Source: a virus. From it: a DNA stretch of 64,000 bases. Position numbers and translations under genes: made by a program. The stretch is from positions 32,001-96,000 of IMG/VR virus record IMGVR_UViG_3300028394_000044; one strand, 5' to 3'. Position 1 is the first letter of the stretch; each line of letters opens with the position of its first letter. Below the pieces are notes generated by a model, which searched no databases, was not told where the DNA came from, and saw only the letters and a list, made by a program, of their open reading frames with translations. This document shows, one piece after another, positions 1-64,000 of this stretch.

Positions 1-853
1 AATTACCAGTGAGCAATTACTGGTTGAAGATTTGGTGATTGAAGCTATGCAAATTCATGGTATGGATGTATTCTATCTTCCTCGCATGACTGGAGATAGT
101 GTAGATTATATTTATGGTGAAGATACATTGAAACAATATCGTCAAGCATTACCTATAGAAATGTATCTAGAAAACGTTACAGGTATGGATGGTGAAGGCG
201 ATTTTATCTCTAAGTTTGGTCTTGAAATTCGAGATGAAGTTACTTTATTAGTATCTCGCCGTAGATTTGCGGCAACAGTAAAACAAATTAGACCTAATGA
301 AGGTGACTTGGTTTACATTCCATTGTTACAGAACTTTTTTGAAATTACATTTGTTGAACATGAAAACAATCAAGCAATGTTCTATACACTTGGTCGCGGA
401 CGTGGCGGCAACGTTTATGTTTACGCTTTGCGTATGAAACAATTTGTCTTCTCTGAAGAAATTATTTCTACCGGTATTGAAGAGGTTGATGGTCAGATAT
501 TTGATTCATATAAACGCACTAAATTGATACTTGCAAACACTGGTTCAGGTTCATTCTTGCCAACAGAAAGTGTGTACCAAGGAACATCATTGGCAACATC
601 AACAGCGCAAGCTGTGGTGTATTCTTATTCACCACATTCTGAAATTATGGTTATTCAACTTCAAGGAACATTTGCTAATGGAGCCAATGTGATTGGTGCT
701 ACGAGCGGTGCTTCACGACCAATTATTCAAGAAGATACTTGGACTCAAGTGGGCAATACTATGTTTGAAGAACTTGCAGATAACACAAGATTAGAAAATG
801 AAGGTAAAGACATTATTGATTTTACAGAACATAATCCATTTGGTGAAGCCTGA
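1..853 (+). CDS. gp14: Neck/head-completion protein gp14 (5' end lies outside the window)
   Basis: Frame open from position 2. Motifs 'IEMYLENVTG..GEGDFISKFGLEIRDE', 'PNEGDLVY' and C-terminal 'DFTEHNPFGE'; lies directly before gp15. Confidence 0.88.
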   Translation, partial: ITSEQLLVEDLVIEAMQIHGMDVFYLPRMTGDSVDYIYGEDTLKQYRQALPIEMYLENVTGMDGEGDFISKFGLEIRDEVTLLVSRRRFAATVKQIRPNEGDLVYIPLLQNFFEITFVEHENNQAMFYTLGRGRGGNVYVYALRMKQFVFSEEIISTGIEEVDGQIFDSYKRTKLILANTGSGSFLPTESVYQGTSLATSTAQAVVYSYSPHSEIMVIQLQGTFANGANVIGATSGASRPIIQEDTWTQVGNTMFEELADNTRLENEGKDIIDFTEHNPFGEA

Positions 854-1851
854 TGTTAAATAACGATCACTTTTACAACCGAACAATAAGAAAAGTTATT
901 GTTGCATTTGGTAGTGTGTTTAATGATATTGAAATTATTCGTTATAATAAAGCACAAACTACAGAGTATGAAAGAATTCGTGTTCCATTGTCCTATGGAC
1001 CAAAAGAAAAATATTTAACTCGCATTACTACTGATCCAAATTTGACAAAATCTATTGCTACTATGGTTCCACGTATTGGATTTGACTTATCTAGTTTATC
1101 GTATGACGTTAATAGAAAATTAAATACTATGTCCAGAAATACAGCCATTCAAAACAATGGTTCCATTGCTGGACAATACAATCCAGTTCCATACGATTTT
1201 GATTTTGACATGGCAATTTATGTCAGAAACATTGAAGATGGTACTCAAATTCTTGAACAAATTCTTCCATTTTTTACCCCAGATTTTACAGTCACTGTGA
1301 ATCTAAATGAAGCGATGGGTAGAAAATATGATATGCCTATTATTTTAAATTCAGTTTCTTCTGAAATTGATTATGAGAGTGATATGACTACAACAAGATT
1401 GGTCATGTGGAATCTTTCATTTACAGCTAAAGGTTATATTTTTCCTGCCGTAAAAACAGATGCCAAAATAATTAACCGAGCTAACACCAATTTTTATATT
1501 GACAGTAGAAATACACAAAGTCAACAAGTGTATGTTGATAAAGCAAACAGTTCTGGGGTGTTTACAACAAACGAAACTTATCGAGAAATTGCTACAGGCA
1601 AAACTGGAACAATTGTTTATTATGCAAACAATACAACAGGATCATTAGTAGTTACGAATGTATCAGATTTATTGGATGAGGGTGATGAAATTATTGGTGA
1701 TTATTCTCACTCTAGAGCAATCATAAATACAGTAGATGTTAATCCATTAAAAACAGTTTCTGTAGTTATTACAACAAATCCTTATGGTAAATTACCCAAT
1801 AGTGATTTTGGTTATATAACAACAAGAAAAGAGTTTCCAAAAACAATATGA
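853..1851 (+). CDS. gp15: Tail terminator / sheath stabiliser gp15
   Basis: 'FYNRTIRK..VAFGSVFNDI', 'VPLSYGPKEK', 'QILEQILPFFTP'; T4 synteny. Confidence 0.9.
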   Translation: MLNNDHFYNRTIRKVIVAFGSVFNDIEIIRYNKAQTTEYERIRVPLSYGPKEKYLTRITTDPNLTKSIATMVPRIGFDLSSLSYDVNRKLNTMSRNTAIQNNGSIAGQYNPVPYDFDFDMAIYVRNIEDGTQILEQILPFFTPDFTVTVNLNEAMGRKYDMPIILNSVSSEIDYESDMTTTRLVMWNLSFTAKGYIFPAVKTDAKIINRANTNFYIDSRNTQSQQVYVDKANSSGVFTTNETYREIATGKTGTIVYYANNTTGSLVVTNVSDLLDEGDEIIGDYSHSRAIINTVDVNPLKTVSVVITTNPYGKLPNSDFGYITTRKEFPKTI

Positions 1852-2234
1852 AAAATAGTGACCAAAAATTATCGGATATTTTTGATATTGCGCCTGCAAT
1901 AAATGTAACACCTGCGCTTGTGCCTATTGTGGATGAGGGGGTTGAATCTGATTTTGCTTTTGCTAGAAAAAATATTAGAGATTTGGTAGAAAAAGGAAAT
2001 ACAGCGGTTGATAATATACTTCAAGTTGCATCGGCTACAGATCATCCAAGAGCATATGAAGTTGCATCTAACATGATTAAACAACTTGGAGAGTTAAATC
2101 GTGATTTACTTTCTCTACAAAAAATGCGTAAAGAATTATCTCCTCAAGCATTACAAACAACTGTTAATGTTGATAAGGCAGTATTTGTTGGATCAACAGC
2201 GGAATTAATTAAACAAATCAAAGGAATCCAATAA
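1848..2234 (+). CDS. gp16: Terminase small subunit
   Basis: 'HPRAYEVA' and 'FVGSTAEL' motifs; precedes the large terminase. Confidence 0.9.
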   Translation: MKNSDQKLSDIFDIAPAINVTPALVPIVDEGVESDFAFARKNIRDLVEKGNTAVDNILQVASATDHPRAYEVASNMIKQLGELNRDLLSLQKMRKELSPQALQTTVNVDKAVFVGSTAELIKQIKGIQ

Positions 2235-2668
2235 TGGATACACTCATTCAACAACTAAAAGTTATTCTTGGTACAAATTTTGCACTGTATTTTAAGTCAC
2301 ATGGTTTCCATTGGAACATTGAGGGTTCAAATTTTCCACAGTATCACGATTTCTTAAATAATTTTTATACTGCTGTATTTGCACAAACTGATACTATTTC
2401 AGAACATATTCGTTATCTTGGTTCATATTCACCAGGATCGTTAGCTAGAATGTTAGAGCTTGCAGACATTCAAGAATCGACTAATATTCCAGATGCACTA
2501 AGCATGATGACAGAATTGAAAGCGGATAATGATAGATTCATTTATCATTTGAGAGCAGGCATTCAAGCCGCGGAAAATGCACAAGAACCTGCGGTGTCAA
2601 ATTTTCTACAAGACTTATTGGGTAACCATCAAAAACAAGCATGGATGTTAAGAAGCATTATTAAGTAA
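2234..2668 (+). CDS. dps: Dps-family ferritin-like protein
   Basis: 'HGFHWNIEG.NF.QYHDFL' and 'D..SEHIR.LG' ferroxidase residues; C-terminal 'H.KQAWML'. Confidence 0.9.
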   Translation: MDTLIQQLKVILGTNFALYFKSHGFHWNIEGSNFPQYHDFLNNFYTAVFAQTDTISEHIRYLGSYSPGSLARMLELADIQESTNIPDALSMMTELKADNDRFIYHLRAGIQAAENAQEPAVSNFLQDLLGNHQKQAWMLRSIIK

Positions 2669-2669
2669 T

Positions 2670-4304
2670 ATGGAATTAGGTGGATATCAAGGTAACTCAA
2701 AACTCAAACGTGGTGGTATTGAAATTGAATACACACATGAACAGTTAATTGAAATTACAAAGTGCATTAAAGATCCAGTATATTTTATTAAAAATTACAT
2801 GAAAATTGTGAACGTAGATCACGGTCTTGTTCCTTTTAATATGTGGCCATTTCAAGAAGAAATGGTTAAAAGTTTTCATGTAAATAGATTTACTATTGCA
2901 AAAATGCCGCGGCAGGTTGGTAAAACAACCACAACAGCAGGATACATGCTTTGGTCCATATTATTCCAAGATGATTATAAGATTGCTATTCTAGCCAACA
3001 AAGGCGATTTGGCACGTGATATTCTTGGTCGGATTAAGTATGCTTACGAATATCTTCCTTTGTGGATGCAACAGGGCATCATGGAGTGGAACAAAGGTAA
3101 TATTGTACTAGAAAATGGTTCTGAAATTTCAGCATATGCTACTAGCGCAAGTGGTGTTCGTGGTGGATCATACAACTTAATCTTTTTGGATGAGTTTGCA
3201 TTCGTTCCACATAACATGGCGGAAGAATTCTTTACTTCTACATATCCGGTTATTTCATCTGGTAAAACAACAAAGGTTATTATTGTTTCAACACCACATG
3301 GACTGAATCAATTCTACCGTATGTGGACCGATGCAGTTGAGAAACGTTCAACTTATATTCCATTAGAAGTACATTGGTCTATGGTTCCAGGTAGAGATGC
3401 CGATTGGAGAGAAGAGACAATTAGAAACACCAGTGAAGAACAATTTAGGCAGGAATTTGAAACTGAGTTTATCGGTTCATCCGCTACATTAATTCCTGGT
3501 GCTAAATTGAAGATGTTGACCTTCTTTTCCCCACAAAGCTCACACGAAAATCATGACATTTATGAAGAACCAAAAACTGGTCACACATATGTTTCTGTAG
3601 TTGATTGTGCTGAAGGTGTAAACAGAGACTATTCTGTGGTTTCTGTATTTGATGTTACCGAGATTCCATATAGACATGTAGCTAAGTTTAGGGATAATAA
3701 ATTATCTCCATTGATTTTTCCAACATATGTTTATAATATTGCAATGCGATATAATCGAGCATACGTTTTAGTAGAAACTAATAGTGTTGGTCAACAAGTT
3801 GTAGACATTTTACATTATGATTTGGAATATGAGAACATTTTCCGTATCGAAAGTCATGAAGTTAAAGGTCAACATATCGCTTCAGGCTTTAAAAAAGGTG
3901 CAGCTTATGGAGTAAAAACTTCAAAAACTGTAAAAAAGATTGGTTGTGCAAACTTAAAAACTTTAATTGAAACTGATAAATTAATTACTAATGATTTTGA
4001 CACCATTGCAGAACTAAATACATTTGTACGAAATAAAGACTCCTACGAAGCTGAAGAAGGTAACAATGACGATATTGTTATGACTTTGGTGCTTTTTTCT
4101 TGGTTAACTGCACAAAGTTACTTCAGAGAAATTACAGACTCTGATGTTAGACAAAGATTGTTGGATGAAAGAAATCTTCAACTTGAAGATGAAATGCTTC
4201 CAGTTGGAATGCTTGATGATGGTCTGGAAGAACAAAAAGAATTTGATGGACAAGATTTATGGTCTTCTGTTAAAGACCGTGGCTATCTAACCTCAAGTTT
4301 ATAA
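2670..4304 (+). CDS. gp17: Terminase large subunit
   Basis: Walker A 'PRQVGKTT', Walker B 'FLDEFAF', 'STP' coupling motif, nuclease domain 'DCAEG' and 'NDDIVM'. Confidence 0.97.
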   Translation: MELGGYQGNSKLKRGGIEIEYTHEQLIEITKCIKDPVYFIKNYMKIVNVDHGLVPFNMWPFQEEMVKSFHVNRFTIAKMPRQVGKTTTTAGYMLWSILFQDDYKIAILANKGDLARDILGRIKYAYEYLPLWMQQGIMEWNKGNIVLENGSEISAYATSASGVRGGSYNLIFLDEFAFVPHNMAEEFFTSTYPVISSGKTTKVIIVSTPHGLNQFYRMWTDAVEKRSTYIPLEVHWSMVPGRDADWREETIRNTSEEQFRQEFETEFIGSSATLIPGAKLKMLTFFSPQSSHENHDIYEEPKTGHTYVSVVDCAEGVNRDYSVVSVFDVTEIPYRHVAKFRDNKLSPLIFPTYVYNIAMRYNRAYVLVETNSVGQQVVDILHYDLEYENIFRIESHEVKGQHIASGFKKGAAYGVKTSKTVKKIGCANLKTLIETDKLITNDFDTIAELNTFVRNKDSYEAEEGNNDDIVMTLVLFSWLTAQSYFREITDSDVRQRLLDERNLQLEDEMLPVGMLDDGLEEQKEFDGQDLWSSVKDRGYLTSSL

Positions 4305-4307
4305 AAA

Positions 4308-4315
4308 CATAAATA
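4308..4315 (+). promoter_or_regulatory. T4-type late promoter (CATAAATA) for the tail sheath
   Basis: One mismatch to TATAAATA; intergenic, upstream of an AAGGAG RBS. Confidence 0.6.
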
Positions 4316-4360
4316 GAATAATGAAACTAGTTCTATAAAATAAATAAAAGGAGAACATAA

Positions 4361-6025
4361 ATGGCTTTTCAATTATCACCTGGTGTTCAAGTATCCGAAG
4401 TAGATTTGACAACAGTTGTCCCTTCAGTAGCTACTACTGTTGGAGCTATTGTTGGTGGATTTTCTTGGGGACCTGCAAACACTATTACCACTATTAGCAA
4501 CGAGATTCAACTTGTTGATAGATTTGGTAAACCTGATGCGAATACATACGAAACTTTCTATACTGCTGCTAATTTTTTGTCTTATGGTCAAGACTTGAGA
4601 GTTATTCGGATGGTTGGTGCAGGCGCAAAAAACGCTGTAGCAAACGCTAATGCAAGCACAGTTTTGATTGAAAATCGTACTTCTTACGAACAATCTTACA
4701 GTTCAAACACTTCATCTATATTTAATGCTAAGTATGCTGGCGCATTAGGTAACTCCATCAAAGTTTCTATTGCAGATTCTAATACATTTAGCTCATGGAC
4801 ATATTCATCTAATTTCGACTCTACTCCAGCGACTACAGTGTGGGCATCAGATCGCAGTTCTTCAAATGATGAAATGCACATTATTGTTATTGATACTAAT
4901 GGTAGAATCAGCGGTATTGCTGGTACAATTTTAGAAAAATATCCTTTTGTTTCTAAAGCATCCGATGCTAAAAATCCAGATGGTTCTAGCAACTATTACA
5001 AAGAGGTTATTAATTCTAAATCTAAATACCTATGGTGGGCTGGCCACATGAAAGCTAACTGGGGTACAGATTCTAGTGGTGCGGTTTCATATTCAGTTAT
5101 GACAACACCATTTACTGCTACTCTATCTGGTGGGGTTGATGCTACTCCTTCTACTGGTAACACAAACTTTGGCTATGGTACTTTTGCTAATCCTGATTCT
5201 ATTGATGTTTCTCTAATCATGGCAGGCAATGGTGGTGCAACTACAGTTAACTATCTAATTTCTATTGCAGAAAGTCGTAAAGATTGTTTAGTGTTTGCTT
5301 CTCCATTGAAAACAGATTGTGTAGATAGTGTTGGTTCTGAATCTGCCGAGATTATTGCAACAGCAGGAACTTATACAAAATCTAGTTATGCAGTTATGGA
5401 TTCCGGTTGGAAATATCAATACGACAAATACAATGACGTATATCGTTGGGTACCATTGAATGGTGACATTGCTGGGTTGTGTGTACGTACTGACATTGAA
5501 CGTGATCCTTGGTTCTCACCAGCAGGTTTGAATCGTGGTATTATTAAGAACGTTATTCGCTTGGCTTGGAATCCAACTAAAGCTGAACGTGATGACTTGT
5601 ATAAAAACGGCGTTAACCCAGTTGTTTCTTTCCCAGGTGAAGGCACAATCCTTTACGGTGATAAGACTCTTCTGAACCGTCCTTCTGCATTTGACCGTAT
5701 TAACGTTCGTAGACTTTTCATTGTACTTGAAAAATCAATTGCAAAAGCTGCTCGCTCTTCTATGTTCGAATTTAATGATGAATTTACTCGTGCAGCATTC
5801 GTTAACTTGGTAGAACCATATTTGCGTAATGTACAAGGTCGCCGAGGCATCTATGACTTTAAAGTTGTGTGCGATACTACAAACAATACGGGTGAAGTTA
5901 TTGACCAAAATCAATTCATTGGTGATATTTACATCAAACCAGCTCGTTCAATCAACTACATTCAATTGAATTTCACTGCGGTACGTACCGGCGTGAACTT
6001 CTTTGAGATTGTTGGAAAAGCGTAA
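4361..6025 (+). CDS. gp18: Tail sheath protein
   Basis: 'SPGVQVSEVDLT', 'PWFSPAG', 'FDRINVRRLF', 'KPARSINYI'. Confidence 0.97.
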   Translation: MAFQLSPGVQVSEVDLTTVVPSVATTVGAIVGGFSWGPANTITTISNEIQLVDRFGKPDANTYETFYTAANFLSYGQDLRVIRMVGAGAKNAVANANASTVLIENRTSYEQSYSSNTSSIFNAKYAGALGNSIKVSIADSNTFSSWTYSSNFDSTPATTVWASDRSSSNDEMHIIVIDTNGRISGIAGTILEKYPFVSKASDAKNPDGSSNYYKEVINSKSKYLWWAGHMKANWGTDSSGAVSYSVMTTPFTATLSGGVDATPSTGNTNFGYGTFANPDSIDVSLIMAGNGGATTVNYLISIAESRKDCLVFASPLKTDCVDSVGSESAEIIATAGTYTKSSYAVMDSGWKYQYDKYNDVYRWVPLNGDIAGLCVRTDIERDPWFSPAGLNRGIIKNVIRLAWNPTKAERDDLYKNGVNPVVSFPGEGTILYGDKTLLNRPSAFDRINVRRLFIVLEKSIAKAARSSMFEFNDEFTRAAFVNLVEPYLRNVQGRRGIYDFKVVCDTTNNTGEVIDQNQFIGDIYIKPARSINYIQLNFTAVRTGVNFFEIVGKA

Positions 6026-6053
6026 TAAATAAGAGAGAACAGGAGAAAACTAA

Positions 6054-6599
6054 ATGGCTTTCAATATTAACCAATTCCGCTCTCAAATGCAGGGCGATGG
6101 CGCCCGCCCAAATTTATTTGAGGTAACATTACCCTTTCCAGGATTCGCATTGCCTGGCACCGCACTAACTAAATTAAGTTTCATGTGCAAAACTGCTCAG
6201 TTGCCTGGTTCTACAGTTAACACAGTTCCTGTCCAATATTTTGGACGTGAATTAAAGTTTGCTGGTAATAGAACTTTCCAAGACTGGACTATCACAGTTA
6301 TCAATGATGAAGATTTTATTATCCGTAATGCTTTTGAGCGTTGGATGAATGGTCTAAATAGTCATGCATTGAACGTTCGTAATCCAGCGGCTGCTACACC
6401 AAGTAGTTACACCGTTGATTCAGAAGTACGTCAATATAGTAAGGCTGGGAATATTCTGAAGAAATACAAATTCATTGGAATGTTTCCTACGGATGTTGCA
6501 CCAATTGATGTTGATTGGGGTTCTAATGATACTATCGAAGAATTCTCAGTTACTTTATCATTCCAATGGTGGGAATCCGCAGAGGACTTAGTAGCCTAA
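6054..6599 (+). CDS. gp19: Tail tube protein
   Basis: 'GARPNLFEV', 'GRELKFAGNRTF..WTITVINDEDF', 'IEEFSVT'. Confidence 0.95.
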   Translation: MAFNINQFRSQMQGDGARPNLFEVTLPFPGFALPGTALTKLSFMCKTAQLPGSTVNTVPVQYFGRELKFAGNRTFQDWTITVINDEDFIIRNAFERWMNGLNSHALNVRNPAAATPSSYTVDSEVRQYSKAGNILKKYKFIGMFPTDVAPIDVDWGSNDTIEEFSVTLSFQWWESAEDLVA

Positions 6600-6604
6600 T
6601 TTGA

Positions 6605-6629
6605 GAGGGAGGATATCTCCCTCATTTTT
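6605..6629 (+). terminator. Rho-independent terminator after gp19
   Basis: GAGGGAG...CTCCCTC stem followed by ATTTTT. Confidence 0.7.
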
Positions 6630-6652
6630 GTAATGAAAAGGAAATAAATCGG

Positions 6653-8326
6653 ATGGCAATCAAACTTTTTGGTTTCAGCATCGGCGGTAAGGATATTATT
6701 CAAAGAGAAGTCCCTGAACAGGCTTCTTTTGCCTTGCCAACGGATGCTTTGGATGATGGTGCAGTTACCATTACTCAAAATGCTCATTATGGAACATATG
6801 TTGACTTAGAAGGTTCAGTACGAAATGAGCTAGAATTAATTTCACGTTATCGTGAAATGTCTAATCATCCAGAATGTGACCAAGCAGTAACCGAGATTGT
6901 TGATGAAGCAATCACACATGATGATAACGGTAAAGTTGTAGATATTATTCTTGACAAACTTAAACAACCTGAATCTATCAAAAAGAAAATCAGAGATGAA
7001 TTTGACACTGTTTTAAAAATGTTAAATTTCTCTAACCTAGCAGATGATATTTTCAGACGCTGGTATATTGACGGTAGAATTTACTACCACGTTATAGTTA
7101 ATGAAAAGAACCCTAAAGAGGGTATTCAGGAATTGCGTTATATTGATCCACGTAAAATCCGTAAGGTACGTGAAGTTCAAAAGGGGCGTGATCTAAAAAC
7201 TGGTGCTGACATTATCAAATCTGTTGCTGAATATTACATGTATAATGATAAAGGTAGTGCTACACAGTCATTTACAGCTTCTGCTAATCAAGGTCTAAGA
7301 ATTGCACCAGATTCAGTTATTAATGTTAACTCTGGTTTGATGGATGCAAAAAACACTTTCGTTATTTCGTTCTTACATAAAGCAATTAAGCCACTTAACC
7401 AGTTGCGTATGATTGAAGATGCGGTTGTTATTTACCGTATTTCAAGGGCACCTGAACGCCGTATTTTTTATATTGACGTTGGTAACTTACCAAAAGGTAA
7501 AGCAGAACAATATCTACGTGACGTTATGATAAAGTACAAAAATAAAATGGTGTATGATGCACAGACTGGTGAATTGCGTGATGACCGTAAGCACATGTCT
7601 ATGTTGGAAGATTTTTGGTTACCTCGCCGTGAAGGTGGTAAAGGTACTGAAATTACAACTTTACCAGCAGGTCAAAACCTAGGTCAAATTGAAGACGTAC
7701 AATATTTCCAAAAGAAACTATTGCAATCCATGAATGTTCCTTACTCACGTATGGAACCACAGGGTGGAGGTATGGTTGGTCTAGGTCGTAGTAGTGAAGT
7801 AACTAGAGATGAATTAAAGTTCAATAAATTTGTTACAAAAGTTCGTAATAAATTTTCACAGCTATTTGACCATGCTTTAAAGATTCAATTGAGTTTAAAA
7901 GGTATTTGTACTCAAGAAGAATGGGAAGAATTAAGAGAAAATATTTTCTACGATTACAAAAAAGATAATAACTTTACTGAATTAAAAGAAGCCGAATTGT
8001 GGCAGAACAGACTACAGATGTTGGGTCAAGTTGATCCGTATGTTGGTCGCTATTTCTCACAAGAATGGGTAAAAAGAAACATTCTTCATTTATCGGATGA
8101 AGAACTAGAAGAAATGCAAAAGCAGATTGATTCTGAACCTGAACCGGAGCAATTGGGACCAGATGGTAACCCAATGCAACAAGGTCAAGAACAAGAACAA
8201 CCTCAAGTTGATCCTAACCAATATCCTCCTGAGGATAATGTTAGTGATAAGAATTCTACAGAATCAGAAACACCAGAACTTGATAGTGTAACGGGTAGAT
8301 TTAGTAGAGTACTAAGTAAAAAATAA
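6653..8326 (+). CDS. gp20: Portal protein
   Basis: 'YRISRAPERRIFYIDVGNLPK.KAEQY', 'EDFWLPRREGGKGTEITTLP'. Confidence 0.97.
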   Translation: MAIKLFGFSIGGKDIIQREVPEQASFALPTDALDDGAVTITQNAHYGTYVDLEGSVRNELELISRYREMSNHPECDQAVTEIVDEAITHDDNGKVVDIILDKLKQPESIKKKIRDEFDTVLKMLNFSNLADDIFRRWYIDGRIYYHVIVNEKNPKEGIQELRYIDPRKIRKVREVQKGRDLKTGADIIKSVAEYYMYNDKGSATQSFTASANQGLRIAPDSVINVNSGLMDAKNTFVISFLHKAIKPLNQLRMIEDAVVIYRISRAPERRIFYIDVGNLPKGKAEQYLRDVMIKYKNKMVYDAQTGELRDDRKHMSMLEDFWLPRREGGKGTEITTLPAGQNLGQIEDVQYFQKKLLQSMNVPYSRMEPQGGGMVGLGRSSEVTRDELKFNKFVTKVRNKFSQLFDHALKIQLSLKGICTQEEWEELRENIFYDYKKDNNFTELKEAELWQNRLQMLGQVDPYVGRYFSQEWVKRNILHLSDEELEEMQKQIDSEPEPEQLGPDGNPMQQGQEQEQPQVDPNQYPPEDNVSDKNSTESETPELDSVTGRFSRVLSKK

Positions 8327-8336
8327 GGAGTAGATT

Positions 8337-8492
8337 ATGGAAACAAGAGATTTTATTGATTTATTAGGAGCTGGTGAAGCATCCGAAGCTAAAAATGCTT
8401 TGGAAGAATTGCTCTCAGCTAAAGCATTTGATGCATTAGAAACAAAAAAACAAGAAATTGCATCCACACTTTTCACTACACAAGAAACATAA
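8337..8492 (+). CDS. Small prohead core protein, gp67-like (51 aa, below the ORF-track cutoff)
   Basis: TAAGGAG RBS; ATG 8337 to TAA 8492 reads METRDFIDLLGAGEASEAKNALEELLSAKAFDALETKKQEIASTLFTTQET; gp67 position after the portal. Confidence 0.7.
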   Translation: METRDFIDLLGAGEASEAKNALEELLSAKAFDALETKKQEIASTLFTTQET

Positions 8493-9187
8493 TGAAATCT
8501 TTACAAGAATTTAAATTAATTTCTGAGGAAGAAAAACAAGACTTCACTAAGTTTGATGCGCTTGTTCGTGCAGGTTTAGCCAATAAAGCACAACTTCAAA
8601 GATTGCATAAAATTCTCAGTAAAATGTCGGAAGAAAAACCTAATTTTTCACCAGCAGATAAAGCTATTATACAAAATGTATTTTCGAAAATGGTTGATTT
8701 GATTACTAATAATCCTCAAATTAATCGCCAAGTACGTAAGGCGGTTAATGAGAATGTTCATGATACTTCAGATTTCAAACTTGATGCTACAGGCAGAAAA
8801 GTCAAGGCACACAGGTTTAAAATAGGCAAAGATGAAACAATTGAAGAATCGATTAGTAATCAACCTCCCTACGTTATTGTTCTTAAAAGAACAGCAATTC
8901 GTTTGTATCCTAATGGAACAAAAGTTGCAACTTATTATAGTCAACGTTTAAATAAAGAATTTGCTATACCTTTTAGTGAAGATTCACTAAATATACAATC
9001 AGAAGGTTACGTTGTAGATTTTGATGACGGTGAATTTGTATTGGTAGATTTTGATACGGCATCAATAATGAATCAAGTATATGAATCCTTGAATAATGCA
9101 AACAAAGATAAATTTGCTAATATGATGCATGAATCTTTAGAACAATTTGAAAAGGCAAAATCTTTTGCTCTGAGTAAAACTAAATGA
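8492..9187 (+). CDS. Hypothetical prohead/internal head protein
   Basis: Coupled start/stop within the head operon; N-terminus MKSLQEF..ISEE resembles a capsid-targeting leader. Confidence 0.6.
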   Translation: MKSLQEFKLISEEEKQDFTKFDALVRAGLANKAQLQRLHKILSKMSEEKPNFSPADKAIIQNVFSKMVDLITNNPQINRQVRKAVNENVHDTSDFKLDATGRKVKAHRFKIGKDETIEESISNQPPYVIVLKRTAIRLYPNGTKVATYYSQRLNKEFAIPFSEDSLNIQSEGYVVDFDDGEFVLVDFDTASIMNQVYESLNNANKDKFANMMHESLEQFEKAKSFALSKTK

Positions 9188-9624
9188 GATTAATTGACTT
9201 CATATTTGAAGGTAGAGCTGTAGAAGCAAGAGAAGAAATTTTTTCTCGCTTAAATGATATTGTAGCTAAACGTTTAGAAGAAGCAAAGCAAATTATTGCA
9301 ACACATATATATGAAGAGATAGAGATTCTTGATGAAGCTCCTTCACGTAATATTATTAGACAAGGTAGAGTTGAAAAGATTCGCCGTAGAATTAGACGTA
9401 ATTCACAAGGACGAATTGTAGTTCAACGTAACGTTAAACGTTCTGCTCTAAAAGGATTTAAAATTTCTGGAAATACTGTAAAAAGAATACCTGCTATGCA
9501 ACGTATTCAAAAGACCAGAAAGTTGAAAAGATATTGGAAAACAAAAGGTAGGGCTAAAATGAATAGAACATTATTAAAAAGAAAAATGTCAATTCGCCGC
9601 CGCACATCAATGGGAATAAAATAA
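9184..9624 (+). CDS. Prohead core protein, gp68-like
   Basis: Acidic N-terminal half, very basic C-terminal half ending 'KRKMSIRRRTSMGIK'; located before the protease. Confidence 0.65.
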   Translation: MRLIDFIFEGRAVEAREEIFSRLNDIVAKRLEEAKQIIATHIYEEIEILDEAPSRNIIRQGRVEKIRRRIRRNSQGRIVVQRNVKRSALKGFKISGNTVKRIPAMQRIQKTRKLKRYWKTKGRAKMNRTLLKRKMSIRRRTSMGIK

Positions 9625-9625
9625 A

Positions 9626-9985
9626 ATGTCATATGAAGTAAACAATACTCTGAGGGGCACAAGTGTAATTCGTGTAGTTGATCCTGGCACGTATACAATT
9701 ACTTTAGCAAACCTTTCTTCTAATACACAATTAGAGACGGTTAGTGCAGCAAACATTAAACGTATTCAATGGTCATCAAATGGTTACATCAATATCGGTC
9801 GGGGTGCTACACCAACTCCAATGTTGGCATTATCTCAATCTGGTGAAATGTATTTTGATACATTAGGATATTCATTAGCAAACACCAATACGGGTAACGT
9901 TGTTGTTACCGTTGTAACGGGTGGCACTGTTGTTATGGAAGTATCTAAGATTGCAACTTATTCAACCAACTTGGATAATACGTAA
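9626..9985 (+). CDS. Hypothetical virion-associated protein
   Basis: 119-aa beta-rich ORF filling the gap between gp68-like and gp21. Confidence 0.55.
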   Translation: MSYEVNNTLRGTSVIRVVDPGTYTITLANLSSNTQLETVSAANIKRIQWSSNGYINIGRGATPTPMLALSQSGEMYFDTLGYSLANTNTGNVVVTVVTGGTVVMEVSKIATYSTNLDNT

Positions 9986-9986
9986 C

Positions 9987-10640
9987 ATGAAACTAATTAC
10001 AGAAACAGTTGAAGACGTAAGATATTTAACTGAAAAAACGGAAGATGGAAAGAAAAATCTTTTTATTGAAGGTATCTTTCTTGTAGGCGAACAGGCAAAC
10101 AGAAATCGTAGAATGTATAAAATAAATACTCTACGTGAAGAAGTTGGTCGTTATACAACTGAATTCATCAAGACAAATCGTGCTCTTGGTGAACTTGGAC
10201 ATCCTGATACACCATCAATTAATTTAGAACGTGTGTGTATCAAAATTGAATCTTTGAAAGAAGATGGCGGTAATAGATTCATCGGTAAAGCGAGAGTTTT
10301 AGAAACTCCATATGGCAATATTGTTAAAAACTTTATTGAGTCTGGTGTTTCTTTGGGTGTTTCTTCCAGAGGTATGGGTTCATTAGTTCCTGGTCGTGAT
10401 GGTATTAACATTGTAGGCGATGACTTTAGATTAGCTACGGCTGCGGATGTTGTTGCTGATCCATCAGCACCAGGTGCATTTGTGAATGGTATTATGGAAA
10501 ACAAAGAATGGGTATTTGTTGAAGGACGTTTTGTGGAAATGCACATAGATAACGCAAAACGTCAAATACAACAAGCATCTAGAAAAGATATTGAACAAGT
10601 GGCTTATCGCCTCTTTGAAAACTTTATTTCAAAACTTTAA
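9987..10640 (+). CDS. gp21: Prohead protease
   Basis: Likely start MKLITE at 9987; 'ALGELGHP', 'GVSSRGMGS', 'ADVVADPSAPGAFV'. Confidence 0.96.
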   Translation: MKLITETVEDVRYLTEKTEDGKKNLFIEGIFLVGEQANRNRRMYKINTLREEVGRYTTEFIKTNRALGELGHPDTPSINLERVCIKIESLKEDGGNRFIGKARVLETPYGNIVKNFIESGVSLGVSSRGMGSLVPGRDGINIVGDDFRLATAADVVADPSAPGAFVNGIMENKEWVFVEGRFVEMHIDNAKRQIQQASRKDIEQVAYRLFENFISKL

Positions 10641-10643
10641 AAT

Positions 10644-10651
10644 TATAAATA
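10644..10651 (+). promoter_or_regulatory. T4-type late promoter TATAAATA for gp22-gp23
   Basis: Exact consensus; intergenic; followed by an AAGGAG RBS. Confidence 0.85.
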
Positions 10652-10675
10652 GATAAACACAAAAGGAGATTCCTA

Positions 10676-11668
10676 ATGGCTACTAATAAACTTTTTGAGG
10701 CTGCGGCTGAAATTCTTGCTTCCGGCAAGGGTAAGAATGCTATGCCTACACAAAAGCTGGACGGCGAAACCGTAGACGCTGGTGGACCAACACCAGAAAA
10801 TTATAAACAAGATGATGATTCTGCAAAGATCACACCCGCAACAAAGAGCGCAACTCCAGCAACAACAAAAGCATCAGATGCTTCTGCCGAAATGGCTAAG
10901 AAGACTCTTTCTAAAGAAGAAACCGAAGCTGAAGAATTTATGGATCTTTCTGATGATATTGATGCTATGTTTGCGGATGACAATACCATTTCTGAAGAAT
11001 TTAAAACTAAAGTTTCCACAATTTTTGAAGCACGTGTTTTAGATCGTATTTCACAAATTGAAGAAAATATTGAATCACATTATTCTTCTTTGTTAGAAGA
11101 AGCAGTTGAGTCCGTTAAAACAGACTTAACAGAAAAAGTTAATGATTACCTTGCTTACGTTGTTGAGCAATGGATGGCAGATAATGAAATCGCTATTGAA
11201 AAAGGCATTCGTGCTGAATTAACAGAAGATTTTATTTCTGGCCTACGTAATTTATTTGCAGAACATTATATTGATGTTCCTGCCGAAAAAGTTGACCTAG
11301 TCGATGAAATGGCTTCAAAGATTGATGATCTTGAAGTTAAACTCGATGAAGAAGTTGAGCGCAATGTAGAGTACCGTAAGGCTCTTATTGAAGCTCACAA
11401 AGTTGAAGCTACCCGTGAAGTTTGTGAAGGTTTGACCGACACTCAAGTTGAAAAGATTAAATCGCTTGCAGAGAGCGTAGAGTTTTCCACAGAGGAAGAA
11501 TATAAATCTAAACTTGAAACTATTCGTGAAAACTATTTTCCTTCCGGAGTTAAGAAGGCTGATGAAGGCCAACTTAATGAGCAAGTAGAGCAAGTTGGTG
11601 ATGTTAAAATTACTGATGCTTACATGAACTCAATCGTCCAATCAATTTCAAAAACAACAAGAATTTAA
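10676..11668 (+). CDS. gp22: Prohead scaffolding/core protein
   Basis: Acidic coiled coil with 'YL.YVVEQWM..N..AIE.GIR.E..E.F..GL..LF.EHYI'; between gp21 and gp23. Confidence 0.93.
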   Translation: MATNKLFEAAAEILASGKGKNAMPTQKLDGETVDAGGPTPENYKQDDDSAKITPATKSATPATTKASDASAEMAKKTLSKEETEAEEFMDLSDDIDAMFADDNTISEEFKTKVSTIFEARVLDRISQIEENIESHYSSLLEEAVESVKTDLTEKVNDYLAYVVEQWMADNEIAIEKGIRAELTEDFISGLRNLFAEHYIDVPAEKVDLVDEMASKIDDLEVKLDEEVERNVEYRKALIEAHKVEATREVCEGLTDTQVEKIKSLAESVEFSTEEEYKSKLETIRENYFPSGVKKADEGQLNEQVEQVGDVKITDAYMNSIVQSISKTTRI

Positions 11669-11690
11669 TTTAAATCAAGGAGTATCCTAA

Positions 11691-13025
11691 ATGTTTCTTT
11701 CCGAAAATCTACAAAAAAAGTGGGCACCTGTTCTAGAACATGCTGACCTACCAAAAATTACTGATCCATATAAGCGTGCTGTTACAGCCGTTATTTTGGA
11801 AAATCAGATCCAAGCAATGCAAAAAGACGCTGGTTATTTAACAGAAGCTGTACCTACAAACGCTTCTGGTACCGGTGGTTTTGGTGGTGCTGACGCTCAA
11901 AACGGCGGTCCAGTAGCCGGTTTCGATCCAATCCTTATTAGCTTGGTTCGCCGTTCATTGCCTAATTTGATTGCTTATGACGTTTGCGGTGTACAACCAA
12001 TGACTGGTCCTACAGGCATGATCTTTGCAATGCGTTCAATGTATGCAACTGACCGTACTACAGCTACTGGTACAGAAGCATTCTACAACGAAGCTAATAC
12101 TGCTCATTCTGGTGTTTCCAATTCTGTCCAACAAACATTGGCATTGAAAGGTTCTACTTCTGACCGTGCATATGGTGTCTTTGATGCTAACACGGCCGCT
12201 GCTATGGCTACAGCTACTGCTGAAAACTTGACACCACTTGAAATGGGTTTCAGCATTGAGAAAGTTACAGTTACTGCAAAGACACGTGCTTTGAAGGCTG
12301 AATACTCAATGGAACTTGCACAAGATTTAAAAGCAGTTCACGGTCTAGACGCTGAAACAGAATTGTCTAACATTCTGTCTTCTGAAATTCTTGCTGAAAT
12401 TAACCGTGAAGTTCTGCGTACAATCTACACAGTTTCTAAAGTTGGTTGCAAAGTTGGTACAACTACTGTTGGTACATTCGACTTGGACACTGACTCTAAC
12501 GGTCGTTGGATGGTTGAAAAAGTTAAAGGTTTGGCTTTCCAAATCGAACGTGAAGCTAACCAAATTGCTAAATTGACTCGTAGAGGTAAAGGCAATACAT
12601 TGATCTGTTCTTCTGACGTAGCTTCTGCTTTGGCAATGGCTGGTTTGTTGGACTATCAATCTGCATTGCAGAGCCAAGTTAACTTGACAGTTGACGATAC
12701 AGGTAACACATTTGCTGGTACATTGTTCGGTCGTATCAAAGTGTATATTGATCCATATTTCCCAACAGGCGCAACTTCCGAGTTCGCAGTTGTTGGTTTC
12801 AAAGGTTCTAATGCATATGATGCTGGTCTGTTCTATTGCCCATACGTTCCTTTGCAAATGGTTCGCGCAGTTGACACTAACACCTTCCAACCAAAAATTG
12901 GTTTCAAGACACGTTACGGTCTAGTTGCTAATCCATTCGCTGAAGGTACTGCTGCTGGTCTTGGTGCGTTGAATGCTACTGCAAACAACTACTATCGCGC
13001 ATTTAAGATTACAAACATTATGTAA
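11691..13025 (+). CDS. gp23: Major capsid protein
   Basis: 'GVQPMTGPTG.IFAMR', 'ELAQDLKAVHGLDAE.EL', 'FYCPYVPL', 'FQPKIGFKTRYG'; predicted gp21 cleavage at YLTE|AVPTN. Confidence 0.98.
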   Translation: MFLSENLQKKWAPVLEHADLPKITDPYKRAVTAVILENQIQAMQKDAGYLTEAVPTNASGTGGFGGADAQNGGPVAGFDPILISLVRRSLPNLIAYDVCGVQPMTGPTGMIFAMRSMYATDRTTATGTEAFYNEANTAHSGVSNSVQQTLALKGSTSDRAYGVFDANTAAAMATATAENLTPLEMGFSIEKVTVTAKTRALKAEYSMELAQDLKAVHGLDAETELSNILSSEILAEINREVLRTIYTVSKVGCKVGTTTVGTFDLDTDSNGRWMVEKVKGLAFQIEREANQIAKLTRRGKGNTLICSSDVASALAMAGLLDYQSALQSQVNLTVDDTGNTFAGTLFGRIKVYIDPYFPTGATSEFAVVGFKGSNAYDAGLFYCPYVPLQMVRAVDTNTFQPKIGFKTRYGLVANPFAEGTAAGLGALNATANNYYRAFKITNIM

Positions 13026-13053
13026 TCAAAACCTCCGTTAAGAGAGGTACTTT

Positions 13054-13083
13054 AGAGGGAGATCGAAAGGTCTCCCTTTTTTT
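13054..13083 (+). terminator. Rho-independent terminator after gp23
   Basis: AGGGAGATC-GAAA-GGTCTCCCT stem-loop plus T tract; a second small hairpin at 13031-13048. Confidence 0.9.
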
Positions 13084-13086
13084 GTA

Positions 13087-13094
13087 TATAAATA
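13087..13094 (+). promoter_or_regulatory. T4-type late promoter TATAAATA for gp3
   Basis: Exact consensus directly after the gp23 terminator. Confidence 0.85.
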
Positions 13095-13099
13095 TACAC

Positions 13100-13633
13100 A
13101 TGACTACAGCAATATCAACAACACCAATTAATCAGAATTTTCTTCACCCAAATAAGTTCCAGATGAACTTTGCTCGGTTGCCAGATATGCAATTCTTTTG
13201 TCAGTCTGTAAACGTACCTGGTATTTCATTAGGTGAAATTTCCGTACCTACTCCTTTCGTTGAAATGTATTCTCCGGGGGAAAAGGCAATTTATGATATA
13301 TTAAATGTAACTTTTGCTATTGATGAAGATATGCAATCATGGTTAAAAATACATGATTGGATTCGTGCTATGACGTTTCCGGAAGACTTTGACCAGTACA
13401 AACAACTGGGTAGATTATCTAGCAAAATAAGTAATCCAGCGGCGCCACAATTCTCAGATGCAACTTTAACGATACTTTCTTCAGCTTACACGCCCAATAT
13501 AAGATTCAAATTTACTAATTTGTTTCCTACTTCTCTTTCTTCTTTTGTACTAGCTACGGCAGATAGCCCACAATCAATATTAACTGCCGATGTATCGTTC
13601 AGATTTACTTATTATACTATTGACAAATTTTGA
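13100..13633 (+). CDS. gp3: Tail completion / tube terminator protein
   Basis: 'NFLHPNKF', 'FFCQSVNVPGISLG', 'F..LFPTSLS'; position between gp23 and uvsY; ATG at 13100. Confidence 0.85.
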   Translation: MTTAISTTPINQNFLHPNKFQMNFARLPDMQFFCQSVNVPGISLGEISVPTPFVEMYSPGEKAIYDILNVTFAIDEDMQSWLKIHDWIRAMTFPEDFDQYKQLGRLSSKISNPAAPQFSDATLTILSSAYTPNIRFKFTNLFPTSLSSFVLATADSPQSILTADVSFRFTYYTIDKF

Positions 13634-13648
13634 TAAATGATGTAAACT
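13620..13648 (+). promoter_or_regulatory. Sigma70-type promoter for uvsY-uvsW
   Basis: TTGACA-17bp-TAAACT, followed by an AAGGAG RBS. Confidence 0.7.
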
Positions 13649-13667
13649 CCTAGAAGGAGATTTTGTA

Positions 13668-14102
13668 ATGACTAAACTTGATGAACTAATGACAGAATGG
13701 AGTAAAGACTCCCAGATTGACCGTACCGAACCAGGTAAGGCTCTAATTGACATATCCAAACTACACTCGAAATACCTGAATATTCTTTCTAGACATAAGT
13801 TATTGTCTAAAGAAGCTGAGTTCAGATTTAATAAAATGAAGAAAATTAAATGGGAATATTATACAGGTAAAATGGGAGATGATGATCTAAAGAAATATGG
13901 TTGGACTCCTTTTCCTTTTGTACTCAAATCTGACATTGCTACATATATGGATGCTGATGATGATTTGAATAAACATCTAGCAAATAAAATGGTGCATGAA
14001 GAGATTGTAGATAGTTGTGAGCTTATAATGAAAGAATTACATAGCAGAACTTTTCAATTAAAATCATTCATAGATTGGGAGAGGTTCATTCAGGGTGTAT
14101 GA
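13668..14102 (+). CDS. uvsY: Recombination mediator UvsY
   Basis: 'LHSKYL', 'KWEYYTGK', 'R.FQLK..IDW.RF'; synteny. Confidence 0.9.
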   Translation: MTKLDELMTEWSKDSQIDRTEPGKALIDISKLHSKYLNILSRHKLLSKEAEFRFNKMKKIKWEYYTGKMGDDDLKKYGWTPFPFVLKSDIATYMDADDDLNKHLANKMVHEEIVDSCELIMKELHSRTFQLKSFIDWERFIQGV

Positions 14103-15564
14103 TGTAATAGTACATAAAGTAAATGAAGCGTTTGTTAGTATAGAATGTGAAAGAAGTTTAGCTCAAGAAGTTTCTGACCATTTTACATTTTACGTACCAA
14201 ACCACCAATTTACTCCAGCGTTCCGTAATCGATTATGGGATGGTAAAATTAGACTTCTAGATTTAAGGTCAAATCAAATATATTATGGTTTGTTGCCTTA
14301 CCTAGAAAAGTTTTGTATTGATAGAGAATACAAAATTCATTTTGACCGTGATGTGAATGTTACAGAAAACATTTCACTTAAAGAGGCAAAAGACTTTATT
14401 GCTACATTAAATTTACCAACTAACTTGGAACAAAGAGATTATCAAATTGAATCTTTTGTTCATGCAATTCGTAATAAGAGGGTTTTGTTGTTGTCACCAA
14501 CTTCTTCAGGTAAATCTTTTATTCAATATCTGATTATTAGGCACATACAAACGCAGTGTAAAAAAGGCTTGATGATTGTTCCACGTACATCATTAGCTGA
14601 ACAAATGTATACCGATTTTGCTTCTTATGGATACGATTCGGAAAAATATTGTCATAGACAATATGCAGGTAAGGATAAATTTACAGACAAGTTTTTGACA
14701 ATAACAACTTGGCAATCCATATACACCTTACCTAAAGAATATTTTGAACAATTTGATTTTGTTCTTGGTGATGAAGCACATGAATTCAAAGCAAAATCTT
14801 TGACTACAATTATGTCAGGACTTGAGAATACAAAATATCGTATTGGTTGCACCGGAACTTTAGATGGTACTCAAACCCACAAACTAATGCTTGAAGGTTT
14901 GTTTGGTCCTGTATTGAAAGTTATTACCACCAAAGAATTGATGGATAAAAATTATGTTGCAGATTTCAAAATTAAATGTTTGATTTTAAAATATCCAAAA
15001 GAAATATGTTCAGAAATAAAAAAACTAGACTATCATGGAGAGATTGACTACATAGTTAAGAACACTGCTAGAAATAACTTCATTAAAAATTTATCACTAT
15101 CACTCAAAGGCAATAGTCTTATTTTGTTTCAGTTGGTAGAAAAACATGGTAAAGAGTTATATAGAATCATTGATGCGGAAAAAAATAGCAGAAAAGTATT
15201 TTTCGTATATGGTGCAACAGATGTTCAAGTTAGAGAAGATGTTCGTAGAATTGTGGAAAAAGAAAATGATGCAATTATTGTTGCGTCTTATGGTACCTTT
15301 TCTACTGGGGTTAATATTAGGAATCTTCACAATGTTATTTTTGCAAGTCCTTCTAAATCAAGAATCAGAAACTTGCAATCCATCGGAAGAGGTTTACGAA
15401 AAGGCGATAACAAATCACAAGCAATATTATTTGATATAGCTGACGATTTCAGAATAGGTAAACATAAAAACTTTACATTGAATCATTTCATCGAAAGAGT
15501 TAAGATTTATGAAGAAGAAAAATTCACTTACAAATTTTACCCTATAGAGTTAAAAAATGGATAA
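14095..15564 (+). CDS. uvsW: SF2 DNA/RNA helicase UvsW
   Basis: 'WDGKIRL', 'SPTSSGKS', 'DEAH', 'QSIGRGLR'. Confidence 0.95.
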   Translation: MYDVIVHKVNEAFVSIECERSLAQEVSDHFTFYVPNHQFTPAFRNRLWDGKIRLLDLRSNQIYYGLLPYLEKFCIDREYKIHFDRDVNVTENISLKEAKDFIATLNLPTNLEQRDYQIESFVHAIRNKRVLLLSPTSSGKSFIQYLIIRHIQTQCKKGLMIVPRTSLAEQMYTDFASYGYDSEKYCHRQYAGKDKFTDKFLTITTWQSIYTLPKEYFEQFDFVLGDEAHEFKAKSLTTIMSGLENTKYRIGCTGTLDGTQTHKLMLEGLFGPVLKVITTKELMDKNYVADFKIKCLILKYPKEICSEIKKLDYHGEIDYIVKNTARNNFIKNLSLSLKGNSLILFQLVEKHGKELYRIIDAEKNSRKVFFVYGATDVQVREDVRRIVEKENDAIIVASYGTFSTGVNIRNLHNVIFASPSKSRIRNLQSIGRGLRKGDNKSQAILFDIADDFRIGKHKNFTLNHFIERVKIYEEEKFTYKFYPIELKNG

Positions 15565-15949
15565 CATTCAAATTATTAGATTACGTGACGGTGAAGATAT
15601 TATTGCTAACATAGCAAAGTCTGACCATAGTGTGTTTCACCTTACTAACCCAATGTCACTTTTTCATAAAAGAATGTCTGAAGGTAGAATGGTAGTCTTT
15701 ATGACACCTTGGTTACCTATTGAGATAATTGAAATAAACGAAGCTAAGATATTCTGTAATGAGGTTCTTACTCTTATTGAACCTAAGAAATCTATGACAG
15801 AGTATTACACCAAGGCAGTTGCTGAGATGAATGAGAATCTTGAACACTTGGAAGAAAACATCACAGCGTATGATGAGATGGAAGAAGATGAAGAACCATC
15901 AGAACAACTACCAGTTATTGAAGATGTAAAAGATAAAGTAATACATTAA
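15557..15949 (+). CDS. Conserved hypothetical protein between uvsW and gp55
   Basis: Overlaps the uvsW stop; 'IIRL.DGEDIIA' start typical of small beta-fold T4-like proteins; acidic tail. Confidence 0.7.
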   Translation: MDNIQIIRLRDGEDIIANIAKSDHSVFHLTNPMSLFHKRMSEGRMVVFMTPWLPIEIIEINEAKIFCNEVLTLIEPKKSMTEYYTKAVAEMNENLEHLEENITAYDEMEEDEEPSEQLPVIEDVKDKVIH

Positions 15950-15964
15950 AATGCAACACTAGTG

Positions 15965-15993
15965 ATTGTACAGAGACTTTCTCCTTTTGTCAA
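15965..15993 (-). promoter_or_regulatory. Antisense sigma70-type promoter
   Basis: Minus strand reads TTGACA-17bp-TACAAT. Confidence 0.6.
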
Positions 15994-16024
15994 GCACTAT
16001 TTGAGGCAATATTGAAAATAATAT

Positions 16025-16053
16025 TTGATTTAAATTATGAAACGTGATACAAT
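16025..16053 (+). promoter_or_regulatory. Sigma70-type promoter for gp55
   Basis: TTGATT-17bp-TACAAT with a TGn extension. Confidence 0.65.
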
Positions 16054-16059
16054 AGATTT

Positions 16060-16668
16060 ATGAATGAAACACTTGCCCCAGAAAAACTAGTAATGTCCAA
16101 ATCAAAACACTATGTCAATAATGCAGATTTTCTAATTGCATTAAATGAATATAATCAAACTTGTGAAAATTGTAGAGCTACAGGTAAAACTGAGCCTAAT
16201 ATTCCAAATTATATTGGCGAATGTTTTCTGAAAATTGCTACACACTTATCCCGCAAACCAAATTTTATATCATATTCATTCCGTGAAGAAATGATTGGTG
16301 ATGGTATTGAAAACTGTATGATGTATTTTAGAAATTTCGATCCTTCAAAATCTTCTAATCCTTTTGCTTATTTTACACAGATTATTTACTTTGCTTTTCT
16401 AAGAAGAATACAAAAAGAGAAAAAGCAATTATATTTAAAATATAAAGCTACTGAACAATTTGGTCTTCTTGGCGAAGGTGAAATGTATGAAGACGTTGAC
16501 GGTAATATGAAACAATTTGTACTTTATGATAATATTTCAGAATTTATCCATACGTTTGAAGAAAAGAAAGCGGCAAAGAAGAAAACAAAGACTAAAGGAC
16601 TTGACAAATTCATAGAACCTGATATAATTGAAGAATTGATATTACCAGAAGATAGTGAAGAGTTATGA
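16060..16668 (+). CDS. gp55: Late-transcription sigma factor
   Basis: 'HYVNN..F', 'YIGECFLKIA..LS.KPNF..Y', 'NPFAYFTQIIYFAFLRRIQKEKKQ'. Confidence 0.96.
   Translation: MNETLAPEKLVMSKSKHYVNNADFLIALNEYNQTCENCRATGKTEPNIPNYIGECFLKIATHLSRKPNFISYSFREEMIGDGIENCMMYFRNFDPSKSSNPFAYFTQIIYFAFLRRIQKEKKQLYLKYKATEQFGLLGEGEMYEDVDGNMKQFVLYDNISEFIHTFEEKKAAKKKTKTKGLDKFIEPDIIEELILPEDSEEL
16601..16628 (+). promoter_or_regulatory. Sigma70-type promoter inside the gp55 3' end
   Basis: TTGACA-16bp-TATAAT with a TGn extension. Confidence 0.6.
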
Positions 16669-17126
16669 TGAAAATTGGATTTACTTGCTCAACATTTGAT
16701 TTGTTTCATGCAGGTCACATTATGATGTTGAAAGATGCTAAAGAAAAATGTGGGTATCTGATTGTCGGGTTACAAACAGATCCAACAATTGACCGAGAAG
16801 AAAAGAATAAACCTGTACAGTCCGTATTTGAACGATTTATTCAACTTGATGCGTGTAAGTACGTAGATGAAGTTGTCGTTTATGCTACAGAAAAAGAATT
16901 ATTGGATATTCTTCAGTCGTATCATATTGACGTTCGTATTATTGGTGAAGAGTATCAAGATAAAATATTTACTGGCAAAGAACTTGATATTGAAACTTAC
17001 TACAACAAACGTAGACATAGTTTTTCCACTACAGAATTACGTAAAAGAGTACAAGAAGCAGAATCGTTGAAATCAGCTAAAAACGATGATATGCGAATTG
17101 CCTCAGTTAAAAACGATAAGTGGTGA
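16665..17126 (+). CDS. TagD-like (glycerol-3-phosphate) cytidylyltransferase
   Basis: 'TFDLFHAGH' HxGH motif, 'YLIVGL', 'KYVDEV', 'FSTTELR'. Confidence 0.85.
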   Translation: MMKIGFTCSTFDLFHAGHIMMLKDAKEKCGYLIVGLQTDPTIDREEKNKPVQSVFERFIQLDACKYVDEVVVYATEKELLDILQSYHIDVRIIGEEYQDKIFTGKELDIETYYNKRRHSFSTTELRKRVQEAESLKSAKNDDMRIASVKNDKW

Positions 17127-17152
17127 TATGCGAATTGCCTTAATAAACGATA
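17074..17152. repeat. Imperfect tandem duplication covering the gp47 start
   Basis: TGATATGCGAATTGCCT at 17087-17103 and 17124-17140; CAG(C/T)TAAAAACGAT at 17074 and 17104. Confidence 0.85.
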
Positions 17153-18195
17153 CACATGCAGGCGCACGTGGAGATAGCTTACTCTTCAATGAATTCTTTT
17201 TTAAATTCTGGGAAGGCACATTTTTTCCCTACTTAAAAGAAAATAACATTAAACACATTGTTCATTTGGGTGATGTTGTTGATCGCCGTAAGTTTATAAA
17301 CTATGTAATTTTAAATCAATGGAGAACACGTTTCTTTGATGTACTACAGCGTGAAGGCATCACAATGGATGTTATCGTTGGCAATCATGATGTTACATTC
17401 AAAAATACAAATGAAATTAATGCAATGCATGAATTGTTTGACCATTACACAAATATTCAAGTATTGATAGCACCGAAATTAAATAATTACGATGGTCTTG
17501 ATGTGCTGATGGTTCCATGGATTAACTCTGGCAACTATGAACAATCAATGGAAGAACTTAGCACAACTTCTGCACAAGTTGCATTTGGACATTTTGAAAT
17601 TGCTGGCTTTGAAATGGATAGAGGCAATATATCACATTCAGGTTTAGATAGAAAAGTTTTTGATAAATTTGACATGGTTTTGTCTGGTCACTTCCATCAC
17701 AAATCTACAGATGGTACAATTTACTATCTTGGTAATCAATATGAAATCACTTGGGCAGATCATGAAGATACTCGCGGGTTCCATGTGTTTGATACGACAA
17801 CAAGAGACTTGACATTTATTCAAAATCCCAATAAAATATTTTATAAAGTTTCATATGATGATTCTGTGCAAGACTTTTCTTCGTGGAAAAAATATGACTA
17901 TTCGCAACACAAAAATACATATGTTAAAATTGTTGTAGTCAATAAACAAAATTCATACATGTTTGATTATGTTATAGATGCAATGTACAAGGCACAAGTT
18001 GCTGATATTGCTATTGTTGAAGACTACACGGATATCTCTATAGAAGATGATGAAGAATTGGTAAATCAAGCTGAAGATACAATGACAATTCTTGCCAAAT
18101 ATATTGATGGATTGACAGTTAATGTCGATTCGACTAAACTCAAAAATTTAATGCGTGAGTTATATGTCGAATCTTTGAATACAGAAATTGAATGA
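17128..18195 (+). CDS. gp47: Mre11/SbcD-like recombination nuclease
   Basis: Start MRIALINDTH; 'LGDVVDRRK', 'VGNHD', 'SGHFH'. Confidence 0.95.
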   Translation: MRIALINDTHAGARGDSLLFNEFFFKFWEGTFFPYLKENNIKHIVHLGDVVDRRKFINYVILNQWRTRFFDVLQREGITMDVIVGNHDVTFKNTNEINAMHELFDHYTNIQVLIAPKLNNYDGLDVLMVPWINSGNYEQSMEELSTTSAQVAFGHFEIAGFEMDRGNISHSGLDRKVFDKFDMVLSGHFHHKSTDGTIYYLGNQYEITWADHEDTRGFHVFDTTTRDLTFIQNPNKIFYKVSYDDSVQDFSSWKKYDYSQHKNTYVKIVVVNKQNSYMFDYVIDAMYKAQVADIAIVEDYTDISIEDDEELVNQAEDTMTILAKYIDGLTVNVDSTKLKNLMRELYVESLNTEIE

Positions 18196-19904
18196 TTATA
18201 TTTAAAACTATTCGGTACAAGAACTTTCTGAGTACTGGTAATTATTTTACAGAAATAAAATTGAATGGTAGTACTAATACGTTGGTTATTGGTACAAATG
18301 GTGCTGGCAAAAGTACTATGCTTGATGCGTTATGTTTTGGTTTGTTTGGGAAACCTTTTCGTAATATCAATAAGCCACAACTTATGAACAGTATCAATCA
18401 AAAAGATTGTGTTGTTGAAATTGAACTTTCTATAGGTACAAAAGAGTATAAAATTGTACGTGGTATAAAGCCAAATGTGTTTGAAATTTATCTAGATGGT
18501 GAGTTATTAAATCAAGATGCCGCAGTAAAAGACTATCAAGAACATTTGGAAAAATTTATTCTCAAATTGAATTATAAATCATTTACACAAATTGTAATTC
18601 TTGGTTCAGCATCATTCGTTCCTTTTATGCAATTATCATCTTCTGATCGCCGTGCAATTATTGAAGATTTGCTTGATATTCAAATCTTTTCTACCATGAA
18701 CACAGTATTAAAAGACAAAGTTGCAATCAATAAAGAAGCAATCAATAATAATAAGCACGATACAAATTTGTTTACTACTAAGCATGATATGCAAGAATCT
18801 CATATTGAGGTTTTAAAACAAAACAACAATGAGATGATTGTAAAAAAAGAATCTGAAATTGCCACAATCATGTTACAGATTAAAAATGTGAATAGCATTA
18901 TTGCAGAATTGAACACAGAAGTTTCTGAGTTACAGGGTAGTATTAATGATAAAGATAGTGTTAATGCTAAACTCAAAAAATTGAATCAGTTTGAAACTCA
19001 GATCGAGTCTAACCTTTCAAAACATAAAAAAGATATTAACTTTTTTGAGAACAATGATGATTGTCCAACTTGCCGTCAAGCAATTAACCAAGAATTCAAA
19101 AATACACAAATAAAAGAACTTGGCAGTAAAATAGAAAAGTTTGCTGAAGGCTTATCAAAACTTGAAATTGATATTATTGAGCAACAGAATAAATTGAATG
19201 TTATTCAAGAGATTACTTCGGATATACACAGTAAACAAGTTAGTATTGCCTCCAATACAACAACAGTAATACAGTCTACCAATTATATTACTAAACTTCA
19301 AAAAGAAATTATTGAGTTGAGTGGTACAAAAGAAGATTTAAGATCCGAGACTGATAAGTTGGATAAGTTAAAAACTTCACTGTTAAATTTGGAAGAGACA
19401 AAGAAACAATTATTTGATGAAAAAACGTACTTAGAGGCAGCATCATTATTGCTGAAAGATTCTGGAATAAAAACAAAAATTATCAAACAGTATTTGCCAG
19501 TAATTAATAAATTGGTAAATAAATATTTGGCTACACTAGATTTCTTTGTTAACTTTAACCTTGATGAATCATTTAAAGAAACTATCAAGTCTCGTCACCG
19601 AGATGAGTTTAGCTATGCATCTTTTAGTGAAGGTGAAAAACAACGTATCGATATGGCTCTGATGTTAACTTGGCGCGCTGTTGCTAAGTTGAAGAACTCT
19701 ACGAATACGAATCTTCTTATTTTGGATGAGGTGTTTGACTCTTCACTAGATAATAATGGTACAGAATATTTAATGAGCATTTTGCAGATGCTTGAAGATG
19801 TTAACTTGTTTGTCATTTCTCATAAGGGTGATATTCTACAAGATAAATTTAGGTCTGTATTACGTTTTGAAAAAGTTAATAATTTTAGTAGGATAGCAAC
19901 ATGA
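18192..19904 (+). CDS. gp46: Rad50/SbcC-like recombination ATPase
   Basis: 'GTNGAGKST', CPTC zinc hook, 'FSEGEKQRID', 'LDEVFD'. Confidence 0.96.
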   Translation: MIIFKTIRYKNFLSTGNYFTEIKLNGSTNTLVIGTNGAGKSTMLDALCFGLFGKPFRNINKPQLMNSINQKDCVVEIELSIGTKEYKIVRGIKPNVFEIYLDGELLNQDAAVKDYQEHLEKFILKLNYKSFTQIVILGSASFVPFMQLSSSDRRAIIEDLLDIQIFSTMNTVLKDKVAINKEAINNNKHDTNLFTTKHDMQESHIEVLKQNNNEMIVKKESEIATIMLQIKNVNSIIAELNTEVSELQGSINDKDSVNAKLKKLNQFETQIESNLSKHKKDINFFENNDDCPTCRQAINQEFKNTQIKELGSKIEKFAEGLSKLEIDIIEQQNKLNVIQEITSDIHSKQVSIASNTTTVIQSTNYITKLQKEIIELSGTKEDLRSETDKLDKLKTSLLNLEETKKQLFDEKTYLEAASLLLKDSGIKTKIIKQYLPVINKLVNKYLATLDFFVNFNLDESFKETIKSRHRDEFSYASFSEGEKQRIDMALMLTWRAVAKLKNSTNTNLLILDEVFDSSLDNNGTEYLMSILQMLEDVNLFVISHKGDILQDKFRSVLRFEKVNNFSRIAT

Positions 19905-20101
19905 CAAAAAAATATGATGAAGACTTAATTCCATTGCAGTCTCATTTTGAAGGTAATAAAATGGCAACTGTTTATTTTGAAAAAGATGGTGGTTTTGTTG
20001 TTTTGTTGTCCGATGAAGATTCTGGTTTTAGAGATAAACAGTTTTTCGATAATGAAAATAAAGCAGAAGATTATGCTGAAAATTGGGTACTAGGAATATA
20101 A
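19901..20101 (+). CDS. Hypothetical protein
   Basis: Coupled to gp46; ends 'AEDYAENWVLG'. Confidence 0.65.
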   Translation: MTKKYDEDLIPLQSHFEGNKMATVYFEKDGGFVVLLSDEDSGFRDKQFFDNENKAEDYAENWVLGI

Positions 20102-20102
20102 T

Positions 20103-20672
20103 ATGAGTGAATATTTAACAATCAATACAGCACCAGAAAAAGTTAAAAAAGAACCGGTACCATATCAAGTGTGTACTGAAGGTAGTGCATCACTACTTTT
20201 TAAGCCTGCTGACATTCCAATTGAAGACATTAAGCATCCACAAATGCAGGAAATGATTGAACGATTAAAATTGACAATGAAAGTCTACCGTGGTATAGGT
20301 TTGTCCGCTAATCAGTGTGGCATTAATGCGCGAGTATTTGTTATGGGTTCTGATGTGTTTCAAATGGTGTGTATCAATCCTAAAATTGTAAAAACATTTG
20401 ATGAAATGGAAAGAATAAAAGAAGGTTGCTTATCTTTTCCTGGAATGTATTTGTCAATTCCACGTTTCAAAAAGATCGCCGTAGAATTTCAGAATCAAGA
20501 AGGTGAAACAATTATTACCGAACTTGAAGGCATTTCTGCTCAAGTTTACCAACATGAGCTTGACCATATGAATGGAATGTGCTACACTAAGCATGTTGGA
20601 CCTTTAGCTATAAAGATGGCTAAACAGAAACAAGCAAAACTGATTAAAACAATTGTAAGGAAATCAAAATGA
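20103..20672 (+). CDS. def: Peptide deformylase
   Basis: All three PDF motifs present: 'GIGLSANQ', 'EGCLS', 'QHELDH'. Confidence 0.95.
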   Translation: MSEYLTINTAPEKVKKEPVPYQVCTEGSASLLFKPADIPIEDIKHPQMQEMIERLKLTMKVYRGIGLSANQCGINARVFVMGSDVFQMVCINPKIVKTFDEMERIKEGCLSFPGMYLSIPRFKKIAVEFQNQEGETIITELEGISAQVYQHELDHMNGMCYTKHVGPLAIKMAKQKQAKLIKTIVRKSK

Positions 20673-21037
20673 ATGATATAGATGTTGAAGAAACTACTCA
20701 ATATGAGAGTTGTCTTGATTTTGAAAGTGATGAAATAAATGACGTTTCTAAATTCATGGATGATGAAACAGTAGAAGAAAAACTTCCTATAGTTGAAGTT
20801 GATGATTCGTTGCTCACTAGGGACCAATTCTTTAAGAAATATTGGAAAGGTATGCCAACATTTGACCAGAACGATAATCCTCCATGGAAACAACTATATG
20901 TAAACTTCAGAAATGAAGAAGATTACAATACTTTTGCTAAGTTGATTGACCAAGCATTAACGTATAAGAGCAAAAGTATTTGGTATCCAAAACTTGATAT
21001 TGAAGAAAACTCCTTAAATCGTTGGATCGTAGAATGA
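20669..21037 (+). CDS. Small acidic partner of the GREB1-like glycosyltransferase
   Basis: 'W.GMP.F.Q', 'V.F...ED...FA.LI.Q..T.K.KSIWYP'; ATGA overlap with the next gene. Confidence 0.6.
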   Translation: MNDIDVEETTQYESCLDFESDEINDVSKFMDDETVEEKLPIVEVDDSLLTRDQFFKKYWKGMPTFDQNDNPPWKQLYVNFRNEEDYNTFAKLIDQALTYKSKSIWYPKLDIEENSLNRWIVE

Positions 21038-21939
21038 TTGATCCCAAGTATCCAGTTTATATTATCTCTAAAGGTCGACATGAATCCATGTTGACTTCTA
21101 GGTCACTTGCTCGTATGAAAGTTCCTCATTACATTGCGATTGAACCACAAGACTTGGAGAATTATGAGAAAGCATTGGATGAATTTAAGATTCGCCCATA
21201 TGTTACATTGCTAATTGCGCCATTCAGCAATCATGGTGATGGACCAGGTCGTGCTAGAAATTGGTGTTGGGATCATGCGATTGAAATTGGTACCGAAAAG
21301 CACTGGGTACTAGATGATAATATCTCCGACTTCTATAGATTGAATCAGAACAAGCGTTACCGCGTTGAATCTGGTGCTATCTTCCGAGCCGCAGAAGATT
21401 TTGTTGACCGCTTTGAGAATGTGCCAATCTCCGGCTTTCAGTATCGATTCTTCATTGCACCAAATTCTAAATATCCACCTTTCGTAACAAACACACGAAT
21501 CTATTCATGTTTGTTAATCTCTAATGATTGTAAACATCGTTGGCGAGGTCGGTACAATGAAGATACTGATATCTGTCTACGTGTATTGAAAGATGGGGAT
21601 TGCACAATTCAATTCAATGCATTTTTACAGGGCAAAGCGGCTACACAAACAGTTAAGGGTGGTAACACCGAAGAATTCTATCATAAAGAATTCGCTGATG
21701 CTGATGAAAACTTTAAGAAGACTGGTTACAATAGTAGCGGTACAATTAATAAATCACAGATGCTTGCAGATATGCATCCAGATGTTGCAAGAGTTGTATG
21801 GCGTTATGGTCGTTGGCATCATTATGTTGACTACAATCCATTTAAAGTAAACAAACTGAGAATGAAATCTGATGCGGTAATTCCAGAAGGCAATAATGAA
21901 TATGGAATGAAGCTGATTCGTAATTGGAAACCAGATTAA
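21034..21939 (+). CDS. GREB1-like/TET-associated type (GT-A) glycosyltransferase
   Basis: 'YPVYIISKGR', 'ARNWCW.H', 'HWVLDDNI', 'RIYSCLLI', 'WRGRYNEDTD', 'KGGNT', 'RWHHYVDY'. Confidence 0.75.
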   Translation: MIDPKYPVYIISKGRHESMLTSRSLARMKVPHYIAIEPQDLENYEKALDEFKIRPYVTLLIAPFSNHGDGPGRARNWCWDHAIEIGTEKHWVLDDNISDFYRLNQNKRYRVESGAIFRAAEDFVDRFENVPISGFQYRFFIAPNSKYPPFVTNTRIYSCLLISNDCKHRWRGRYNEDTDICLRVLKDGDCTIQFNAFLQGKAATQTVKGGNTEEFYHKEFADADENFKKTGYNSSGTINKSQMLADMHPDVARVVWRYGRWHHYVDYNPFKVNKLRMKSDAVIPEGNNEYGMKLIRNWKPD

Positions 21940-22775
21940 TGAGCATAGTTGATGAAATAGGCAAAGAGAGTTTAAAGCGATATCTTGAAAACTGCGCTAA
22001 GGTTGCGGATATTGATGTTGGGGCGGCATTCAAAGTCACATTGAATTGTATGAAAGCGCATGATGGCGCAATCATACCTGATGATGATATGCGTCAAATG
22101 AAAGACCTTGAGAATAGATGGTATGAATCCTTGGAAACAGGAACGCCAGACTATTCTGTTTATTCTGATGCTTATTATTTCTGCGAAGTTTGGATGTGCT
22201 GGTCAAAATATTCCAGAAGGTATCTCAAAGAAATCAATGCACCAAAGTCTATGTTTGGTAAAAGTATAGTTGAGTACATTGGTAATGTTGACAATGTGGT
22301 TGATTTAGGATGCGGTTTCGGTTATACTACAGTCGGTATGAAAGAATTGTTTTCAAACTCAAACGTCTATGGTACAAATCTAAAAGATAGTTACCAGTAT
22401 AAGATGGCAACAGAGTTGGGTAACAAACACAATTTCAAAATCATTGAGGATCTTACACAAGTTGAAAAGCCAGGAACAAGTTTGTTTTTTGCTTCCGAAT
22501 ACTTTGAACACTTTGATAGACCGATTGAGCATTTGATTGATGTAATTGAACAAGGCTCACCAACTTATATGTTGATTGCTAACACATTCAACGGGAAAGC
22601 CATTGGTCACTTCAATCAATACAAAGATGGCACCGAAGTCTATGACGGAAAACAAATGGGAAGACTGTTTGGCAAGACACTCAGAAAATTTGGATACGAA
22701 AGTATTAATACTAATTGCTGGAATAGTAGACCAGCATTTTGGCAGAGAAAAAATAGTTGTTTTTTGACAACATAA
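21939..22775 (+). CDS. Class I SAM-dependent methyltransferase
   Basis: 'VVDLGCGFG' motif I and 'SEYFEH' motif; TAATG overlap with the upstream gene. Confidence 0.75.
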   Translation: MSIVDEIGKESLKRYLENCAKVADIDVGAAFKVTLNCMKAHDGAIIPDDDMRQMKDLENRWYESLETGTPDYSVYSDAYYFCEVWMCWSKYSRRYLKEINAPKSMFGKSIVEYIGNVDNVVDLGCGFGYTTVGMKELFSNSNVYGTNLKDSYQYKMATELGNKHNFKIIEDLTQVEKPGTSLFFASEYFEHFDRPIEHLIDVIEQGSPTYMLIANTFNGKAIGHFNQYKDGTEVYDGKQMGRLFGKTLRKFGYESINTNCWNSRPAFWQRKNSCFLTT

Positions 22776-22789
22776 TACTTTAGTAGTAC

Positions 22790-22817
22790 TTGACATTCCT
22801 TCTGGTCCTGATATACT
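22790..22817 (+). promoter_or_regulatory. Sigma70-type early promoter
   Basis: TTGACA-16bp-TATACT; AAGGA RBS downstream. Confidence 0.7.
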
Positions 22818-22842
22818 TGTATTTGTATTTAGAAGGAACAAC

Positions 22843-25101
22843 ATGCAATTTACTCAAGAATCTAAGTCCCAACTAGCCAAGCTAATGGCTACCGAAAATC
22901 TCCGTGTTGAACATGCCAACGTTCAAACGGCTATGTTTAACCTCAAAACTCGTACACTGACCTTGCCAATTTGGAAAGATATGTCAGGCGAACTTTATGA
23001 CCTTTTAACAGGACATGAGGTTGGTCACGCATTGGAAACTCCAGAAGAAGGCTGGCACAATGCTGTTGTTGGTTCTGGAAAATACAATAAAAATTTCAAG
23101 CACTTTTTAAATGTGGTAGAAGACTGCCGTATTGAGAAGAAAATGAAACGCCGTTATCCAGGTCTACGTCCTTCTTTTGTGAAGGCTTATGGACAATTAA
23201 TTGAACGTGATTTTTTTGGTATAAAAGACCGTAATATCAATTCAATGTCATTTATTGACCGTTTAAATCTTTATACAAAAGCTGGTGTTGCTTTGAATAT
23301 AAGTTTCACTGATGAAGAACAGAAAATGGTTTCTGATGTAGAAACTTGTGAAACATGGGATGACGTTTTGCGAGTAACTGAAACTGTTTATGGTTATTCT
23401 AAACAAGAACAAGAAGAACAATTCAAACTAGCCAATCTCAATTCTATTGATGAAGATGATTCTGAATATGAATATGAGGATAGTGATTTTAATGATTCCG
23501 ATGAAACTGGTGATTCAGATTCAAACTCCGATGAAACTGGTGATTCAGATTCAAACTCCGATGAAACTGGTGATTCAGATTTAGATTCTGATAATGTGGA
23601 AGACTCAAAAACTGGTAATCGTTTAGAACGATTTAAAGATTCTAAACCAACGGATTCCGTTAGTGATTTTGAACCAATATGCGAAACTGATGAAACATTC
23701 CGCAGAAATGAAAATAAATTATTGGATGAAAAAAGTCGTCCATATGTTTATGTTACTCTACCAAAACCAATTATGTCCGAAATTCTGACACCATATAAAC
23801 GTGTACATGAATTGATGGAAGAATACTGGTTTGGTCAAGCATTCATTTCAAAAGAATTACAACAAAGACTGTATAATGAATTCAAACAAAAGAATGACCG
23901 TTATATTGGCTTACTGGCTAAAGAATTTGAAATGCGTAAAGCCGCTTCTAAATTCTCAAAACAAAAAATTTCTGAAACTGGTGATATTGATGTTTCTCGC
24001 ATCTACAAATACCAAGTTGATGACAATATTTTCCGTAAGATTAGCCGTGTTCCAAAAGGTAAATCTCATGGACTAGTTTTATTGTTTGATCGTTCAGGTT
24101 CAATGCAGTATAATATGGAAAGTACGATTGAGCAATTCTTGATTCTTTCTTTGTTTTGCCGTAAAGTAAATATTCCTTTCGTGGTGTATGGTTTTGGTAA
24201 TAATACTGATGGATTTGCTCTTGACCATGGCCGTCCTAATGGAAATTGCTTTGATGAGAAAATTGGTTCATTGAATATGCCAAGCGTTTATTTGCGTGAA
24301 TATCTTAATTCTAAAATGTCTATGAGTGAATTCACTCGTTGCGTTAAAAATTTGGTATGTCTTGGAGAATCATTTGCTCCAAAAAGTTATCGCAAATTAT
24401 TTCCTCCTCGTTCAGAGAATTTGTCTTGTACACCAATGATTGAATCGATTGTTGCATTGAAACCTCTCACAGAAGAATTCCGTAAAAACAATAATCTTGA
24501 TATTGTTAATATGGTACTATTACATGATGGTGATGCCGACGATATAAATTCTTATTACAATCATAACGGAAGTATTTCGAGTTTTTATCTAGGAAGCAGT
24601 AATGTAATTTTGCGTGATGAAAAAACCAAATTTGAAACTAAGTTGAATTATTTGGATGGTGATTCTGGTGTACGTGAAGGTGTTTTTAATTGGTACCAGA
24701 AAACAACAGGTGCTAAAATTATTGGTTTCTTCATTAATGGTGGAACAAATGGTCAAGTGAAGAATAGCATACTTCGCCGATATCACGATAAAGATGGCAA
24801 AACTATTTTTGAAAATACTGAAAAACTTGAGAAGTACCGTCAAAGTTACGCACAAGAAATAATTGTAAAAAATTTAGTTAAAACTATGAAAGAAGAACGA
24901 TTCTTAGAATCAAATAATCGTGGTTATAAAAAGTTCTTTTTGATACCTGGTGGTTCTGACCTTGATACGGTGAACGATAACCTTCAAATTGAAGGTAATG
25001 TTACAGCTTTAAAGCTAAAGAATGCATTTATCAAAATGAATAAGAAACGTCAAGTTTCTCGTGTTTTGGTAAACCGCTTCATTGGCGAAATTGCTGTATG
25101 A
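22843..25101 (+). CDS. HExxH metallopeptidase-like plus vWA (CobT-like) protein
   Basis: 'GHEVGHAL', 'NVVEDCRIE', acidic linker, MIDAS 'FDRSGSM...TP...LHDGD'; adjacent to a MoxR ATPase. Confidence 0.8.
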   Translation: MQFTQESKSQLAKLMATENLRVEHANVQTAMFNLKTRTLTLPIWKDMSGELYDLLTGHEVGHALETPEEGWHNAVVGSGKYNKNFKHFLNVVEDCRIEKKMKRRYPGLRPSFVKAYGQLIERDFFGIKDRNINSMSFIDRLNLYTKAGVALNISFTDEEQKMVSDVETCETWDDVLRVTETVYGYSKQEQEEQFKLANLNSIDEDDSEYEYEDSDFNDSDETGDSDSNSDETGDSDSNSDETGDSDLDSDNVEDSKTGNRLERFKDSKPTDSVSDFEPICETDETFRRNENKLLDEKSRPYVYVTLPKPIMSEILTPYKRVHELMEEYWFGQAFISKELQQRLYNEFKQKNDRYIGLLAKEFEMRKAASKFSKQKISETGDIDVSRIYKYQVDDNIFRKISRVPKGKSHGLVLLFDRSGSMQYNMESTIEQFLILSLFCRKVNIPFVVYGFGNNTDGFALDHGRPNGNCFDEKIGSLNMPSVYLREYLNSKMSMSEFTRCVKNLVCLGESFAPKSYRKLFPPRSENLSCTPMIESIVALKPLTEEFRKNNNLDIVNMVLLHDGDADDINSYYNHNGSISSFYLGSSNVILRDEKTKFETKLNYLDGDSGVREGVFNWYQKTTGAKIIGFFINGGTNGQVKNSILRRYHDKDGKTIFENTEKLEKYRQSYAQEIIVKNLVKTMKEERFLESNNRGYKKFFLIPGGSDLDTVNDNLQIEGNVTALKLKNAFIKMNKKRQVSRVLVNRFIGEIAV
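23497..23581. repeat. 30-bp in-frame tandem repeat, about 2.8 copies
   Basis: Unit TCCGATGAAACTGGTGATTCAGATTCAAAC encodes SDETGDSDSN. Confidence 0.95.
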
Positions 25102-25118
25102 TTTTTACAACACCATGC

Positions 25119-25147
25119 TTGACAGTGTGGTGTATTTGATGTATAAT
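25119..25147 (+). promoter_or_regulatory. Consensus sigma70 promoter
   Basis: TTGACA-17bp-TATAAT. Confidence 0.85.
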
Positions 25148-25181
25148 TGATTTATTGATTTGATTGATTGGAGTTTTTATT

Positions 25182-26348
25182 ATGCGTACAATTCAGACCG
25201 CCCAGCGTGAGCAATTTTTGACCCTTGCCATTGCCACAGGTAAATCCGTTTTAACATGGACAGATATTCACAATATTTGCAATGAAAATAATATTAAAGT
25301 GCCGCAATGGTATACCAAAGACGTTGCTAATCGTGCAGGTCGTGGTTTGTATAAAGTTCCTAATGCCTCAGTTTCCATGGCTACTGTTATCTCTATGAAA
25401 AAACCAGAACCCGAATTTGATTCTCAGAAACGAATTACTAATATCGTTACTGACCTTGAAACTGAAAATTTGGTTCCACAAATTTATAAGAATTATGTTC
25501 CTTTCGGCAACTATGATGACTTAGTTGCTATTGTTCAAAGTAACCAATTCTTTCCTATTTTTATTACAGGTCAATCTGGCAATGGTAAAACAATGTCTAT
25601 TGAACAAGCCTGTGCAAAAACAAAACGTAAATTTATTTGCGTTTCAATGACACCTGATACTGATGAATCCGATTTGCTTGGTAATTATGTTCTTATCAAC
25701 GGTCAAATGGAATGGCGTGATGGTCCAGTTACTGTTGCGGCTCGCCAAGGTGCAGTTTTGTGTATTGATGAGATTGATTATGGTGCTCAAAACTTAGCTT
25801 GTTTGCAACGTGTACTTGAAGGCAAACCATTCTTGTTGAAAAAGAAAAACGAATTGGTATCACCGGCTGAAGGTTTTACCATTGTAGCCACTGCCAATAC
25901 AAAAGGTAAAGGTTCAGAAGATGGTCGATTTATGTTCACCAATGTTTTAAATGAAGCCTTCTTGGAACGTTTCTTGAATACATATGAACAACAATATCCT
26001 CCTGTTGCGATTGAAAAGAAAATTATTCGTAAAGAAATGAAATCTTTTGGCCGTGAAGATGATTCGTTTGCCGATAAACTTGTTATCTGGGCAGATACAA
26101 TTCGTAAAACTTTTGAAGAAGGTGGTGTAGATGAAATCATCTCTACTCGCCGTCTGGTTCACATTTGTAAAACCTATGGCATCTATGGTGATCGAATGAA
26201 GGCAATTTCACTTTGTTTGAATCGTTTTGATACTGATACCAAAGTTTCTTTTCTTGACTTGTATTCCAAACTGGATGCTGATGTTAAGAAAGAAGAAATT
26301 CCAGTGAGTACTGTAACTAATCCTTACACGGAAGAAGTTCCTTTTTAA
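25182..26348 (+). CDS. MoxR/CobS-like AAA+ ATPase
   Basis: 'GQSGNGKT', 'LCIDEID', 'ATANTKG.G', 'NEAFLERF', 'ISTRRL'; GGAG RBS before ATG 25182. Confidence 0.9.
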   Translation: MRTIQTAQREQFLTLAIATGKSVLTWTDIHNICNENNIKVPQWYTKDVANRAGRGLYKVPNASVSMATVISMKKPEPEFDSQKRITNIVTDLETENLVPQIYKNYVPFGNYDDLVAIVQSNQFFPIFITGQSGNGKTMSIEQACAKTKRKFICVSMTPDTDESDLLGNYVLINGQMEWRDGPVTVAARQGAVLCIDEIDYGAQNLACLQRVLEGKPFLLKKKNELVSPAEGFTIVATANTKGKGSEDGRFMFTNVLNEAFLERFLNTYEQQYPPVAIEKKIIRKEMKSFGREDDSFADKLVIWADTIRKTFEEGGVDEIISTRRLVHICKTYGIYGDRMKAISLCLNRFDTDTKVSFLDLYSKLDADVKKEEIPVSTVTNPYTEEVPF

Positions 26349-26372
26349 CTTGCATATTTGCCTACAGGATGG

Positions 26373-26401
26373 TTGCTAATTGTCCTGTGGTATGTTATAA
26401 T
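26373..26401 (+). promoter_or_regulatory. Sigma70-type promoter
   Basis: TTGCTA-17bp-TATAAT with a TGn extension. Confidence 0.7.
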
Positions 26402-26463
26402 CATAATATGAGACTTCGAATCACCTCTCATTTTTTCAAGTGTGATTTTATTATGGAGCTATT

Positions 26464-26721
26464 ATGGCTAAACTGACTGCTAAACAAAAAATGCTTGCTA
26501 CTTTGAGCAAGAAAACAGGATACAACACCTTTACTGTTGCTCAAGCCCGCGTTCGTTTTGGTGTTACCAATGTTGCCGCACGTATCAATGAGCTACGTAA
26601 TGATGGATATTCTATTTACACTAACACCCGTAAACTGGATGATGGTCGTAAGATTTCCTTCTATCGTATGGGTACACCAACCAAAACTATGGCTAAACAA
26701 GGTTACCGCACTTTCGCCTAA
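26464..26721 (+). CDS. Small winged-helix DNA-binding protein
   Basis: 'FT..QAR.RFGV.NVAARINELR..GY.I' pattern; basic; GGAG RBS. Confidence 0.7.
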   Translation: MAKLTAKQKMLATLSKKTGYNTFTVAQARVRFGVTNVAARINELRNDGYSIYTNTRKLDDGRKISFYRMGTPTKTMAKQGYRTFA

Positions 26722-26741
26722 AATTGTAAGTTAAATTTAAT

Positions 26742-26779
26742 GGGGATGTGATATATACATGTATCACTCCCTCTTTTTT
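26742..26779 (+). terminator. Probable intrinsic terminator
   Basis: GGGA(T)GTGATA...TATCACTCCC stem followed by TCTTTTTT. Confidence 0.6.
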
Positions 26780-26790
26780 ATGGATATATT

Positions 26791-27606
26791 ATGGAAATTA
26801 AAGTTAAAGTTGAAGACTTGAAGAAGCATAAACTGTTTGTTGCAACCCCAATGTATGGCGGCATGAATCATGGCATGTACATGAAATCCTGTCTCGATTT
26901 ACAATCAATGTTGACCAAATATGAAGTTGAAGTTCGTTTTTCTTTTTTGTTTAACGAATCACTAATTACACGGGCCCGAAATTATCTAGTAGATGAATTC
27001 TTACGTTCCGAATGTACGCACATGATGTTCATTGATTCTGATGTACATTTTAATCCACAAGACGTTATTGCTTTGCTTGCACTTGATAAAGATGTTATTG
27101 GCGGCCCGTATCCCAAGAAATCTATTAACTGGGGTAACATTGCAGAAGCTGCACGTAAACATCCAGACTTGGTTCCTTCTGATCTGGAAAATTTGGTTGG
27201 AGATTATGTTTTCAACGTTGTTGCTGGAACAAAACAATTCTCTGTAACTGAACCTCTGAAAGTTATGGAAATTGGTACAGGTTACATGATGATTAAACGT
27301 GAAGTATTTGATAAGATGAAAGACGCTTATCCACAACTGCGCTACAAACCTGACCATGTTGGACAAGCCAACTTTGATGGCTCACGTTACATTCATGCAT
27401 ATTTTGATACAATTATCGACACTGTTGATAGTGCAACAGGAGGTGGTTCAGACCGTTACCTATCTGAGGACTATATGTTCTGTCAATTGTGGCGCAAAAT
27501 TGATGGTGATATTTACTTGTGTCCTTGGATGAAGACTCAACATATTGGTACATATGCATTCACTGGCAATATGTCTAAGATTGCAGAGTTAACTGGAAAA
27601 CTGTAA
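26791..27606 (+). CDS. GT-A fold glycosyltransferase-like protein
   Basis: 'FVATPMYGG', 'ESLITRARN', DxD motif 'FIDSD', 'GTGYMMIKR', 'SEDY.FC'. Confidence 0.75.
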   Translation: MEIKVKVEDLKKHKLFVATPMYGGMNHGMYMKSCLDLQSMLTKYEVEVRFSFLFNESLITRARNYLVDEFLRSECTHMMFIDSDVHFNPQDVIALLALDKDVIGGPYPKKSINWGNIAEAARKHPDLVPSDLENLVGDYVFNVVAGTKQFSVTEPLKVMEIGTGYMMIKREVFDKMKDAYPQLRYKPDHVGQANFDGSRYIHAYFDTIIDTVDSATGGGSDRYLSEDYMFCQLWRKIDGDIYLCPWMKTQHIGTYAFTGNMSKIAELTGKL

Positions 27607-27911
27607 TGATACCCGGTGAAGGTCGAAAATTTGATGGTGGTAAACTTGAATATGGTTTACTGCCACCATTAGCACTTGAGGAAACTGTTAAAGTCCTTAC
27701 GTTCGGTGCTCAAAAATATGAACGTGATAATTGGAAAAAAGTACCAGACTCAAAACGCAGGTACTTTGATGCTTTACAGCGACATTTGTGGGCTTGGAAA
27801 CAAGGTGAACAACTTGATCCTGAATCTGGCATCCATCATCTTGCTCATGCAATGTGTTGTTTGATGTTTCTTATGGAACATGATGTGAAATATTCTCTTG
27901 ACAACGAGTGA
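27606..27911 (+). CDS. dATP/dGTP diphosphohydrolase-domain protein (DUF5664-like)
   Basis: 'KFDGGK', 'FGAQKY..DNW', 'A..RHL.AW..GE..DPESG.HHLAHA'. Confidence 0.8.
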   Translation: MIPGEGRKFDGGKLEYGLLPPLALEETVKVLTFGAQKYERDNWKKVPDSKRRYFDALQRHLWAWKQGEQLDPESGIHHLAHAMCCLMFLMEHDVKYSLDNE

Positions 27912-27926
27912 ATTAAAATGTATAAT
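27898..27926 (+). promoter_or_regulatory. Consensus sigma70 promoter for gp45
   Basis: TTGACA-17bp-TATAAT. Confidence 0.85.
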
Positions 27927-27945
27927 GAATTTTTTGGAGTATAAA

Positions 27946-28629
27946 ATGAAACTATCTAAAGACACCCTAGGTGTATTAAAAAACTTTGCATCTATCAATG
28001 ATGGAATTATGTTCCGTAAAGGTAGTGTATTGCGTACATGTGATGCACAAAAACAAGTATTGGCAGAAACTACAATCTCAGAAACGATTGATGAAGATTT
28101 TGGTATATATGACTTAAATAAATTTCTTGCTGTTCTAAGTTTACATCAAGATACCTCTCAAGTTGAAATTGATACTGCAACAAAATCTGCTATTATAAAA
28201 GATTCTTCAGGAAGAAGTAAAATTACTTATCGTATATGTGATGCAACGATGATTAAAAACGCATCAGATAAATCAATCAAAATGCCAGATCCAGAAGTAA
28301 CTTTTATTATGAAACAAGAAGACCTTGAATTTAGTATAAGAGCTTCTTCTACTCTTGGCACACCACATATTGCAATAACTTCTGATGGAAATAAAGTATT
28401 TGTTTCTGGACTAGACGATAAAAACACAGCTACCCATAGCAATGAACTTGCAGTTTGCGATGGTAATGGAAAGAAATACAAGATGATTTTTAAGACTGAG
28501 AACATGAAAATGATTCCAGGAGAGTATCAAGTTTCTATCTCCTTCAAAGGTATAGCACATTTCCAAAATACAACAAAACCATTACAATATTGGATAGCAA
28601 CCGAACTAGGTTCTACTGGAGAAATCTAA
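27946..28629 (+). CDS. gp45: Sliding clamp
   Basis: Start 'MKLSKDTL.VLKNFASIN', 'FGIYDLN.FL', 'YWIATE'. Confidence 0.95.
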   Translation: MKLSKDTLGVLKNFASINDGIMFRKGSVLRTCDAQKQVLAETTISETIDEDFGIYDLNKFLAVLSLHQDTSQVEIDTATKSAIIKDSSGRSKITYRICDATMIKNASDKSIKMPDPEVTFIMKQEDLEFSIRASSTLGTPHIAITSDGNKVFVSGLDDKNTATHSNELAVCDGNGKKYKMIFKTENMKMIPGEYQVSISFKGIAHFQNTTKPLQYWIATELGSTGEI

Positions 28630-28802
28630 TGTTCTTCTATGTTACTGACAATTTTTCAACAACTTGGGCTATCAATGTCAATAAAGTAATTAAGATGGTT
28701 GAAAGTAAAAGAATAACCTTGATTTATCTTGATGATGGTGTTATAATTAAAACAACCAGACCAATGGCTGAATTGGTAACACAAATGAACTTGGTTCAGT
28801 GA
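28629..28802 (+). CDS. Small hypothetical protein
   Basis: TAATG coupling to gp45; 57 aa. Confidence 0.55.
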   Translation: MFFYVTDNFSTTWAINVNKVIKMVESKRITLIYLDDGVIIKTTRPMAELVTQMNLVQ

Positions 28803-28828
28803 TTTGAATTTTATATTATGGAGTTGTT

Positions 28829-29761
28829 ATGGAACATATGCTTTGGACAGAAAAACATCGTCCAAAAACAATTGAGGAATGCATTCTTCCAGTAAGGCTC
28901 AAAACGCCTTTCCAAGAGTATGTAACCACTGAAAAGATTCCGCACCTGTTGCTATCTGGTGGCGCAGGTGTTGGTAAGACTACCGTTGCTAAAGCAATGT
29001 GTAATGAGATTGATGCCGACTACATTATGATTAACGGTTCTGACGAATCTGGTATTGATGTTTTTCGTACCAAGATTAAGAACTTTGCATCTTCAATGTC
29101 TTTCACTGGCGGTCGTAAGGTCATTATTATTGATGAAGCAGACTATTTGAATCCTAATTCAACACAGCCTGCTTTACGTAATGCAATGGAAGAATTTGCA
29201 AGTAATTGTTCATTCATTTTCACCTGTAACTTTAAGAATCGTATTATTGATCCACTGCATTCACGTTGTGCAGTGGTTGATTTTACCTTGAAGAACGATG
29301 AGAAGACTGCCATGGCTGGTCAATTCTTCAAACGTATCCAATCAATCTTAAATGTTGAATCTGTTGAGTATGAACCTAAAGTAATTGCAGAACTGGTAAA
29401 GAAACACTTTCCAGATTTTCGCCGCATTCTAAATGAGCTACAGCGTTATTCTCAGTTTGGTAAGATTGATACTGGAGTTTTATCTCAAATTGCAGATGTT
29501 TCGATTGGTGAAATTGTAAAGCATTTGAAAGATAAAGACTTTGGTGCAATTCGTAAATGGGTTGCGGTGTCTGATGTTGATCCTGCTACACTGTATCGCA
29601 AATTATATGATAATCTGTATGAAGTTTTGCAACCACAAACTATTCCTCAAGCAGTAATTATTCTTGCAGACTATCAGTACAAACAAGCATTTGTTGCTGA
29701 TGCTGAAATCAATACTGTTGCTTGTTTGACAGAGTTGATGGTGAGTGTGGAATTCAAATGA
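28829..29761 (+). CDS. gp44: Clamp loader large subunit
   Basis: 'WTEKHRP', 'GGAGVGKTT', 'IIDEAD', 'PLHSRC'. Confidence 0.96.
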   Translation: MEHMLWTEKHRPKTIEECILPVRLKTPFQEYVTTEKIPHLLLSGGAGVGKTTVAKAMCNEIDADYIMINGSDESGIDVFRTKIKNFASSMSFTGGRKVIIIDEADYLNPNSTQPALRNAMEEFASNCSFIFTCNFKNRIIDPLHSRCAVVDFTLKNDEKTAMAGQFFKRIQSILNVESVEYEPKVIAELVKKHFPDFRRILNELQRYSQFGKIDTGVLSQIADVSIGEIVKHLKDKDFGAIRKWVAVSDVDPATLYRKLYDNLYEVLQPQTIPQAVIILADYQYKQAFVADAEINTVACLTELMVSVEFK

Positions 29762-30045
29762 TTGAAATTTTTAAACCTACTATAAATTGGATACGTGATG
29801 ATTTTAATTCTCATCCTTTTCGTTTTTTCATTGAGTTGCTTGCTTGGTGCATTTCAATTGGGTGTTCAATCACAATGGCTATTACAGTCCCGAATCCACC
29901 TCTACTTACTCTTTATCCTATTTGGATCTTCGGCTGCGGTCTCTATGCTTGGGCTGCTTTTACTAGGAAATCATTTGGCATGTTGGCTAACTACATGCTA
30001 CTGGTAACAATAGATTCTGTTGGTTTAATTCGGATGCTGACATGA
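29758..30045 (+). CDS. Small multi-pass membrane protein
   Basis: Three hydrophobic segments; ATGA overlap with gp44. Confidence 0.65.
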   Translation: MIEIFKPTINWIRDDFNSHPFRFFIELLAWCISIGCSITMAITVPNPPLLTLYPIWIFGCGLYAWAAFTRKSFGMLANYMLLVTIDSVGLIRMLT

Positions 30046-30635
30046 TTAATACCACAATCTTAGGTAAGTCATTGGGTTGGTTCAATAAGAATGAAATCTA
30101 TGAAATGAAAAATCAAATCACTGCGGTTGTGTATTCAATCGCATTTTTGGATGAAAAGCCTGATGAACATGTTTACCCTTTTGATATTGTGGACACAATA
30201 TACTTCGGTATGTCTGGTGGTATGATAAATGATTATAGGTTTGATAGAAAAAACAAAGATACTGGAAAAGGTGTTTTATATTCAATGTTTGCAACAAGAA
30301 TTAAAACCCATTTCAATAATCTGGAAAATATCAAAGATAACTCGGAATTCAAGTACCATCTTTTTTATGAGAAATATCTGCCGAATCTGAATCCTGCTAA
30401 GAGCATTTATGTCAACTTGTTTGTTCCTGATGAAAATAAGATTGAGCATTTTCTGCACCGATCCTTTATCAGCTCAATGGAATCAGAATTCATCCTACAA
30501 TATGGCATCAAGTATGGTAGACTTCCCGTAATGAATCTGGATGAACAATATGATCGCAGTCCAATTAACAAGCAGAGTGTTTCAGGTAGCATGAGGGAAT
30601 TTGTATCCCATAATAGTTTAACGAAGTTTTTATAA
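30042..30635 (+). CDS. Putative GIY-YIG-like nuclease
   Basis: 'VVYSI', 'IYFGMS', 'R...H' and 'ESEFI..Y...YGRLP..N' occur in GIY-YIG order. Confidence 0.5.
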   Translation: MINTTILGKSLGWFNKNEIYEMKNQITAVVYSIAFLDEKPDEHVYPFDIVDTIYFGMSGGMINDYRFDRKNKDTGKGVLYSMFATRIKTHFNNLENIKDNSEFKYHLFYEKYLPNLNPAKSIYVNLFVPDENKIEHFLHRSFISSMESEFILQYGIKYGRLPVMNLDEQYDRSPINKQSVSGSMREFVSHNSLTKFL

Positions 30636-31021
30636 TGAGTAATCCTTTTGACTATGTAAATGAGATTCTTCAAGGTAAGAAACAACTTATTGTTGATGAC
30701 TATACTGAAAAATCCTATGAGCCTTTTTTGACTAATCGTTCTCTATCATACCACAAAGATTGTATCATGTATGCAAATGAGATGAATCGCCGACACTTCC
30801 TCGATAAAAAAATGCAGAATGATTTTTTGCTAAATACTATAAGGTCAAGAAAACGACCTTTTAGTAAGTGGGCTAAATCTGAGAAAAGTGAAGATATGTC
30901 ATGTGTAAAAACCTATTTCAATCTTTCCGATGCTAAAGCACGTGAAGCTCTACGCCTACTTTCTGATGAACAAATTCGAGAGTTGAAAGATAAAACTGAC
31001 ACCGGTGGTTTGAGAAAATAA
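30635..31021 (+). CDS. gp62: Clamp loader small subunit
   Basis: 'Y.PFL.NR.LSY..D...ANEMN', 'FL.N.IR.RKR.FSKW.K', 'TGG'. Confidence 0.93.
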   Translation: MSNPFDYVNEILQGKKQLIVDDYTEKSYEPFLTNRSLSYHKDCIMYANEMNRRHFLDKKMQNDFLLNTIRSRKRPFSKWAKSEKSEDMSCVKTYFNLSDAKAREALRLLSDEQIRELKDKTDTGGLRK

Positions 31022-31031
31022 CACTTCCAAA

Positions 31032-31077
31032 TGAAGGTTCTTAAACGCTGAATAGTTAGTTACAATAAGAACCTTCA
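31032..31077. repeat. Perfect 12-bp inverted repeat upstream of regA
   Basis: TGAAGGTTCTTA (31032-31043) and TAAGAACCTTCA (31066-31077). Confidence 0.85.
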
Positions 31078-31091
31078 AAAGGCAAAGTGAT

Positions 31092-31508
31092 ATGATTGAT
31101 ACAAATGATATTTTTCGTGGTGTAGGAGTTGAAATTCTACTGAATGAACAAGATGATTTCCTTAAAGTCCGAGAGACCCTAACTAGAATTGGTGTCTCCT
31201 CTAGCAAAGAAAAAATTCTATACCAATCTTGCCACATCTTACACAAGCAAGCTAGATACACAATATTACATTTTAAAGAATTGTTTGAGTTGGACGGAAA
31301 ACCATCCAATATTTCTGATAATGACATTGAAAGACGGAATGCAATTGCTAAACTTCTTGAAGAATGGGGTTTAGTGAAGATAATTAAACCAGAACTCATA
31401 GGTGAAAAAATAGCACCTATGCACCAGATTAAGATTATTTCATATCGTGAAAAAGATGGATGGCAGTTGGTAAGCAAATACAATATTGGAAAGAAACCTC
31501 AGGAATGA
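31092..31508 (+). CDS. regA: Translational repressor RegA
   Basis: 'DDFLKVRETLTRIGV', 'LYQSCHILHKQ', 'HFKELF.LDG', 'KYNIG'. Confidence 0.97.
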   Translation: MIDTNDIFRGVGVEILLNEQDDFLKVRETLTRIGVSSSKEKILYQSCHILHKQARYTILHFKELFELDGKPSNISDNDIERRNAIAKLLEEWGLVKIIKPELIGEKIAPMHQIKIISYREKDGWQLVSKYNIGKKPQE

Positions 31509-31514
31509 TATATT

Positions 31515-31700
31515 ATGAAAAAATTGAAAGAGAAAGTGACCAGACTAAAGAACATTTACACTGGTGAAATCGTTATAACTAGTAACTTGTTTGAGAAAAG
31601 AGTTGATAGTACCATGACATTCATTCAGGTATATACCGAGACCAATCCGCAAAGAAAATTCTTTGTTAACGGCGCGGCTTTTGTTCCGGCGACTAAATAA
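31515..31700 (+). CDS. Small hypothetical protein
   Basis: 61-aa ORF directly after regA. Confidence 0.55.
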   Translation: MKKLKEKVTRLKNIYTGEIVITSNLFEKRVDSTMTFIQVYTETNPQRKFFVNGAAFVPATK

Positions 31701-31704
31701 TAGT

Positions 31705-31882
31705 ATCTCGGGGATGGGAACATGGCGATAGTAACCATGTAAATAACTATCACTAATTTAAGAACCCACCTTAGGGCTGTTTGATGCTACGGTAAAAGGC
31801 GTCCGGGCAATTGCACTGTCACCCGTTAGTTGTCCCTGTATTAAGTAAGCAGGACCCAGCTACGCTTTCGGGGTAGCTTTTT
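31705..31882 (+). ncRNA. Candidate structured RNA (multi-pseudoknot) or 5' leader of hsp20
   Basis: GC-enriched intergenic tract after an ACTAAATA late-promoter-like box; two or three H-type pseudoknots, then a UUCG-capped hairpin with a U tract. Confidence 0.65.
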
Positions 31883-31906
31883 AACTTGCTTTTAAAGGAG
31901 AAATTT

Positions 31907-32395
31907 ATGACTAATCTAGGTCGTATTAATTTTGGACCATTGAGTCCAAGTACCGTTGGCTTTGAACGTTTTTTTGATGCGTTTGACCAACTCACCGCGG
32001 ATAAAATTCCGACAAACACTTTTCCACCACATAACATTGTCAAAATTGATGACTATAATTACCAGATAGAACTGGCAGTTGCAGGCTTCAAGATTAGTGA
32101 TATTGATATTGAGGTTTTAAAGGGTGAATTGACAATTTCGGGTAAAAGAACTGAATTAAGTGATAAGTATACTTATTTGCATCGTGGCATTGGTGCTCGA
32201 TCATTTAAGAAGATTGTAAGACTCTCAGATTCTGTAAAAGTTGATGGAGCGACTTTGGAAGACGGAATTCTGACGGTCAAGCTACATAACATCATTCCAG
32301 AAGAAAATCAGCCAAAACGCATTCCAATCGTTTCCAGCGGTAATACTCAAGTATTCAATTCTGAATCCGGCAATAAAAAACTATTGCAAGAATAA
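31907..32395 (+). CDS. hsp20: Small heat-shock protein (Hsp20/IbpA family)
   Basis: 'VGFERFF', 'FPPHNIV', 'ELAVAGF', 'YLHRGI..RSF', 'A.LEDGIL'; AAGGAG RBS. Confidence 0.95.
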   Translation: MTNLGRINFGPLSPSTVGFERFFDAFDQLTADKIPTNTFPPHNIVKIDDYNYQIELAVAGFKISDIDIEVLKGELTISGKRTELSDKYTYLHRGIGARSFKKIVRLSDSVKVDGATLEDGILTVKLHNIIPEENQPKRIPIVSSGNTQVFNSESGNKKLLQE

Positions 32396-32398
32396 TTG

Positions 32399-32427
32399 TT
32401 GACTTTTCTACCTTTCCGTGTTATAAT
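32399..32427 (+). promoter_or_regulatory. Sigma70-type promoter
   Basis: TTGACT-17bp-TATAAT with a TGn extension. Confidence 0.8.
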
Positions 32428-32446
32428 AAACATAGAAAGGTAGATT

Positions 32447-32689
32447 ATGAACAATGCTTTTTTGAGAAAATTGGCGTCCGATGACTTGCGTGAGACTTTG
32501 ATGTTTTGTGGATTGGTGGATTCTCCAAACTGTAAAACAAAATCAGTTGACAGTAAAGGGAAAACACGATACGTTTTCAATACATATATTGGTGATATTA
32601 TCGTTTATGGACATAATTCAATCTATATAAAGGGTAAGAGATTCCCCTCCATGAATCAAGTGAAATATGAATTGATTAAATATTTATGA
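32447..32689 (+). CDS. Hypothetical protein
   Basis: Follows a promoter and an AAGG RBS; coupled to the next gene. Confidence 0.6.
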   Translation: MNNAFLRKLASDDLRETLMFCGLVDSPNCKTKSVDSKGKTRYVFNTYIGDIIVYGHNSIYIKGKRFPSMNQVKYELIKYL

Positions 32690-33606
32690 AAATCGCTCTA
32701 GCATCGGACGTCCATTTGGAATTTGGACGCCTCGAATTATTTAATGATGAGAACGCGGACGTTCTAGTTTTGTCTGGTGATATTTGCACAGCAAATGATC
32801 TAAATGACCGTGATATCCATGGCATTATGGGTGAAAATACACGTAGCAATATGTACCATACATTTTTCCAAGAATGTTCAGAACGTTTTCCTCATGTTGT
32901 TTATGTTGCAGGTAACCATGAACATTATAATGGTGACTACGCAATAACTTTGCCAAGATTAAAAGAGAAACTTGGCTACCTAAAAAATCTACACATCCTC
33001 GATAAAGAACATATCGAGTTGGATGGTTATGTTTTTGTTGGTGGTACTTTGTGGACAGATATGAATAAAGAGGATGCTTTAACTTTATATAATATCAAGG
33101 ATATGATGAACGATTTTCGGATTATAAAAAATTCGAATTCAACTGGATCACATAAAGTTCCTATTTACAAAAAAGATTCTGATGGAAATTATTTTAAAAA
33201 TGAAAATGGTTTTAACGTTATTGACCATTACGAATTTGAAACATTTATTCCTAGATTTAATCCAGAAGATGCTGTTAAAGATCATTATAAAATGATGGAT
33301 TATCTAAAAATAATCATTGATACTTTGGGCAAAGACCGTAAATATATTGTATGTGGTCATCATTCTCCCTCCAAACTATCTACTAAACCTCGATATGAAA
33401 AAGAGGTTCTGATGAATGGTGCATATTCTTCCGACTTGTCTGAATTTATTTTGGATCGTCCTTGTATCAAACTGTGGACGCACGGACACACACATCATAT
33501 TTTTGATTATATGATTGGTTCAACTAGAATCGTATGTAATCCTCGTGGTTATGTTGGTTATGAAGTTAATCCTGGCGATTTCAATTTAACATATCTTGAA
33601 GTATGA
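32686..33606 (+). CDS. Calcineurin-like metallophosphoesterase
   Basis: 'SDVH', 'GDI', 'GNHEHY', 'HH.P', 'HGHTH', 'NPRGY'. Confidence 0.9.
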   Translation: MKIALASDVHLEFGRLELFNDENADVLVLSGDICTANDLNDRDIHGIMGENTRSNMYHTFFQECSERFPHVVYVAGNHEHYNGDYAITLPRLKEKLGYLKNLHILDKEHIELDGYVFVGGTLWTDMNKEDALTLYNIKDMMNDFRIIKNSNSTGSHKVPIYKKDSDGNYFKNENGFNVIDHYEFETFIPRFNPEDAVKDHYKMMDYLKIIIDTLGKDRKYIVCGHHSPSKLSTKPRYEKEVLMNGAYSSDLSEFILDRPCIKLWTHGHTHHIFDYMIGSTRIVCNPRGYVGYEVNPGDFNLTYLEV

Positions 33607-33998
33607 TTGATTGTTTAATTATGGGTGATAGTATTGCTGTTGGTGTTTCACAACAACGACCCGAATGTAGTGTTCAGGCTGTTGTTGGTATCACCAGCAA
33701 AAAATGGAATATCACATACAACGGACAAAAACATGAAGCTAAGACTGCAATTATTAGTCTTAGTACGAATGACTTTTCTAGTATTGACACACGAAGAGAA
33801 CTTACTGATTTGCGTAAACAGGTTATTGCTGAGAAAGTTTTTTGGGTAATGCCTGCAAGATTCAATGGGGTGTTTCATATTGTACAAACAATCGCTAGTG
33901 AGAACGGAGATAAATTCTTAATTTCCGCACATCTTTCTCCTGATGGTATACATCCAACAACTAAAGGATATCGCCTTCTTGCGGAACAAACCAAATGA
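33603..33998 (+). CDS. SGNH/GDSL-type hydrolase
   Basis: 'GDSIA', 'SLSTND', 'DGIHP..GY'. Confidence 0.8.
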   Translation: MIDCLIMGDSIAVGVSQQRPECSVQAVVGITSKKWNITYNGQKHEAKTAIISLSTNDFSSIDTRRELTDLRKQVIAEKVFWVMPARFNGVFHIVQTIASENGDKFLISAHLSPDGIHPTTKGYRLLAEQTK

Positions 33999-34426
33999 AA
34001 GAAAAGTTTATTGAAGCATACATGCAAATTGCGGAGACATTTGCAGAACTAAGTTCCGCACGTAGATTACATGTTGGTGCAATTGTGGTAAAAGATGACC
34101 GCATCATCTCTATTGGTTATAATGGTATGCCAAGCGGTTGGGATAACAACTGTGAAGAAGAACTTAAATGGCCCAATGGTGAAATTAGATATTTAAAATC
34201 CAAACCAGAAGTACTCCATGCTGAAACGAATGCAATTGCTAAATTAGCTAGGTCTACAGAATCTGGATTGGGAGCTAGTCTTTTTGTTACTCATGCGCCG
34301 TGTTTAGACTGTGCTAAGTTGGTGTATCAGTCTGGCATCAATTCTGTGTATTACCGAGAATCTTATCGTTCCGATGATGGGATTAATTTTTTATTAAAAG
34401 CTGGAGTAGGAGTAAGTAAATTATGA
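33995..34426 (+). CDS. cd: dCMP deaminase
   Basis: 'IISIGYNG', 'HAE.NAI', 'PC..CAK'. Confidence 0.92.
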   Translation: MKEKFIEAYMQIAETFAELSSARRLHVGAIVVKDDRIISIGYNGMPSGWDNNCEEELKWPNGEIRYLKSKPEVLHAETNAIAKLARSTESGLGASLFVTHAPCLDCAKLVYQSGINSVYYRESYRSDDGINFLLKAGVGVSKL

Positions 34427-34761
34427 ATGTGCGTAGAAATTTTTTAAAGGGTGCAGGTATTATCTCTGCATTTGTTGTGGGTGCAGCATCTTATAAACAA
34501 GTGCAAGAAATTGCTGAAGCAAATCGAGATATTAGTCACTTAGCACCACCTGAAGGCGCAACAACACTACAGATTACTGGTAACTATGGTAAAACTGTGG
34601 CGCCATTTATCACTACAAATGCTACAAATGGATATGGAATGTATTCATTTGCGCCCATGTATTCTACACCAACAAACTCTGTTACTATGACTGTTGGTAA
34701 AGATGATCGTCTATGGATTAAAATTAATGAGGAGTGGAAACGTGTCGCAATTGAAGGATAA
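34423..34761 (+). CDS. Hypothetical protein with twin-arginine (Tat)-type N-terminus
   Basis: 'MNVRRNFLKGAG' followed by a hydrophobic stretch. Confidence 0.65.
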   Translation: MNVRRNFLKGAGIISAFVVGAASYKQVQEIAEANRDISHLAPPEGATTLQITGNYGKTVAPFITTNATNGYGMYSFAPMYSTPTNSVTMTVGKDDRLWIKINEEWKRVAIEG

Positions 34762-35269
34762 AAACTATATTGGTAATGTTGTTGAAATTTGTGAAAATGG
34801 TGATGCCATTTTAGAACTTCCTGACGATTTATTATCTGAAATGGGCTGGGGTGAAGGCACCAGATTAAACATTGAAAATAAAAATGGAGGAATAATTTTG
34901 TCTGAGTTGAAAACTGAAATGAATAAAGACGTAAATACTTTTATTGAAGCGTGTGACCAAGTTTCTTCACCCGAGAACGTTAGTCTCTACAGAAATCTTA
35001 TTAATGAAGAGTACTGGGAATTTCAAAATGCATTGAAAGCCAAAGATGATGTGGAACAACTTGATGCATGTATGGACATGATTTGGGTTATTCTGGGTTA
35101 TTGTAAAATGAAAGGTTTTGATGTTGATGGAGCATGGGCAGAAGTTGCACGAAGTAACTTAGCCAAAATTAATTCTGAAACAGGCAAAGTTATCAAGCGC
35201 AATGACGGCAAAGTTTTAAAACCTGAAGGATGGACGCCTCCAGTACTTGACACTTTCGTTCAAAAGTGA
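34742..35269 (+). CDS. AbrB/MazE-like domain fused to an all-alpha NTP pyrophosphohydrolase
   Basis: GAGGAG RBS and GTG 34742. N-terminal 'LELPDDLL.EMGW.EGT.L.I'; C-terminal 'LINEEY.EF', 'DACMD', 'EVARSNLAK', 'DGKVLKP'. Confidence 0.75.
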   Translation: MSQLKDKNYIGNVVEICENGDAILELPDDLLSEMGWGEGTRLNIENKNGGIILSELKTEMNKDVNTFIEACDQVSSPENVSLYRNLINEEYWEFQNALKAKDDVEQLDACMDMIWVILGYCKMKGFDVDGAWAEVARSNLAKINSETGKVIKRNDGKVLKPEGWTPPVLDTFVQK

Positions 35270-35275
35270 TACAAT
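35247..35275 (+). promoter_or_regulatory. Sigma70-type promoter
   Basis: TTGACA-17bp-TACAAT with a TGn extension. Confidence 0.75.
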
Positions 35276-35280
35276 ACATT

Positions 35281-35556
35281 ATGAACGATGATACACGGGA
35301 AATACTTTTAATACTCCAAGAAGAATGTGCTGAAGTTAGTCAAGCCATCAGCAAATGTTTCCGATTTGGACCTGATCAAATTAAACCTGGCAAAGAACAA
35401 ACTAACATTCAACACCTTCAAGAAGAACTTGGTGATGTACTAGCCATGATTGACTTGTTGGTAAAGAAAAATGTTGGTGTAGAAACCGTTGGCCTCTTAA
35501 ATGCCAAAGTACAAAAAATTGAAAAACTTAAACAATGGAGCAATATCGCACTATGA
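35281..35556 (+). CDS. MazG-like NTP pyrophosphohydrolase
   Basis: 'LQEECAEV.QAISK' and 'EELGDV' metal-binding motifs. Confidence 0.8.
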   Translation: MNDDTREILLILQEECAEVSQAISKCFRFGPDQIKPGKEQTNIQHLQEELGDVLAMIDLLVKKNVGVETVGLLNAKVQKIEKLKQWSNIAL

Positions 35557-35783
35557 ATCCTTCTAAAATTGCATTCCTGTTGGCTCAGAAAATGAACCTG
35601 CGGGCCTATAAATATGACTTGTTTCTACGGGAGTACGATAACGTAGTAGAGTTGGTCGGTTTGGTAAACGACCCAACACAAAACATGGAAGATTTCCGTG
35701 GTCGTGAAATGCTTTTCCCTAAGAAATGGGTAACGCTTAAGACCTTCTTTGCGGAAGAAAAAGTTGAAAGGTTGCTGGCATGA
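35553..35783 (+). CDS. Hypothetical protein
   Basis: ATGA overlaps at both ends. Confidence 0.6.
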   Translation: MNPSKIAFLLAQKMNLRAYKYDLFLREYDNVVELVGLVNDPTQNMEDFRGREMLFPKKWVTLKTFFAEEKVERLLA

Positions 35784-36079
35784 AGCTAAGACTCATTACA
35801 TTTAAAACTAACCAGACAGTTCTAGGTAATGTATCTGGAGAAAATCCTGCATTTATTTTTATGGAAAAACCTGTACAGGTCATTGTACAGCCAACCAAAG
35901 ATGGTCCAATGATGGGATTCTCTCCTTTCTTAGAATACTCTGAAGAATTCAATACGGGTATTAACTTTAAAGTTGAAGACATTCTATGCGTTACAACTCC
36001 CGTTACTGAACTTCAAAATCAGTACAGCCAAATGTTTGGATCTGGCATTCAAATCGCGTCATCTATTCCAAAATATTAA
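35780..36079 (+). CDS. Conserved hypothetical protein upstream of the polymerase
   Basis: C-terminal 'L.NQY..MFGSGI' is typical of the small gene preceding gp43; TAATG coupling. Confidence 0.7.
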   Translation: MKLRLITFKTNQTVLGNVSGENPAFIFMEKPVQVIVQPTKDGPMMGFSPFLEYSEEFNTGINFKVEDILCVTTPVTELQNQYSQMFGSGIQIASSIPKY

Positions 36080-38625
36080 TGAATAACTTTTACACAAGTG
36101 TTATTTGTGTAGGTAACAACATCCTTTATCGTGGTGTTGAAAACGGTCGGCGTGTTAAGCTAAAGATTGGCTACACGCCGACTATGTTTTTGCCTGCTCA
36201 AAAAACTACAGCATGGAAGAACCTTCAAGGTGAATCACTTGAAGAGATTAAACTCGGCTCGATCCGTGAATGTAGAGATTTTATTAAACGTTACGAGGAA
36301 GTAGACAACTTTAAAATCTATGGAAATACACGCTATGAATATGCCTATATTGCTGATGAGTTTAAAGGAATGGTCGAATGGGACCAAAGCAAAATCCGAA
36401 TCGGTATCATTGATATTGAGGTTGGTTCAGAAAATGGCTTTCCTGACCCATACAAAGCAAGTGAACCAATCACCGCAATTGCGCTCAAAATCTTAGATGG
36501 TGCAATGATTGTTTATGGTTGTGGAGATTTCAATAACTATGATGACAACGTAACCTATGTTAAATGCCGTGATGAATATGATCTATGTAAAAAGTTTCTT
36601 ACAGATTGGTATGAAAATACACCCGACATTATAACTGGTTGGAATACAAAGTTTTTTGATATTCCATACTTAGTTAATCGTTTTGAAAAGATTGTTGGCT
36701 CTGATGAGATGAAGAAGTTATCTCCTTGGGGTATCATTAACGAACGTAAGACAAACATTCACGGCCGTGAAATGATTGCTTATGAGATTTATGGTCTTGC
36801 ATCATTAGACTATATTGAACTGTATAAGTGGTATGCGCCCGGCGGTAAATCACAAGAATCATACCGATTGGATAACATTGCTAACGTTGAGTTGGGTGAA
36901 AGTAAACTATCTTATGATGAGTTTGATAACCTACACCAATTATATCGACTGAATTACCAAAAGTTTATTGAATATAACATCAAAGACGTTGAGTTGATTG
37001 TTAAACTTGAAGGTAAGTTAAAGTTGATTGAATTGGCTTTGACTCTTGCATATGATACAAAATCTAATTATGAAGATGTGTTTGCACAGACCCGAATGTG
37101 GGATGCTATCATTTATGGTTACTTGTTAGAAAGAAACATCGTTGTTCCTCCACGTGAAATCAGTGATAAAGATGGTTGTTTTGAAGGCGCTTATGTTAAA
37201 GAACCACAAGTTGGTCTACATGATTGGGTTGCCTCGTTTGACTTGAATTCGCTATACCCGCATTTGATGATGCAATACAATATTTCTCCTGAGACATTGA
37301 TTGATCCGAGCAAGTACACTCCAGAGATGCGGCAGATTATATCTAATGGAGTAACCGTTGATAAATTGTTGTTTAAGTCACTTAATCTATCAAATATGAG
37401 TGGTGTGACTTTAACTCCTAATGGTCAATTCTTTCGAACTGATATACAGGGCTTCGTGCCTAAGATGCTGGAAGAGATGTACAATGACCGTAAGAAATTT
37501 AAGAAGATGATGCTTGTCGCCAAACAAGACTATGAAAATGAAAAAGATGCAGTCAAACGAATCGAACTTGAAAATAGAATTGCTAGGTATGACAACTTGC
37601 AGTTGGCTAAGAAAGTTTCTTTGAATTCTGCATATGGTGCCATGGGTTCACAATACTTCCGATTTTATGACTTACGTATTGCTCTTGCTGTTACTTCTGC
37701 TGGTCAATTATCTATTCGTTGGATTGAAAATAAATTGAACGGCTATATGAACAAGTTACTTGGTTCATCCGATATTGATTATGTGATTGCATCAGATACA
37801 GATTCTATTTACTTACGTTTATCTGAATTGGTGAACAAAGTTTATGGTGTTGATGGTGTTGTAAAAATGTCAACTCAAAAAGTTATTGAATTTATGGACA
37901 GAGTTTGTGAAGACAAATTACAACCATTTATTGATAGGTCTTATGAAGAATTGGCTAATTATGTGAATGCCTTTGACCAGAAGATGCAAATGAAACGTGA
38001 AGGTCTTTCTAATAAAGGTATCTGGACAGCTAAGAAAAGATACATTCTAAACGTTTATAATAATGAAGGAGTTCAGTATAATGAGCCTCACTTGAAAGTT
38101 ATGGGTTTAGAGATGGTTAAATCTTCCACTCCTTCTGCTATTAGAGTAAAAATGAAAGAGTCTATTCGTCTTATGGTGACTGGTACCGAAGATGATGTTC
38201 AGAAATTTATCTTTGATTTTCGTGAACAGTTTAAGAAATTACCTCCTGAAGAAATTTCTTTTCCGCGTTCAGTTAATGGTTTAAATACATATTCTAATTC
38301 ATCAAGCATTTATATCAAGGGTACTCCTATACATGTGAAGGGTGCTTTAATATATAATTATTTGCTGAAGAAGCATAATTTAGATAAAAAGTATCCTATG
38401 ATTCAAGAAGGTGAGAAGTTGAAATTCACTTACTTGAAACAGCCTAATCTTTTGAATGATACTGTAATTTCTTATCCTTCACGATTGCCAACAGAATTTG
38501 GTCTCGATGACTATATCGATTATGATTTACAATTTAATAAAGCATTCTTAGATCCAATTAAAATTATTCTTGATTGCATGAATTGGCAAGCTGAAAAAAC
38601 AAACTCCTTAGATGATTTCTTCTAA
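36079..38625 (+). CDS. gp43: Family B DNA polymerase
   Basis: Exonuclease 'DIE' and 'GWN..FFDIPY'; polymerase 'SFDLNSLYP', 'K..LNSAYG', 'SDTDS'. Confidence 0.98.
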   Translation: MNNFYTSVICVGNNILYRGVENGRRVKLKIGYTPTMFLPAQKTTAWKNLQGESLEEIKLGSIRECRDFIKRYEEVDNFKIYGNTRYEYAYIADEFKGMVEWDQSKIRIGIIDIEVGSENGFPDPYKASEPITAIALKILDGAMIVYGCGDFNNYDDNVTYVKCRDEYDLCKKFLTDWYENTPDIITGWNTKFFDIPYLVNRFEKIVGSDEMKKLSPWGIINERKTNIHGREMIAYEIYGLASLDYIELYKWYAPGGKSQESYRLDNIANVELGESKLSYDEFDNLHQLYRLNYQKFIEYNIKDVELIVKLEGKLKLIELALTLAYDTKSNYEDVFAQTRMWDAIIYGYLLERNIVVPPREISDKDGCFEGAYVKEPQVGLHDWVASFDLNSLYPHLMMQYNISPETLIDPSKYTPEMRQIISNGVTVDKLLFKSLNLSNMSGVTLTPNGQFFRTDIQGFVPKMLEEMYNDRKKFKKMMLVAKQDYENEKDAVKRIELENRIARYDNLQLAKKVSLNSAYGAMGSQYFRFYDLRIALAVTSAGQLSIRWIENKLNGYMNKLLGSSDIDYVIASDTDSIYLRLSELVNKVYGVDGVVKMSTQKVIEFMDRVCEDKLQPFIDRSYEELANYVNAFDQKMQMKREGLSNKGIWTAKKRYILNVYNNEGVQYNEPHLKVMGLEMVKSSTPSAIRVKMKESIRLMVTGTEDDVQKFIFDFREQFKKLPPEEISFPRSVNGLNTYSNSSSIYIKGTPIHVKGALIYNYLLKKHNLDKKYPMIQEGEKLKFTYLKQPNLLNDTVISYPSRLPTEFGLDDYIDYDLQFNKAFLDPIKIILDCMNWQAEKTNSLDDFF

Positions 38626-38659
38626 TATGACACACATACAATATACATGAAAGGTTATT

Positions 38660-39712
38660 ATGAGCTTACTGGACAAAATTAAAAAGAACTCTACAATTAA
38701 AGATTCCGCAATTCTTTCAAAGTCTAAGTTTTTCAATGAGAAGGATATGATTTCAACATCTATTCCTATGATTAACGTAGCATTATCAGGAAGACTTGAT
38801 GGTGGTCTAACACCAGGACTTACCATGTGGGCAGGTCCTTCTAAACACTTTAAGACTGCGTTTAGCTTGTTGATGGCTAAATCTTACATGGAGAAATATC
38901 CAGAATCTGTATTGTTGTTTTATGATTCTGAATTTGGTACTCCAAAATCATACTTTGAGACTTTCAACATTGATATGGAGAGAGTTTTACATACTCCATT
39001 AACCGATATTGAACAGTTGAAGTTTGATATTATGAAACAACTAGAAGGTATTGACCGTAGCGACCGAGTAATGATTTTGGTTGATTCTATTGGTAACTTG
39101 GCTTCTAAGAAAGAAGTAGAAGATGCACTTGAAGGTAAGTCTGTTGCTGATATGTCACGTGCAAAACAAGTAAAGAGTTTATTCCGTATGGTTACTCCAC
39201 ATCTATCACTTAAAGATATTCCAATGGTGGTTGTTAACCATACATATAAAACAATGGAATTATATTCAAAAGATGTTGTTGGTGGTGGAACAGGTTCTTA
39301 TTACTCTGCTGATAATATTTTCATCTTGGGTCGCCAACAAGAAAAAGAAGGTACCGAAATTATTGGTTATAACTTTATTATCAACGTTGAGAAATCTCGT
39401 TATGTTAAAGAGAAGTCTAAGATTCCTGTTAATGTATTGTTTGATGGCGGCATTAGCAAATATTCTGGTTTGATGGATGTAGCACTCGAAGGTAAATTTG
39501 TTACTAAGCCTAGCAATGGTTGGTATGCTAAAGTTGATCAATCAACTGGTGAAGTTGGTGAAAAATATCGCCTTACTGATACACTGAGTCCTGAATTCTG
39601 GAACGATTTGCTGGCTGATAATGGATTTAAAGAATATGTGAGAAAAAAATATGAAATCGCTTATGGAAACATTATGGGAACTTCTGAAGTTTTGGAAGAA
39701 GTCGAAGAATAA
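38660..39712 (+). CDS. uvsX: RecA-like recombinase UvsX
   Basis: 'GPSKHFKT', 'FYDSEFG', 'DSIGNLAS', 'ADMSRAK'. Confidence 0.96.
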   Translation: MSLLDKIKKNSTIKDSAILSKSKFFNEKDMISTSIPMINVALSGRLDGGLTPGLTMWAGPSKHFKTAFSLLMAKSYMEKYPESVLLFYDSEFGTPKSYFETFNIDMERVLHTPLTDIEQLKFDIMKQLEGIDRSDRVMILVDSIGNLASKKEVEDALEGKSVADMSRAKQVKSLFRMVTPHLSLKDIPMVVVNHTYKTMELYSKDVVGGGTGSYYSADNIFILGRQQEKEGTEIIGYNFIINVEKSRYVKEKSKIPVNVLFDGGISKYSGLMDVALEGKFVTKPSNGWYAKVDQSTGEVGEKYRLTDTLSPEFWNDLLADNGFKEYVRKKYEIAYGNIMGTSEVLEEVEE

Positions 39713-40022
39713 ACTTAAAGAAGGTATCGATTTTAAGTTCTACGATTTTGCTGATTCGGACTTGAGGGGTATAGTTTTTCTAACAGGAGAATATGCCGAT
39801 GTTCTATTTTATTATACGAACGCAAGTATTGCTGAAGAAGGCATGGGTGCTAGACTGAAATTCGGCTACCAAGTCGTGAAATCGGGCAAATACACCAGAG
39901 AAGCATTGCAAACAGATGATAAATTTGTTACAATGCTAGGTGACTTGCTAACGGATATTATTTTAATGGATGGTAAATTTGAATCGCCTAGAACTTTCTA
40001 TTCTGAAGAATCTAATCTATAA
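39651..40022 (+). CDS. Hypothetical protein in the gp40 position (start uncertain)
   Basis: Fills the uvsX-gp41 gap, overlapping both genes. Confidence 0.55.
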   Translation: MKSLMETLWELLKFWKKSKNKLKEGIDFKFYDFADSDLRGIVFLTGEYADVLFYYTNASIAEEGMGARLKFGYQVVKSGKYTREALQTDDKFVTMLGDLLTDIILMDGKFESPRTFYSEESNL

Positions 40023-41379
40023 TGAAGACTATACCCGTAAGGTATTACCCTTCATTCAATCGGAGTATTTTTCAGACAACACCGAAAAAAATGTATTCAA
40101 TGAAATTAAAAACTTCATTGAGACCTACAACAACGTACCAACTTATGAAGCACTGACGATTAATTTCACAGAGAGTAAATCTCACACCGAAGAACAAGTT
40201 CGTGGTGCGATTGAAATTTTGAAAGATATTCGTGCAAACAAAGATGAACCGACTGATGAGAATTGGTTGATAACACAAACAGAAAAGTTTTGTCAAGATA
40301 AAGCAATTTACAATGCCATCATGGAATCAGTTTCCATTCTTGATGACAAGAAGAGTGTGAAAGGAAAAGGCGAAATTCCTAAGATTTTGTCTGATGCACT
40401 TGGTGTATCCTTTGACAATAATATTGGTCACGATTACATTACAGATTTTGAAAGCCGTTATGAATTCTACCACAGAAAAGAAGAACGTGTCCCTTTTGAC
40501 TTGGATTACTTTAACAGAATCACAAAAGGTGGTTTACCTAATAAAACACTCAATATTGCTCTTGCCGGTACTGGTGTGGGAAAAAGTTTGTTTATGTGCC
40601 ACGTGGCTGCTGGTTGTATTGCACAAGGTACTGATGTTCTTTACATTACCATGGAAATGGCTGAAGAAAAAATTGCAGAACGTATAGACGCAAATATGTT
40701 GAATATTCCAATCAATGACCTTCATGTTATTGGTAAAGAAGATTATGTCCGTAGGTTTGAAGCATTACAAAACAAAACTCATGGTAAATTAATTATCAAA
40801 GAATATCCAACTGCAGCCGCATCTTCAATGCACTTTAGAGCATTATTGAATGAGCTTCAATTAAAAAAGAACTTCCGACCAAAAATTATCTTTATAGATT
40901 ATTTGAATATATGTTCATCTTCTCGTATGAAAATGGGTGCAAGTGTTAACTCATACACATATGTCAAGTCGATTGCGGAAGAATTGAGAGGTTTGGCAGT
41001 TGAGTTTAATGTTCCGATTGTATCTGCTACACAAACTACACGGTCTGGCTTCAGTAACTCTGATGTTGGTCTGGAAGATACCAGCGAATCTTTTGGTTTG
41101 CCAGCTACTGCTGATTTTATGTTTGCTTTGATTACTACTGAAGAATTACAACAATTGAATCAGATTATGGTTAAACAGTTGAAAAATAGATACAGTGATC
41201 CAACCATGAACAAGAAATTTGTTATTGGAGTTGACAAATCTAAAATGAGGTTGTATGATGTGGAAGACATAGCACAAAACTTAATCGATTCTGGTCAAGT
41301 TGCGGATGATAAACCTCTGAACACGTTTGGTAATCGTGAGCGTAAATTTATTTCAAAGTTTGATAATGTGCGTGTATAA
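39970..41379 (+). CDS. gp41: Replicative DnaB-like helicase
   Basis: 'AGTGVGKS', 'IKEYPT', 'IDYLNI', 'SATQ', 'SESFGLP', 'KQLKNRY'. Confidence 0.97.
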   Translation: MVNLNRLELSILKNLIYNEDYTRKVLPFIQSEYFSDNTEKNVFNEIKNFIETYNNVPTYEALTINFTESKSHTEEQVRGAIEILKDIRANKDEPTDENWLITQTEKFCQDKAIYNAIMESVSILDDKKSVKGKGEIPKILSDALGVSFDNNIGHDYITDFESRYEFYHRKEERVPFDLDYFNRITKGGLPNKTLNIALAGTGVGKSLFMCHVAAGCIAQGTDVLYITMEMAEEKIAERIDANMLNIPINDLHVIGKEDYVRRFEALQNKTHGKLIIKEYPTAAASSMHFRALLNELQLKKNFRPKIIFIDYLNICSSSRMKMGASVNSYTYVKSIAEELRGLAVEFNVPIVSATQTTRSGFSNSDVGLEDTSESFGLPATADFMFALITTEELQQLNQIMVKQLKNRYSDPTMNKKFVIGVDKSKMRLYDVEDIAQNLIDSGQVADDKPLNTFGNRERKFISKFDNVRV

Positions 41380-41382
41380 ATA
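41375..41382 (+). promoter_or_regulatory. T4-type late promoter TATAAATA
   Basis: Exact consensus overlapping the gp41 stop. Confidence 0.8.
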
Positions 41383-41402
41383 TCTAATAACTGGAGATTT
41401 TT

Positions 41403-42140
41403 ATGGCAGGTGCATTAGCAGAACGACAAGAATCGGGTGTAGTTGAAAAAATTAATAGCGCATTCAAAGCGAACGGTAAAAATCCAATCACTTTAGTTGC
41501 CGGCAAAACTACAATTGTTGGTGTAGTTGGTGCTGAAAAATACACAGGTAGACAAGCTGGTGGTTCAGAACCATATACAGATGTTGTTATTAGCGCCATC
41601 GTCAAAGGTAAAAAGATTGATATTAATTGTTCCCTAAAAGGTGAATCTGCTCCATCTCTAGCAGGAGGCGGTTTAAAAGGTTTAGAACTTGCTGTGCCTG
41701 GTATTGCAAAAAAGTTTATGGAAGCTGCATTTAAAGAATTAACAGGTAGAAAAAAATTGCAAACGGGCGATAAAGTACCTGACGTATTTGGTAAAATTTC
41801 AGATAATGATAAAGTGAAAATTGTTGTTGGAAATAAAGCGATGGGCGGACCTATTGACTATATGTACATTGGTCCTATGAATGTTACTGGTAAATATGAT
41901 AAAAATAGTAACACCTTGACTTTAAACGGAACATTAACTGAAGCTGTAAAATATGCAAAAACCCATGACTTATATTTCCGACTAAGAGCTAGAAGAGAAG
42001 ATCAAAGATTTGATCCTGATTCGAAAGATAGAGATGGAACACCAAAGATTTATGGTGTTTCTCCTTCCCGTGGCGATAGTGCCGGTCGTATTGTTGTTAC
42101 TGACAAAGTGGCCTCAACAGGCGTAATTGTAAAAATATGA
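41403..42140 (+). CDS. Hypothetical late protein, possible PD-(D/E)XK-fold nuclease
   Basis: 'ERQE' helix, 'PYTDV', 'SLK' in restriction-fold spacing; GGAG RBS. Confidence 0.5.
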   Translation: MAGALAERQESGVVEKINSAFKANGKNPITLVAGKTTIVGVVGAEKYTGRQAGGSEPYTDVVISAIVKGKKIDINCSLKGESAPSLAGGGLKGLELAVPGIAKKFMEAAFKELTGRKKLQTGDKVPDVFGKISDNDKVKIVVGNKAMGGPIDYMYIGPMNVTGKYDKNSNTLTLNGTLTEAVKYAKTHDLYFRLRARREDQRFDPDSKDRDGTPKIYGVSPSRGDSAGRIVVTDKVASTGVIVKI

Positions 42141-43372
42141 AATTTACCGAATTTTTAACCGAAGGTGTCAAAAAAGAAGGTGCAAATCTTCACTTAGAAC
42201 ACATTGAGGACGAAGTATTAAACCGTGGTGTCTCTGGTGCTAGAGATGCTATTAACTTTTTGCGATCTCTTAGAGATATGTTAGCTGGTCATGCTGATTC
42301 CAAAGTAGCCACAACAACTAAATGGGATGGCGCACCTGCTGTCTTCTGCGGTATCAATCCTGACAATGGTAAGTTCTTTGTCGGTACCAAGGGAGTCTTT
42401 AACGTTAATCCGAAGCTGAATTATACAGATGCGGATATTGATACTAATCATCCAAGTGAAGGTCTAAATGCAAAATTAAAAGTTGCTTTGCGCTATTTGC
42501 CTAAACTTGGTATTGATGGTATTCTTCAGGGCGATATGATGTTTACTAAAGGTGATGTGCAGAAAAAAACAATTGATGGCGTTAAGTACATTATCTTTCA
42601 ACCAAACACTATTGTTTATGCTGTGCCCGAAGATTCTGCACTTGCCAAAACGATGCTATCTGCACAAATGGGTATAGTATTTCATACTTCATACACAGGT
42701 AAGACCTTCTCTGATATGAAGGCTTCTTTTAACATTGATATTAATCACTTAAAGACAACAAAAGATGTTTGGTTCCGAGATGCTTACTTTATTGATGCAT
42801 CAGGCACAGCATCGTTTACTGAGAAAGAGACAAAAGAAGTTACTTATGCACTTTCTGATGCAGGTACACTATTTCAAAAAATCAATTCTATGACACTGAA
42901 TAGAATCAGCACTAACGAAACTTTACTAGTTCAAATTAAAACTTTCAATAATACAAAGGTTCGTGAAGGAAAAGCTATCACTGACACAGTTAAACATACA
43001 CAAGAATTGATTAAGTGGGTTGAAGAGAAGCTGAATAAAGAAATCTTAGCTGCTAAAAAAGAAGACACTAAACTAAAACGTCAAGCTGAGAAGAATGAAA
43101 TCATGCGTTTCTACCGAAACAATAATGGTGAACTCATTAAGATTTTCAATTTGATGAATGACTTAGTGATTGTTAAAAATATGATTGTGAATAAATTGCA
43201 ACAAATGAAGCAAGTAACACATACTTTCTTACAAACTGATGATGGATATAAAATTACCAATCCTGAAGGTTTTGTTGCTGTAGATAAACTATCTGGTGGC
43301 GCTGTTAAATTAATTGATCGTTTAGAATTTGCTCATGCCAATTTTACGGCTGCAAAAAATTGGTCAAAATAA
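42137..43372 (+). CDS. Conserved T4-like protein with ligase-type (KxDG) nucleotidyltransferase motifs
   Basis: 'HLEHIED', 'KWDGAPA', 'QGDM', 'EGFV', 'VKLIDR.EF'; N-terminus MKFTEFLTE. Confidence 0.65.
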   Translation: MKFTEFLTEGVKKEGANLHLEHIEDEVLNRGVSGARDAINFLRSLRDMLAGHADSKVATTTKWDGAPAVFCGINPDNGKFFVGTKGVFNVNPKLNYTDADIDTNHPSEGLNAKLKVALRYLPKLGIDGILQGDMMFTKGDVQKKTIDGVKYIIFQPNTIVYAVPEDSALAKTMLSAQMGIVFHTSYTGKTFSDMKASFNIDINHLKTTKDVWFRDAYFIDASGTASFTEKETKEVTYALSDAGTLFQKINSMTLNRISTNETLLVQIKTFNNTKVREGKAITDTVKHTQELIKWVEEKLNKEILAAKKEDTKLKRQAEKNEIMRFYRNNNGELIKIFNLMNDLVIVKNMIVNKLQQMKQVTHTFLQTDDGYKITNPEGFVAVDKLSGGAVKLIDRLEFAHANFTAAKNWSK

Positions 43373-43393
43373 AAAATTAAAGAAGATAAAAAA

Positions 43394-43687
43394 ATGAAAA
43401 AAATAATTCTACTTTTAGCTTTGCTATGTGCAAATTTTGCACATGCTCAACATTGGCATCATGGTTATCACCACGGCGGCGGTTATGGTGGTGGTTGGAA
43501 TTGGGTAGTGCCTGCTATTATTGGTGGCGCCGTTGTTTATGGTGTCACACGACCACCAGAAAGACCAGTTGTAATTGAGCAACAAACTATTATTGCACCA
43601 TATGCACCGCCTGCTGGTTTTCATTGGGAACAAATTGTTGATGCAAACTGTAATTGCAAAAGACTTGTACTGGTACAGAATCAATGA
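43394..43687 (+). CDS. Secreted/membrane His-Gly-rich small protein
   Basis: Sec signal peptide 'MKKIILLLALLCANFAHA', then a His/Gly tract and a hydrophobic segment. Confidence 0.65.
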   Translation: MKKIILLLALLCANFAHAQHWHHGYHHGGGYGGGWNWVVPAIIGGAVVYGVTRPPERPVVIEQQTIIAPYAPPAGFHWEQIVDANCNCKRLVLVQNQ

Positions 43688-43842
43688 TAAAATTCAGAAA
43701 ATTTAAAGCACTACATAATAGTGTGAAAGAAGAAAAAGAGAAGAAGTCTCCTAATTCAGATATTCTTCCTGTCGCTGGTGCCGGACAATGGGGCACAAAC
43801 AAATTGACCAACAAGTATAAGAAAGATACGCCAGGTCAGTAA
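43684..43842 (+). CDS. Small basic protein ending in TPGQ
   Basis: ATGA overlap; 'GQWGT..L...Y..DTPGQ'. Confidence 0.55.
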   Translation: MIKFRKFKALHNSVKEEKEKKSPNSDILPVAGAGQWGTNKLTNKYKKDTPGQ

Positions 43843-43866
43843 TTTATAATTTTTTTGGAGTATATT

Positions 43867-44706
43867 ATGAGAGATTTAATTATAGGATGTTCTACTGGTT
43901 ATTCTTGGGACACAATAAAGTATTGGGTTAATTCTATTAACCAATCAGGATTTGAGGGTGAAAAAGCCCTCATTCTTATGAATTGTGATATTCAAACCGC
44001 ACAAAAAGTTGCTGATGCAGGTTTTATTATTATTGGTTTTGGTCAAGACGAACAGGGAAACCTAATCTTCCAGCACGGTAAGATTCCTGTTCACGTAGAG
44101 AGATTTCTACACATCTACAATCATCTTAATGATAACGAATATCGGTACGTTATTACTACCGATGTGAAAGATGTTATCTTTCAGAAAAATCCAATCGAAT
44201 ATATTGAAAGCAATCTACGTGATTGGGATAACTTGCTGTTTGCTTCTGAAAGTATCAAGTACAAAGATGAAGCATGGGGTAATCAGAATCTCTTGGAGAC
44301 TTACGGTCCTTACATTCATGAACGTTTTAAAGACAATGAAATTTACAACGTTGGTGTTTTAGCTGGTCACGGTAAATCTATGCGTGATTTGTGCATTAAC
44401 ATTTTCACTGCGGCTATCAATCGTCCTATTCCAATTTGTGACCAGTCAACATTTAACTTTATGATTTCAATGTCTCCTTATTTGGAGACCAGCAAATATG
44501 CCAAGTCTGAAGATGGATGGGCAGCACAACTCGGCACAACTGGTGATCCAAGCAAAATGAATATTCACTTGCCTTATTTGCTAGAAGCAATTCCAAAAAT
44601 GGAAGGTGATAAGGTACTAACCTCTACCGGCAAAGAGTTTACAATCGTACACCAGTATGATAGAGTGCCTGAATGGCGTAAGATTATTGAGGCAAAATAT
44701 GGTTGA
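43867..44706 (+). CDS. Putative glycosyltransferase
   Basis: 'VERF', 'TTDVKDVIFQ.NP', 'N.GV..G', 'DQ..FN', 'IVHQYDR'. Confidence 0.65.
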   Translation: MRDLIIGCSTGYSWDTIKYWVNSINQSGFEGEKALILMNCDIQTAQKVADAGFIIIGFGQDEQGNLIFQHGKIPVHVERFLHIYNHLNDNEYRYVITTDVKDVIFQKNPIEYIESNLRDWDNLLFASESIKYKDEAWGNQNLLETYGPYIHERFKDNEIYNVGVLAGHGKSMRDLCINIFTAAINRPIPICDQSTFNFMISMSPYLETSKYAKSEDGWAAQLGTTGDPSKMNIHLPYLLEAIPKMEGDKVLTSTGKEFTIVHQYDRVPEWRKIIEAKYG

Positions 44707-45385
44707 TGGTGTATTTTTTATTAGTTCTGCTTTGAATGTTAAGCAGTTGTCGGTATTTAACAATGAAGAACGTTACAAACAGACGGCAGAAACGATTAAA
44801 AGTATTGACAAGTATTGTCCAAATAATGTAAAATACATGTTCGACACCTCATATGAAGAACCTAATCTTGAGTATATTGATAGTATGCAGAAGATGGGTG
44901 TAGAGTTCTTCTATACTGGTATACATCCCAGTGTTAAAGAGTTTTCTGATAAAGGTCAACGCAGTCTTGCTGAGACTCTTGGCTTTGCAATGATACTCCA
45001 ACACTTTAAGTATAACAAGATTAATTGTAAAAGAATTTACAAAATGTCAGGTAGATACAAATTGAACGATAATTTCATTTTGAATAAAGAAGAGTTCAAA
45101 GATTCGTTTGTATTTTTACCTACAGTAGATTCTTGGATGTCAAAAGATATTCAAGAGATGGCAGGTGTCGATAAGATTTTTGAATTGAGACTTTGGCATA
45201 TGGATGCTAATTTGTTTGATACCTTTTTTGCAGAGTTGCCTAACATCTTTCAGTGTATGGCACAAAACAATATTGATGTTGAACATTCATATTACAAATA
45301 TCTGAATAAGTATAAGTGGACAACAGTAGAACCGATTGGATTGGAAGGTGCAATTGCACCAACAGGAGAAATTATTAATGAGTAA
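44699..45385 (+). CDS. Hypothetical glycan-locus protein (glycosyltransferase-like)
   Basis: 'ERY.QT..TI.SI' and 'KMSGRY.L' motifs; inside the sugar cluster. Confidence 0.5.
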   Translation: MVDGVFFISSALNVKQLSVFNNEERYKQTAETIKSIDKYCPNNVKYMFDTSYEEPNLEYIDSMQKMGVEFFYTGIHPSVKEFSDKGQRSLAETLGFAMILQHFKYNKINCKRIYKMSGRYKLNDNFILNKEEFKDSFVFLPTVDSWMSKDIQEMAGVDKIFELRLWHMDANLFDTFFAELPNIFQCMAQNNIDVEHSYYKYLNKYKWTTVEPIGLEGAIAPTGEIINE

Positions 45386-46412
45386 AAATGTTTTGATTAC
45401 TGGTGGTGCTGGATTTATCGCTCATCATGCTATAGATAAAATGTTGAAAGAAACTGATTGGAATATTATCTGCCTCGACAGGCTTGATATTTCAGGCAAC
45501 TTGAATCGGCTACATGATATGTTACAAGACCATGATCCTGTAATTGTATCTAAGAGGTTGCGGATCATTTTCCATGACCTTCGTGCAGAATTGAATAGTC
45601 AAATTGTTGCTGATATTGGTCACGTTGATATTATTTTGCACCTAGCCGCAGCAAGTCACGTTGACCGTTCTATCACATACCCTATGGAGTTTGTGCAAGA
45701 CAACGTTATTGGTACAGTCAATATGCTCGACTATGCACGTAAGAACTTTCCGACTTTGGATCGTTTTGTTTATTTCTCGACTGATGAAATCTTTGGTGTA
45801 GCACCTCCCGGTGTTAGTTACAAAGAATATGACCGTTACAATAGCACTAATCCATATTCTGCAAGTAAAGCTGCTGCTGAAGAATTCTGTGTTGCTTATG
45901 AGAATACATATAAACTACCAATCGTAGTTACACATACCATGAATGTATTTGGTGAACGTCAACATCCAGAGAAGTTTATTCCTGCAACTATTCAGAAAGT
46001 ACGTGATGGTCAAAAAGTTATCATTCATGCTGATCCTTCTCGTACAAAAGCCGGTACTCGTATGTACATCCATGCTAAAGATGTTGCAGAAGGATTGCTG
46101 TTCATTCTAAATCTAAAAGATTATAAACACACAGGCGATTATGGTCATGCACATTGTCCTAAGTTTAACTTAGTTGGTACTGAAGAGATTGATAACCTGA
46201 CACTCGCACAATTGATTGCTGGTGGTGTTGACAAAGAACTCATTTATGAAATGACTGATTTCCACACTAGCAGACCAGGACACGATTTGCGTTATGCACT
46301 AGATGGTGGTTTATTAAAGAGTCTTGGATGGGAACCTAAAATTAAATTGAGTGAACGAATTAACGAAATGGTTAAATGGTCATTAGAGAACAATCGCTGG
46401 TTAAACAAGTGA
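45378..46412 (+). CDS. rmlB: dTDP-glucose 4,6-dehydratase-like extended SDR
   Basis: 'TGGAGFI', 'HLAAASHVDRSI', 'STDE', 'YSASK', 'RPGHDLRYALD'. Confidence 0.85.
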   Translation: MSKNVLITGGAGFIAHHAIDKMLKETDWNIICLDRLDISGNLNRLHDMLQDHDPVIVSKRLRIIFHDLRAELNSQIVADIGHVDIILHLAAASHVDRSITYPMEFVQDNVIGTVNMLDYARKNFPTLDRFVYFSTDEIFGVAPPGVSYKEYDRYNSTNPYSASKAAAEEFCVAYENTYKLPIVVTHTMNVFGERQHPEKFIPATIQKVRDGQKVIIHADPSRTKAGTRMYIHAKDVAEGLLFILNLKDYKHTGDYGHAHCPKFNLVGTEEIDNLTLAQLIAGGVDKELIYEMTDFHTSRPGHDLRYALDGGLLKSLGWEPKIKLSERINEMVKWSLENNRWLNK

Positions 46413-46419
46413 GATTATT

Positions 46420-47646
46420 ATGAACTGTGAAATTATTGAATCCTGTATTGCTTGTGGTAGCAATGACCTTGTTCCTGTATTGGACTTAGGTAATCAACCA
46501 CTCGCAAACTCTTACAAGAAAACTGCTGATGAAGTTGAAGAATATTATCCTTTAGCTATCAATCGATGTGAACATTGTTATCATGTACAACTAACTCATC
46601 GTGTCAATCCTGATTTGATGTTTAAAGACTATGCATATGTTTCGGGTACAGCAAAAACTCAGCTAGACTACTTTGAGTGGTTTGCAGATTTTGTATCTGA
46701 AAAATATGGTACTCGTCCAATAAATGCGCTCGATATTGGTTGTAACGATGGCAGTATGTTGAATGCATTTCAGGATAGAGGTGCGGAAACTTATGGTGTT
46801 GATCCTGCTGAGAATTTGTATGCAACTTCATCAGAAAGACATAAAGTTCATTGTGGCTATTTTACTGGCGATGAGTGGTCTGATAAATTTGATGTGATTA
46901 CTTGCATGAATGCATTTGCACATAACTTTGACCAACTTGAATTGTTGAAGAATATCTCTAAGAAGATGCACAAAGACAGTTTATTGTTTGCTACAACTTC
47001 TCAGTGTGATATGATTGTTAATGGTGAATTTGATACAATCTACCATGAACATTTGTCCTTCTACAATATCAAGTCAATTGATGCACTATGCAAGAGAGCA
47101 GGTCTAAATTTGATTGATGTTGAAAAGCATCCAATCCACGGCAACAGCTACATCTTTGTTATCAGCAAATACAAGAAAGCTCCTGCTACAATCAGTAATC
47201 TAATTACACAAGAGCAAGCACTTGGTCTCTATTCTGAATCGACATATTCTACTTATGCGGAAGATTGCTATAAAAACGTGAAGTTATTCAAAACTGTTAT
47301 TGAAAATGCAAGTGAGCAAGGAAAAGTTATTGTTGGTTATGGTGCACCTGCCAAAGGTAATACATTAATGAACTTTGCTGGTATTGGTCCAGATTTTATT
47401 ATTGATGACAATCCATTGAAGCAAGGTTTGTTTGCCCCTGGTGTAAACGTTCCAATCTATGGTTCCAATTATCTCGACAAATATGTAAACGATAAAGGTT
47501 TAGTTTTTATTCCTCTAGCTTGGAATTTCTTCAATGAAATTAAAAGTAAGATTAAATCTAAAAGACCTAATGGTGAAGACTATTTTATAAAATATTTTCC
47601 AACCTTTGTAGTCGAAAATCCTGAAGTAGCGCATCATCCTGTATGA
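46420..47646 (+). CDS. NDP-sugar C-methyltransferase
   Basis: Zn site CxxC..CxxC, 'DLGNQPLAN', 'DIGCNDG', 'FDTIYHEH.S', 'GYGAPAKGNTL', 'AWNF'. Confidence 0.88.
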   Translation: MNCEIIESCIACGSNDLVPVLDLGNQPLANSYKKTADEVEEYYPLAINRCEHCYHVQLTHRVNPDLMFKDYAYVSGTAKTQLDYFEWFADFVSEKYGTRPINALDIGCNDGSMLNAFQDRGAETYGVDPAENLYATSSERHKVHCGYFTGDEWSDKFDVITCMNAFAHNFDQLELLKNISKKMHKDSLLFATTSQCDMIVNGEFDTIYHEHLSFYNIKSIDALCKRAGLNLIDVEKHPIHGNSYIFVISKYKKAPATISNLITQEQALGLYSESTYSTYAEDCYKNVKLFKTVIENASEQGKVIVGYGAPAKGNTLMNFAGIGPDFIIDDNPLKQGLFAPGVNVPIYGSNYLDKYVNDKGLVFIPLAWNFFNEIKSKIKSKRPNGEDYFIKYFPTFVVENPEVAHHPV

Positions 47647-48338
47647 AAATAGGTTTTGCTTTTTACGGTATCACTCATGGTACTGATAAGAAAACTGGTT
47701 ACACAAGAGACTTTCGAGAGTGTTGGGATAACATCCAAACGCTTCTGATTGATCCTTTCAAAGAACTTGGACATGAAACTATAAATTATGCTTCCACATA
47801 TCCGTTTGGAGATTTGGAAGTACGTGATGAATTTTATCGATTAGTTGCACCAAAGAAGGTAATCTATCCAGACTTTGAAGGTTCAAATGCATTCACTGCT
47901 AAATCTGCACTGCATGAAGTACTCATCGGAGAAGAATTAGATGCGGTAATCTTCACTCGTTTTGACATTTTATTTCACGATAAGATTGCTATTCATACTC
48001 AAATCGACTATAATAAGGTCAATGTTTTATTTCCTGAAGACCCTAATTGGTGGGCAAGTCATAGATTTGTTTGTGATTGTTTCTACATTTGGAACCACAA
48101 ATTTAGTCCTCTAGTTAAAGACGCTATGCGTGAGACATATGGTTGGCCAAGAGGCACTGAATATCCTGATACACATGGTATTCTGAACTTTTTGGTACCT
48201 AAAATTGGTACTGAGAATGTGAATTTTCTAGACACCGAATGTCAGATAAGTAACGTAAACAAATATTATACACTATGCAGACCGGATGTTCCAGACCATC
48301 CAATGAAGCATTCTTATGTGAAAGCGAAATATGGCTAA
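47643..48338 (+). CDS. Hypothetical glycan-locus protein (glycosyltransferase-like)
   Basis: 'D.VIFTRFDI' motif; coupled within the sugar operon. Confidence 0.5.
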   Translation: MKIGFAFYGITHGTDKKTGYTRDFRECWDNIQTLLIDPFKELGHETINYASTYPFGDLEVRDEFYRLVAPKKVIYPDFEGSNAFTAKSALHEVLIGEELDAVIFTRFDILFHDKIAIHTQIDYNKVNVLFPEDPNWWASHRFVCDCFYIWNHKFSPLVKDAMRETYGWPRGTEYPDTHGILNFLVPKIGTENVNFLDTECQISNVNKYYTLCRPDVPDHPMKHSYVKAKYG

Positions 48339-49077
48339 GAATTTGATTATTTGTCCTGTTGGCATGGCGATGCCACACGATACTAGGTGGAAAGAAGAAG
48401 ACCATTGGAGATGGACTCACAATGAACGCAACTATGAAACACTCGTAGTTGTCTACAATGATTTTGAGCCTGAGCCAGGTTCATATGACCATATTCTAAG
48501 AATGAAAGGTCACAAATGGCAAATCGTTCAAGAAGTTGCGAAATCTTTTCCCATTGAAGACTATGAATATATTGGTTGTGTTGATGATGATTTGATTACA
48601 GGTTATCAAGACTTCAATACAGGTCTATCACTTGCTCACCATTTTAATTTCCAATACTGGCAGTTGTCTATGCCATTAGACTCTAGTTTGATTTACCAAT
48701 GCTTGTTCAATGATCCCACTTGCCATTTTTCTGAAACAAACTTCATTGAGATGGGTTCTTGTTTCTTTACACTAGAGAAGTTCAAGTTTCTAATGGAGTT
48801 TATTGGTCACTGGCCATTAGTAATTGCATGGGGAATAGACAAGACATTCTATGACTTGTTCCAATGTCCAGCAAACGTAGTTCATTGTGCCCAAATTCAT
48901 CAACCAATTCGTGATAGTTACTATGATAAAACTGAAGCTATGATGGAAATGAATGATTACTTGAATTTCAGATACCCATCTATTTTACGTGACCACTATA
49001 ATCGCAAGTCCAATTTTGTTGACCAACAACAAACCTTAAAGAAATTTATTTTAAATGTTGAAACTAGTAATACTTGA
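48331..49077 (+). CDS. Putative GT-A glycosyltransferase (DUF707-like)
   Basis: 'G.KW', 'YEYI..VDDDL', 'TNFIEMG..FF', 'WGID'. Confidence 0.55.
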   Translation: MAKNLIICPVGMAMPHDTRWKEEDHWRWTHNERNYETLVVVYNDFEPEPGSYDHILRMKGHKWQIVQEVAKSFPIEDYEYIGCVDDDLITGYQDFNTGLSLAHHFNFQYWQLSMPLDSSLIYQCLFNDPTCHFSETNFIEMGSCFFTLEKFKFLMEFIGHWPLVIAWGIDKTFYDLFQCPANVVHCAQIHQPIRDSYYDKTEAMMEMNDYLNFRYPSILRDHYNRKSNFVDQQQTLKKFILNVETSNT

Positions 49078-49588
49078 TGTTGATGGTGTTCTTACTGATG
49101 GTAAGAAATATTATGATCGTGATGGAGCTGTCCGCCTAAAAACTTTCTGTGATAAAGATTGGACTGCTATCAAGCGTTTCAAAGCACTAGGAATTAAAGT
49201 TATCTTTTTAACTGGTGACCCATTCAACGTAACGATTGCTGAGAATAGAAATATTGATGTGATTGTCAATCGTCAGAATGGTACACACCGCGATAAATCA
49301 GACTATCTGCACGAAATTTGCCAAGAATATAATGTAGATGCAAAAGAGATTGTATTTGCTGGTGATGATATTTTTGATTATCATTTAATGGAATTGGTTG
49401 GTAAAGCATATTGTCCTACAGATTCGCCGCTTGAAATTAAATCTGTTGCTATACCTATTGCCAAAGGTGGAGAAAACTTTGTAATGCATATGTTTGACCA
49501 CTTAGAGATGATGGGAGAAATTGTGGTTGGTAATTTTTCAGACCATCTAGCTAAAGTTTATGAGTTGGATTTATTGGAGAAATTCTGA
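49055..49588 (+). CDS. KdsC/YrbI-like HAD phosphatase
   Basis: 'LDVDGVLTDG', 'FLTG', 'GDDIFD', 'KGGE'. Confidence 0.85.
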   Translation: MLKLVILDVDGVLTDGKKYYDRDGAVRLKTFCDKDWTAIKRFKALGIKVIFLTGDPFNVTIAENRNIDVIVNRQNGTHRDKSDYLHEICQEYNVDAKEIVFAGDDIFDYHLMELVGKAYCPTDSPLEIKSVAIPIAKGGENFVMHMFDHLEMMGEIVVGNFSDHLAKVYELDLLEKF

Positions 49589-50262
49589 TGAAAGATATTA
49601 CAATATACGGTCACCTAATTGGTGATACAGTAATGGATGGTGATTATGTTCTACCTCAAATTGGTGGCATGGCGAATGTATGGAGAGCATTATCTGATAT
49701 TGATATTAATTTAAATCTAGCACTCTCACCTACTGCTTACGGACAAGCAACAATTAAAGTATACCGAGATACCTGCACACGAGAATCTTTTGCTAATCTC
49801 AATGAATTGTCATTTGAACCGCATATACAAGAAAGTAAAATTTCACATGTGATGTATATTAATGAGTTGCCTAATACTAGATTCATGCATTACTTGGATG
49901 GTATAATTACTGCTGATACTTGTAAAGGTGAAAAATTTCTGAATAAGTATTTACTTGGAAAGATTGATTATTTGTTTGTTGCAGATGAAGATTGCCAAGA
50001 CTTGAATACATTACTAGCATACATAAAAGGTACAGTGATTTTACATTCTTCAACTGGAAGCAAAGTTTATCCACAAGATAAAGCACCTTGGTGTTTTGAT
50101 ATACCAGAAAGTCTGATTGTCAAAAATGCTAATGTTCTAGGAGCAGGTGATATTTTTGCTGCTAGTTTTCTTTATGGTATTCATAGAGGTATGGAAACTG
50201 AAGGTTGCATATCTTATGCACACTATAAAACGTCTGAATTGATTAGAAAATATAATGAATAA
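49588..50262 (+). CDS. PfkB/ribokinase-family sugar kinase
   Basis: 'GGMANV' and the anion-hole motif 'LGAGDIFAA'. Confidence 0.75.
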   Translation: MKDITIYGHLIGDTVMDGDYVLPQIGGMANVWRALSDIDINLNLALSPTAYGQATIKVYRDTCTRESFANLNELSFEPHIQESKISHVMYINELPNTRFMHYLDGIITADTCKGEKFLNKYLLGKIDYLFVADEDCQDLNTLLAYIKGTVILHSSTGSKVYPQDKAPWCFDIPESLIVKNANVLGAGDIFAASFLYGIHRGMETEGCISYAHYKTSELIRKYNE

Positions 50263-51442
50263 TTTTAAAAAATATAATTTATTGTTGCCAATTGCTGGCA
50301 AAGCACAGAGATTCTTGGATGCTGGTTATATGATGCCAAAGCCTTTAATTCTAGCAAGAGATAAACATGTAATTGATTGGTCTATGGAATCAATAGATTA
50401 TTCTGAATGTAATCTAATATTCATTGTTCGTCTGGATCATATTTACAATTTTAATATTGATAAGATTCTCAAACAAAAGTTTGGTGAAGATATTTCTATT
50501 GTAACTGTAGATCATGTAACCCGTGGTGCATTGGAAACTTGTACTCTTGCAAAAGAATACATTGACAATGATTTACCACTGTACATCTATACACCAGATG
50601 TTTACTTTGAGGAAATGTATAATAAAAAAACAGGAATTAAATTCTCACCCAATTCTATCCAAGGATGTGATGGATTTCTTTTAACCTTTTTAGCTAATAG
50701 TCCAGACCATAGTTATTGTGAGACTGATGATTTTGGTTTTGTTTCACGTGTAGTAGAAAAAGAAGTTATCAGCCAACACGCTAACGTTGGTCTTTACCAA
50801 TTCGGTACAGGTAAGATGTTTCTGAAGTATGCTCAAGAAGCAATTGATAACAACATGCTAGTAAAAGGTGAATTCTATATTGCTCCAATCTACAATCTAA
50901 TGATTCGTGATGGTTTAAAAGTTACATCCAAAGATACAGAAAAAATGCACATTCTAGGTACACCCGCTACCTTTGAATTCTTCTGTAAGAGAGTTTTGCC
51001 ACGATTCGGTGACAAACCAATCGCTATTGCCGCAGACCATTCTGGGTATGAATTGAAAGAAATTTGTAAAAAATTATTGGATGTATATGAGATTCCTTAT
51101 ATTGATGTTGGTACTTACGTAAATAAATCATGTGATTATTTTGATTATGTCAGCCAATCGGCTCAACTAGTTGCTGATGGTCATTGTGATCATGCAATTT
51201 CGTTTTGTAGAACGGGTCAAGGTGTAAATATTGCAGCCAATCACTGTGCGCCATTCATTTCAGCATTATGTTTTGATGACTTCACTACACAAATGGCTGT
51301 TGAACATAATTGTGCAAACCACTTTGCCGTACCTTCTAAATATGTAAGCGCAACAGAAATGGAAAAAATGATTCTCACTTGGTTGAGTGCAACATTTGAC
51401 GGAGGCAGACATTTTACCCGGCTAAACAAGGTTCTACAATGA
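50255..51442 (+). CDS. Sugar nucleotidyltransferase fused to an RpiB-type sugar-phosphate isomerase
   Basis: N-terminal 'PIAGKAQRF...GY..PKPLI', 'EK..IS', 'LGTP'; C-terminal 'AADHSG..LK', 'CRTGQG..IAAN', 'EHN.AN', 'FDGGRH..R'. Confidence 0.85.
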   Translation: MNNFKKYNLLLPIAGKAQRFLDAGYMMPKPLILARDKHVIDWSMESIDYSECNLIFIVRLDHIYNFNIDKILKQKFGEDISIVTVDHVTRGALETCTLAKEYIDNDLPLYIYTPDVYFEEMYNKKTGIKFSPNSIQGCDGFLLTFLANSPDHSYCETDDFGFVSRVVEKEVISQHANVGLYQFGTGKMFLKYAQEAIDNNMLVKGEFYIAPIYNLMIRDGLKVTSKDTEKMHILGTPATFEFFCKRVLPRFGDKPIAIAADHSGYELKEICKKLLDVYEIPYIDVGTYVNKSCDYFDYVSQSAQLVADGHCDHAISFCRTGQGVNIAANHCAPFISALCFDDFTTQMAVEHNCANHFAVPSKYVSATEMEKMILTWLSATFDGGRHFTRLNKVLQ

Positions 51443-51891
51443 TTTTAATTTCTCATCGAGGCAATACTGAAGGCCCTAATATTCTATTAGAAAATACACC
51501 TAATTACATTCAGTCCGCAATCGACAGACAGTATATGGTTGAAGTTGATATATGGAAAAAAGATGATGTTTATTATATCGGTCACGATGCAAGTACAATG
51601 AATCCTGTTGACATTAATTGGCTAATTGATCGCCGGCAATGGCTCTGGATTCATTGTAAAAATAGAGAAGCATTAGACTCAATTTTAAGATTAAATCTTC
51701 ATTGTTTTTGGCACAATGAAGATTCTTATACCATGACAAGCAAAGGATACGTTTGGTGTTATCCTGGTCAACCTGCAGTGGGTTGGTTATCTGTAGCAGT
51801 CATGCCAGAAAAAAGAATTGATTTAAAAGACTTTAAATCGAATGAATATTTTGCTGTTTGTAGTGACTTTGTGAGTTTGCTAAATACATAA
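51439..51891 (+). CDS. Minimal GDPD/PLC-like phosphodiesterase
   Basis: 'ISHRGN', 'EN.P', 'EVDIW', 'GHD', 'WIHCKN', 'CSD'. Confidence 0.75.
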   Translation: MILISHRGNTEGPNILLENTPNYIQSAIDRQYMVEVDIWKKDDVYYIGHDASTMNPVDINWLIDRRQWLWIHCKNREALDSILRLNLHCFWHNEDSYTMTSKGYVWCYPGQPAVGWLSVAVMPEKRIDLKDFKSNEYFAVCSDFVSLLNT

Positions 51892-51894
51892 ATA
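51880..51894 (+). promoter_or_regulatory. Tandem late-promoter-like boxes
   Basis: CTAAATA followed by CATAAATA upstream of the internal-protein cluster. Confidence 0.6.
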
Positions 51895-51929
51895 ATATGT
51901 AAAACTAACTTGCTGTAGAGGCATAAAAT

Positions 51930-54257
51930 ATGGATTTCAAGTCGTTTCTAGACGAACAAGCGCAAAAACATGCGGTCCTTGCTTTTGGACGTATGAACCC
52001 ACCAACAACTGGTCATGCAAAGTTAGTTGATAAGGTCAAAGAAGTTGCTAAAGAAGTGGGTGGAACACATCACGTAGTTCTATCTCACAGCCAAGATGTT
52101 AGTAAGAATCCACTATCAGCCGAACAAAAGCTGAAACATGCACACAGATTCTTTCCAGATACCAATCTGAGCACCTCGGATAAAGAACATCCAACATTCT
52201 TACAACACGCAGCCAAATTACATAAAACTGGTGTCACACACTTACATATGGTTGCAGGTTCCGATCGGGTTGGCGAATATGAAAAGAAACTAGCACAATA
52301 CAATGGCACACACAAAGGTGCTTTGTATAATTTCAAAAAAATCACAGTTCATTCTGCCGGAGAACGTGATCCTGATGCCGAAGGCACAGAAGGTATGTCT
52401 GCATCCAAGATGCGTGAACATGCTAAAAATAACAACCTAAAAGACTTTAAAAAAGGTGTTCCGTCCCATGTTTCACATGAACATGCTAAGGAATTGATGC
52501 AGGATGTTCGTAAAGGGATGAATGTTAAAGAAGATTTTAATTCAATCATCTTTAATATACTGACCGAAGGTGTGCATGATAAGAGTATTTTTAAAGCAGT
52601 TTTTCTATCCGGTGGACCAGGTTCAGGTAAAGATTATATCCTCGACAACACATTAGCTGGTCATGGATTGGTAGAAATCAACTCTGATAAAGCATTAGAG
52701 TTCTTGATGGATAAGAACAATCTTGATAAGAAGATGCCAGAGTCCGAAAAAGATATTCGCAACATCGTTCGTGGTAAAGCGAAAGATATGACAGAACTGA
52801 AACAACACCTTGCATTGTTAGGACGTAATGGTCTTATTATCAATGGTACAGGTGATGATCCAGCTAAGTATACAAAAATTAAAAAGAATCTAGAGTCTAT
52901 TGGCTATGAAACTATGATGGTTTCAGTTAATACAAAAGATGAAGTTTCTTCACAAAGAAATATTGAGCGTGGTCAACGTGGCGGTCGTACAGTACCTGAA
53001 GATATTCGTAAAGAAAAATGGGATGCTGTAAACAATGCCAGACCTGAAATGGCAAAGTTGTTTGGTCACAATTACTATGAGATTGATAACTCTGAAGACT
53101 TACGTTCAGCGAAGCCAGATGTTGTCAAAGCTAAAAAAGACGAAATGTTGAACATTTTCAAAAAAGTTCAAGAATTTGTTAAAACAGCACCTAAGAACAA
53201 TGAAGCTAAACAATGGGTTGCTGGCGAATTGAGTAAGAAAGATACATTACCAATCGATAAGAAAGGTGCAGAGTATTCTGGTCCTGCACCCGATGATGCT
53301 GCTCAAACTGAAGCAACCAGACTTGGTTTACAATATTATGGTTTTGGTCGTTACGGAAAAAATAGTAAAGTTACTCACCACTCTGTACATGGTAAATTGG
53401 TGCAAGATCCAACACATGCAGAACAACAAAAAGTTGCAGCCAAAGCTGCAAAAGTCAAACCAAATTTGGGTAGTGGTTCACCTGCATCCAAAAAAGTTTC
53501 TGAAAGTATCAATGAAGAATTTGAGAAACTTATAAGTGAAGTTGGAACTATTCATAATGGAAATTATGATGGTCCAAAAACTGCAAAAGGTCCTGAAGGA
53601 CATACATATACTGCAACGGCTGGAAAGCCAAGAGTTTATGCAATACGTAATTCGGCAGCTAAAGACGCACACCGTATGAATGGTGAAGTTATTAAGACCG
53701 AAAAAGGTTACATGGTTAAATTAAAGGAGAATAAACATGTTGAAATTTCTAAAGAGCTTTTGGAGCAAAAAACAATCAGTATCAGCACCAGTGGTGACAC
53801 CGGAGCCAGTCAAGGTACCAGAACCGGTGGAAGCAGTAAAGCCACCAGTGGTGACACCTACACCTGCACCAGAACCAGTGGTGGAAACACCATTAGTGAA
53901 GACGCCGGATGTGGATGTGACTCCTGCCAAACAACCGGCAGCCGCTATGACACCAGCCCCAAAGAAAAAAAGAAACTCTACCTCTCGCAAGCCAAAGACA
54001 AACTCGCCAAAAAAGTAAAAGAGTCTATCGACCAAGGTATTGAAACTGGAATGTCCATGGCAGCCGGAGGTGAATCCGGTAGCCGTGACATGGGTGAGAA
54101 ATTGAGTAAAAAAGGTAAGGCTATACCTTTCACTAAAGATTCACTCAAAGAAATGGGTGGAGATGAAACTACCGCATCTATTGGTGACCAAAAAGAAGAT
54201 GAGTTGAAGAAACAAGGTATTAGTTTAATTTCATTTAAAAAGAGAAACTACACATGA
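51930..54257 (+). CDS. Multidomain protein: HxGH-type (NMNAT/cytidyltransferase-like) nucleotidyltransferase, zeta-toxin-like P-loop kinase and C-terminal modules
   Basis: 'FGRMNPPTTGH', 'GSDR', 'SASKMR'; then 'GGPGSGK', 'INSD', 'INGTG', 'R..RG..GGRTVPE'. Confidence 0.8.
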   Translation: MDFKSFLDEQAQKHAVLAFGRMNPPTTGHAKLVDKVKEVAKEVGGTHHVVLSHSQDVSKNPLSAEQKLKHAHRFFPDTNLSTSDKEHPTFLQHAAKLHKTGVTHLHMVAGSDRVGEYEKKLAQYNGTHKGALYNFKKITVHSAGERDPDAEGTEGMSASKMREHAKNNNLKDFKKGVPSHVSHEHAKELMQDVRKGMNVKEDFNSIIFNILTEGVHDKSIFKAVFLSGGPGSGKDYILDNTLAGHGLVEINSDKALEFLMDKNNLDKKMPESEKDIRNIVRGKAKDMTELKQHLALLGRNGLIINGTGDDPAKYTKIKKNLESIGYETMMVSVNTKDEVSSQRNIERGQRGGRTVPEDIRKEKWDAVNNARPEMAKLFGHNYYEIDNSEDLRSAKPDVVKAKKDEMLNIFKKVQEFVKTAPKNNEAKQWVAGELSKKDTLPIDKKGAEYSGPAPDDAAQTEATRLGLQYYGFGRYGKNSKVTHHSVHGKLVQDPTHAEQQKVAAKAAKVKPNLGSGSPASKKVSESINEEFEKLISEVGTIHNGNYDGPKTAKGPEGHTYTATAGKPRVYAIRNSAAKDAHRMNGEVIKTEKGYMVKLKENKHVEISKELLEQKTISISTSGDTGASQGTRTGGSSKATSGDTYTCTRTSGGNTISEDAGCGCDSCQTTGSRYDTSPKEKKKLYLSQAKDKLAKKVKESIDQGIETGMSMAAGGESGSRDMGEKLSKKGKAIPFTKDSLKEMGGDETTASIGDQKEDELKKQGISLISFKKRNYT
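53737..54018 (+). CDS. Nested +1-frame Pro/Lys-rich small protein (overprinted)
   Basis: AAGGAGA RBS at 53724-53730, 6 nt before the ATG; amphipathic MLKFLKSFWSKK, Pro-rich middle, basic tail. Confidence 0.7.
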   Translation: MLKFLKSFWSKKQSVSAPVVTPEPVKVPEPVEAVKPPVVTPTPAPEPVVETPLVKTPDVDVTPAKQPAAAMTPAPKKKRNSTSRKPKTNSPKK

Positions 54258-54550
54258 AATCATTCATTTCTTTTATTACTGAAGGTTCTCCTGCTTGGCA
54301 ACGCAAAGAAGGTAAAAATCCTGAAGGTGGATTAAACCGTAAAGGTATTGCTTCTTATCGTTCCGAACATCCAGGGTCTAAACTCTCAATGGCTGTTACA
54401 ACTAAGCCCTCAGAATTAAAACCTGGCTCTAAAGCTGCTAATCGTAGAAAATCGTTCTGTGCTAGAATGGGTGGTGTTGATGGACCAATGGAGAAACCAA
54501 ATGGTGAACCAACACGTAAAGCACTAGCATTAAGAAAATGGAATTGCTAA
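54254..54550 (+). CDS. Conserved small basic phage protein with a capsid-targeting-like leader
   Basis: MKSFISFITE; 'AWQRKEGKNPEGGLN', 'RRKSFCARM', 'ALRKWNC'. Confidence 0.75.
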   Translation: MKSFISFITEGSPAWQRKEGKNPEGGLNRKGIASYRSEHPGSKLSMAVTTKPSELKPGSKAANRRKSFCARMGGVDGPMEKPNGEPTRKALALRKWNC

Positions 54551-54576
54551 TTTAAAATAACAAAAAAGGAAAAAAC

Positions 54577-55818
54577 ATGTTTCAAGACAAATCATTACTC
54601 GCAGTTGCCGAAGCTGTTAAAAAAGTTTGGGCGGAAGGCTTAACAGATAAGCAAAAAAAGATTGATAAAAATCACAATAATAAAATTGATGGTCAAGACT
54701 TGGCTATTTTGCGTAAAGAAGGTTGGGATGATATGATGAAGGCCGTTAAAGATAGAGCGGCTCCACAACCAAATGGTGGTGCAGGTAAGAAGCAAGGTTC
54801 TGCTTACGGTGGTTCTAAGCAAAAAGATGAAAAGCCTTTGAAAGAAGAAGATGCATACAGCAAAGATCGCTATGCAGTTAAAGATGGTAAAGCTATGAAA
54901 GATAATCCTACACACAAGGGTCATCCTGACTATGCAGATAAGCCACATCACGTTTGGGCTACAAGTCCTGAAGAAGCGATGAAAAAAAAGAAGACTGTTA
55001 AAGAAGAAGCATCACAAGCTGAATTCACTGCTGAATTGAAGAAAGCTCAAGCAAAAGCTCAAGGCAAAGAAAAAGCTGATGTTGCAAAGCCTGCTGTGCA
55101 AGCTGTGCAAAATGAACAGACACACACGCAAATAGAAGTATTTAACTTGAATGACGCTAATGGTGTTAAGCGTTCAGTTATTGATTTGGAAGAAGCTAAA
55201 TCTGGTTACGATTTGTATCACTCAATGTATTCTGGTGCAGTTCAACATGGATTAGCTCATCACGAAAAAAGTGGTTTGACAGTTGATCCTGATGATTATC
55301 ATGATAAAGTAACTGTTGGTCCAAAAAAACCTTCAGAAGGTAAAACTGTTAGTCACAATATTAAAGCAACAAATGCTAAAGGTGAATCACATATGATTCA
55401 TATGCAAGTCCACAATAAAGGTGGAAATAAACCTTACGAATTGAATACTTATTCTAGCAAAGTTCCAAAAAAACAAGTTAAAGAAGAACATACTGGTCTA
55501 CATCCAGATGCACAAAAAGTATTGAAGCATATTAAGCCGGAACATCAATCTAAGTATCATGCCGATCTAACACCAAAAACATACAAGGGTGATTATGCTG
55601 ATAGATCAGCAATCCTTGATGCTGCTGAAAGAGCAGGTCATTTAAAAGAAGAAGTTGAGCAAATTGATGAACGTCATTTAACTTCTGCTGAATCTGAAAA
55701 AATGGAAAAGAATGTTAAGTCTATGAAAAAAGGTTTATCTGGTTTTAAAGAACGTTATGGCAAAGATGCTAAATCTGTGATGTATGCGACGGCAACAAAA
55801 CAGGCCAAGGGAGAGTGA
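54577..55818 (+). CDS. Modular Lys/His-rich putative internal head polyprotein
   Basis: Segments separated by (V/L)KEE, LEE and IDE; EF-hand-like 'DKNHNNKIDGQD'; C-terminal 'VMYATATKQAK'. Confidence 0.7.
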   Translation: MFQDKSLLAVAEAVKKVWAEGLTDKQKKIDKNHNNKIDGQDLAILRKEGWDDMMKAVKDRAAPQPNGGAGKKQGSAYGGSKQKDEKPLKEEDAYSKDRYAVKDGKAMKDNPTHKGHPDYADKPHHVWATSPEEAMKKKKTVKEEASQAEFTAELKKAQAKAQGKEKADVAKPAVQAVQNEQTHTQIEVFNLNDANGVKRSVIDLEEAKSGYDLYHSMYSGAVQHGLAHHEKSGLTVDPDDYHDKVTVGPKKPSEGKTVSHNIKATNAKGESHMIHMQVHNKGGNKPYELNTYSSKVPKKQVKEEHTGLHPDAQKVLKHIKPEHQSKYHADLTPKTYKGDYADRSAILDAAERAGHLKEEVEQIDERHLTSAESEKMEKNVKSMKKGLSGFKERYGKDAKSVMYATATKQAKGE

Positions 55819-55819
55819 A

Positions 55820-58084
55820 ATGAGAAGTTTCAAGCAGATTGCAAGTCTTGTCCGAGGTGAGGACATTTCGGAAGAGGGTAAAAAGTCTCTCGGAACAGGA
55901 TGGATGCTGAAGGCTGATCCAAAATTGGGAAAAGCCGTCAAAGATAAGATCGACCTTACTAAAAAACGTCAAGCAACTTATGGTGATAAATCGGCTGGCA
56001 AGTCCATCAAAGAAGATATTTCACTTGATGAAGTAATGTTCAAAAAAAGTCCTTATGGTAGAACTGCGGCAAGTCAACAACGAGCTAAAGATTTGCTGAA
56101 CCCTCCAAAAGAATCAACCGAAACTAAAGCGGATGAAAAGAAAGAGGTTAAAGAAGCTGTTAAGCAACCAACAGGTAAATTGAAAGATGCCTGCTGGACT
56201 GGTTACACTGCTGTTGGTACAAAAATGAAGAACGGTAGAGAAGTTCCTAATTGTGTACCAGTCAAAGAAGATTTTGAGCAACTTGACGAAATGCCAGGTG
56301 CTAACATGGATACACGGGCTGTACATTCTCACCTAAAGAAAAAAGGTTGGTCTTTAAGTCGTACTTCTGGTGGGCATGATGTATTCACCCATCCTAATGC
56401 GGCTCATCATATTCCAGTTCCTCGTCACCGCCAGTTAAAAGCACCTCTGATTAAAGGTATTTTAAAATCCTCTCAGATTAGTGAAGAAACTAAAGATGTT
56501 GGTGAATATGACTATGAAGGTCAAATGGCTCGTACACAATTACAAACAACATTGCGTAATTGTGAAGATTTACTTGGAATGATTAACGATAATGATAATA
56601 TGCCTGAGTGGGTACAATCTAAGATAACCTTAGCTCAAGACTATATCACAACTGTTAGAGATTATCTACAATCAAAAGAGGAACTCGGTGAAGAAGTTGA
56701 TCCTGCACATAAAAAGATTCTAGATAAAGCGAAAACCAGTACACCTAAATCACCTAAAGGTGAATATGATCGCAAGGTTGAAAAGTATCTGAAGAAAAAG
56801 CATGGCATGAAAGAAGAAGTTGAGCAGATTGATGAGTTGTCTAAGAAAACTCTTGGCTCGTATGTCAATAAAGCACTGGACAGCGCAAGAGAAATGCCTG
56901 GCTCTGGCACGAATGCTGAAGCCAGCAAAAAGTCAAAACGTTTCGCTTCTGTTTCTGCGGCTGCATATCGCACACAAGGTCTTGCGCCAAGAAAAGGCAC
57001 TGATATGTTTAAAAAGTACAAAGCTGAAAGTGTTGTGGCGGAAGGCTCATTAGAAGAAGATAAATATGATAAAATGCTAAGAGATTTGGTGAAGGCAAGA
57101 CCTGACTTAAATAAAAAATATGCCAAAGATGTTAAAAGGTCAAAAGATATTGAAAGTGGCAAAGAGTTAAACAAACTTGTTAAAAAGAATCCTGGTGTAT
57201 TGAAAACACACAGTGATGCTGTAAAGAGAGATAAGAAACTAGGTATGGCGGAAGGCCTATCAGAAATGGACAAATCACAAACTCCGCCAGGACGAGACGG
57301 TCACGTAAGTCATGGCACATACGGTTCTAGAGACAAGAAAGATCCGGATGCTGGTAAGAAACAAGTCTACGGCAAAATGGAGCGCCCTGAAAAAACAACC
57401 AAAACGGCATCGGATATTCTTAACAAAGCATTTAATAAAGGTGTGGCAGAAGCTGTGACATATGAGCCAAGTCCGGGTGCTCGTCCAAATAACGCTGGAC
57501 ATACGCTTGTTGGTTTCTCATTTCATTCCGATAACACAAAACATGCTAACATTATGAAGCATGGTGAGACTGGTAAGTATTATGCTGCAGGTGGCAGTTC
57601 TTCACATCCCGTTAAAAGTACCACATTTCACGATACACCCGAAGATGCTGTTAAAAGCAAAAAGTCTTATGTTAAAGAAGAAGTTGGTCAAGCAACAAAT
57701 TCAAATGAAAATCCAAACAAGGGTCGTTTCATGTCTGCACCAGCTAAAAAAGTAATGAAGCCATCACCTATGGTAACTTCAGAGCAATCTGCTTCTGATA
57801 TTGGTCAACCACAAAGAGAAATTCCTCTTGATACAGCTAAAACTGACCACTCCACCGCTATGAAGATAGCTAAGTTGGCTGCACGTAGACAAGCAGGAAT
57901 CAAAGAGGACATGGAAGCAGACAACTCACTAGGTAAAAATGATACTCTTGCTAAACAAAGCCTTAGCAGAACTGCTGGCATTACAAAAGACCTTGCACTT
58001 ACTGGCAAGAATAAAGAAAATGTGAAGAATAAGGAAAAGTTCGAGCCTGAACCAGAACTATCTTCACAAATCGTTAAACCTTAA
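55820..58084 (+). CDS. Modular putative internal head polyprotein containing a HicA-like domain
   Basis: About 11-12 segments bounded by acidic xxE linkers; modules 'CWTGY..NCVP', HicA-like, 'PEWVQSKIT', 'ELSKKTLGSY'. Confidence 0.75.
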   Translation: MRSFKQIASLVRGEDISEEGKKSLGTGWMLKADPKLGKAVKDKIDLTKKRQATYGDKSAGKSIKEDISLDEVMFKKSPYGRTAASQQRAKDLLNPPKESTETKADEKKEVKEAVKQPTGKLKDACWTGYTAVGTKMKNGREVPNCVPVKEDFEQLDEMPGANMDTRAVHSHLKKKGWSLSRTSGGHDVFTHPNAAHHIPVPRHRQLKAPLIKGILKSSQISEETKDVGEYDYEGQMARTQLQTTLRNCEDLLGMINDNDNMPEWVQSKITLAQDYITTVRDYLQSKEELGEEVDPAHKKILDKAKTSTPKSPKGEYDRKVEKYLKKKHGMKEEVEQIDELSKKTLGSYVNKALDSAREMPGSGTNAEASKKSKRFASVSAAAYRTQGLAPRKGTDMFKKYKAESVVAEGSLEEDKYDKMLRDLVKARPDLNKKYAKDVKRSKDIESGKELNKLVKKNPGVLKTHSDAVKRDKKLGMAEGLSEMDKSQTPPGRDGHVSHGTYGSRDKKDPDAGKKQVYGKMERPEKTTKTASDILNKAFNKGVAEAVTYEPSPGARPNNAGHTLVGFSFHSDNTKHANIMKHGETGKYYAAGGSSSHPVKSTTFHDTPEDAVKSKKSYVKEEVGQATNSNENPNKGRFMSAPAKKVMKPSPMVTSEQSASDIGQPQREIPLDTAKTDHSTAMKIAKLAARRQAGIKEDMEADNSLGKNDTLAKQSLSRTAGITKDLALTGKNKENVKNKEKFEPEPELSSQIVKP

Positions 58085-58087
58085 TTT

Positions 58088-58095
58088 CATAAATA
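58088..58095 (+). promoter_or_regulatory. T4-type late promoter (CATAAATA)
   Basis: CATAAATAGAATAAT is identical to the box before gp18; AAGGAG RBS follows. Confidence 0.7.
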
Positions 58096-58120
58096 GAATA
58101 ATAACAAAAGGAGACACTAA

Positions 58121-58684
58121 ATGTCACTATGGTCCGTTTCAGATTCAAGCAATGCCGCACCTAAATTTGCAGGTGTTGATGTAAGTATTGGTGCCAGCGC
58201 AACTGGTTCATCATTGTTTGGTAACACACAAATTGCCGCATTCCAGACTACTAAAAATATCACTGTTGGTGTTTTTGGTGTAGGTACAACTGAACAAGGT
58301 GTATCCGCTTCATCAAATATACATCCACAACATGCTGGTTGGGTTCTGGTTAAAAGTGGCACTGGCCCAGTTGTTAGCATTACAGCTAACGCATCGGCAG
58401 TTGCAACTAATACTTACTTGACTTTCACAGGTACAACAGGTTCTACTACTGCCAACGCAACTGTGACAGTTAATACTGCTGGTTATATCCAATCAGTTAC
58501 TGTTAACTCTGGTGGTAACTACTTGAGAGCACCTGCTATTACTCAAGTTGGTAACGCTAACTTCACAATCACCATGGGTGGTCGTGCTGGTCGTGTACAA
58601 ACAGAAACTCTTGTTGCTATGGCATCTATTGGCACACAAGGTGTTGCTGATGCAAGCGACAATGCTACTTTCCCAAATAGCTAA
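58121..58684 (+). CDS. Putative virion structural/decoration protein
   Basis: Late promoter, strong RBS, Thr/Ala/Gly-rich beta composition; 'HAGWV' and 'ETLVAM' motifs. Confidence 0.6.
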   Translation: MSLWSVSDSSNAAPKFAGVDVSIGASATGSSLFGNTQIAAFQTTKNITVGVFGVGTTEQGVSASSNIHPQHAGWVLVKSGTGPVVSITANASAVATNTYLTFTGTTGSTTANATVTVNTAGYIQSVTVNSGGNYLRAPAITQVGNANFTITMGGRAGRVQTETLVAMASIGTQGVADASDNATFPNS

Positions 58685-59070
58685 TGATTGATTTTAAATT
58701 ATTCTTGAGTGAAGAATTGGAAGACTCTGAAGTTAATTTGGTGTCTTCCTACAACAGTCAAGAACTAAATGATAGTTTGTTCAGAGATTTGAGTAGTCCT
58801 TTTCTTTCTGTACAAGCTGGATTTTCTTACTTAAGAAAAACTTTATTTTCTTATGGTATAGATATTCCACCTGTGTTTGATTTGGATCCAGAAGGTGACG
58901 AAATGTTGTTGGATGTTTCCGGGTATGGTGCAGAGCAGTCATCAATATTGTATGTTTTATATTCTCTAACCGATGATGGTTATTATGATTTCTATGCTGA
59001 ACTCACTGATGAGTCTGGTGCGGATGAATTGCTGAAATCTGGTACAGAGGAGCAAGAAGAAGAAGTTTAA
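58684..59070 (+). CDS. Acidic hypothetical protein
   Basis: TAATG coupling; N-terminus MIDFKLFLSEE. Confidence 0.65.
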   Translation: MIDFKLFLSEELEDSEVNLVSSYNSQELNDSLFRDLSSPFLSVQAGFSYLRKTLFSYGIDIPPVFDLDPEGDEMLLDVSGYGAEQSSILYVLYSLTDDGYYDFYAELTDESGADELLKSGTEEQEEEV

Positions 59071-59462
59071 TGTCCTTTGATGATTTGACCAGTGAAAATA
59101 TTTTAATTTATGCAATGAAGGCTTATGATAGACCAGATTGCATAATGAGTGAATTTAAAGAGGACATGAAACGGTTCAATTACTTAAAAAGATTGTTTCG
59201 TAAATATCGCAAGTTGGGTGAAATTAAAGATCGATTGGTCATAAATCACTTAGTTGTTCTGTATAATGTTTTTGGTGTTGAAGTTGCAACTCGTTTGCTT
59301 TTTTATAAAGTATCAGAAGAAGATCATATCACATTAAAAACGTACCTTCTATTCTTGAATTATATGCCAAGTGTTATACCAAAAATTAATGGAAAAGATA
59401 TATTATCTTCCGATATTGCTGTCGATATGAATATAGCTGAAGTATTGAGGCAAATTAAATGA
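59070..59462 (+). CDS. Conserved T4-like hypothetical protein
   Basis: 'YAMK.Y..P.C....EF.ED.KRF.YLKRLF..Y', 'NHL..LYNVFG'. Confidence 0.75.
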   Translation: MSFDDLTSENILIYAMKAYDRPDCIMSEFKEDMKRFNYLKRLFRKYRKLGEIKDRLVINHLVVLYNVFGVEVATRLLFYKVSEEDHITLKTYLLFLNYMPSVIPKINGKDILSSDIAVDMNIAEVLRQIK

Positions 59463-59833
59463 ACGAATATATTATTCAAAAGAGAGGATTTCAAGTGCAT
59501 ATGCATGAAGACGGTGAAGCTCCAATGAATTCTGTTGGTTCTGGTAACGTAGCGGGTATTGGTATTAATAATCCAAAACTTTCAGACCAAGCGCAGCCTG
59601 GTGTTAAACGTAAAAAGTTTGCAGGCTCAACGGTATTTAAAGTACCAACTAAATCTTTTGTTATGGCTAAAATGCTTAAACGCAAATACGCACGATTTGA
59701 ATCTTACCTTGGTGATCCAGTTGTTTCTAAAGAAATTTCTGAATTTGCTAATTCTAATTGGAAAGAAGGTATTGTTTTAGAAGATGAACAAACTGGTGCA
59801 ATGATGTATGTTCGTTATGGCAAAGGAAAATAA
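59459..59833 (+). CDS. Hypothetical late protein
   Basis: 'APMNSVGSGNVAG', 'L.DE.TGAM.Y.R'; coupled ends. Confidence 0.65.
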   Translation: MNEYIIQKRGFQVHMHEDGEAPMNSVGSGNVAGIGINNPKLSDQAQPGVKRKKFAGSTVFKVPTKSFVMAKMLKRKYARFESYLGDPVVSKEISEFANSNWKEGIVLEDEQTGAMMYVRYGKGK

Positions 59834-60279
59834 TGTGGATATTAAAATTTCTTCCTGACTGGATTTTCCACGCAGTGTTTTTTTTGGGGTTAATTGGGCT
59901 TGTAGCAACATATTTGCTCAAACTAATTCCAATTCCATTTCTCTACGTCTACAAAACTCCCATACAATTAATCTCTATCGCATGTATCGTTATTGGCGTA
60001 TACATGGCTGGCGCTATTGCTAATGAAGATGCATGGAATGCTAGAGTTGCTGAGTTACAAATAAAGGTAGCAGAAGCAGAAGCCAAATCTACACAGGTTA
60101 ACACAGAGGTTGTTGAGAAAGTTGTTAATCGCACTCAAGTGATTAAAGAAAAAGGTGATGAAGTCATCAAGTATGTAGAAACAGAAGTTGTCAAATATGA
60201 CACTAAATTTTTACCGGGTGGTCAATGTGAAATGCCTAAAGAATTTATTATAGCATTGAATAAAGCGGCTTTACCATGA
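59833..60279 (+). CDS. Inner-membrane spanin (Rz-like)
   Basis: N-terminal TM segments plus a periplasmic coiled coil with a C-terminal Cys; overlaps the lipoprotein gene. Confidence 0.75.
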   Translation: MWILKFLPDWIFHAVFFLGLIGLVATYLLKLIPIPFLYVYKTPIQLISIACIVIGVYMAGAIANEDAWNARVAELQIKVAEAEAKSTQVNTEVVEKVVNRTQVIKEKGDEVIKYVETEVVKYDTKFLPGGQCEMPKEFIIALNKAALP

Positions 60280-60533
60280 GATATATAATTTTAACTCTAT
60301 TATTGACAGGTTGTGCAAGCACTACAGTTCCAGTAACTGTTCCTTTTCCACAAGCACCACAAGTATTGATGCAAAGATGCCCACCTTTAAAACTGATGCC
60401 CGAGGATGCTAAATTGAGTGATGTTGCTCGGGTTATTACTGAAAATTATACTTTATATTATAATTGTGCTATCAAAAATGATGCGTGGATTGAGTGGTTT
60501 GATAAACAAAAACAAATTTATGGAGACTTCTAA
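60276..60533 (+). CDS. Outer-membrane spanin lipoprotein (Rz1-like)
   Basis: Lipobox LTGC; Pro-rich 'P..P..LMQ.CP.L'; 'NY..Y..C'. Confidence 0.85.
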   Translation: MRYIILTLLLTGCASTTVPVTVPFPQAPQVLMQRCPPLKLMPEDAKLSDVARVITENYTLYYNCAIKNDAWIEWFDKQKQIYGDF

Positions 60534-61156
60534 TGGAATTATCAAAAGAACAATTAAAACAATTGTTACCTAAAAATCCGTATATTGACCATTGGTACGA
60601 TGCTCTGTCCAAATTACTACCCGATTACGAAATCAATACGCGCCAGCGTATAGCTGCATTTGTTGCACAATGTTCTCATGAATCTGGTGGTTTTACCGCA
60701 CTAAAAGAAAATTTAAATTACAAAGCACAAACGCTTCGTAAGATTTTTCCAAAGTATTTTCCTACTGATGCTCTTGCTAATGAATATGTAAACAAGCCTA
60801 ATAAACAAGAAGCTATTGCTAACAAAGTTTATGCTAATCGCATGGGTAATGGCAATGAAGCCTCGGGTGATGGATACAAATATTGTGGTCGCGGTTTAAT
60901 TCAATTAACGGGTAAAGAAAACTATTCATGGTTTGCAGCATCTTTAGAAATTTCAGTTGAAGACGCTGCGGAATATTTACAAACATTTGAAGGTGCTGCA
61001 CAGTCTGCATGTTGGTTTTGGGAAACAAATAACCTCAATCAGTGGGCAGACAAGGGTGATATTGTCACTCTAACTAAACGTATTAATGGTGGTACTATTG
61101 GTCTTGAGGACCGCATTAAACACTATGAACATGCGCTACATGTATTAGGAGCATAA
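60533..61156 (+). CDS. GH19-family endolysin
   Basis: 'AAF.AQ..HES', 'ENLNY', 'GRGLIQLTG..NY', 'T.RINGG..G..DR'. Confidence 0.92.
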   Translation: MELSKEQLKQLLPKNPYIDHWYDALSKLLPDYEINTRQRIAAFVAQCSHESGGFTALKENLNYKAQTLRKIFPKYFPTDALANEYVNKPNKQEAIANKVYANRMGNGNEASGDGYKYCGRGLIQLTGKENYSWFAASLEISVEDAAEYLQTFEGAAQSACWFWETNNLNQWADKGDIVTLTKRINGGTIGLEDRIKHYEHALHVLGA

Positions 61157-61157
61157 T

Positions 61158-61463
61158 ATGTACGATGATAAAAAATTATTTAAATTGTTGGCTTTTTTAA
61201 TTATTTTACCTGTAACTTTGGCTATATTTGGTGGAGATAAATTTCGTTATCCATGTCAAAATCCAGATAATTGGGATAAAAAAATATGTCAAAAACCAGC
61301 ATGTGATGTGACCAGAAGTTGTCCTGAACATATTTTTAAAGGACAACACGACCCTAGATTAGGAATTCAAGATGATAAAGCGATTAATAACAATTCTACA
61401 ACTTCATTTTCCGGTTCTAAACCAGATGCATGTAATGGACAAGGAGCAACCTGTGCAAAATAA
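61158..61463 (+). CDS. Membrane-anchored Cys-rich protein (lysis region)
   Basis: One N-terminal TM; 'RYPCQ.P.NW....C..P.C.V...CPE'. Confidence 0.7.
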   Translation: MYDDKKLFKLLAFLIILPVTLAIFGGDKFRYPCQNPDNWDKKICQKPACDVTRSCPEHIFKGQHDPRLGIQDDKAINNNSTTSFSGSKPDACNGQGATCAK

Positions 61464-61917
61464 TAATATTTTTATATATTCAGACGAACAATTAATGTCT
61501 CGTCTAAAATTCTTCATTGGTGTATGTCTAGCAACTACACTAACTGGTATCGTATTTGTTGTTCTGTATTCAATTATTTTTGTTACACAACCATTGAATG
61601 CCATCAGTCCGATTGACCAAAAATTCTTTGAATTAATCATTCCTATTGCTACATTTTTAACAGGTACATTATCGGGCATCATGTTGTCGGGTGGTACAAA
61701 GGAAGAAAATGAAGCTAAATTGGCGGCAATGAAAATGGCTGGTGAAAATCAAGCGCAGGCAGCTAAAGCTGTACCATTCACACCACCTTCAGCGCCTGTG
61801 CCTGCAGCAGTTTTTGTACCTCAAGCAACTACTGATTTTGGTTCATTTAATGCCGCACCTATCACAGGTTTTGGTGGTAAATTAGCACCACCTCCAGCAC
61901 CACAGCCTGAAAAATGA
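61453..61917 (+). CDS. Two-TM membrane protein with a Pro-rich tail (holin-like)
   Basis: AAGGAG RBS and GTG at 61453; two hydrophobic helices. Confidence 0.6.
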   Translation: MQNNNIFIYSDEQLMSRLKFFIGVCLATTLTGIVFVVLYSIIFVTQPLNAISPIDQKFFELIIPIATFLTGTLSGIMLSGGTKEENEAKLAAMKMAGENQAQAAKAVPFTPPSAPVPAAVFVPQATTDFGSFNAAPITGFGGKLAPPPAPQPEK

Positions 61918-62147
61918 TGAACGGATTGTTGCAAGACGGACATAATGGTTCTCTTAGTAGTAAGAGAGTCATTACTTTTCTTGCATTCATACTATGTGGC
62001 ATATCTTTTATTGCTAATTTATTTTGGAACTTTAAAATAGAAGCTCACATGTATGATGGTATGATATACTTGACCATGGCAGGTCTTGGATTTACTGTAA
62101 CAGAAAAATTTGCAACTATAAATAAAACAAATTCATTGGAGAAATAA
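61914..62147 (+). CDS. Small two-TM holin candidate
   Basis: 'SSKRV', two TM helices, 'GLG.T..EKF'. Confidence 0.6.
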   Translation: MMNGLLQDGHNGSLSSKRVITFLAFILCGISFIANLFWNFKIEAHMYDGMIYLTMAGLGFTVTEKFATINKTNSLEK

Positions 62148-62148
62148 C

Positions 62149-62340
62149 ATGTCTGTCGTATTTAAAACCCTAGTGATTGCACTTTTTCTGTCTATTGGTA
62201 CTTTTGCTGTAGCTGAAATTAAAACTCAAAAGTCTTGTATAACTCAAAAAGATCCTAAAAATGGAAAAGAAAAAGAAGTATGCAAAACAATCAAGGTTCA
62301 CAAGAAATTGGAAGGAACAAAAGTTCCTGACAAAAAATAA
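62149..62340 (+). CDS. Small secreted basic protein
   Basis: Signal peptide ending AVA; two Cys residues; GGAG RBS. Confidence 0.65.
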   Translation: MSVVFKTLVIALFLSIGTFAVAEIKTQKSCITQKDPKNGKEKEVCKTIKVHKKLEGTKVPDKK

Positions 62341-62777
62341 TGGCTGATATAAATGATAATATTCAAATGAAGGTTGATGTTGGCGTCCTGAAAACGCAGG
62401 TCGCATCGATTACCAATTTGTGTGATAAAATGGATAAAGTTATTGAAAAATTAATAGATAACCATGACCGTATGGTTGAACAGATTTACACGGACATGGA
62501 AAAAAGAAAATCGGACACAATAATTGATATTAAAGAGATGCATTCTCGCATCACCACTATTGACAGAAGCCTATCTGATAAGATAGAATTGACAGAACGC
62601 CGTATTATGGAAGAAATTAAATCTCTCCGTGAAGATATTAGTGAACACAATAAAAGAGGAGATGACGAATTTAAAAAAATTCTTGAATGGAAATGGATGG
62701 CAGCTGGAGGTATAGTTGCCCTTGCTTGGATATTATCAAATGTAAAATTTGAGGCAATTAGTAAACTTTTTGGTTGA
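62340..62777 (+). CDS. Coiled-coil protein with a C-terminal TM
   Basis: Heptad-rich body and 'LEWKWMAAGG' followed by a hydrophobic tail. Confidence 0.65.
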   Translation: MADINDNIQMKVDVGVLKTQVASITNLCDKMDKVIEKLIDNHDRMVEQIYTDMEKRKSDTIIDIKEMHSRITTIDRSLSDKIELTERRIMEEIKSLREDISEHNKRGDDEFKKILEWKWMAAGGIVALAWILSNVKFEAISKLFG

Positions 62778-62801
62778 CAATTCATGAAAAAGGTATATAA
62801 T
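62774..62801 (+). promoter_or_regulatory. Sigma70-type promoter for primase
   Basis: TTGACA-16bp-TATAAT. Confidence 0.7.
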
Positions 62802-62809
62802 GATTGAAT

Positions 62810-63841
62810 ATGTCACTTCCTACAGACCTCAAATTTATTCTTCTAGTCTCACCTAAATTCGAAAAATTTCAGCGTAAATCTGATTACCTCTTCAATGTGA
62901 GGTGCCCGATCTGCGGAGATTCGCAGAAAAATAAATCTAAAATGCGCGGCTACATTTACCGCAAAGGTAATGATCTATTTTACCGCTGTCACAATTGTGG
63001 CGCAGGAATGGGTATCGGCAATCTTCTCAAACACATGGATGGTTCTCTACATAGAGAATATATCCTTGAGCGTTACAAAACTGGCGAAATCAATACCAGC
63101 AACAATAAAACTCACATGTTTGATATACCAGCACCTCGATTCGGCAAGGTTGATATACCCACATACGAAAATGCAGAACGGTGTGATATGTTACCAGATG
63201 AACACTTCTGTAAAAAATACATAAAAGCCCGTCAAATACCAGAGTGGGCATTCAAAAAGTTATATTTCACAGCTAACTTTAAAAAGTTTTGTGATGAAAT
63301 TAATCCAAGTCATGGAAAAGAAGAACTTACACAAGACGCTAGGTTAATCATTCCTTTTTATGATGAATACAATTCTCTAATTGGTGTCTCTGGCAGAGCA
63401 TTAGTTATAGCAGACTATAAGTTGCGGTATATCAAAATAAAAGCAAATGATAATATAAAAAAGCTAATCTATGGAATAGATCGTATAGATACTACTCTGG
63501 CTGTAAAAATTGTTGAGGGTGAAATTGATTCTCTATTTTTGACCAATGCTATTGCATCGGGAGATTCCAGTTTATCAATAACCGCTGATGCTATTACAGC
63601 AAAAGAAAAAATATTAATTTTTGACAATGAGCCTAGAAATAAAGAAATTGTCAAATTGATGAGTAATGCTATCCTAGATGGTCGTAACATTGTTATTTGG
63701 CCTAATACTGTAGAAGGTAAAGATATCAATGAAATGGTGTTGAATGGCTTTTCATGTGACGAAATTGAAAGTATCATAAGTAATAACACATTCAAGGGTA
63801 TTGAAGCACAAATCAATTATAATTATTGGAAAAAAGTATAA
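62810..63841 (+). CDS. gp61: DNA primase
   Basis: Zn ribbon 'CPICGDS..CHNC'; TOPRIM 'VEGEIDSLF', 'FDNEPRN', 'KDINEM'. Confidence 0.95.
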   Translation: MSLPTDLKFILLVSPKFEKFQRKSDYLFNVRCPICGDSQKNKSKMRGYIYRKGNDLFYRCHNCGAGMGIGNLLKHMDGSLHREYILERYKTGEINTSNNKTHMFDIPAPRFGKVDIPTYENAERCDMLPDEHFCKKYIKARQIPEWAFKKLYFTANFKKFCDEINPSHGKEELTQDARLIIPFYDEYNSLIGVSGRALVIADYKLRYIKIKANDNIKKLIYGIDRIDTTLAVKIVEGEIDSLFLTNAIASGDSSLSITADAITAKEKILIFDNEPRNKEIVKLMSNAILDGRNIVIWPNTVEGKDINEMVLNGFSCDEIESIISNNTFKGIEAQINYNYWKKV

Positions 63842-63842
63842 A

Positions 63843-64000
63843 ATGAAAGTAAAATTGATTAGTTCTAGCAAATCTTCAAGAGAGATGCATAGTGAGGGAA
63901 TGTATGATGTTCAAGACCTTATTGCGTTTTGTGCAAGGGTTTCAAACCCAAGCAACCAATTCAATACAGAGACTGCTGAGAAGCTGATTCGCTATTTGAT
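63843..64000 (+). CDS. thyX: Flavin-dependent thymidylate synthase (truncated by the window end)
   Basis: MKVKLIS...'QDLIAFCARVSNPSNQ.NTETAEKLIRYL' matches the N-terminus of ThyX. Confidence 0.8.
   Translation, partial: MKVKLISSSKSSREMHSEGMYDVQDLIAFCARVSNPSNQFNTETAEKLIRYL

Follow-up and report, generated by a model that had tools for sequence, protein, structure and literature searches.

Organisation of the locus

The element described here lies on the + strand of a 64,000-nucleotide stretch of viral DNA (the window; positions 32,001 to 96,000 of IMG/VR record IMGVR_UViG_3300028394_000044), in the region between regA and hsp20 (Table 1). Comparison of aligned copies confirms that positions 31692-31906 encode a real and strongly conserved folded RNA ahead of hsp20, in which three pseudoknots (PK1, PK2 and PK3) are followed by a ROSE-like hairpin. 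A preliminary description had proposed serial pseudoknots at this place, which was borne out by the comparative evidence, covariation included. The nearly invariant part of the element (the core, about 90 nt) consists of hairpin H1, PK2, PK3 and hairpin Hf, the helices of which abut each other.

Table 1 Position of the genes and of the (predicted) leader features in the window
Feature	Position	Strand	Remarks
regA	31092..31508	+	T4-type translational repressor, usual upstream landmark; Pfam PF01818, E 7.4e-43
61-aa ORF	31515..31700	+	No known family; upstream; in some relatives, absent from others
Late-promoter-like box	31692..31699	+	ACTAAATA; 6/8 to T4 TATAAATA; overlaps stop codon of 61-aa ORF
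Invariant 5' strand	31710..31719	+	GGGGATGGGA; from alignments; candidate partner CCCACC(TT) 31765-72, with conserved A.C mismatch
PK1, H-type	31720..31751	+	S1 31720-25/31735-40; S2 31727-32/31746-51; A-rich linker AAATA
Hairpin H1	31765..31776	+	CCC/GGG, invariant loop ACCTTA; found independently by RNAalifold; core start
PK2, H-type	31777..31803	+	S1 CTGT 31777-80/ACGG 31789-92; S2 GATGCT 31783-88/GGCGTC 31798-803
PK3	31804..31834	+	S1 CGG 31804-06/CCG 31823-25; S2 GTCA 31818-21/TGTC 31831-34
Hairpin Hf	31835..31853	+	CCTGT/GCAGG, conserved loop ATTAAGTAA; 4/5 pairs change on both sides
Hairpin I	31858..31882	+	Terminator-like; stem 31858-63/31873-78; bulged G31864; C31865-G31872, U31866.G31871; loop UUCG
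ROSE-like hairpin	31885..31900	+	CTTGCT 31885-90 pairs with AGGAG 31896-900; bulged G31888; covers Shine-Dalgarno (SD)
hsp20	31907..32395	+	162 aa, alpha-crystallin family; Pfam PF00011, E 9.9e-16; PHROG 432 Hsp20, E 2.6e-34

The late-promoter-like box that had been reported upstream of the RNA is indeed there, and it probably works as a late promoter. Among the matches listed, 92 of 115 distinct copies have a TAAATA box 6-13 nt 5' of their first structured base, and a perfect TATAAATA occupies the box position in 49 of the 115. About 20% of copies have no promoter box near, and their core sits in the regA-hsp20 spacer.

Structure of the pseudoknots

The crossed PK1 helices read earlier from the window (ACATGG/CCATGT and GATAGT/ACTATC) have counterparts of the same architecture in each of the 34 distinct 5' modules. 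S1 and S2 come in many different sequences there, with a mean of 11.7 bp, compared to 5.6 bp in shuffles. The module is optional, being absent from about half of the copies, and GATGGGA is invariant wherever it is present. Of the helix said to enclose PK1, the letters are present as proposed (GGGGATGGG at 31710-18 and CCCACCTT at 31765-72). Both strands of the candidate pairing GGGATGGG/CCCACC are invariant and hence give no covariation signal, its 5' strand is absent in about half of the copies, where CCCACC is still kept, and CCCACC can instead form a small CCC/GGG hairpin, which one C-G to U-A swap in the alignment supports. A leader peptide starting from the ATG inside GGGATGGGA was rejected, as its frame and length vary between copies (judged by eye).

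Changes in H1 amount to one sequence with a C-G to U-A replacement and one with a U.G pair. The next pseudoknot had been proposed as GCTGT (31776-80)/ACGGT (31789-93) crossed by GATGCT/GGCGTC, and it is found as PK2, 99% paired across the copies (over 95 sequences, 99.5% for S1 and 99.3% for S2). Its changes run from U.G to C-G (30 and 21), from C-G to U.G (18) and from U.G to U-A (4), with one double change from C-G to U-A. Its loops are short (TT for L1, TAAAA for L3), and inserted hairpins are tolerated in L3 (L213, L214 and L239).

For the third element, the preliminary description was partly right: the helix CGGG (31804-07)/CCCG (31822-25) is present, but the helix that crosses it is one of 4-5 bp at 31818-21/31831-34 (of the GTCA/TGAC type). 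The CAATTG/TAGTTG pairing and the 9-bp hairpin put forward in its stead were only 78% paired, with many broken cells, and were discarded. PK3 also holds a mini-hairpin (GC-AATT-GC at 31807-14), and the window copy of S2 carries one U.U mismatch (31819/31833). Covariation in PK3 is extensive, with five pair types at pair 49-69, three at pair 51-57 and changes on both sides in all five S2 pairs. The CCTG/CAGG stem noted further downstream (31835-38/31850-53) likewise holds, and covaries heavily as part of Hf, the loop motif of which (A..A.GTAA) is invariant. A loop-loop contact between ACCTTA of H1 and TAAGGT of Hf is possible; this kiss is perfect in only about one-third of the copies, is 83% paired overall and has no covariation.

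Covariation and strand

In an alignment of 96 sequences, 98.5% of the cells of the fold are paired, versus 29-44% in slid controls, and 15 pairs have changed on both sides, a result that none of 500 shuffles equalled and that a 60-sequence alignment reproduced. S1 and the mini-hairpin of PK3 covary although they lie outside the model used for the alignment, and RNAalifold recovers H1, S2 of PK2 and S1 of PK3 unaided from a plain MAFFT alignment. The nested minimum-free-energy fold had a z-score of -0.40, and no significant z-score was obtained on either strand, the nested model being blind to pseudoknots. Several positions of the fold are dominated by U.G pairs, which would become C.A mismatches on the opposite strand, and it therefore follows that the RNA is read from the + strand.

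Over a run of about 45 bases, loops and linkers included, there is hardly any variation, and the neighbouring stems covary freely; the RegA proteins of loci with this invariant core are only 60-83% identical. The element has the trait of a riboswitch-type aptamer, i.e. a conserved domain with covarying helices and invariant junction bases.

Occurrence and comparison with known RNAs

The same element occurs on more than 160 IMG/VR contigs, and many uncultured T4-like phages carry it ahead of their hsp20 gene; of the 119 matches to the first pattern, 8 fell in coding DNA by chance. No second copy was found in the phage's own genome, so that the element is single copy, and the core is missing at 70 of 75 other RegA-bearing loci. 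Its modules are separable and optional: neither occurs in L005, PK1 stands alone in L008 and L012, and others carry the core alone or both.

The fold fits no Rfam family. Searched over the whole window at gathering score, Rfam 15 gave no match to the element, neither to the manA, wcaG and abiF motifs that had been brought up beforehand nor to any other family, and at E values up to 10 the region 31400-32100 gave only one chance lncRNA match. The ROSE covariance models of Rfam did not match in either search, and a tRNA and tmRNA scan gave none. BLASTN with queries of 900 and 191 nt against 50,697 GenBank phage records returned no match, while two core patterns run against 185,579 bacterial and archaeal genomes returned 0 and then 5 matches, the latter being chance matches that fit the pattern alone. 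A literature search did not find an earlier description of the pseudoknot element. It may already be present, unnamed, among the ~8,500 automatically predicted IMG/VR candidates of PMC10690425, the text of which makes no mention of hsp20.

Gene context

In 92 of 99 distinct copies among the matches listed, the first or second gene that follows is hsp20, whereas at least 10 different neighbours occur upstream (regA, the 61-aa ORF, IscA-like, ferritin/Dps-like and glycosyltransferase-like genes, and others). No promoter-bearing gene lies between leader and operon in these matches, insertions always being upstream of the leader. Since the downstream linkage to the hsp20 operon is strict while the upstream neighbours vary, a cis-acting leader is favoured. 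The reading as a RegA operator was rejected, because the element stays with hsp20 and not with regA. Much of the linkage to hsp20 could nevertheless be inherited synteny within one phage clade.

The core is also found before a DUF4422 gene, and in L164, L226 and L169 it abuts the ribosome-binding site of another gene without hairpin I in between. In L098, L162, L206 and L257 the core is intact and is followed by sigma-70-like promoters or another gene, not by hsp20. One virus of 26 kb (92% complete) carries the core but lacks hsp20, which means that the core can exist without this gene. The core is also dispensable, as relatives run hsp20 with only hairpin I and the ROSE-like hairpin.

Hairpins next to the ribosome-binding site

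The AGCTAC-UUCG-GTAGCT hairpin and U tract of the preliminary description were both recovered (31858-78, then TTTTT at 31878-82) and correspond to hairpin I, the architecture of which is kept in 67 of 68 distinct copies and which recurs in core-less relatives. A consensus terminator scan of the window did not call hairpin I, because of its bulge.

That a thermosensor might be involved had been suggested before, and this idea holds in spirit, but not in its placement: the thermometer-like part is the ROSE-type hairpin at 31885-31900, which the preliminary description had not described. Of 58 motif-bearing hsp20 leaders, 57 have T[TC]GCT with (A)GGA 2-9 nt on, and the pattern recurs in each of the 12 small-ORF leaders as well as in relatives without the core. 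The defining trait of ROSE elements is U(U/C)GCU pairing with the SD, and in the two-hairpin Pseudomonas form hairpin II alone suffices for thermoregulation (PMC3669281). The phage leader resembles these elements (ibpA, hspA and the short Pseudomonas form) in that a 3'-proximal U(U/C)GCU/SD hairpin, the pairing of which would be imperfect, lies in the 5' UTR of a small heat shock protein (sHsp) gene, with a stable hairpin I just upstream and an SD hairpin of marginal stability (predicted to lie between about 0 and -2.8 kcal/mol at 37 °C and to be greater at 10-20 °C). ViennaRNA, in which non-canonical pairs are unmodelled, gave the bulged-G hairpin for L012 and L008 and only weak alternative folds of 3-4 bp for the window. 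Unlike in bacterial ROSE elements, the gene here belongs to a phage and follows a T4 late-promoter-like box, the SD hairpin has only 4-6 bp, the Rfam ROSE models do not match, and a large invariant pseudoknot domain lies upstream. We know of no described ROSE element with such a domain, and a literature search found no earlier account of a ROSE-type hairpin that covers the SD of an sHsp gene in a phage.

Proposed function of the leader

The best explanation seems to be that the region is a cis-acting composite leader of hsp20, in which a new pseudoknot domain is joined to a ROSE-like thermometer; we consider the case for it about evenly balanced. The region would then be the modular, + strand 5' leader of the hsp20 operon, transcribed from a late-type promoter. 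Its SD hairpin would act as an RNA thermometer, warming of which frees the ribosome-binding site as in bacterial ibpA and hspA leaders, while the invariant pseudoknot core would act in cis as the sensor of, or docking site for, a conserved partner; candidates are the sHsp, a conserved host machine, and a small molecule or ion. Through this partner the core might tune the passage of the transcript through hairpin I, or the translation or retention of the mRNA.

A riboswitch attenuator, as had been suggested beforehand, is one hypothetical form of this cis-acting leader. H-type pseudoknots serve as riboswitch aptamers in, e.g., the preQ1, SAM-II, fluoride and guanidine-III classes. The phage leader is similar to these in its short pseudoknots with first loops of 1-2 nt and A-rich third loops, its invariant loop and junction bases beside covarying stems, its tolerance of loop insertions of variable length, and its position in a 5' UTR, with a terminator-like and an SD-covering hairpin downstream. 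It differs from them in having two pseudoknots in series plus an optional third, and in that neither an Rfam riboswitch match nor an alternative aptamer-platform pairing was found. Inspection of 60-96 aligned copies gave no partner in the core that covaries with hairpin I or the anti-SD, only weak 4-bp options, and without mutually exclusive pairing between core, hairpin I and SD hairpin a classical riboswitch platform is therefore not evident. More boldly, the core could be a new ligand- or machine-binding class of RNA (either an orphan riboswitch or a docking RNA for the host ribosome or RNA polymerase) that gates the phage chaperone operon and moves as a module to other genes and phage types, which we regard as possible, if on balance doubtful. 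Among phage leaders, PMC10690425 mentions the pseudoknot in the T4 gene 32 mRNA leader, through which gp32 autoregulates. In both cases the mRNA leader of a T4-type phage carries a pseudoknot at its 5' end, with a proposed role in cis on downstream translation; the gene is a different one, however, there is no sequence likeness, and gene 32 has a single pseudoknot and a known protein partner.

Instead of a leader, the locus could produce a stand-alone late small RNA of ~175 nt that begins near 31706, is ended by the UUCG hairpin with its U run at 31882, and acts in trans (e.g. by sequestering a host or defence factor as a decoy or sponge), its adjacency to hsp20 merely reflecting inherited gene order. 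Such an RNA would have its own promoter-like box and a terminator-like hairpin, which is followed by a T run of at least 4 in 46 of 68 copies; its invariant sequence would suit recognition by a conserved partner, and the core is present in the virus without hsp20 and is intact and still covarying in L098, L162 and L206, where sigma-70-like promoters follow. However, the other 22 of the 68 copies have no proper U run, the three copies in which the core abuts a ribosome-binding site have no terminator, and insertions never separate leader and operon among the matches listed. Moreover, the stretch from the U run to the ATG is too short to hold a promoter of hsp20's own, and transcription of hsp20 therefore has to pass through the leader RNA. 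The trans-acting role had been linked to type III antitoxins. ToxI-like antitoxins are small pseudoknotted RNAs, which occur in or are mimicked by phages, and form tandem repeats of about 36 nt beside a toxin gene. The phage element is also a small pseudoknotted RNA, but it is single copy, without repeats and without a toxin or defence neighbour, so that the likeness did not hold up: Tandem Repeats Finder detected nothing in 31500-32000 (repeats of about 34-36 nt were sought), and PADLOC gave no match for the neighbouring proteins (regA, the 61-aa ORF and hsp20), with no toxin endoribonuclease gene adjacent. Taken together, we consider a stand-alone RNA fairly unlikely. A passive 5' structure, in which the pseudoknots have no partner and shield the late hsp20 mRNA from 5' decay or help the thermometer to fold, is in our judgement unlikely. 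Freely gained or lost modules (as in L005, L008 and L012) that lie only a few bases from the predicted start of transcription would fit such a role, as would the description of the upstream hairpins of ROSE elements as part of a complex secondary structure (PMC3669281); yet a stabiliser needs shape rather than sequence, which is at odds with the ~45 hardly changing bases, and the core is retained in the copies without a nearby promoter box.

The core could also be an autoregulatory operator, bound by the sHsp or a small co-transcribed protein that represses its own mRNA until it is titrated by unfolded proteins. A precedent on a ROSE-like leader is E. coli IbpA, which represses its own translation via its 5' UTR and requires Arg93 to do so (PMC10474464). 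The tight linkage between core and hsp20 also agrees with autoregulation, but the invariant core is followed by diverse Hsp20 proteins, which differ in their N-terminal regions and include both PPYN and PPHN types, and the core also occurs before the DUF4422 gene and in the virus without hsp20. The G-I-G-A-R-S-F stretch of the phage Hsp20 presumably lies where Arg93 of IbpA falls, which we take as a lead, but its arginine is common to many sHsps, and autoregulation seems quite improbable. Finally, put RNAs of phage HK022 bind the transcribing polymerase and cause terminator read-through, and a nascent core could in the same way bind RNA polymerase for processive read-through of hairpin I and later terminators. 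The order of promoter, structured RNA, terminator-like hairpin and gene fits this, and if the core touched a conserved surface of the polymerase, its invariant sequence would be in keeping with such a contact. We nonetheless hold such antitermination to be very improbable, with relatives that lack the core keeping hairpin I while they must express hsp20, and with no sequence or model likeness to the antiterminator RNAs in Rfam.

Whichever partner the core of the composite leader might have, an abundant element (more than 160 viral contigs) with covariation support, three H-type pseudoknots and ~45 nearly unchanging bases, and without a family in Rfam 15, has a profile typical of specific binders, which makes it a good candidate for an orphan riboswitch or an RNA-protein interaction. 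If the ROSE-like hairpin works as in bacteria, these T4-like phages would use temperature to gate their chaperone. The module combinations among the copies, from none through PK1 or the core alone to both, constitute a natural deletion series.

Conservation and structure of the element

The DNA ahead of hsp20 encodes a conserved, pseudoknotted plus-strand RNA linked to the hsp20 operon, in T4-like gene surroundings and on a virus record that is complete (162 kb, with terminal repeats) and of which the window spans bases 32001–96000. All complementary segments listed in the preliminary description were found where it had placed them (see table). By itself the sequence is thermodynamically ordinary (nested fold z-score −0.40 on the plus strand and +0.47 on the minus strand), a tRNA/tmRNA scan found none, and the comparison with Rfam, proposed as a check, returned no family match, either at the gathering score or at E-values up to 10. 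The case was therefore built on comparison with relatives.

Of the 75 loci found by a RegA-based scan of IMG/VR, a homologous spacer is present in only five, whose RegA proteins share only 67–83% identity. The alignment of these five spacers showed an invariant block between variable stems and insertions, and separate halves of this block supplied two DNA patterns, each of which matched at least 119 IMG/VR contigs. Among the matches listed for the first pattern, 111 of 119 hold the whole element, the remaining eight being chance matches in coding DNA. At least 55 further loci came from the second pattern, which is anchored in the first hairpin; they vary in the region that the first pattern held fixed. 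The element is single copy in its own genome. No match was found in 50,697 GenBank phage records; in 185,579 bacterial and archaeal species (one genome each), one pattern gave no matches and the other five, all by chance.

Distinct copies (60, then 96) were aligned by a covariance model containing the nested helices only, after which pairs were counted over the full pseudoknotted structure. Among the matches listed, the 96 sequences have standard pairs in 98.5% of cells and changes on both sides in 15 of 28 pairs; none of 500 shuffles matched the observed pairing values, and sliding the partners by 1–3 columns lowers pairing to 29–44%. Covariation extends to the GC-AATT-GC mini-hairpin (three pair types) and to the first PK3 stem, where one position shows five pair types, and since both lie outside the model, the alignment could not have favoured them. 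RNAalifold, given a plain MAFFT alignment, arrives independently at three of the helices (H1, stem 2 of PK2 and stem 1 of PK3). Both stems of PK2 are 99% paired, with changes that are nearly all wobble (U.G to C-G 30 and 21 times, C-G to U.G 18 times, U.G to U-A four times, and a single C-G to U-A), a pattern that fits pairing but is weaker evidence than full compensation would be; some copies have hairpins inserted in its third loop. PK1, examined copy by copy, forms the same H-type pseudoknot in all 34 distinct 5' modules (i.e. the invariant 5' strand plus PK1) among the matches listed, from many different stem sequences and with a mean of 11.7 bp, compared to 5.6 in shuffles. The predominance of U.G at many positions places the structure on the plus strand only, which is the strand of hsp20.

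The serial pseudoknots of the preliminary description are thus borne out, including the third, which is indeed of the H-type; its crossing helix is 31818–21/31831–34, with one U.U mismatch in the window copy, while the CAATTG/TAGTTG pairing and the 9-bp hairpin that had been put forward reach only 78% pairing, many of their cells being broken. The mismatch (31819/31833) is shared with the 99% identical twin locus L001, whereas nearly all other copies pair there. The helix GGGGATGGG/CCCACCTT, proposed to enclose PK1, would be invariant in both strands and has a persistent A.C mismatch. Among the matches listed, roughly half of the copies keep CCCACC and lack the 5' strand, in which case the small CCC/GGG hairpin H1 can form as an alternative. 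H1, PK2, PK3 and Hf (the core, ~90 nt) abut without any linker, which suggests a compact stacked fold. A kissing contact between the loops of H1 and Hf may also form, but these loops are 83% paired and do not covary.

Features of the locus in the window and of selected relatives (L-numbers are loci of IMG/VR relatives)
Feature	Position	Remarks
Clamp-loader genes		neighbourhood of the element
regA	31092-31508	PF01818
61-aa ORF	31515-31700	no known family
Spacer holding the element		206 nt, between 61-aa ORF and hsp20
Late-promoter-like box	31692-99	ACTAAATA
5' strand	31710-19	GGGGATGGGA
PK1	31720-51	
H1	31765-76	
PK2	31777-803	
PK3	31804-34	
Hf	31835-53	hairpin with conserved loop
Hairpin I and T run	31858-82	bulged G, UUCG loop
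SD-covering hairpin	31885-900	
hsp20	31907-32395	ATG 31907; PF00011, PHROG 432
Small ORFs ahead of hsp20	L134:4500-4718; L153:711-911; L101:2665-2877; L095:5988-6281	examples
Iron-sulfur/ferritin insertions	L143, L170, L216, L153; L165:2976-3416	first four 5' of leader
DUF4422 gene replacing hsp20	L164:4724-5554; L226:1020-1862	277-281 aa; PF14393, E 8.6e-12 (L164)

Putative promoter and gene context

Among the matches listed, 92 of 115 distinct copies have a TAAATA box 6–13 nt 5' of the base at which the structure begins; 49 of these 92 carry a perfect TATAAATA, the T4 late promoter consensus, and the form in the window, ACTAAATA, recurs in nine copies. Judging from this motif, the box would serve as a late promoter of the hsp20 leader. 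In the roughly one fifth of copies without it, the core comes a few bases after the regA stop codon. Five loci (L082, L124, L135, L137 and L151) carry, ~60–100 nt 5' of the core, a sigma-70-like promoter (TTGACA-17-TATAAT) whose spacer contains the late box TATAAATA; they also have an extra CCCATC segment that is able to pair with GGGATGGG and may form an alternative 5' hairpin.

Downstream, hsp20 is the first or second gene in 92 of 99 distinct copies among the matches listed, counting only copies with enough downstream sequence (two of nine scan misses were regex failures). Where it is second, it is preceded by an ORF of 67–98 aa of no known family (14 distinct copies among the matches listed). 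This ORF uses the ROSE-like ribosome-binding site in place of hsp20; its N-terminus is conserved (xYANMAIDxIQ type), and neither Pfam nor PHROG gives a significant match. The 5' neighbour is far more varied, and includes regA, the 61-aa ORF, other small ORFs, IscA-like and glycosyltransferase-like genes, and a ferritin/Dps-like gene that has a small ORF (76 aa) after it. In some relatives, IscU/IscA-like iron-sulfur assembly genes (IscA assigned by eye from a C-terminal CGCGSSF motif) or ferritin/Dps-like genes (PF00210) stand between regA and the hsp20 leader, bringing several stress-related genes together.

The exceptions differ in kind. In L164 and L226 the core lies directly ahead of a DUF4422 gene, the ribosome-binding site of which comes straight after the core; both hairpin I and the ROSE-like hairpin are absent there. 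In L169 (G002:C1:8797-8903), on a 26-kb, 92% complete virus contig that has no hsp20 anywhere, the whole core is present, including a compensatory C-G swap in PK3, behind an unknown 148-aa gene and ahead of a short basic ORF; its presence in such a small phage marks the core as a movable module. Sigma-70-like promoters lie 3' of the core in L098, L162 and L206; the ORF that comes next in L257 begins ~350 nt from the core and is not hsp20. On a 250-kb contig (G001), only H1 and PK2 occur (L259:1505-1545). They come after the stop codon of a gene of 212 aa and ahead of an unrelated hairpin and a sigma-70-like promoter, and may represent either a remnant of the core or its minimal form.

A ROSE-like hairpin and a separable core

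Among the matches listed, 57 of 58 motif-bearing hsp20 leaders and all 12 small-ORF leaders have the arrangement (A)ACT(T/C)GCT, a few A/T and AGGAG ahead of the first gene. The hairpin over the Shine-Dalgarno sequence thereby contains U(U/C)GCU, the anti-SD motif by which the ROSE-like thermometers of bacterial small heat-shock genes are defined, of which those in Pseudomonas can be as short as two hairpins, hairpin II alone being sufficient (PMC3669281). Its predicted stability is marginal (~0 to −2.8 kcal/mol at 37 °C, −3 to −6.5 at 10 °C). The thermosensor suggested in the preliminary description thus holds for this hairpin at the level of the sequence definition, although the Rfam ROSE models do not match it, and by analogy its assignment as a ROSE-like thermometer is well supported. 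Hairpin I keeps its architecture (two upper pairs, a bulged G and 5–6 lower pairs) in 67 of 68 copies among the matches listed, and only 46 of the 68 have a run of at least four T after it, so that termination is plausible but probably not its sole role.

Relatives lacking the core (L005, L007, L008–L013) also have the UUCG and SD hairpins, L017 a related hairpin whose loop differs, and in L008 and L012 GGGATGGGA and PK1 are joined straight to hairpin I. The leader thus consists of separable modules, and the pseudoknot core is an accessory inserted between the putative promoter and thermometer.

Possible roles of the core

The stems of the core covary while its loops and linkers remain unchanged and insertions occur at certain loops only, a pattern typical of RNAs that bind something specific, which makes it a candidate binding domain. 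On the likeliest reading, the invariant core would be a cis-acting sensor or docking domain. Phage Hsp20 proteins differ considerably among the element-bearing loci, and the putative partner seems to be more conserved than they are; candidates are a small molecule or ion, a host machine and the small heat-shock protein's conserved alpha-crystallin body, for which IbpA autoregulation is a precedent (PMC10474464). No alternative pairing joining the core to hairpin I or the anti-SD was found.

The element may instead be a stand-alone late RNA of ~175 nt; however, insertions gather 5' of the leader and never fall between it and the operon (among the matches listed), as expected of a 5' leader and not of a neighbouring RNA gene. 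A likeness to type III antitoxins, raised in the preliminary description, is not supported, as there are neither repeats nor a toxin neighbour here, and pseudoknot riboswitch aptamers resemble the core in style only; it matches no family. Other rival readings are a passive 5' stabiliser, an Hsp20 operator and a put-like antiterminator. We favour reading the element as a structured cis-regulatory leader in which a new pseudoknot domain is joined to a thermometer. It may be among the ~8,500 unnamed structured-RNA candidates predicted in an automated IMG/VR survey, the text of which does not mention hsp20 (PMC10690425).

Immediately 3' of the hsp20 stop codon in the window (32399–32427), and ahead of an 80-aa ORF at 32447, lies a strong sigma-70-type promoter-like site (TTGACT-17 nt-TATAAT, with an extended TG).

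Follow-up and report, generated by a model that had tools for sequence, protein, structure and literature searches.

A conserved +1-frame open reading frame, probably a small gene, nested in another gene of an uncultured T4-like myovirus

The locus and its two reading frames

The window, a 64,000-nucleotide stretch of IMG/VR record IMGVR_UViG_3300028394_000044, comes from an uncultured T4-like myovirus and encodes a large terminase subunit, tail sheath, portal, gp21-like head maturation protease, gp22-like scaffold and gp23-like capsid protein, together with gp43- and gp41-like replication proteins. The genome is 162 kb long, and size pressure on it is not obvious. One gene of the window, here called the outer gene, begins with the leader MDFKSFLDE, which resembles a T4 capsid-targeting sequence (CTS); the leaders of its orthologues have the form MKF[RK]DF[LI]xE, and CTS-like leaders are also found on its neighbours. 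The outer protein comprises a cytidylyltransferase-like domain (aa 6-204), a Zeta-toxin/AAA_33 P-loop kinase-like domain (aa 211-434), a long Lys/Glu-rich region, a spacer (aa 601-698) and a conserved C-terminal module (ESIDQGIETG...). No transmembrane segment was detected in it, the highest Kyte-Doolittle mean over 19 residues being 0.75.

Lying fully within this gene, on the same strand and in the +1 frame, is a second open reading frame (Table 1). The first-pass annotation had described an AAGGAGA sequence, a 6-nt gap and an ATG opening a 93-aa ORF inside the 775-aa ORF, and its coordinates proved exact; the gap reads ATAAAC and the nested ORF ends in TAA. The Shine-Dalgarno (SD) match spans 6 nt, as it does at the sheath, scaffold and major capsid genes, and only 5 of 51 starts in the window are that strong, which agrees with the proposal that this site is on a par with those of major structural genes. 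Among 931 out-of-frame internal ATGs within 50 enclosing ORFs, the nested start is unique in having both a run of 50 or more open codons and an SD match that reaches 5 nt. A scan for a T4 late promoter box or a σ70-like promoter just upstream of the nested gene yielded none, the counts equalling those of shuffled controls.

AlphaFold2 predicts a helix at residues 3-11 of the nested protein and no other ordered part. The product is 20% Pro, its middle contains PVVTP and PEPV motifs, and its tail ends in PAPKKKRNSTSRKPKTNSPKK, with NSTSRKPK (53974-53997) as the local version of the family motif K-S-P-S-x-K-S. The amphipathic N-terminal helix, PEPV motifs and basic tail that had been read from the sequence are thus all present, but the term "PEPV repeats" had to be dropped, as no tandem DNA repeat was found behind these motifs.

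Read in the outer frame, the same bases specify a S/T/G/C-rich stretch that gives way to ordinary sequence from VKESIDQG onwards, as originally described. G+C content is 0.53-0.55 at 53775-54000 versus about 0.37 on either side. Over the region that encodes the nested middle the outer frame makes highly unusual codon choices, with ACC used for 12 of its 14 Thr and GCC for all 5 Ala, and its codon score there is −0.20, compared with 0.22 ± 0.08 for the genes of the window. A hydrophobic-x-Glu motif stands at each end of the spacer, and the AAG GAG codons of K599-E600 in the upstream one double as the core of the nested SD site. T4-type systems cleave after Glu (PMC5694885), and the spacer ends are candidate sites of the prohead-protease type at which the outer product would be cut.

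Table 1. Features of the nested and outer genes and of the head module, with coordinates in the window
Feature	Coordinates	Strand	Remarks
Outer gene, 775 aa	51930..54257	+	Orthologues in 80 viral loci
Outer L598-K599-E600, [LI]-[KR]-E motif	53721..53729	+	Type cut after Glu by T4-like prohead proteases; cleavage presumed
Shine-Dalgarno site AAGGAGA of nested gene	53724..53730	+	6 nt before ATG at 53737
Nested gene, 93 aa plus stop	53737..54018	+	+1 frame of 775-aa outer gene
N-terminal amphipathic basic helix MLKFLKSFWSKK, putative membrane anchor	53737..53772	+	AlphaFold2, cross-class conservation, hhalign
Pro/Val/Glu/Thr-rich extended middle of nested protein	53773..53949	+	Outer frame there is the S/T/G/C-rich spacer
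Lys/Ser/Pro-rich basic tail of nested protein	53950..54015	+	Net charge +9 over last 20 residues
Outer V696-K697-E698, downstream [VIF]-x-E ending the spacer	54015..54023	+	Overlapped by nested TAA at 54016-54018
gp21-type protease, gp22-type scaffold and gp23-type capsid module	9921-13025		phrog_207, phrog_237, phrog_138

Conservation of both frames in relatives

Eighty related viral loci were taken, 75 of which contain both flanking anchors. A +1 ORF of 55-110 codons occupies the same place within an intact outer ORF in 74 of these 75; the exception, L054, has lost spacer and nested ORF together and keeps the downstream [VIF]-x-E. The nested products amount to 62 distinct sequences in about 19 classes, with L038 as one more class. 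The recovery of two open frames in 74 independent assemblies makes an assembly frameshift very unlikely. The upstream motif, in the form [LIVMF]xE, is found at the spacer start in 59 of 61 distinct orthologues and stands 3 codons before the nested ATG in 49, while the downstream motif, by a strict [VIF]-x-E pattern, is found in 48 of 61, in each of which no more than 19 nt separate the nested stop from the Glu codon. Between these motifs the outer spacer is hypervariable across classes in both length and sequence, a property that, with the deletion in L054 and the flanking motifs, fits the earlier description of the segment as a disposable linker.

In one genome an open +1 frame carries no significance, because the +1 frame of these Lys/Glu-rich genes is poor in stops (0.05 per codon, with 29% of codons lying in +1 open runs of at least 55 codons): given the outer protein, the probability that the nested frame is open is 0.17 in the window and has a median of 0.08. 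A second +1 ORF, of 89 codons, lies just upstream at 53266-53535. The same figures favour the view that the open, protein-like +1 frame is an untranslated by-product of a stop-poor frame over a low-complexity linker. The significance of the nested ORF was therefore drawn from relatives, in which stop avoidance had been suggested as a check. With expectations computed from the outer protein and its codon usage, no nested-frame stop was seen in the overlap, whereas 34.9 would be expected in the 19 class representatives and 121.6 in all 61 sequences. The controls were well calibrated: 103 stops were seen in the +1 frame of the upstream flank where 92.2 were expected, 234 in its +2 frame where 232.7 were expected, and 115 in the +2 frame of the overlap itself where 157.5 were expected. 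No frame other than the outer and nested ones is open in all 61 sequences, and in the alignment of the outer protein the overlap is the sole stretch free of +1 stops in every sequence. An antisense ORF of 104 codons at 53721-54035, open in just 7 of 61 relatives, was rejected as a composition artefact.

The start of the nested frame is conserved as well. Its ATG falls on an outer AAT, GAT, CAT or TAT codon (27, 15, 12 and 7 sequences, encoding N, D, H and Y), never on NAC, and the outer codon that follows always begins with G (E, V, D, A or G), so that the outer residue is free to change while the ATG is fixed. An SD core is found within 20 nt upstream of the nested ATG in 60 of 61 orthologues. 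The Glu codon of the SD site is GAG in 59 of 59, compared with 21% in the background; for upstream Glu codons overall, GAG is used 67 times and GAA 14 times, again against a GAG background of 21%. In 19 of 19 classes the region from −30 to +30 around the nested start is predicted to be less structured than the remaining outer ORF.

Constraint of a similar kind is seen at the other end. The codons of the outer motif K-[IL]-T-L-x-x-I-[KR] are ATC for 24 of 30 Ile, ACC for 28 of 30 Thr (background 9%) and CTC for 26 of 28 Leu (background 5%), choices that are silent in the outer frame and hold Ser-Pro-Ser in the nested K-S-P-S-x-K-S tail. Across 762 scored columns, 20 of the 25 most atypical in codon usage fall in outer residues 600-688, and the remaining 5 belong to the stretch immediately before the outer start or to the last codon ahead of the outer stop. 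The first 12 residues are the best-conserved stretch of the nested frame, and they are amphipathic: when the helix region is compared pairwise between classes, BLOSUM62 scores average 0.60 for the nested reading, 0.14 for the outer one and −0.61 for the third, and the hydrophobic moment is 0.51 in the nested frame versus 0.35 and 0.28 in the others. Because both ends of the nested gene overlap conserved outer motifs, their conservation is partly shared. Within classes, substitutions in the overlap fall at outer codon positions 1, 2 and 3 at about 0.34, 0.23 and 0.42, a pattern that a fast-evolving outer frame alone could yield and that was not counted as support.

Amino acid constraint in the nested middle is weak within classes, a point in favour of an untranslated by-product. 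In the largest class, pairs share 69% identity in the nested protein, 76% in the outer frame and 66% in the third, non-coding one, indicating that the nested protein, its ends apart, is under little sequence-level constraint there. Set against this are the complete absence of stops, the ATG fixed through changes of outer residue, the frozen outer-silent positions with codon anomalies concentrated in the overlap, the singularity of this start among the ATGs of the window, and stand-alone genes with SD sites of their own that encode the same type of protein. An untranslated by-product is accordingly improbable. As far as these sequence comparisons can tell, both frames are kept open by selection.

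The hypervariability of the spacer and its very atypical codon usage could also be explained if the outer frame were not read across 53737-54018, the enzyme part and the ESIDQG module being made separately as the first and last of three tandem genes and the continuity of the frame being accidental. The first-pass annotation had named an outer gene stopping before 53737 as an outcome that would turn the arrangement into ordinary tandem genes; an outer-frame stop before or within the nested ORF is found in none of 74 relatives. Given the nested protein, the outer frame would be open by chance with a probability of 3.7e-5 in the window and, as the median over sequences, 3e-4, and yet it is open in 61 of 61, leaving the tandem arrangement hardly credible.

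SD-like sequences are able to stimulate frameshifting elsewhere, as in prfB and dnaX, and in the window the nested frame is open for a few codons ahead of its ATG. A programmed +1 frameshift near 53730, ending at 54018, would produce a truncated enzyme fused to a Pro-rich basic tail. In 53 of 61 sequences, however, a nested-frame stop lies 0-7 codons before the ATG, directly adjoining it in 19, which leaves little or no room for a frameshift. A conserved slippery or stop-codon site was not seen there either; the conserved element is the ATG, and homologues begin at the same Met as free genes. We give a frameshift very little credence.

Stand-alone relatives of the nested protein

A profile of the nested proteins gave full-length matches to 33 called small proteins, with E values down to 5e-15. 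Two of these, P0006 and P0018, are separate genes in phage contigs, and P0006 is preceded by TATAAATA and AGGAG. Stand-alone members share an N-terminal helix, either amphipathic or transmembrane, followed by an EAPYKVE motif and a Lys/Pro/Ala tail of the KKPRAPK type. The nested ORFs of two orthologous loci, L033 and L057, carry (E)[AV]PYKVE (EAPYKVE or EVPYKVE) at the position typical of the family; the window product lacks EAPYKVE at about 17-24 residues from its start and reads ...SVSAPVVTPE... there. When L033 and L057 were left out, hhalign still aligned the nested classes with the stand-alone members over 16 N-terminal columns (92% probability, E 7e-7). The nested protein has the family N-terminus, a M-[LIF]-x-x-[LI]-K-x-[LF]-F helix (or its transmembrane substitute), and at 93 aa the window product fits the family size of 55-125 aa, with a Pro/Ala/Val/Glu-rich middle and a Lys-rich tail. 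The link of the window product to the family is drawn from this 16-column match, the shared architecture and the orthologous position of L033 and L057. Sequence similarity and architecture thus indicate that the nested protein belongs, as a divergent embedded form, to a widespread family of small phage proteins that has no name yet and is otherwise encoded by free-standing genes.

Family loci were gathered with a degenerate DNA pattern, which returned at least 120 viral loci. Among 80 pattern loci read, 75 have short ORFs, 70 of them not nested, and an SD core is present in 55 of 61 distinct upstream regions. In at least 6 family members the amphipathic helix is replaced by a hydrophobic one (Kyte-Doolittle 2.1-2.6) followed by basic residues. 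One member, L216, has an extra C-terminal domain that matches small PHROGs of the nucleic-acid-binding type. The class B nested proteins gave no significant hhalign match to the stand-alone family and matched other nested classes over the tail only. Profile A5 had no match in the window's own genome, but it missed even the nested gene itself there, so the result carries no information.

Neither the nested protein nor its stand-alone relatives matched a family in Pfam or PHROGs. A word-indexed search of 5.8 billion proteins returned no match to the 93-aa protein, and a language-model atlas gave weak matches (<0.9) to unnamed viral clusters only. Searches of 50,697 cultured-phage records by tblastn with the nested protein, the outer C-terminal half, P0006 and a 31-aa N-terminal piece found none, a result to which the low-complexity filter may have contributed.

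Possible function, origin and significance

The pair is nested out of frame in a dsDNA phage, with a selected start of its own and both frames kept. Taken together, the conserved ATG and SD site, the missing stops, the frozen outer-silent sites and the stand-alone homologues make it very probable that this is a genuine +1-frame gene inside a larger gene; its translation, the cleavage of the outer product and the functions proposed here are inferred. The outer product would be a polyprotein with a capsid-targeting-like leader, cut by the prohead protease at both hydrophobic-x-Glu ends of the spacer. On the shared, presumably late, mRNA, ribosomes would start independently at the nested SD site and ATG to make a product of about 10 kDa, with a basic amphipathic helix some 12 residues long at its N-terminus, then an extended Pro-rich, slightly acidic middle that varies in length, and finally a polycationic tail. 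The helix may anchor this protein to the cytoplasmic face of the inner membrane, a role suggested by the conserved amphipathic N-terminus and by the true transmembrane helix at the same position in some relatives, and one to which we assign a slightly better than even chance. The rigid middle would act as a spacer, and the tail would bind a polyanion, of which DNA seems the most plausible; this last proposal is tentative.

The T4-type protease, scaffold and capsid module and the CTS-like leaders of the outer gene and its neighbours bring to mind another role, in which the helix is itself a capsid-targeting sequence that binds the scaffolding core and the Lys-rich tail contacts packaged DNA. 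The T4 internal proteins IPI-III are small and basic, with lysines that contact DNA (PMC3012670), and T4 capsid targeting requires only the first 10 residues, the cleavable Glu being dispensable (PMC9026906). The nested protein, likewise in a T4-like setting, is small and Lys-rich and has an N-terminal segment of about 10 residues. Its leader, however, is cationic and has no conserved [LI]xE processing site at its end, unlike the leaders of the outer family, and it has no sequence similarity to IPI-III. In some stand-alone relatives a true transmembrane helix takes the place of the leader, as expected of a membrane anchor but not of a peptide that binds the scaffold. A complex prediction with nested residues 1-40 and the gp22-like scaffold returned no support and weighs neither way. 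We regard a head-internal protein as unlikely.

Several known systems resemble parts of this arrangement. In phage lambda, the small Pro-rich Rz1 is encoded fully inside the larger late gene Rz in the +1 frame, with its own SD site and start, and both products are made. The nested protein differs from Rz1 in that a lipobox is absent from the first 40 residues of 61 of 61 nested products, and the outer gene differs from Rz in that its product is not an i-spanin but an enzyme fusion that lacks a transmembrane segment; these two differences rule out a spanin. Cys occurs in just 5 of the 61 nested products, and the window product has none. The combination of an N-terminal transmembrane or amphipathic anchor with a nucleic-acid-binding C-terminal part recalls phi29 p16.7 and Bacillus subtilis Noc, and the nested-type helix motif xLKxLKSFFxKK recalls the targeting helices of MinD, MinE and Noc. 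Both likenesses serve as leads only: unlike the membrane-DNA tethers p16.7 and Noc, the nested protein has a polycationic S/P/K tail and no folded DNA-binding domain, and its expression is probably late.

Overprinted genes of small viruses, such as E in D and K in A/C of phiX174 and the accessory proteins of RNA viruses, are similar too: as reviewed in PMC8227390 and PMC6195259, one stretch of DNA encodes two proteins, one of them disordered, basic and odd in composition, and codon usage is skewed in both frames. The present case differs in that the genome measures 162 kb and the overlap covers the spacer of a polyprotein. Dual coding may be tolerated here because the outer segment is merely a spacer that needs to stay open. 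Given its free-standing homologues, the nested protein did not have to arise de novo at this site. The word "overprinted" makes the nested frame the newer one, and the existence of stand-alone relatives together with codon usage in the window makes it possible that the reverse holds and the outer spacer frame is the younger. In the fullest form of this idea, which we consider doubtful, the protease-excised spacer of a capsid-delivered polyprotein is free coding space, and a family of small membrane-tethered polycationic proteins occurs both as ordinary late genes and, within one T4-like lineage, as a +1 passenger; the outer spacer frame would be the newcomer, two cargo genes having been fused by read-through of an existing gene, as overprinting in reverse.

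The nested gene is missed by annotation because gene callers forbid nesting, and it is absent from protein databases unless the outer gene is cut short by a contig end. Many diverged pairs, a single natural deletion and free-standing homologues together offer natural test data for methods that detect overlapping genes. An unnamed small-protein family has been delimited in at least 120 viral contigs, jumbo phages included. A large T4-like phage with no obvious size pressure keeps about 280 bases of dual coding in at least 74 sampled relatives, and such overlaps may be able to originate or survive in the dispensable spacers of polyproteins that undergo processing. For the family itself, the architecture of anchor, rigid spacer and polycationic tail suggests a membrane-proximal role late in infection.

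The nested ORF and its outer gene

The source record of the window is viral, 162,299 bp long and bounded by terminal repeats, and all genes in the window lie on one strand. Genes for a large terminase subunit, tail sheath, T4-type portal, head maturation protease, scaffold and major head protein, together with genes for a gp46-like nuclease subunit, a gp43-like polymerase and a gp41-like helicase, mark the phage, by its predicted gene content, as a T4-like myovirus. Two TATAAATA boxes, one just 5' of the scaffold gene and one just past the capsid gene, fit T4-type late promoters, the total of such boxes in the window being not above chance. The outer gene encodes, in order, a cytidylyltransferase-like domain, a Zeta-toxin/AAA_33 P-loop kinase-like domain and a long Lys/Glu-rich tail, and is followed by a DUF6321 gene and by genes for two long modular proteins, one with a HicA-like module. 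The first 10 residues of T4 internal proteins direct them to the prohead (PMC9026906). Nearly all outer-gene orthologues begin with MKF[RK]DF[LI]xE (MDFKSFLDE in the window), a leader whose likeness to this capsid-targeting sequence (CTS) suggests that the head takes up the enzyme fusion as cargo.

The first-pass annotation described AAGGAGA followed, six bases on, by an ATG that opens a 93-aa ORF inside the 775-aa ORF, and the sequence is exactly so. The nested product begins with MLKFLKSFWSKK, continues with a Pro/Val/Glu/Thr-rich part and ends in ...KKKRNSTSRKPKTNSPKK; QSVSAPVVTPEPVK is an example of a tryptic peptide of this frame. Over the same bases the outer frame is, as had been stated, S/T/G/C-rich and returns to ordinary sequence from VKESIDQG, and G+C stands at 0.53-0.55 versus ~0.37 around the overlap. 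The SD, likened to those of major structural genes, does belong to the class of the sheath, scaffold and major capsid genes: it matches over 6 nt, and 5 of 51 gene starts in the window have one as strong. Among 931 out-of-frame internal ATGs in 50 long ORFs of the window, the nested ATG alone has both an open run of at least 50 codons and an SD match of at least 5 nt.

Conditional on the outer protein and on ordinary codon usage, the probability of an open nested frame is 0.17 in the window (median 0.08 over relatives). Beyond the overlap, stops occur in the +1 frame of the outer gene family at 0.05 per codon, and +1 runs of at least 55 codons take in 29% of codons. Since the +1 frame is so cheaply open in these genes, an open nested frame in one genome is suggestive only, and the case depends on relatives. 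A second rise in G+C (0.50) occurs inside a 766-aa modular ORF of the window, where a 77-codon +1 ORF (TTG start, no SD) and a 203-codon antisense ORF are also found.

Coordinates of the features discussed
Feature	Location	Strand	Remarks
SD AAGGAGA	window 53724-53730	+	six bases ahead of nested ATG
Nested ORF	window 53737-54018	+	ATG 53737, 93 codons, TAA 54016-54018; entirely within the outer ORF, one base downstream of its frame
Outer ORF	window 51930-54257	+	775 codons
Outer leader MDFKSFLDE	window 51930-51956	+
gp21-like protease gene	window 9921-10640
Outer KLYLSQAK	window 53974-54000	+
Antisense ORF	window 53721-54035	-	104 codons, in register with outer frame
TATAAATA box	window 10644-10651		just 5' of scaffold gene
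TATAAATA box	window 13087-13094		just past capsid gene
Second G+C rise	window 56850-57000
Antisense ORF at second G+C rise	window 56662-57273	-	203 codons
Spacer-less junction	L054:5736-5915		relative without nested ORF
EAPYKVE family example	L217:10460-10726	+
EAPYKVE family example	L191:2230-2520	+
EAPYKVE family example	L167:8344-8592	+
Member with Cys/His insert	L195:7456-7773	+
407-aa protein	L167:7029-8249	+	phrog_181 7.5e-40, Glyco_hydro_19 7.5e-14

Conservation of the two frames among relatives

A scan of viral contigs yielded 80 loci encoding the outer protein at 45-89% identity, 75 of them with both flanking anchors; the IMG/VR contigs concerned derive from lake samples. Whether the outer gene might end before position 53737 was checked in these loci: in 74 of the 75 a +1 ORF of 55-110 codons lies between the anchors and the outer ORF runs across it uninterrupted. 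There are 62 distinct products, of which 61 are candidate nested proteins, falling into about 19 classes whose middles cannot be aligned with one another; one locus (L038), with a different C-terminal end, represents a further nested class. In L054, the sole exception among the 75, ...VKLK runs directly into ...TKKTINEID, so that it has neither the outer spacer nor the Lys-Glu/SD motif nor the nested ORF and keeps the downstream INE-ID motif; this locus is a natural deletion control. No such nested ORF was found in three loci with a different C-terminal architecture.

Expected nested-frame stops were calculated conditional on each outer protein and on the codon usage of the family. Stop-codon avoidance in relatives, which the first-pass annotation had proposed as a check, is borne out, with 34.9 stops expected and 0 observed over the overlap in 19 class representatives, and 121.6 expected and 0 observed in all 61 distinct sequences. 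The model predicts control frames and regions well: 157.5 stops were expected and 115 observed in the third (+2) frame of the overlap, and for the 100 codons upstream the values were 92.2 and 103 in the +1 frame and 232.7 and 234 in the +2 frame. Of the six frames, the outer and nested frames alone are open in 61/61 sequences, and the nested stretch is the sole part of the 1,447-column outer alignment where no sequence has a +1 stop. Given the nested protein, the outer frame would be open with a median P of 3e-4 (3.7e-5 in the window), and it is actually open in every sequence. An outer frame so improbably open, together with a stop-free nested frame, argues that both are maintained by selection. 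The antisense ORF across the overlap was also considered as a candidate; it is open in just 7 of 61 relatives and is a by-product of the spacer's lacking TTA, CTA and TCA codons.

The first two bases of the nested ATG are the second and third bases of an outer codon, which is AAT in 27 sequences, GAT in 15, CAT in 12 and TAT in 7; its C-ending synonym never occurs (background 25-37%). The next outer codon always begins with G and encodes E, V, D, A or G. At the start site the outer residue drifts while the ATG stays fixed. In 60/61 sequences there is an SD core no more than 20 nt from the ATG, its Glu codon is GAG in 59/59 (versus a background of 21%), and the 60 nt around the start fold more weakly than other windows of the same ORF in 19/19 classes (mean z +1.26). 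A frameshift fusion was rejected, since a nested-frame stop 0-7 codons 5' of the ATG in 53/61 sequences leaves no room for one.

Codon choice at sites silent in the outer frame is constrained near the end of the overlap, where the outer protein has a conserved motif, K-[IL]-T-L-x-x-I-[KR]. Its Ile codon is ATC in 24/30 (background 28%), its Thr codon ACC in 28/30 (9%) and its Leu codon CTC in 26/28 (5%), and when a motif residue is replaced by Leu, Ile or Phe the codon remains xTC; through this fixation the nested frame retains K-S-P-S-x-K-S. When 762 well-occupied outer alignment columns were scanned for departure from background codon choice, outer residues 600-688 held 20 of the 25 most extreme. 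The other five lie in the open stretch just 5' of the outer start, where the SD of the outer gene would be expected, or at the last codon ahead of the outer stop, which adjoins the start of the following gene; they are read as other overlapping signals and serve as positive controls. In the outer frame of the window overlap, 12 of the 14 Thr codons are ACC and all 5 Ala codons are GCC, and the codon score is -0.20 for the outer and -0.06 for the nested frame, against 0.22 +/- 0.08 for window genes. Across classes codon usage is atypical in both frames, with no consistent advantage for either. The window's version of the motif region, KLYLSQAK (KITLxxIKE in relatives), resembles the CTS-type leaders of neighbouring genes, and this conserved spacer-end motif may be what remains of the beginning of a once-separate downstream gene.

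The overlap corresponds to outer residues 601-698, a hypervariable spacer flanked by two Glu-containing motifs, with E600 and E698 as the candidate cleavage residues in the window; the T4 protease cleaves after Glu (PMC5694885). Upstream, [LI]-[KR]-E lies three codons 5' of the nested ATG in 49/59 motif-bearing sequences, and its Lys-Glu codons also form the nested SD. Downstream, [VIF]-x-E-[SA]-I-D ends the spacer, and in 48 strict-pattern sequences the nested stop is at most 19 nt from its Glu codon. The CTS-like leaders, the T4-type protease, the hypervariability and the retention of the downstream motif in the spacer-less L054 fit a spacer that would need only to join two processing sites, at which cleavage would presumably occur.

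Across classes, the first 12 residues are more alike in the nested frame than in the outer or third frame, with a mean pairwise BLOSUM62 score over residues 2-13 of 0.60, 0.14 and -0.61, respectively, and a hydrophobic moment over residues 2-12 of 0.51, 0.35 and 0.28. AlphaFold2, run with a 30-sequence alignment, predicted a helix at residues 3-11 and nothing else structured (pLDDT 69, pTM 0.14). The charge pattern is constant: the first 13 residues carry ~+3, the middle has a slight negative charge and the last 20 residues carry +6 to +10. Pro makes up 9-24% of residues. The middle shows no conservation between classes. Pairwise identity in the largest class is 69% for the nested, 76% for the outer and 66% for the third frame, and the spread of within-class substitutions over codon positions could be explained by a fast-evolving outer frame alone; because of these two results we make no claim of purifying selection at the sequence level on the middle. 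The features under selection are the start, openness, the two ends and composition.

A stand-alone family and a putative membrane anchor

A profile of the nested proteins, searched against 1.84 billion representative proteins, matched 33 called proteins, 56-109 residues long, each over its full length, with E down to 5e-15. A few of these are nested ORFs called on short contigs with the outer gene cut off. Most form a distinct group with an M-[LIF]-x-F-[IL]-K-x-L-F-G-x-K-K start, an E-A-P-Y-K-V-E motif and a KKPRAPK-type tail. Two of the matched proteins, P0006 and P0018, are encoded by separate genes with unrelated neighbours on phage-like contigs (G+C 0.38), P0006 immediately 3' of TATAAATA and AGGAG; a third, P0023, has as its neighbour a homologue of one module in the 413-aa protein of the window. 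L033 and L057 have, inside intact outer ORFs, nested ORFs that are positional orthologues of the nested gene in the window and carry EAPYKVE and EVPYKVE at the family position and the invariant M1, F9, Y21 and K22. With these two left out, profile-profile comparison of the nested classes with the stand-alone proteins gave 92% probability (E 7e-7), over the 16-column N-terminal helix only.

A degenerate DNA pattern for EAPYKVE was found at no fewer than 120 viral loci, including contigs of 260-350 kb. Among 80 loci read, 75 had ORFs of 64-121 codons, 70 of them not nested, and of 61 distinct upstream regions 55 contained an SD core and 25 contained ATAAAT. Neither Pfam nor PHROGs has a model for the family, and cultured phages gave no match to it. 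In one clade (L167, L182, L228, L238, L239) the small gene lies directly 3' of a 407-aa protein gene with a GH19/endolysin-like C-terminal domain, an arrangement suggestive of a lysis cassette; in another its neighbour is a UvdE-like endonuclease gene on the opposite strand. Some members have a small C-terminal domain, that of L216 matching nucleic-acid-binding PHROGs (E 2e-7), and some have a Cys-rich CGCGRS...C...H insert. In L195, L227, L237 and L213 this insert, CGCGRSxxGxCxGxHxLT..EW, lies between EAPYKVE and the basic tail and could represent a small zinc-binding module.

In no fewer than six stand-alone members the amphipathic N-terminus gives way to a plainly hydrophobic helix and, after it, basic residues (19-residue hydropathy 2.1-2.6, versus 0.36 in the window product), with the EAPYKVE motif and basic tail unaltered. 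Because amphipathic and transmembrane helices swap at the same position, the nested N-terminus is a putative membrane anchor, helix exchange being the best evidence available; the positive-inside rule would then place the tail on the cytoplasmic side. The most economical reading is that the N-terminal helix would tether the protein to the cytoplasmic face of the membrane, the rigid Pro-rich middle would act as a spacer and the polycationic tail would bind DNA or another polyanion. The protein may possibly be head-internal instead, a role that fits the transmembrane variants less well than does a membrane tether.

Origin and meaning of the nested gene

Two origins fit these data. The nested frame may have been born in place within the outer gene, stand-alone copies escaping later; the frame is easily opened, and one or two changes would suffice to create an SD and an ATG. 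Alternatively, an existing small gene may have been captured, being read through on the fusion of two cargo genes; how widespread the stand-alone family is and the more ordinary nested codon usage in the window favour capture, and the low chance of an open outer frame disfavours it.

The claim that a small gene lives in a linker of the outer gene has held up: its start, both open frames and outer-silent sites are conserved, and stand-alone relatives exist. The nested gene is real and the embedding reading essentially right, while its translation, localisation and processing are what we infer from sequence. For large dsDNA phages it is a new example of a gene embedded out of frame in another, at an unusual site, the spacer of a polyprotein, and it joins a small-protein family hitherto without a name.

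Follow-up and report, generated by a model that had tools for sequence, protein, structure and literature searches.

An uncultured T4-like phage strings about 25 small, mostly basic protein modules, including a predicted HicA domain, into long proteins, and the modules are joined by a conserved acidic linker that ends in a T4-type phi-x-E site, the cutting motif of its presumed head protease. These results suggest that the proteins are probably loaded into the capsid and cut apart there, although cleavage and packaging are inferred from sequence and from homologues alone. We analysed a 64,000-nt window (positions 32,001 to 96,000 of IMG/VR record IMGVR_UViG_3300028394_000044; genome of 162 kb), in which a first-pass annotation had described two adjacent late proteins as strings of short basic modules separated by acidic linkers. 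That description proved correct. All 12 linkers listed for the larger protein (P0002) and all 5 for the smaller one (P0001) were present at their places. One correction was required: the annotation had started the larger gene at 55784, with a 35-nt overlap with the preceding gene, but the ATG located 36 nt downstream is preceded by a GGGAGAG ribosome-binding site, and homologues and the 754-aa database entry start there. The two genes therefore do not overlap. The features are collected in Table 1, in which an arrow marks the putative cleavage position, as it does throughout the text.

Table 1. Features of the predicted cargo operon and of related loci in the window (positions are those of the window).
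Position	Strand	Feature	Supporting data
51887..51894	+	Late-promoter-like CATAAATA, 36 nt upstream of the first gene of the operon	NATAAATA lies within 60 nt upstream of this gene and of the sheath, tube, gp22 and baseplate genes; no + strand terminator-like site inside 51930-58084
51930..54257	+	775-aa first gene: leader MDFKSFLDE↓Q, HxGH nucleotidyltransferase ('cytidylyltransferase'), P-loop zeta/PNK-like kinase, then further small modules with phi-x-E linkers	Cyanophage homologue T4-GC190
54254..54550	+	98-aa DUF6321 module behind a T4-like capsid-targeting decapeptide, MKSFISFITE↓G	PF19846, E 4e-21, 76 bits against a cut-off of 28.5; leader compared with T4 IPII/IPIII; relatives carry leaders MISFKQFLEE↓S, MLTFKEYLEE↓S and similar
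54577..55818	+	413-aa polyprotein (P0001), about 7 modules
54577..54612	+	Putative propeptide MFQDKSLLAVAE↓A of P0001	End resembles T4 FIAE↓A; family consensus MFNDKxLxSVAE↓A
55195..55485	+	Alpha/beta module of P0001 (residues 207-303), preceded by LEE↓A and followed by VKEE	pLDDT 74-92; homologue in cultured phage Melnitz is preceded by MDE↓A
55642..55671	+	Linker LKEEVEQIDE in P0001	26-nt DNA repeat family D3; in a low-pLDDT stretch, 352-364
55672..55815	+	C-terminal helical module of P0001 (residues 366-413), shared with the N-terminus of cyanophage T4-GC119 proteins	pLDDT 87-93; 47% identity with S-E7 GC0119
55820..58084	+	754-aa polyprotein (P0002 from Met13), about 12 modules
55820..55873	+	Putative propeptide MRSFKQIASLVRGEDISE↓E	93% identical N-terminal block 13-78 in many relatives; family consensus ...LEE↓GKKS
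56156..56269	+	CWTGY...NCVP beta-hairpin module (predicted; residues 125-162)	pLDDT 74-87; recurs in cyanophage proteins and behind leaders in relatives
56261..56290	+	Linker VKEDFEQLDE	P1 Glu more than 90% conserved in 76 relatives
56291..56485	+	Complete HicA-fold module (predicted) between LDE↓M and ISE↓E	Catalytic-region G-x-H-D more than 90% conserved
56507..56692	+	Acidic helical-hairpin module (PEWVQSK; predicted), residues 242-303	pLDDT 83-95; the most widespread module
56807..56836	+	Linker MKEEVEQIDE
57059..57253	+	Basic helical module (residues 426-490) between SLEE↓D and MAE↓G	pLDDT 74-87; net charge +9
57452..57679	+	Beta module (residues 557-632) between GVAE↓A and VKE↓E
57680..58081	+	Conserved, mostly disordered C-terminal tail (residues 633-766)	At the C-terminus of about 100 relatives
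6653-8326		Portal
8492..9624	+	Two ORFs at the gp67/gp68 position (between portal and protease) with leader-like starts MKSLQEFKLISE↓E and MRLIDFIFE↓G
9987..10640	+	T4 gp21-type prohead protease (Peptidase_S77), the presumed processing enzyme; its own N-terminus is MKLITE↓T	PF03420, E 1.4e-36
11691..13025	+	Major capsid protein gp23, with four phi-x-E motifs in its first 52 residues, the last being YLTE↓A
42137..43372	+	DUF6267 protein with leader MKFTEFLTE↓G, probably further capsid cargo
58684..59070	+	128-aa ORF with leader MIDFKLFLSE↓E	Same gene in L006, among the related loci

The modules named in the first-pass annotation were also real. The HicA module matched Pfam PF07927 (E 5e-9, 36.5 bits against a cut-off of 27), and its predicted fold matched HicA 6g26_E with Z 9.5 and 2.0 A over 60 of 61 residues; it belongs to the toxin type of HicAB toxin-antitoxin systems (6g26, 5yrz, 4p78). 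A fold search with the whole P0002 model gave HicA as the only specific match, whereas the helical modules matched generic hairpins at Z about 6, which was not informative. A HicB antitoxin, sought with PF15919 as the only antitoxin family, had no match in the whole 162-kb genome; thus, this HicA differs from the known toxins in lacking that partner and in being embedded in a polyprotein rather than encoded as a free toxin gene. The CWTGY...NCVP motif (residues 137-158) was predicted as a beta hairpin, the PEWVQSK segment as a helical hairpin with pLDDT above 90, and DKNHNNKIDGQD is an EF-hand or dockerin-like loop. The capsid protein carries GYLTE↓AVP, as the annotation had noted.

To determine whether the linkers are more than chance or low complexity, we compared them with shuffled sequences. 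Plain [LIVM]xE was not enriched: we counted 19 sites in 766 aa, against about 15 estimated from composition, so that the raw count of this low-information motif was rejected as evidence and only the extended linker and its coincidence with homology breakpoints carry weight. In the four operon proteins, phi-K-E-[ED] occurred 10 times against 0.3 in shuffles, and the long linker 5 times against 0.15; the latter was found only 3 times in the other 181 ORFs of the genome (0.07 per 1000 aa). In 238 relatives, the linker [K/N]EEVE[Q/L][L/I][D/E]E occurred 433 times against 12 in shuffles. When we anchored only on EEVE, 250 of 269 unique contexts carried phi-x-E within 0-2 residues, followed by L, M, A or G, although the first half-site of the linker (x-K-E↓E) had a hydrophobic P3 in only 39% of contexts. 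Chance and low complexity were therefore rejected.

We next examined how the proteins vary among relatives. Searches returned 784, 3343 and 1622 database relatives with partial, rearranged coverage, in which modules are swapped, dropped or reordered at the linkers. Homology breakpoints with 119 mosaic relatives lay on average 6.6 aa from the nearest site, against 18.7 +/- 5.6 for random sites, and 63% lay within 4 aa, against 21%. Collinear and invariant architecture, which had been set beforehand as a condition that would refute the polyprotein idea, was thus ruled out. No near-identical DNA was found in cultured phages, but the cultured phages S-SM1, Syn9, S-E7, S-RIM14 and Melnitz carry the same architecture.

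The linker is also repeated at the DNA level inside the operon (26 nt, 85-96% identity), and recombination could therefore explain part of its conservation. Together with the extreme module shuffling and the position of the operon about 40 kb from the head genes, among replication and lysis genes, this leaves room for an alternative in which the proteins are cytoplasmic, non-virion multidomain proteins and the linker is mainly a recombination joint, a micro-homology cassette border for shuffling small accessory domains, with only an incidental resemblance to protease sites. We consider this unlikely: linker variants differ in sequence but keep the same amino acid pattern (KEEVEQIDE, NEEVELTE, SEEVEQLEE and others), T4-like targeting leaders sit on the same genes, a late-promoter motif precedes the operon, homologues are flagged as having virion proteomic data, and linkers co-occur with the protease. 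The late-promoter-like sequence, also seen before structural genes, is a motif only, and late expression is inferred from it.

The two genes close a four-gene operon, and its leaders were compared with the T4 capsid-targeting signal, MKTYQEFIAE↓A, which has aromatic residues at positions 4 and 7, an aliphatic residue at 8 and Glu at 10. The leaders of the two upstream genes and of the DUF6267 protein resemble this signal and keep positions 4, 7, 8 and 10, which T4 genetics found critical. Such leaders start 54 of 1258 ORFs in related loci, against 11 of 5754 internal Met. In contrast, P0001 and P0002 have longer, deviant leaders, ending VAE↓A and ISE↓E, that lack the aromatic residue at position 7, so that the 'one targeting leader' proposed by the first-pass annotation is doubtful for these two ORFs. 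Likewise, the S-SM1 GC119 protein starts MPLVNQEAE, with no canonical leader. The DUF6321 module has a Glu 1-3 residues before AWxRK whether a leader or another module precedes it, indicating the same presumed mature N-terminus in both settings.

The S77 protease is present here and in 4 of 5 relatives' records. Four complete podophage genomes without it carry four of the module types as separate genes of 36-112 aa, without leader or linker. For virion evidence, we turned to the cyanophage literature. T4-GC119, a DUF6321-ending polyprotein that shares modules with P0001, P0002 and P0004 of the four operon proteins (P0001-P0004), and the cytidylyltransferase T4-GC190 are flagged as having proteomic data in the yes/no column of a supplementary table, which for GC119 does not say in which phage or whether the protein was cut; GC190 is named in the text as detected in purified S-SM1 virions. 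Two further assignments were rejected: ORF 58121-58684 showed no similarity to the cyanophage 'structural protein' at the syntenic place, and T4-GC15 is not the DUF6267 protein, because it maps to the baseplate region in the supplementary table. Literature searches for DUF6321 and for cyanophage polyproteins found nothing relevant, and we found no paper describing this system.

Structure prediction placed the linkers in low-pLDDT stretches between confident small domains, and acidic spacers alternate with basic modules. These features, and the fact that virion detection of GC119 does not show cleavage, would also fit packaging as uncut multidomain internal proteins, with the linkers acting as flexible or charge-masking spacers. 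This reading appears unlikely, because a spacer needs no nine-residue consensus ending in [LI][DE]E in 93% of contexts, the same modules are separate tiny genes where the protease is absent, and the presumed mature N-terminus of DUF6321 is the same after a leader or after a module. A third possibility is that a host or other phage protease cuts the polyproteins in the cytoplasm and the products act there, for example as nucleoid or RNA-binding factors. Podophages have the same modules as free small proteins with no known capsid-targeting route, and capsid localization is only inferred here. However, no peptidase family matched in P0001-P0004 in Pfam or PHROGs at E <= 0.1, the site matches the T4 gp21 rule of cleavage after the Glu of (L/I)-x-E, the phage's own capsid protein carries LTE↓A, and the leaders of the operon match the T4 signal, except for the deviations given above; we consider this possibility very unlikely.

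Our best explanation, held with moderate confidence, is that the four genes form a late operon of capsid cargo precursors. In this view, the proteins are made late in infection and recruited to the prohead core through N-terminal T4-type capsid-targeting sequences or leader-like propeptides. During head maturation, the gp21-type serine protease would cut them after the Glu of phi-x-E, mainly at the end of the conserved linker, and the short acidic spacers (net -2 to -4) would be lost. About 25 small products, most of them basic (+2 to +9) and including a complete HicA RNase domain and a nucleotidyltransferase-kinase, would stay in the head with the DNA and, by analogy with T4 IPI-III and Alt, enter the host at infection. 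Our analysis demonstrates the modular architecture, the conservation of linker and leader, the mosaic evolution at the joints, the presence of the protease and its co-occurrence with linkers and leaders; the proteomic data for cyanophage homologues come from the literature, whereas targeting, cleavage, retention in the head, injection and the functions of the modules are inferred. The interpretation in the first-pass annotation, that one leader packages many mini-proteins that are cut apart and injected as a takeover or anti-defence cocktail, is thus partly supported. The cocktail is its weakest part: only HicA, the upstream nucleotidyltransferase-kinase and an ADP-ribosyltransferase (ART) carried between such linkers in one relative look like enzymes. 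Most modules are tiny, strongly basic domains or disordered stretches that look like nucleic-acid binders, and a role like that of the basic T4 internal proteins, binding DNA in the head, fits them at least as well.

The closest known system is that of the T4 internal proteins IPI, IPII, IPIII and Alt, with a capsid-targeting sequence and gp21 processing (PMC9026906; Mullaney and Black, 1996, as cited there). Both have a T4-type S77 prohead protease, leaders of 10-12 residues ending in phi-x-E with nearly the same key residues (apart from those of P0001 and P0002), small basic cargo, putative here, accompanied by enzyme cargo (Alt is a packaged ART, and one relative here carries an ART), and hypervariable cargo content among relatives. 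However, T4 has one cargo per gene and one N-terminal cut (Alt also has a C-terminal cut), whereas here up to about 12 unrelated modules sit in one chain joined by a dedicated linker, and the cargo has no sequence homology to IPI-III. In the giant phages phiKZ, 201phi2-1 and SPN3US (PMC9026906, PMC5694885), a gp21-related protease also cuts head and inner-body/ejection proteins after Glu in a short motif at several sites per substrate, and the products are ejected with the DNA; there, the extra cuts mostly remove long propeptides from one mature protein, and strings of unrelated, reshuffled mini-domains with a fixed linker are not described. Polyvalent proteins of phages and conjugative elements (Iyer et al., 2017; PMC5512222) also hold many unrelated, conflict-type domains in one polypeptide, and the variable architectures seen among relatives here agree with this. 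They are proposed to be cut by an embedded zincin-like metallopeptidase, of which none was found here with Pfam or PHROGs, and their domains are large enzymes rather than 40-100-aa basic modules; that paper states that T4-like ARTs are not in genuine polyvalent proteins.

A further-reaching reading remains possible, although we regard it as tentative. Aquatic T4-like phages (relatives of cyanophages, pelagiphages and OM43 phages) may use a cargo-loading principle that we did not find described, in which small basic virion proteins that are separate tiny genes in podophages have been fused into polyprotein precursors. The fixed acidic linker would be the cut site of the head protease and, until cut, would mask the basic modules and hold toxic ones, such as HicA, latent. 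Maturation inside the capsid would release about 25 internal proteins in one-to-one proportions, to be injected with the DNA, and new cargo would be added simply by recombination at the linker.

If confirmed, the best explanation would account for how a very abundant group of marine and freshwater T4-like phages fills its capsids with many small proteins that genome annotation now lists as 'hypothetical', and it would offer a natural design for loading several proteins into a phage head from one gene. It would give a functional setting to widespread orphan families such as DUF6321, the CWxGY module and phage-borne HicA without HicB, and would extend the T4 targeting-and-processing paradigm from one cargo per gene to plug-in polyproteins.

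The viral record from which the window (bases 32001-96000) derives is complete, with a length of 162,299 bp and terminal repeats. Its gene content indicated a T4-like phage, with terminase, sheath, tube, portal, prohead protease, scaffold and capsid genes. The capsid protein is about 61% identical to those of Pelagibacter phage HTVC008M, OM43 phage Melnitz and cyanomyophages, and a search for near-identical DNA among cultured phages found none. The polyprotein genes lie in a stretch that is syntenic with Kyanoviridae, in which a cytidylyltransferase gene is followed by hypothetical proteins and, further on, DNA primase. In cyanomyophages, a hypothetical gene of roughly 410 aa lies directly upstream of the cytidylyltransferase; at that place the present genome carries an 8-kb block of sugar-nucleotide and glycosyltransferase-type genes, which therefore looks like an insertion.

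Coordinates of the features discussed in the text. Positions are those of the window unless a phage is named; a slash marks a candidate cleavage point after Glu.
Position	Feature	N-terminus or upstream motif
2670-8326	Terminase, sheath, tube and portal	
8492 (start)	ORF at the gp67/gp68 position	MKSLQEFKLISE/E
9184 (start)	ORF at the gp67/gp68 position	MRLIDFIFE/G
9987-10640	Peptidase_S77 prohead protease	
10676-11668	gp22-like scaffold	
11691-13025	gp23 capsid protein	
41403-42140	245-aa ORF	MAGALAE/R; perfect TATAAATA 21 nt upstream
42137-43372	DUF6267 gene	MKFTEFLTE/G
43855-51891	Block of sugar-nucleotide and glycosyltransferase-type genes (epimerase, methyltransferase-like, HAD/PNK-like) between the DUF6267 and cytidylyltransferase genes	
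51930-54257	775-aa first gene of the operon	MDFKSFLDE/Q; CATAAATA 36 nt upstream
51930-52540	Cytidylyltransferase part of the 775-aa gene, matching phrog_455	
51930-53200	HxGH nucleotidyltransferase followed by P-loop kinase	
53737-54018	93-codon ORF, out of frame (+1) inside the 775-aa gene	
54254 (start)	ORF of the operon	MKSFISFITE/G
55820 (start)	P0002, the larger polyprotein	18-residue leader ending ISE/E
58684 (start)	ORF	MIDFKLFLSE/E
59833-61156	Lysis cassette directly downstream: two spanin-like ORFs and a 207-aa endolysin	
1598-3564 of Pelagibacter phage Lederberg	Run of tiny genes	
408-2971 of HTVC027P	Run of tiny genes	
324-4685 of Methylophilales phage Melnitz	Genes 18, 20 and 21	MKKFSEIIE/A on the nucleotidyltransferase

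We first translated the two polyprotein genes, P0001 (the smaller) and P0002 (the larger), and found every linker and module that the first-pass annotation had listed; its observation thus held. One correction was required. The larger gene starts at ATG 55820 and not at 55784, as a GGGAGAG ribosome-binding site sits in the last codons of the upstream gene, and homologues as well as the database entry of 754 aa begin at this Met. The raw [LIVM]xE motif was not enriched, whereas the specific linkers were: phi-K-E-[ED] occurred 10 times against 0.3 in shuffled sequences, and the long linker occurred 5 times against 0.15. In the other 181 ORFs of the genome, the long linker was found 3 times in 44,283 residues. 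Three of the linkers also form a 26-nt DNA repeat of 85-96% identity.

To examine the modularity of these proteins, we searched databases for relatives and obtained 784 for P0002, 3343 for P0001 and 1622 for shorter forms. Nearly all of them showed partial coverage at high local identity, with lengths from about 130 to over 1100 aa, and pairwise maps showed modules kept, dropped, duplicated and reordered. Breakpoints in P0002 clustered at residues 78/84, 119-124, 159-163, 232-241, 304-306, 348-352, 417-421, 554 and 628-633, that is, at the linkers. Their mean distance to the nearest phi-x-E was 6.6 aa, against 18.7 ± 5.6 aa for random sites, and 63% lay within 4 aa, against 21%; the relatives are not independent, but about ten separate joints show the effect. 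AlphaFold models predicted small confident islands at 121-150 (beta hairpin), 161-220 (HicA), 231-290 (helical hairpin), 411-474 and 547-580 of P0002 (numbered from Met13), and at 21-60, 205-300 and 366-413 of P0001. The low-confidence stretches that separate them include the linkers, and about half of P0002 is predicted to be disordered. In silico cutting at the candidate sites gave modules with a net charge of +2 to +9, except for one acidic hairpin at -7, and spacers of -1 to -4, mostly -2 to -4.

We then analysed the linker in 238 relatives. The pattern x-E-[ED]-phi-x(1-4)-phi-x-E occurred 433 times, against 12 in shuffled sequences, and the commonest forms were KEEVEQIDE, KEEVELDE and NEEVEQLDE. 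When the contexts were anchored on EEVE alone, 250 of 269 unique contexts had phi-x-E within two residues, giving the consensus [K/N]EEVE[Q/L][L/I][D/E]E followed by L, M, A or G. The upstream half-site had a hydrophobic P3 in only 39% of contexts; therefore, the consistent T4-type site is the one at the end of the linker. The same linker occurs in marine cyanophage proteins next to the cytidylyltransferase gene, S-RIM14 having KNEEVETVDE/A and KKEEVEIEE/G, and in Melnitz (KKEEIEIDE/M and NKEEVELDE/G). The cultured OM43 phage Melnitz has the same architecture in three genes, with a leader on the nucleotidyltransferase, a CWDTH...NCVP module and KKEEIEIDE/M linkers, and is a tractable system.

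T4 IPII and IPIII begin with MKTYQEFIAE/A, in which positions 4 and 7 matter for targeting and positions 8 and 10 for processing (PMC9026906). Asp at P1 blocks T4 processing. Six N-termini in this genome resembled this capsid-targeting sequence (CTS), as listed in the table for the ORFs starting at 54254, 51930, 42137, 58684, 8492 and 9184. In related loci, 54 of 1258 ORFs started with such a leader, against 11 of 5754 internal Met, and the cargo behind it included DUF6321, CWxGY modules, cytidylyltransferases and DUF6267. One relative of 210 aa reads MKSFKSFIAE/V followed by a CWKGY module, HicA and DUF6321; it fuses modules of two of this window's genes behind a leader that is identical to that of T4 at six of ten positions. 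P0001 and P0002 themselves have less canonical leaders, although that of P0001 ends in VAE/A, close to the IAE/A of T4. DUF6267 and the cytidylyltransferase, both with CTS-like leaders here, matched different parts of one PHROG profile (phrog_455, positions 21-341 and 419-638), indicating that some phages fuse them.

To explore the link to the prohead protease, we compared the junctions and the genomes of carriers. DUF6321 has a Glu 1-3 residues before its AWxRK start, whether a leader or another module precedes it. Four of five relatives' records with polyproteins, including both complete ones, encode the protease. In contrast, four complete podophage genomes (HTVC031P, S-CBP4, Lederberg and HTVC027P) lack an S77 protease, and they encode DUF6321, the GLYANIHAKRKR module and two further module types as separate genes of 36-112 aa with a net charge of +10 to +27. 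These genes start directly at the domain, without leader or linker, and in two of these phages they lie between the scaffold and capsid genes. Lederberg and HTVC027P carry runs of 10-13 tiny genes (29-112 aa), most of them extremely basic (net charge up to +27) and several homologous to modules of the T4-like polyproteins, which look like an unfused counterpart of the array.

An experimental anchor comes from cyanophage virions. Sullivan et al. 2010 (PMC3037559) reported the cytidylyltransferase T4-GC190 in purified S-SM1 virions, and their supplementary table flags proteomic data for GC190 and for GC119, without reporting whether GC119 is cut in the virion. GC119 of S-SM1 (495 aa) and of S-E7 (529 aa) is a polyprotein of the same kind, which ends in DUF6321 and shares modules with P0001 (E 1e-5) and P0002 (E 2e-4). 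Its length ranges from 276 to 2985 nt among 15 cyanophages.

T4 late promoters read TATAAATA. In this genome, a motif of this type, CATAAATA, precedes the operon, and NATAAATA lies within 60 nt of the start of 18 genes, many of them known structural genes (sheath, tube, gp22). The 245-aa ORF at 41403-42140, which had no family match, may be another late head protein. Genes in the operon overlap or are closely coupled, and no + strand terminator-like site was found inside it.

The closest known system is the T4 CTS/internal-protein system, and multi-site processing is known in phiKZ-like phages. Delivered and processed multidomain proteins have been proposed as 'polyvalent proteins', which use an embedded metallopeptidase; no peptidase family matched in the polyproteins here in Pfam or PHROGs. 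Our literature search found no description of polyproteins of reshuffled mini-modules joined by a dedicated prohead-protease linker.

The HicA module is complete and keeps its conserved residues, and HicB (PF15919) had no match in the whole genome. The first gene of the operon carries an HxGH nucleotidyltransferase and a zeta/PNK-like P-loop kinase, which is the domain order of NadR-type NMN adenylyltransferase/ribosylnicotinamide kinase; a virion-borne NAD-salvage or nucleic-acid-repair enzyme is possible. One relative has an ADP-ribosyltransferase between linkers. The remaining modules matched no known family. The modular architecture, the conserved linker and leaders and their association with the protease are results of the sequence comparisons, whereas packaging into the capsid, cleavage by the gp21-type protease and masking of the basic modules by the acidic linkers until cleavage are inferred. 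The first-pass interpretation, that the prohead protease cuts these proteins into arrays of delivered small effectors, was thus supported only in part, and we hold with moderate confidence that they are capsid-packaged, gp21-processed polyproteins. As the size and charge of the remaining modules resemble those of the basic T4 internal proteins, we favour a mixed cargo, consisting mostly of putative nucleic-acid-binding internal proteins plus a few enzymes.
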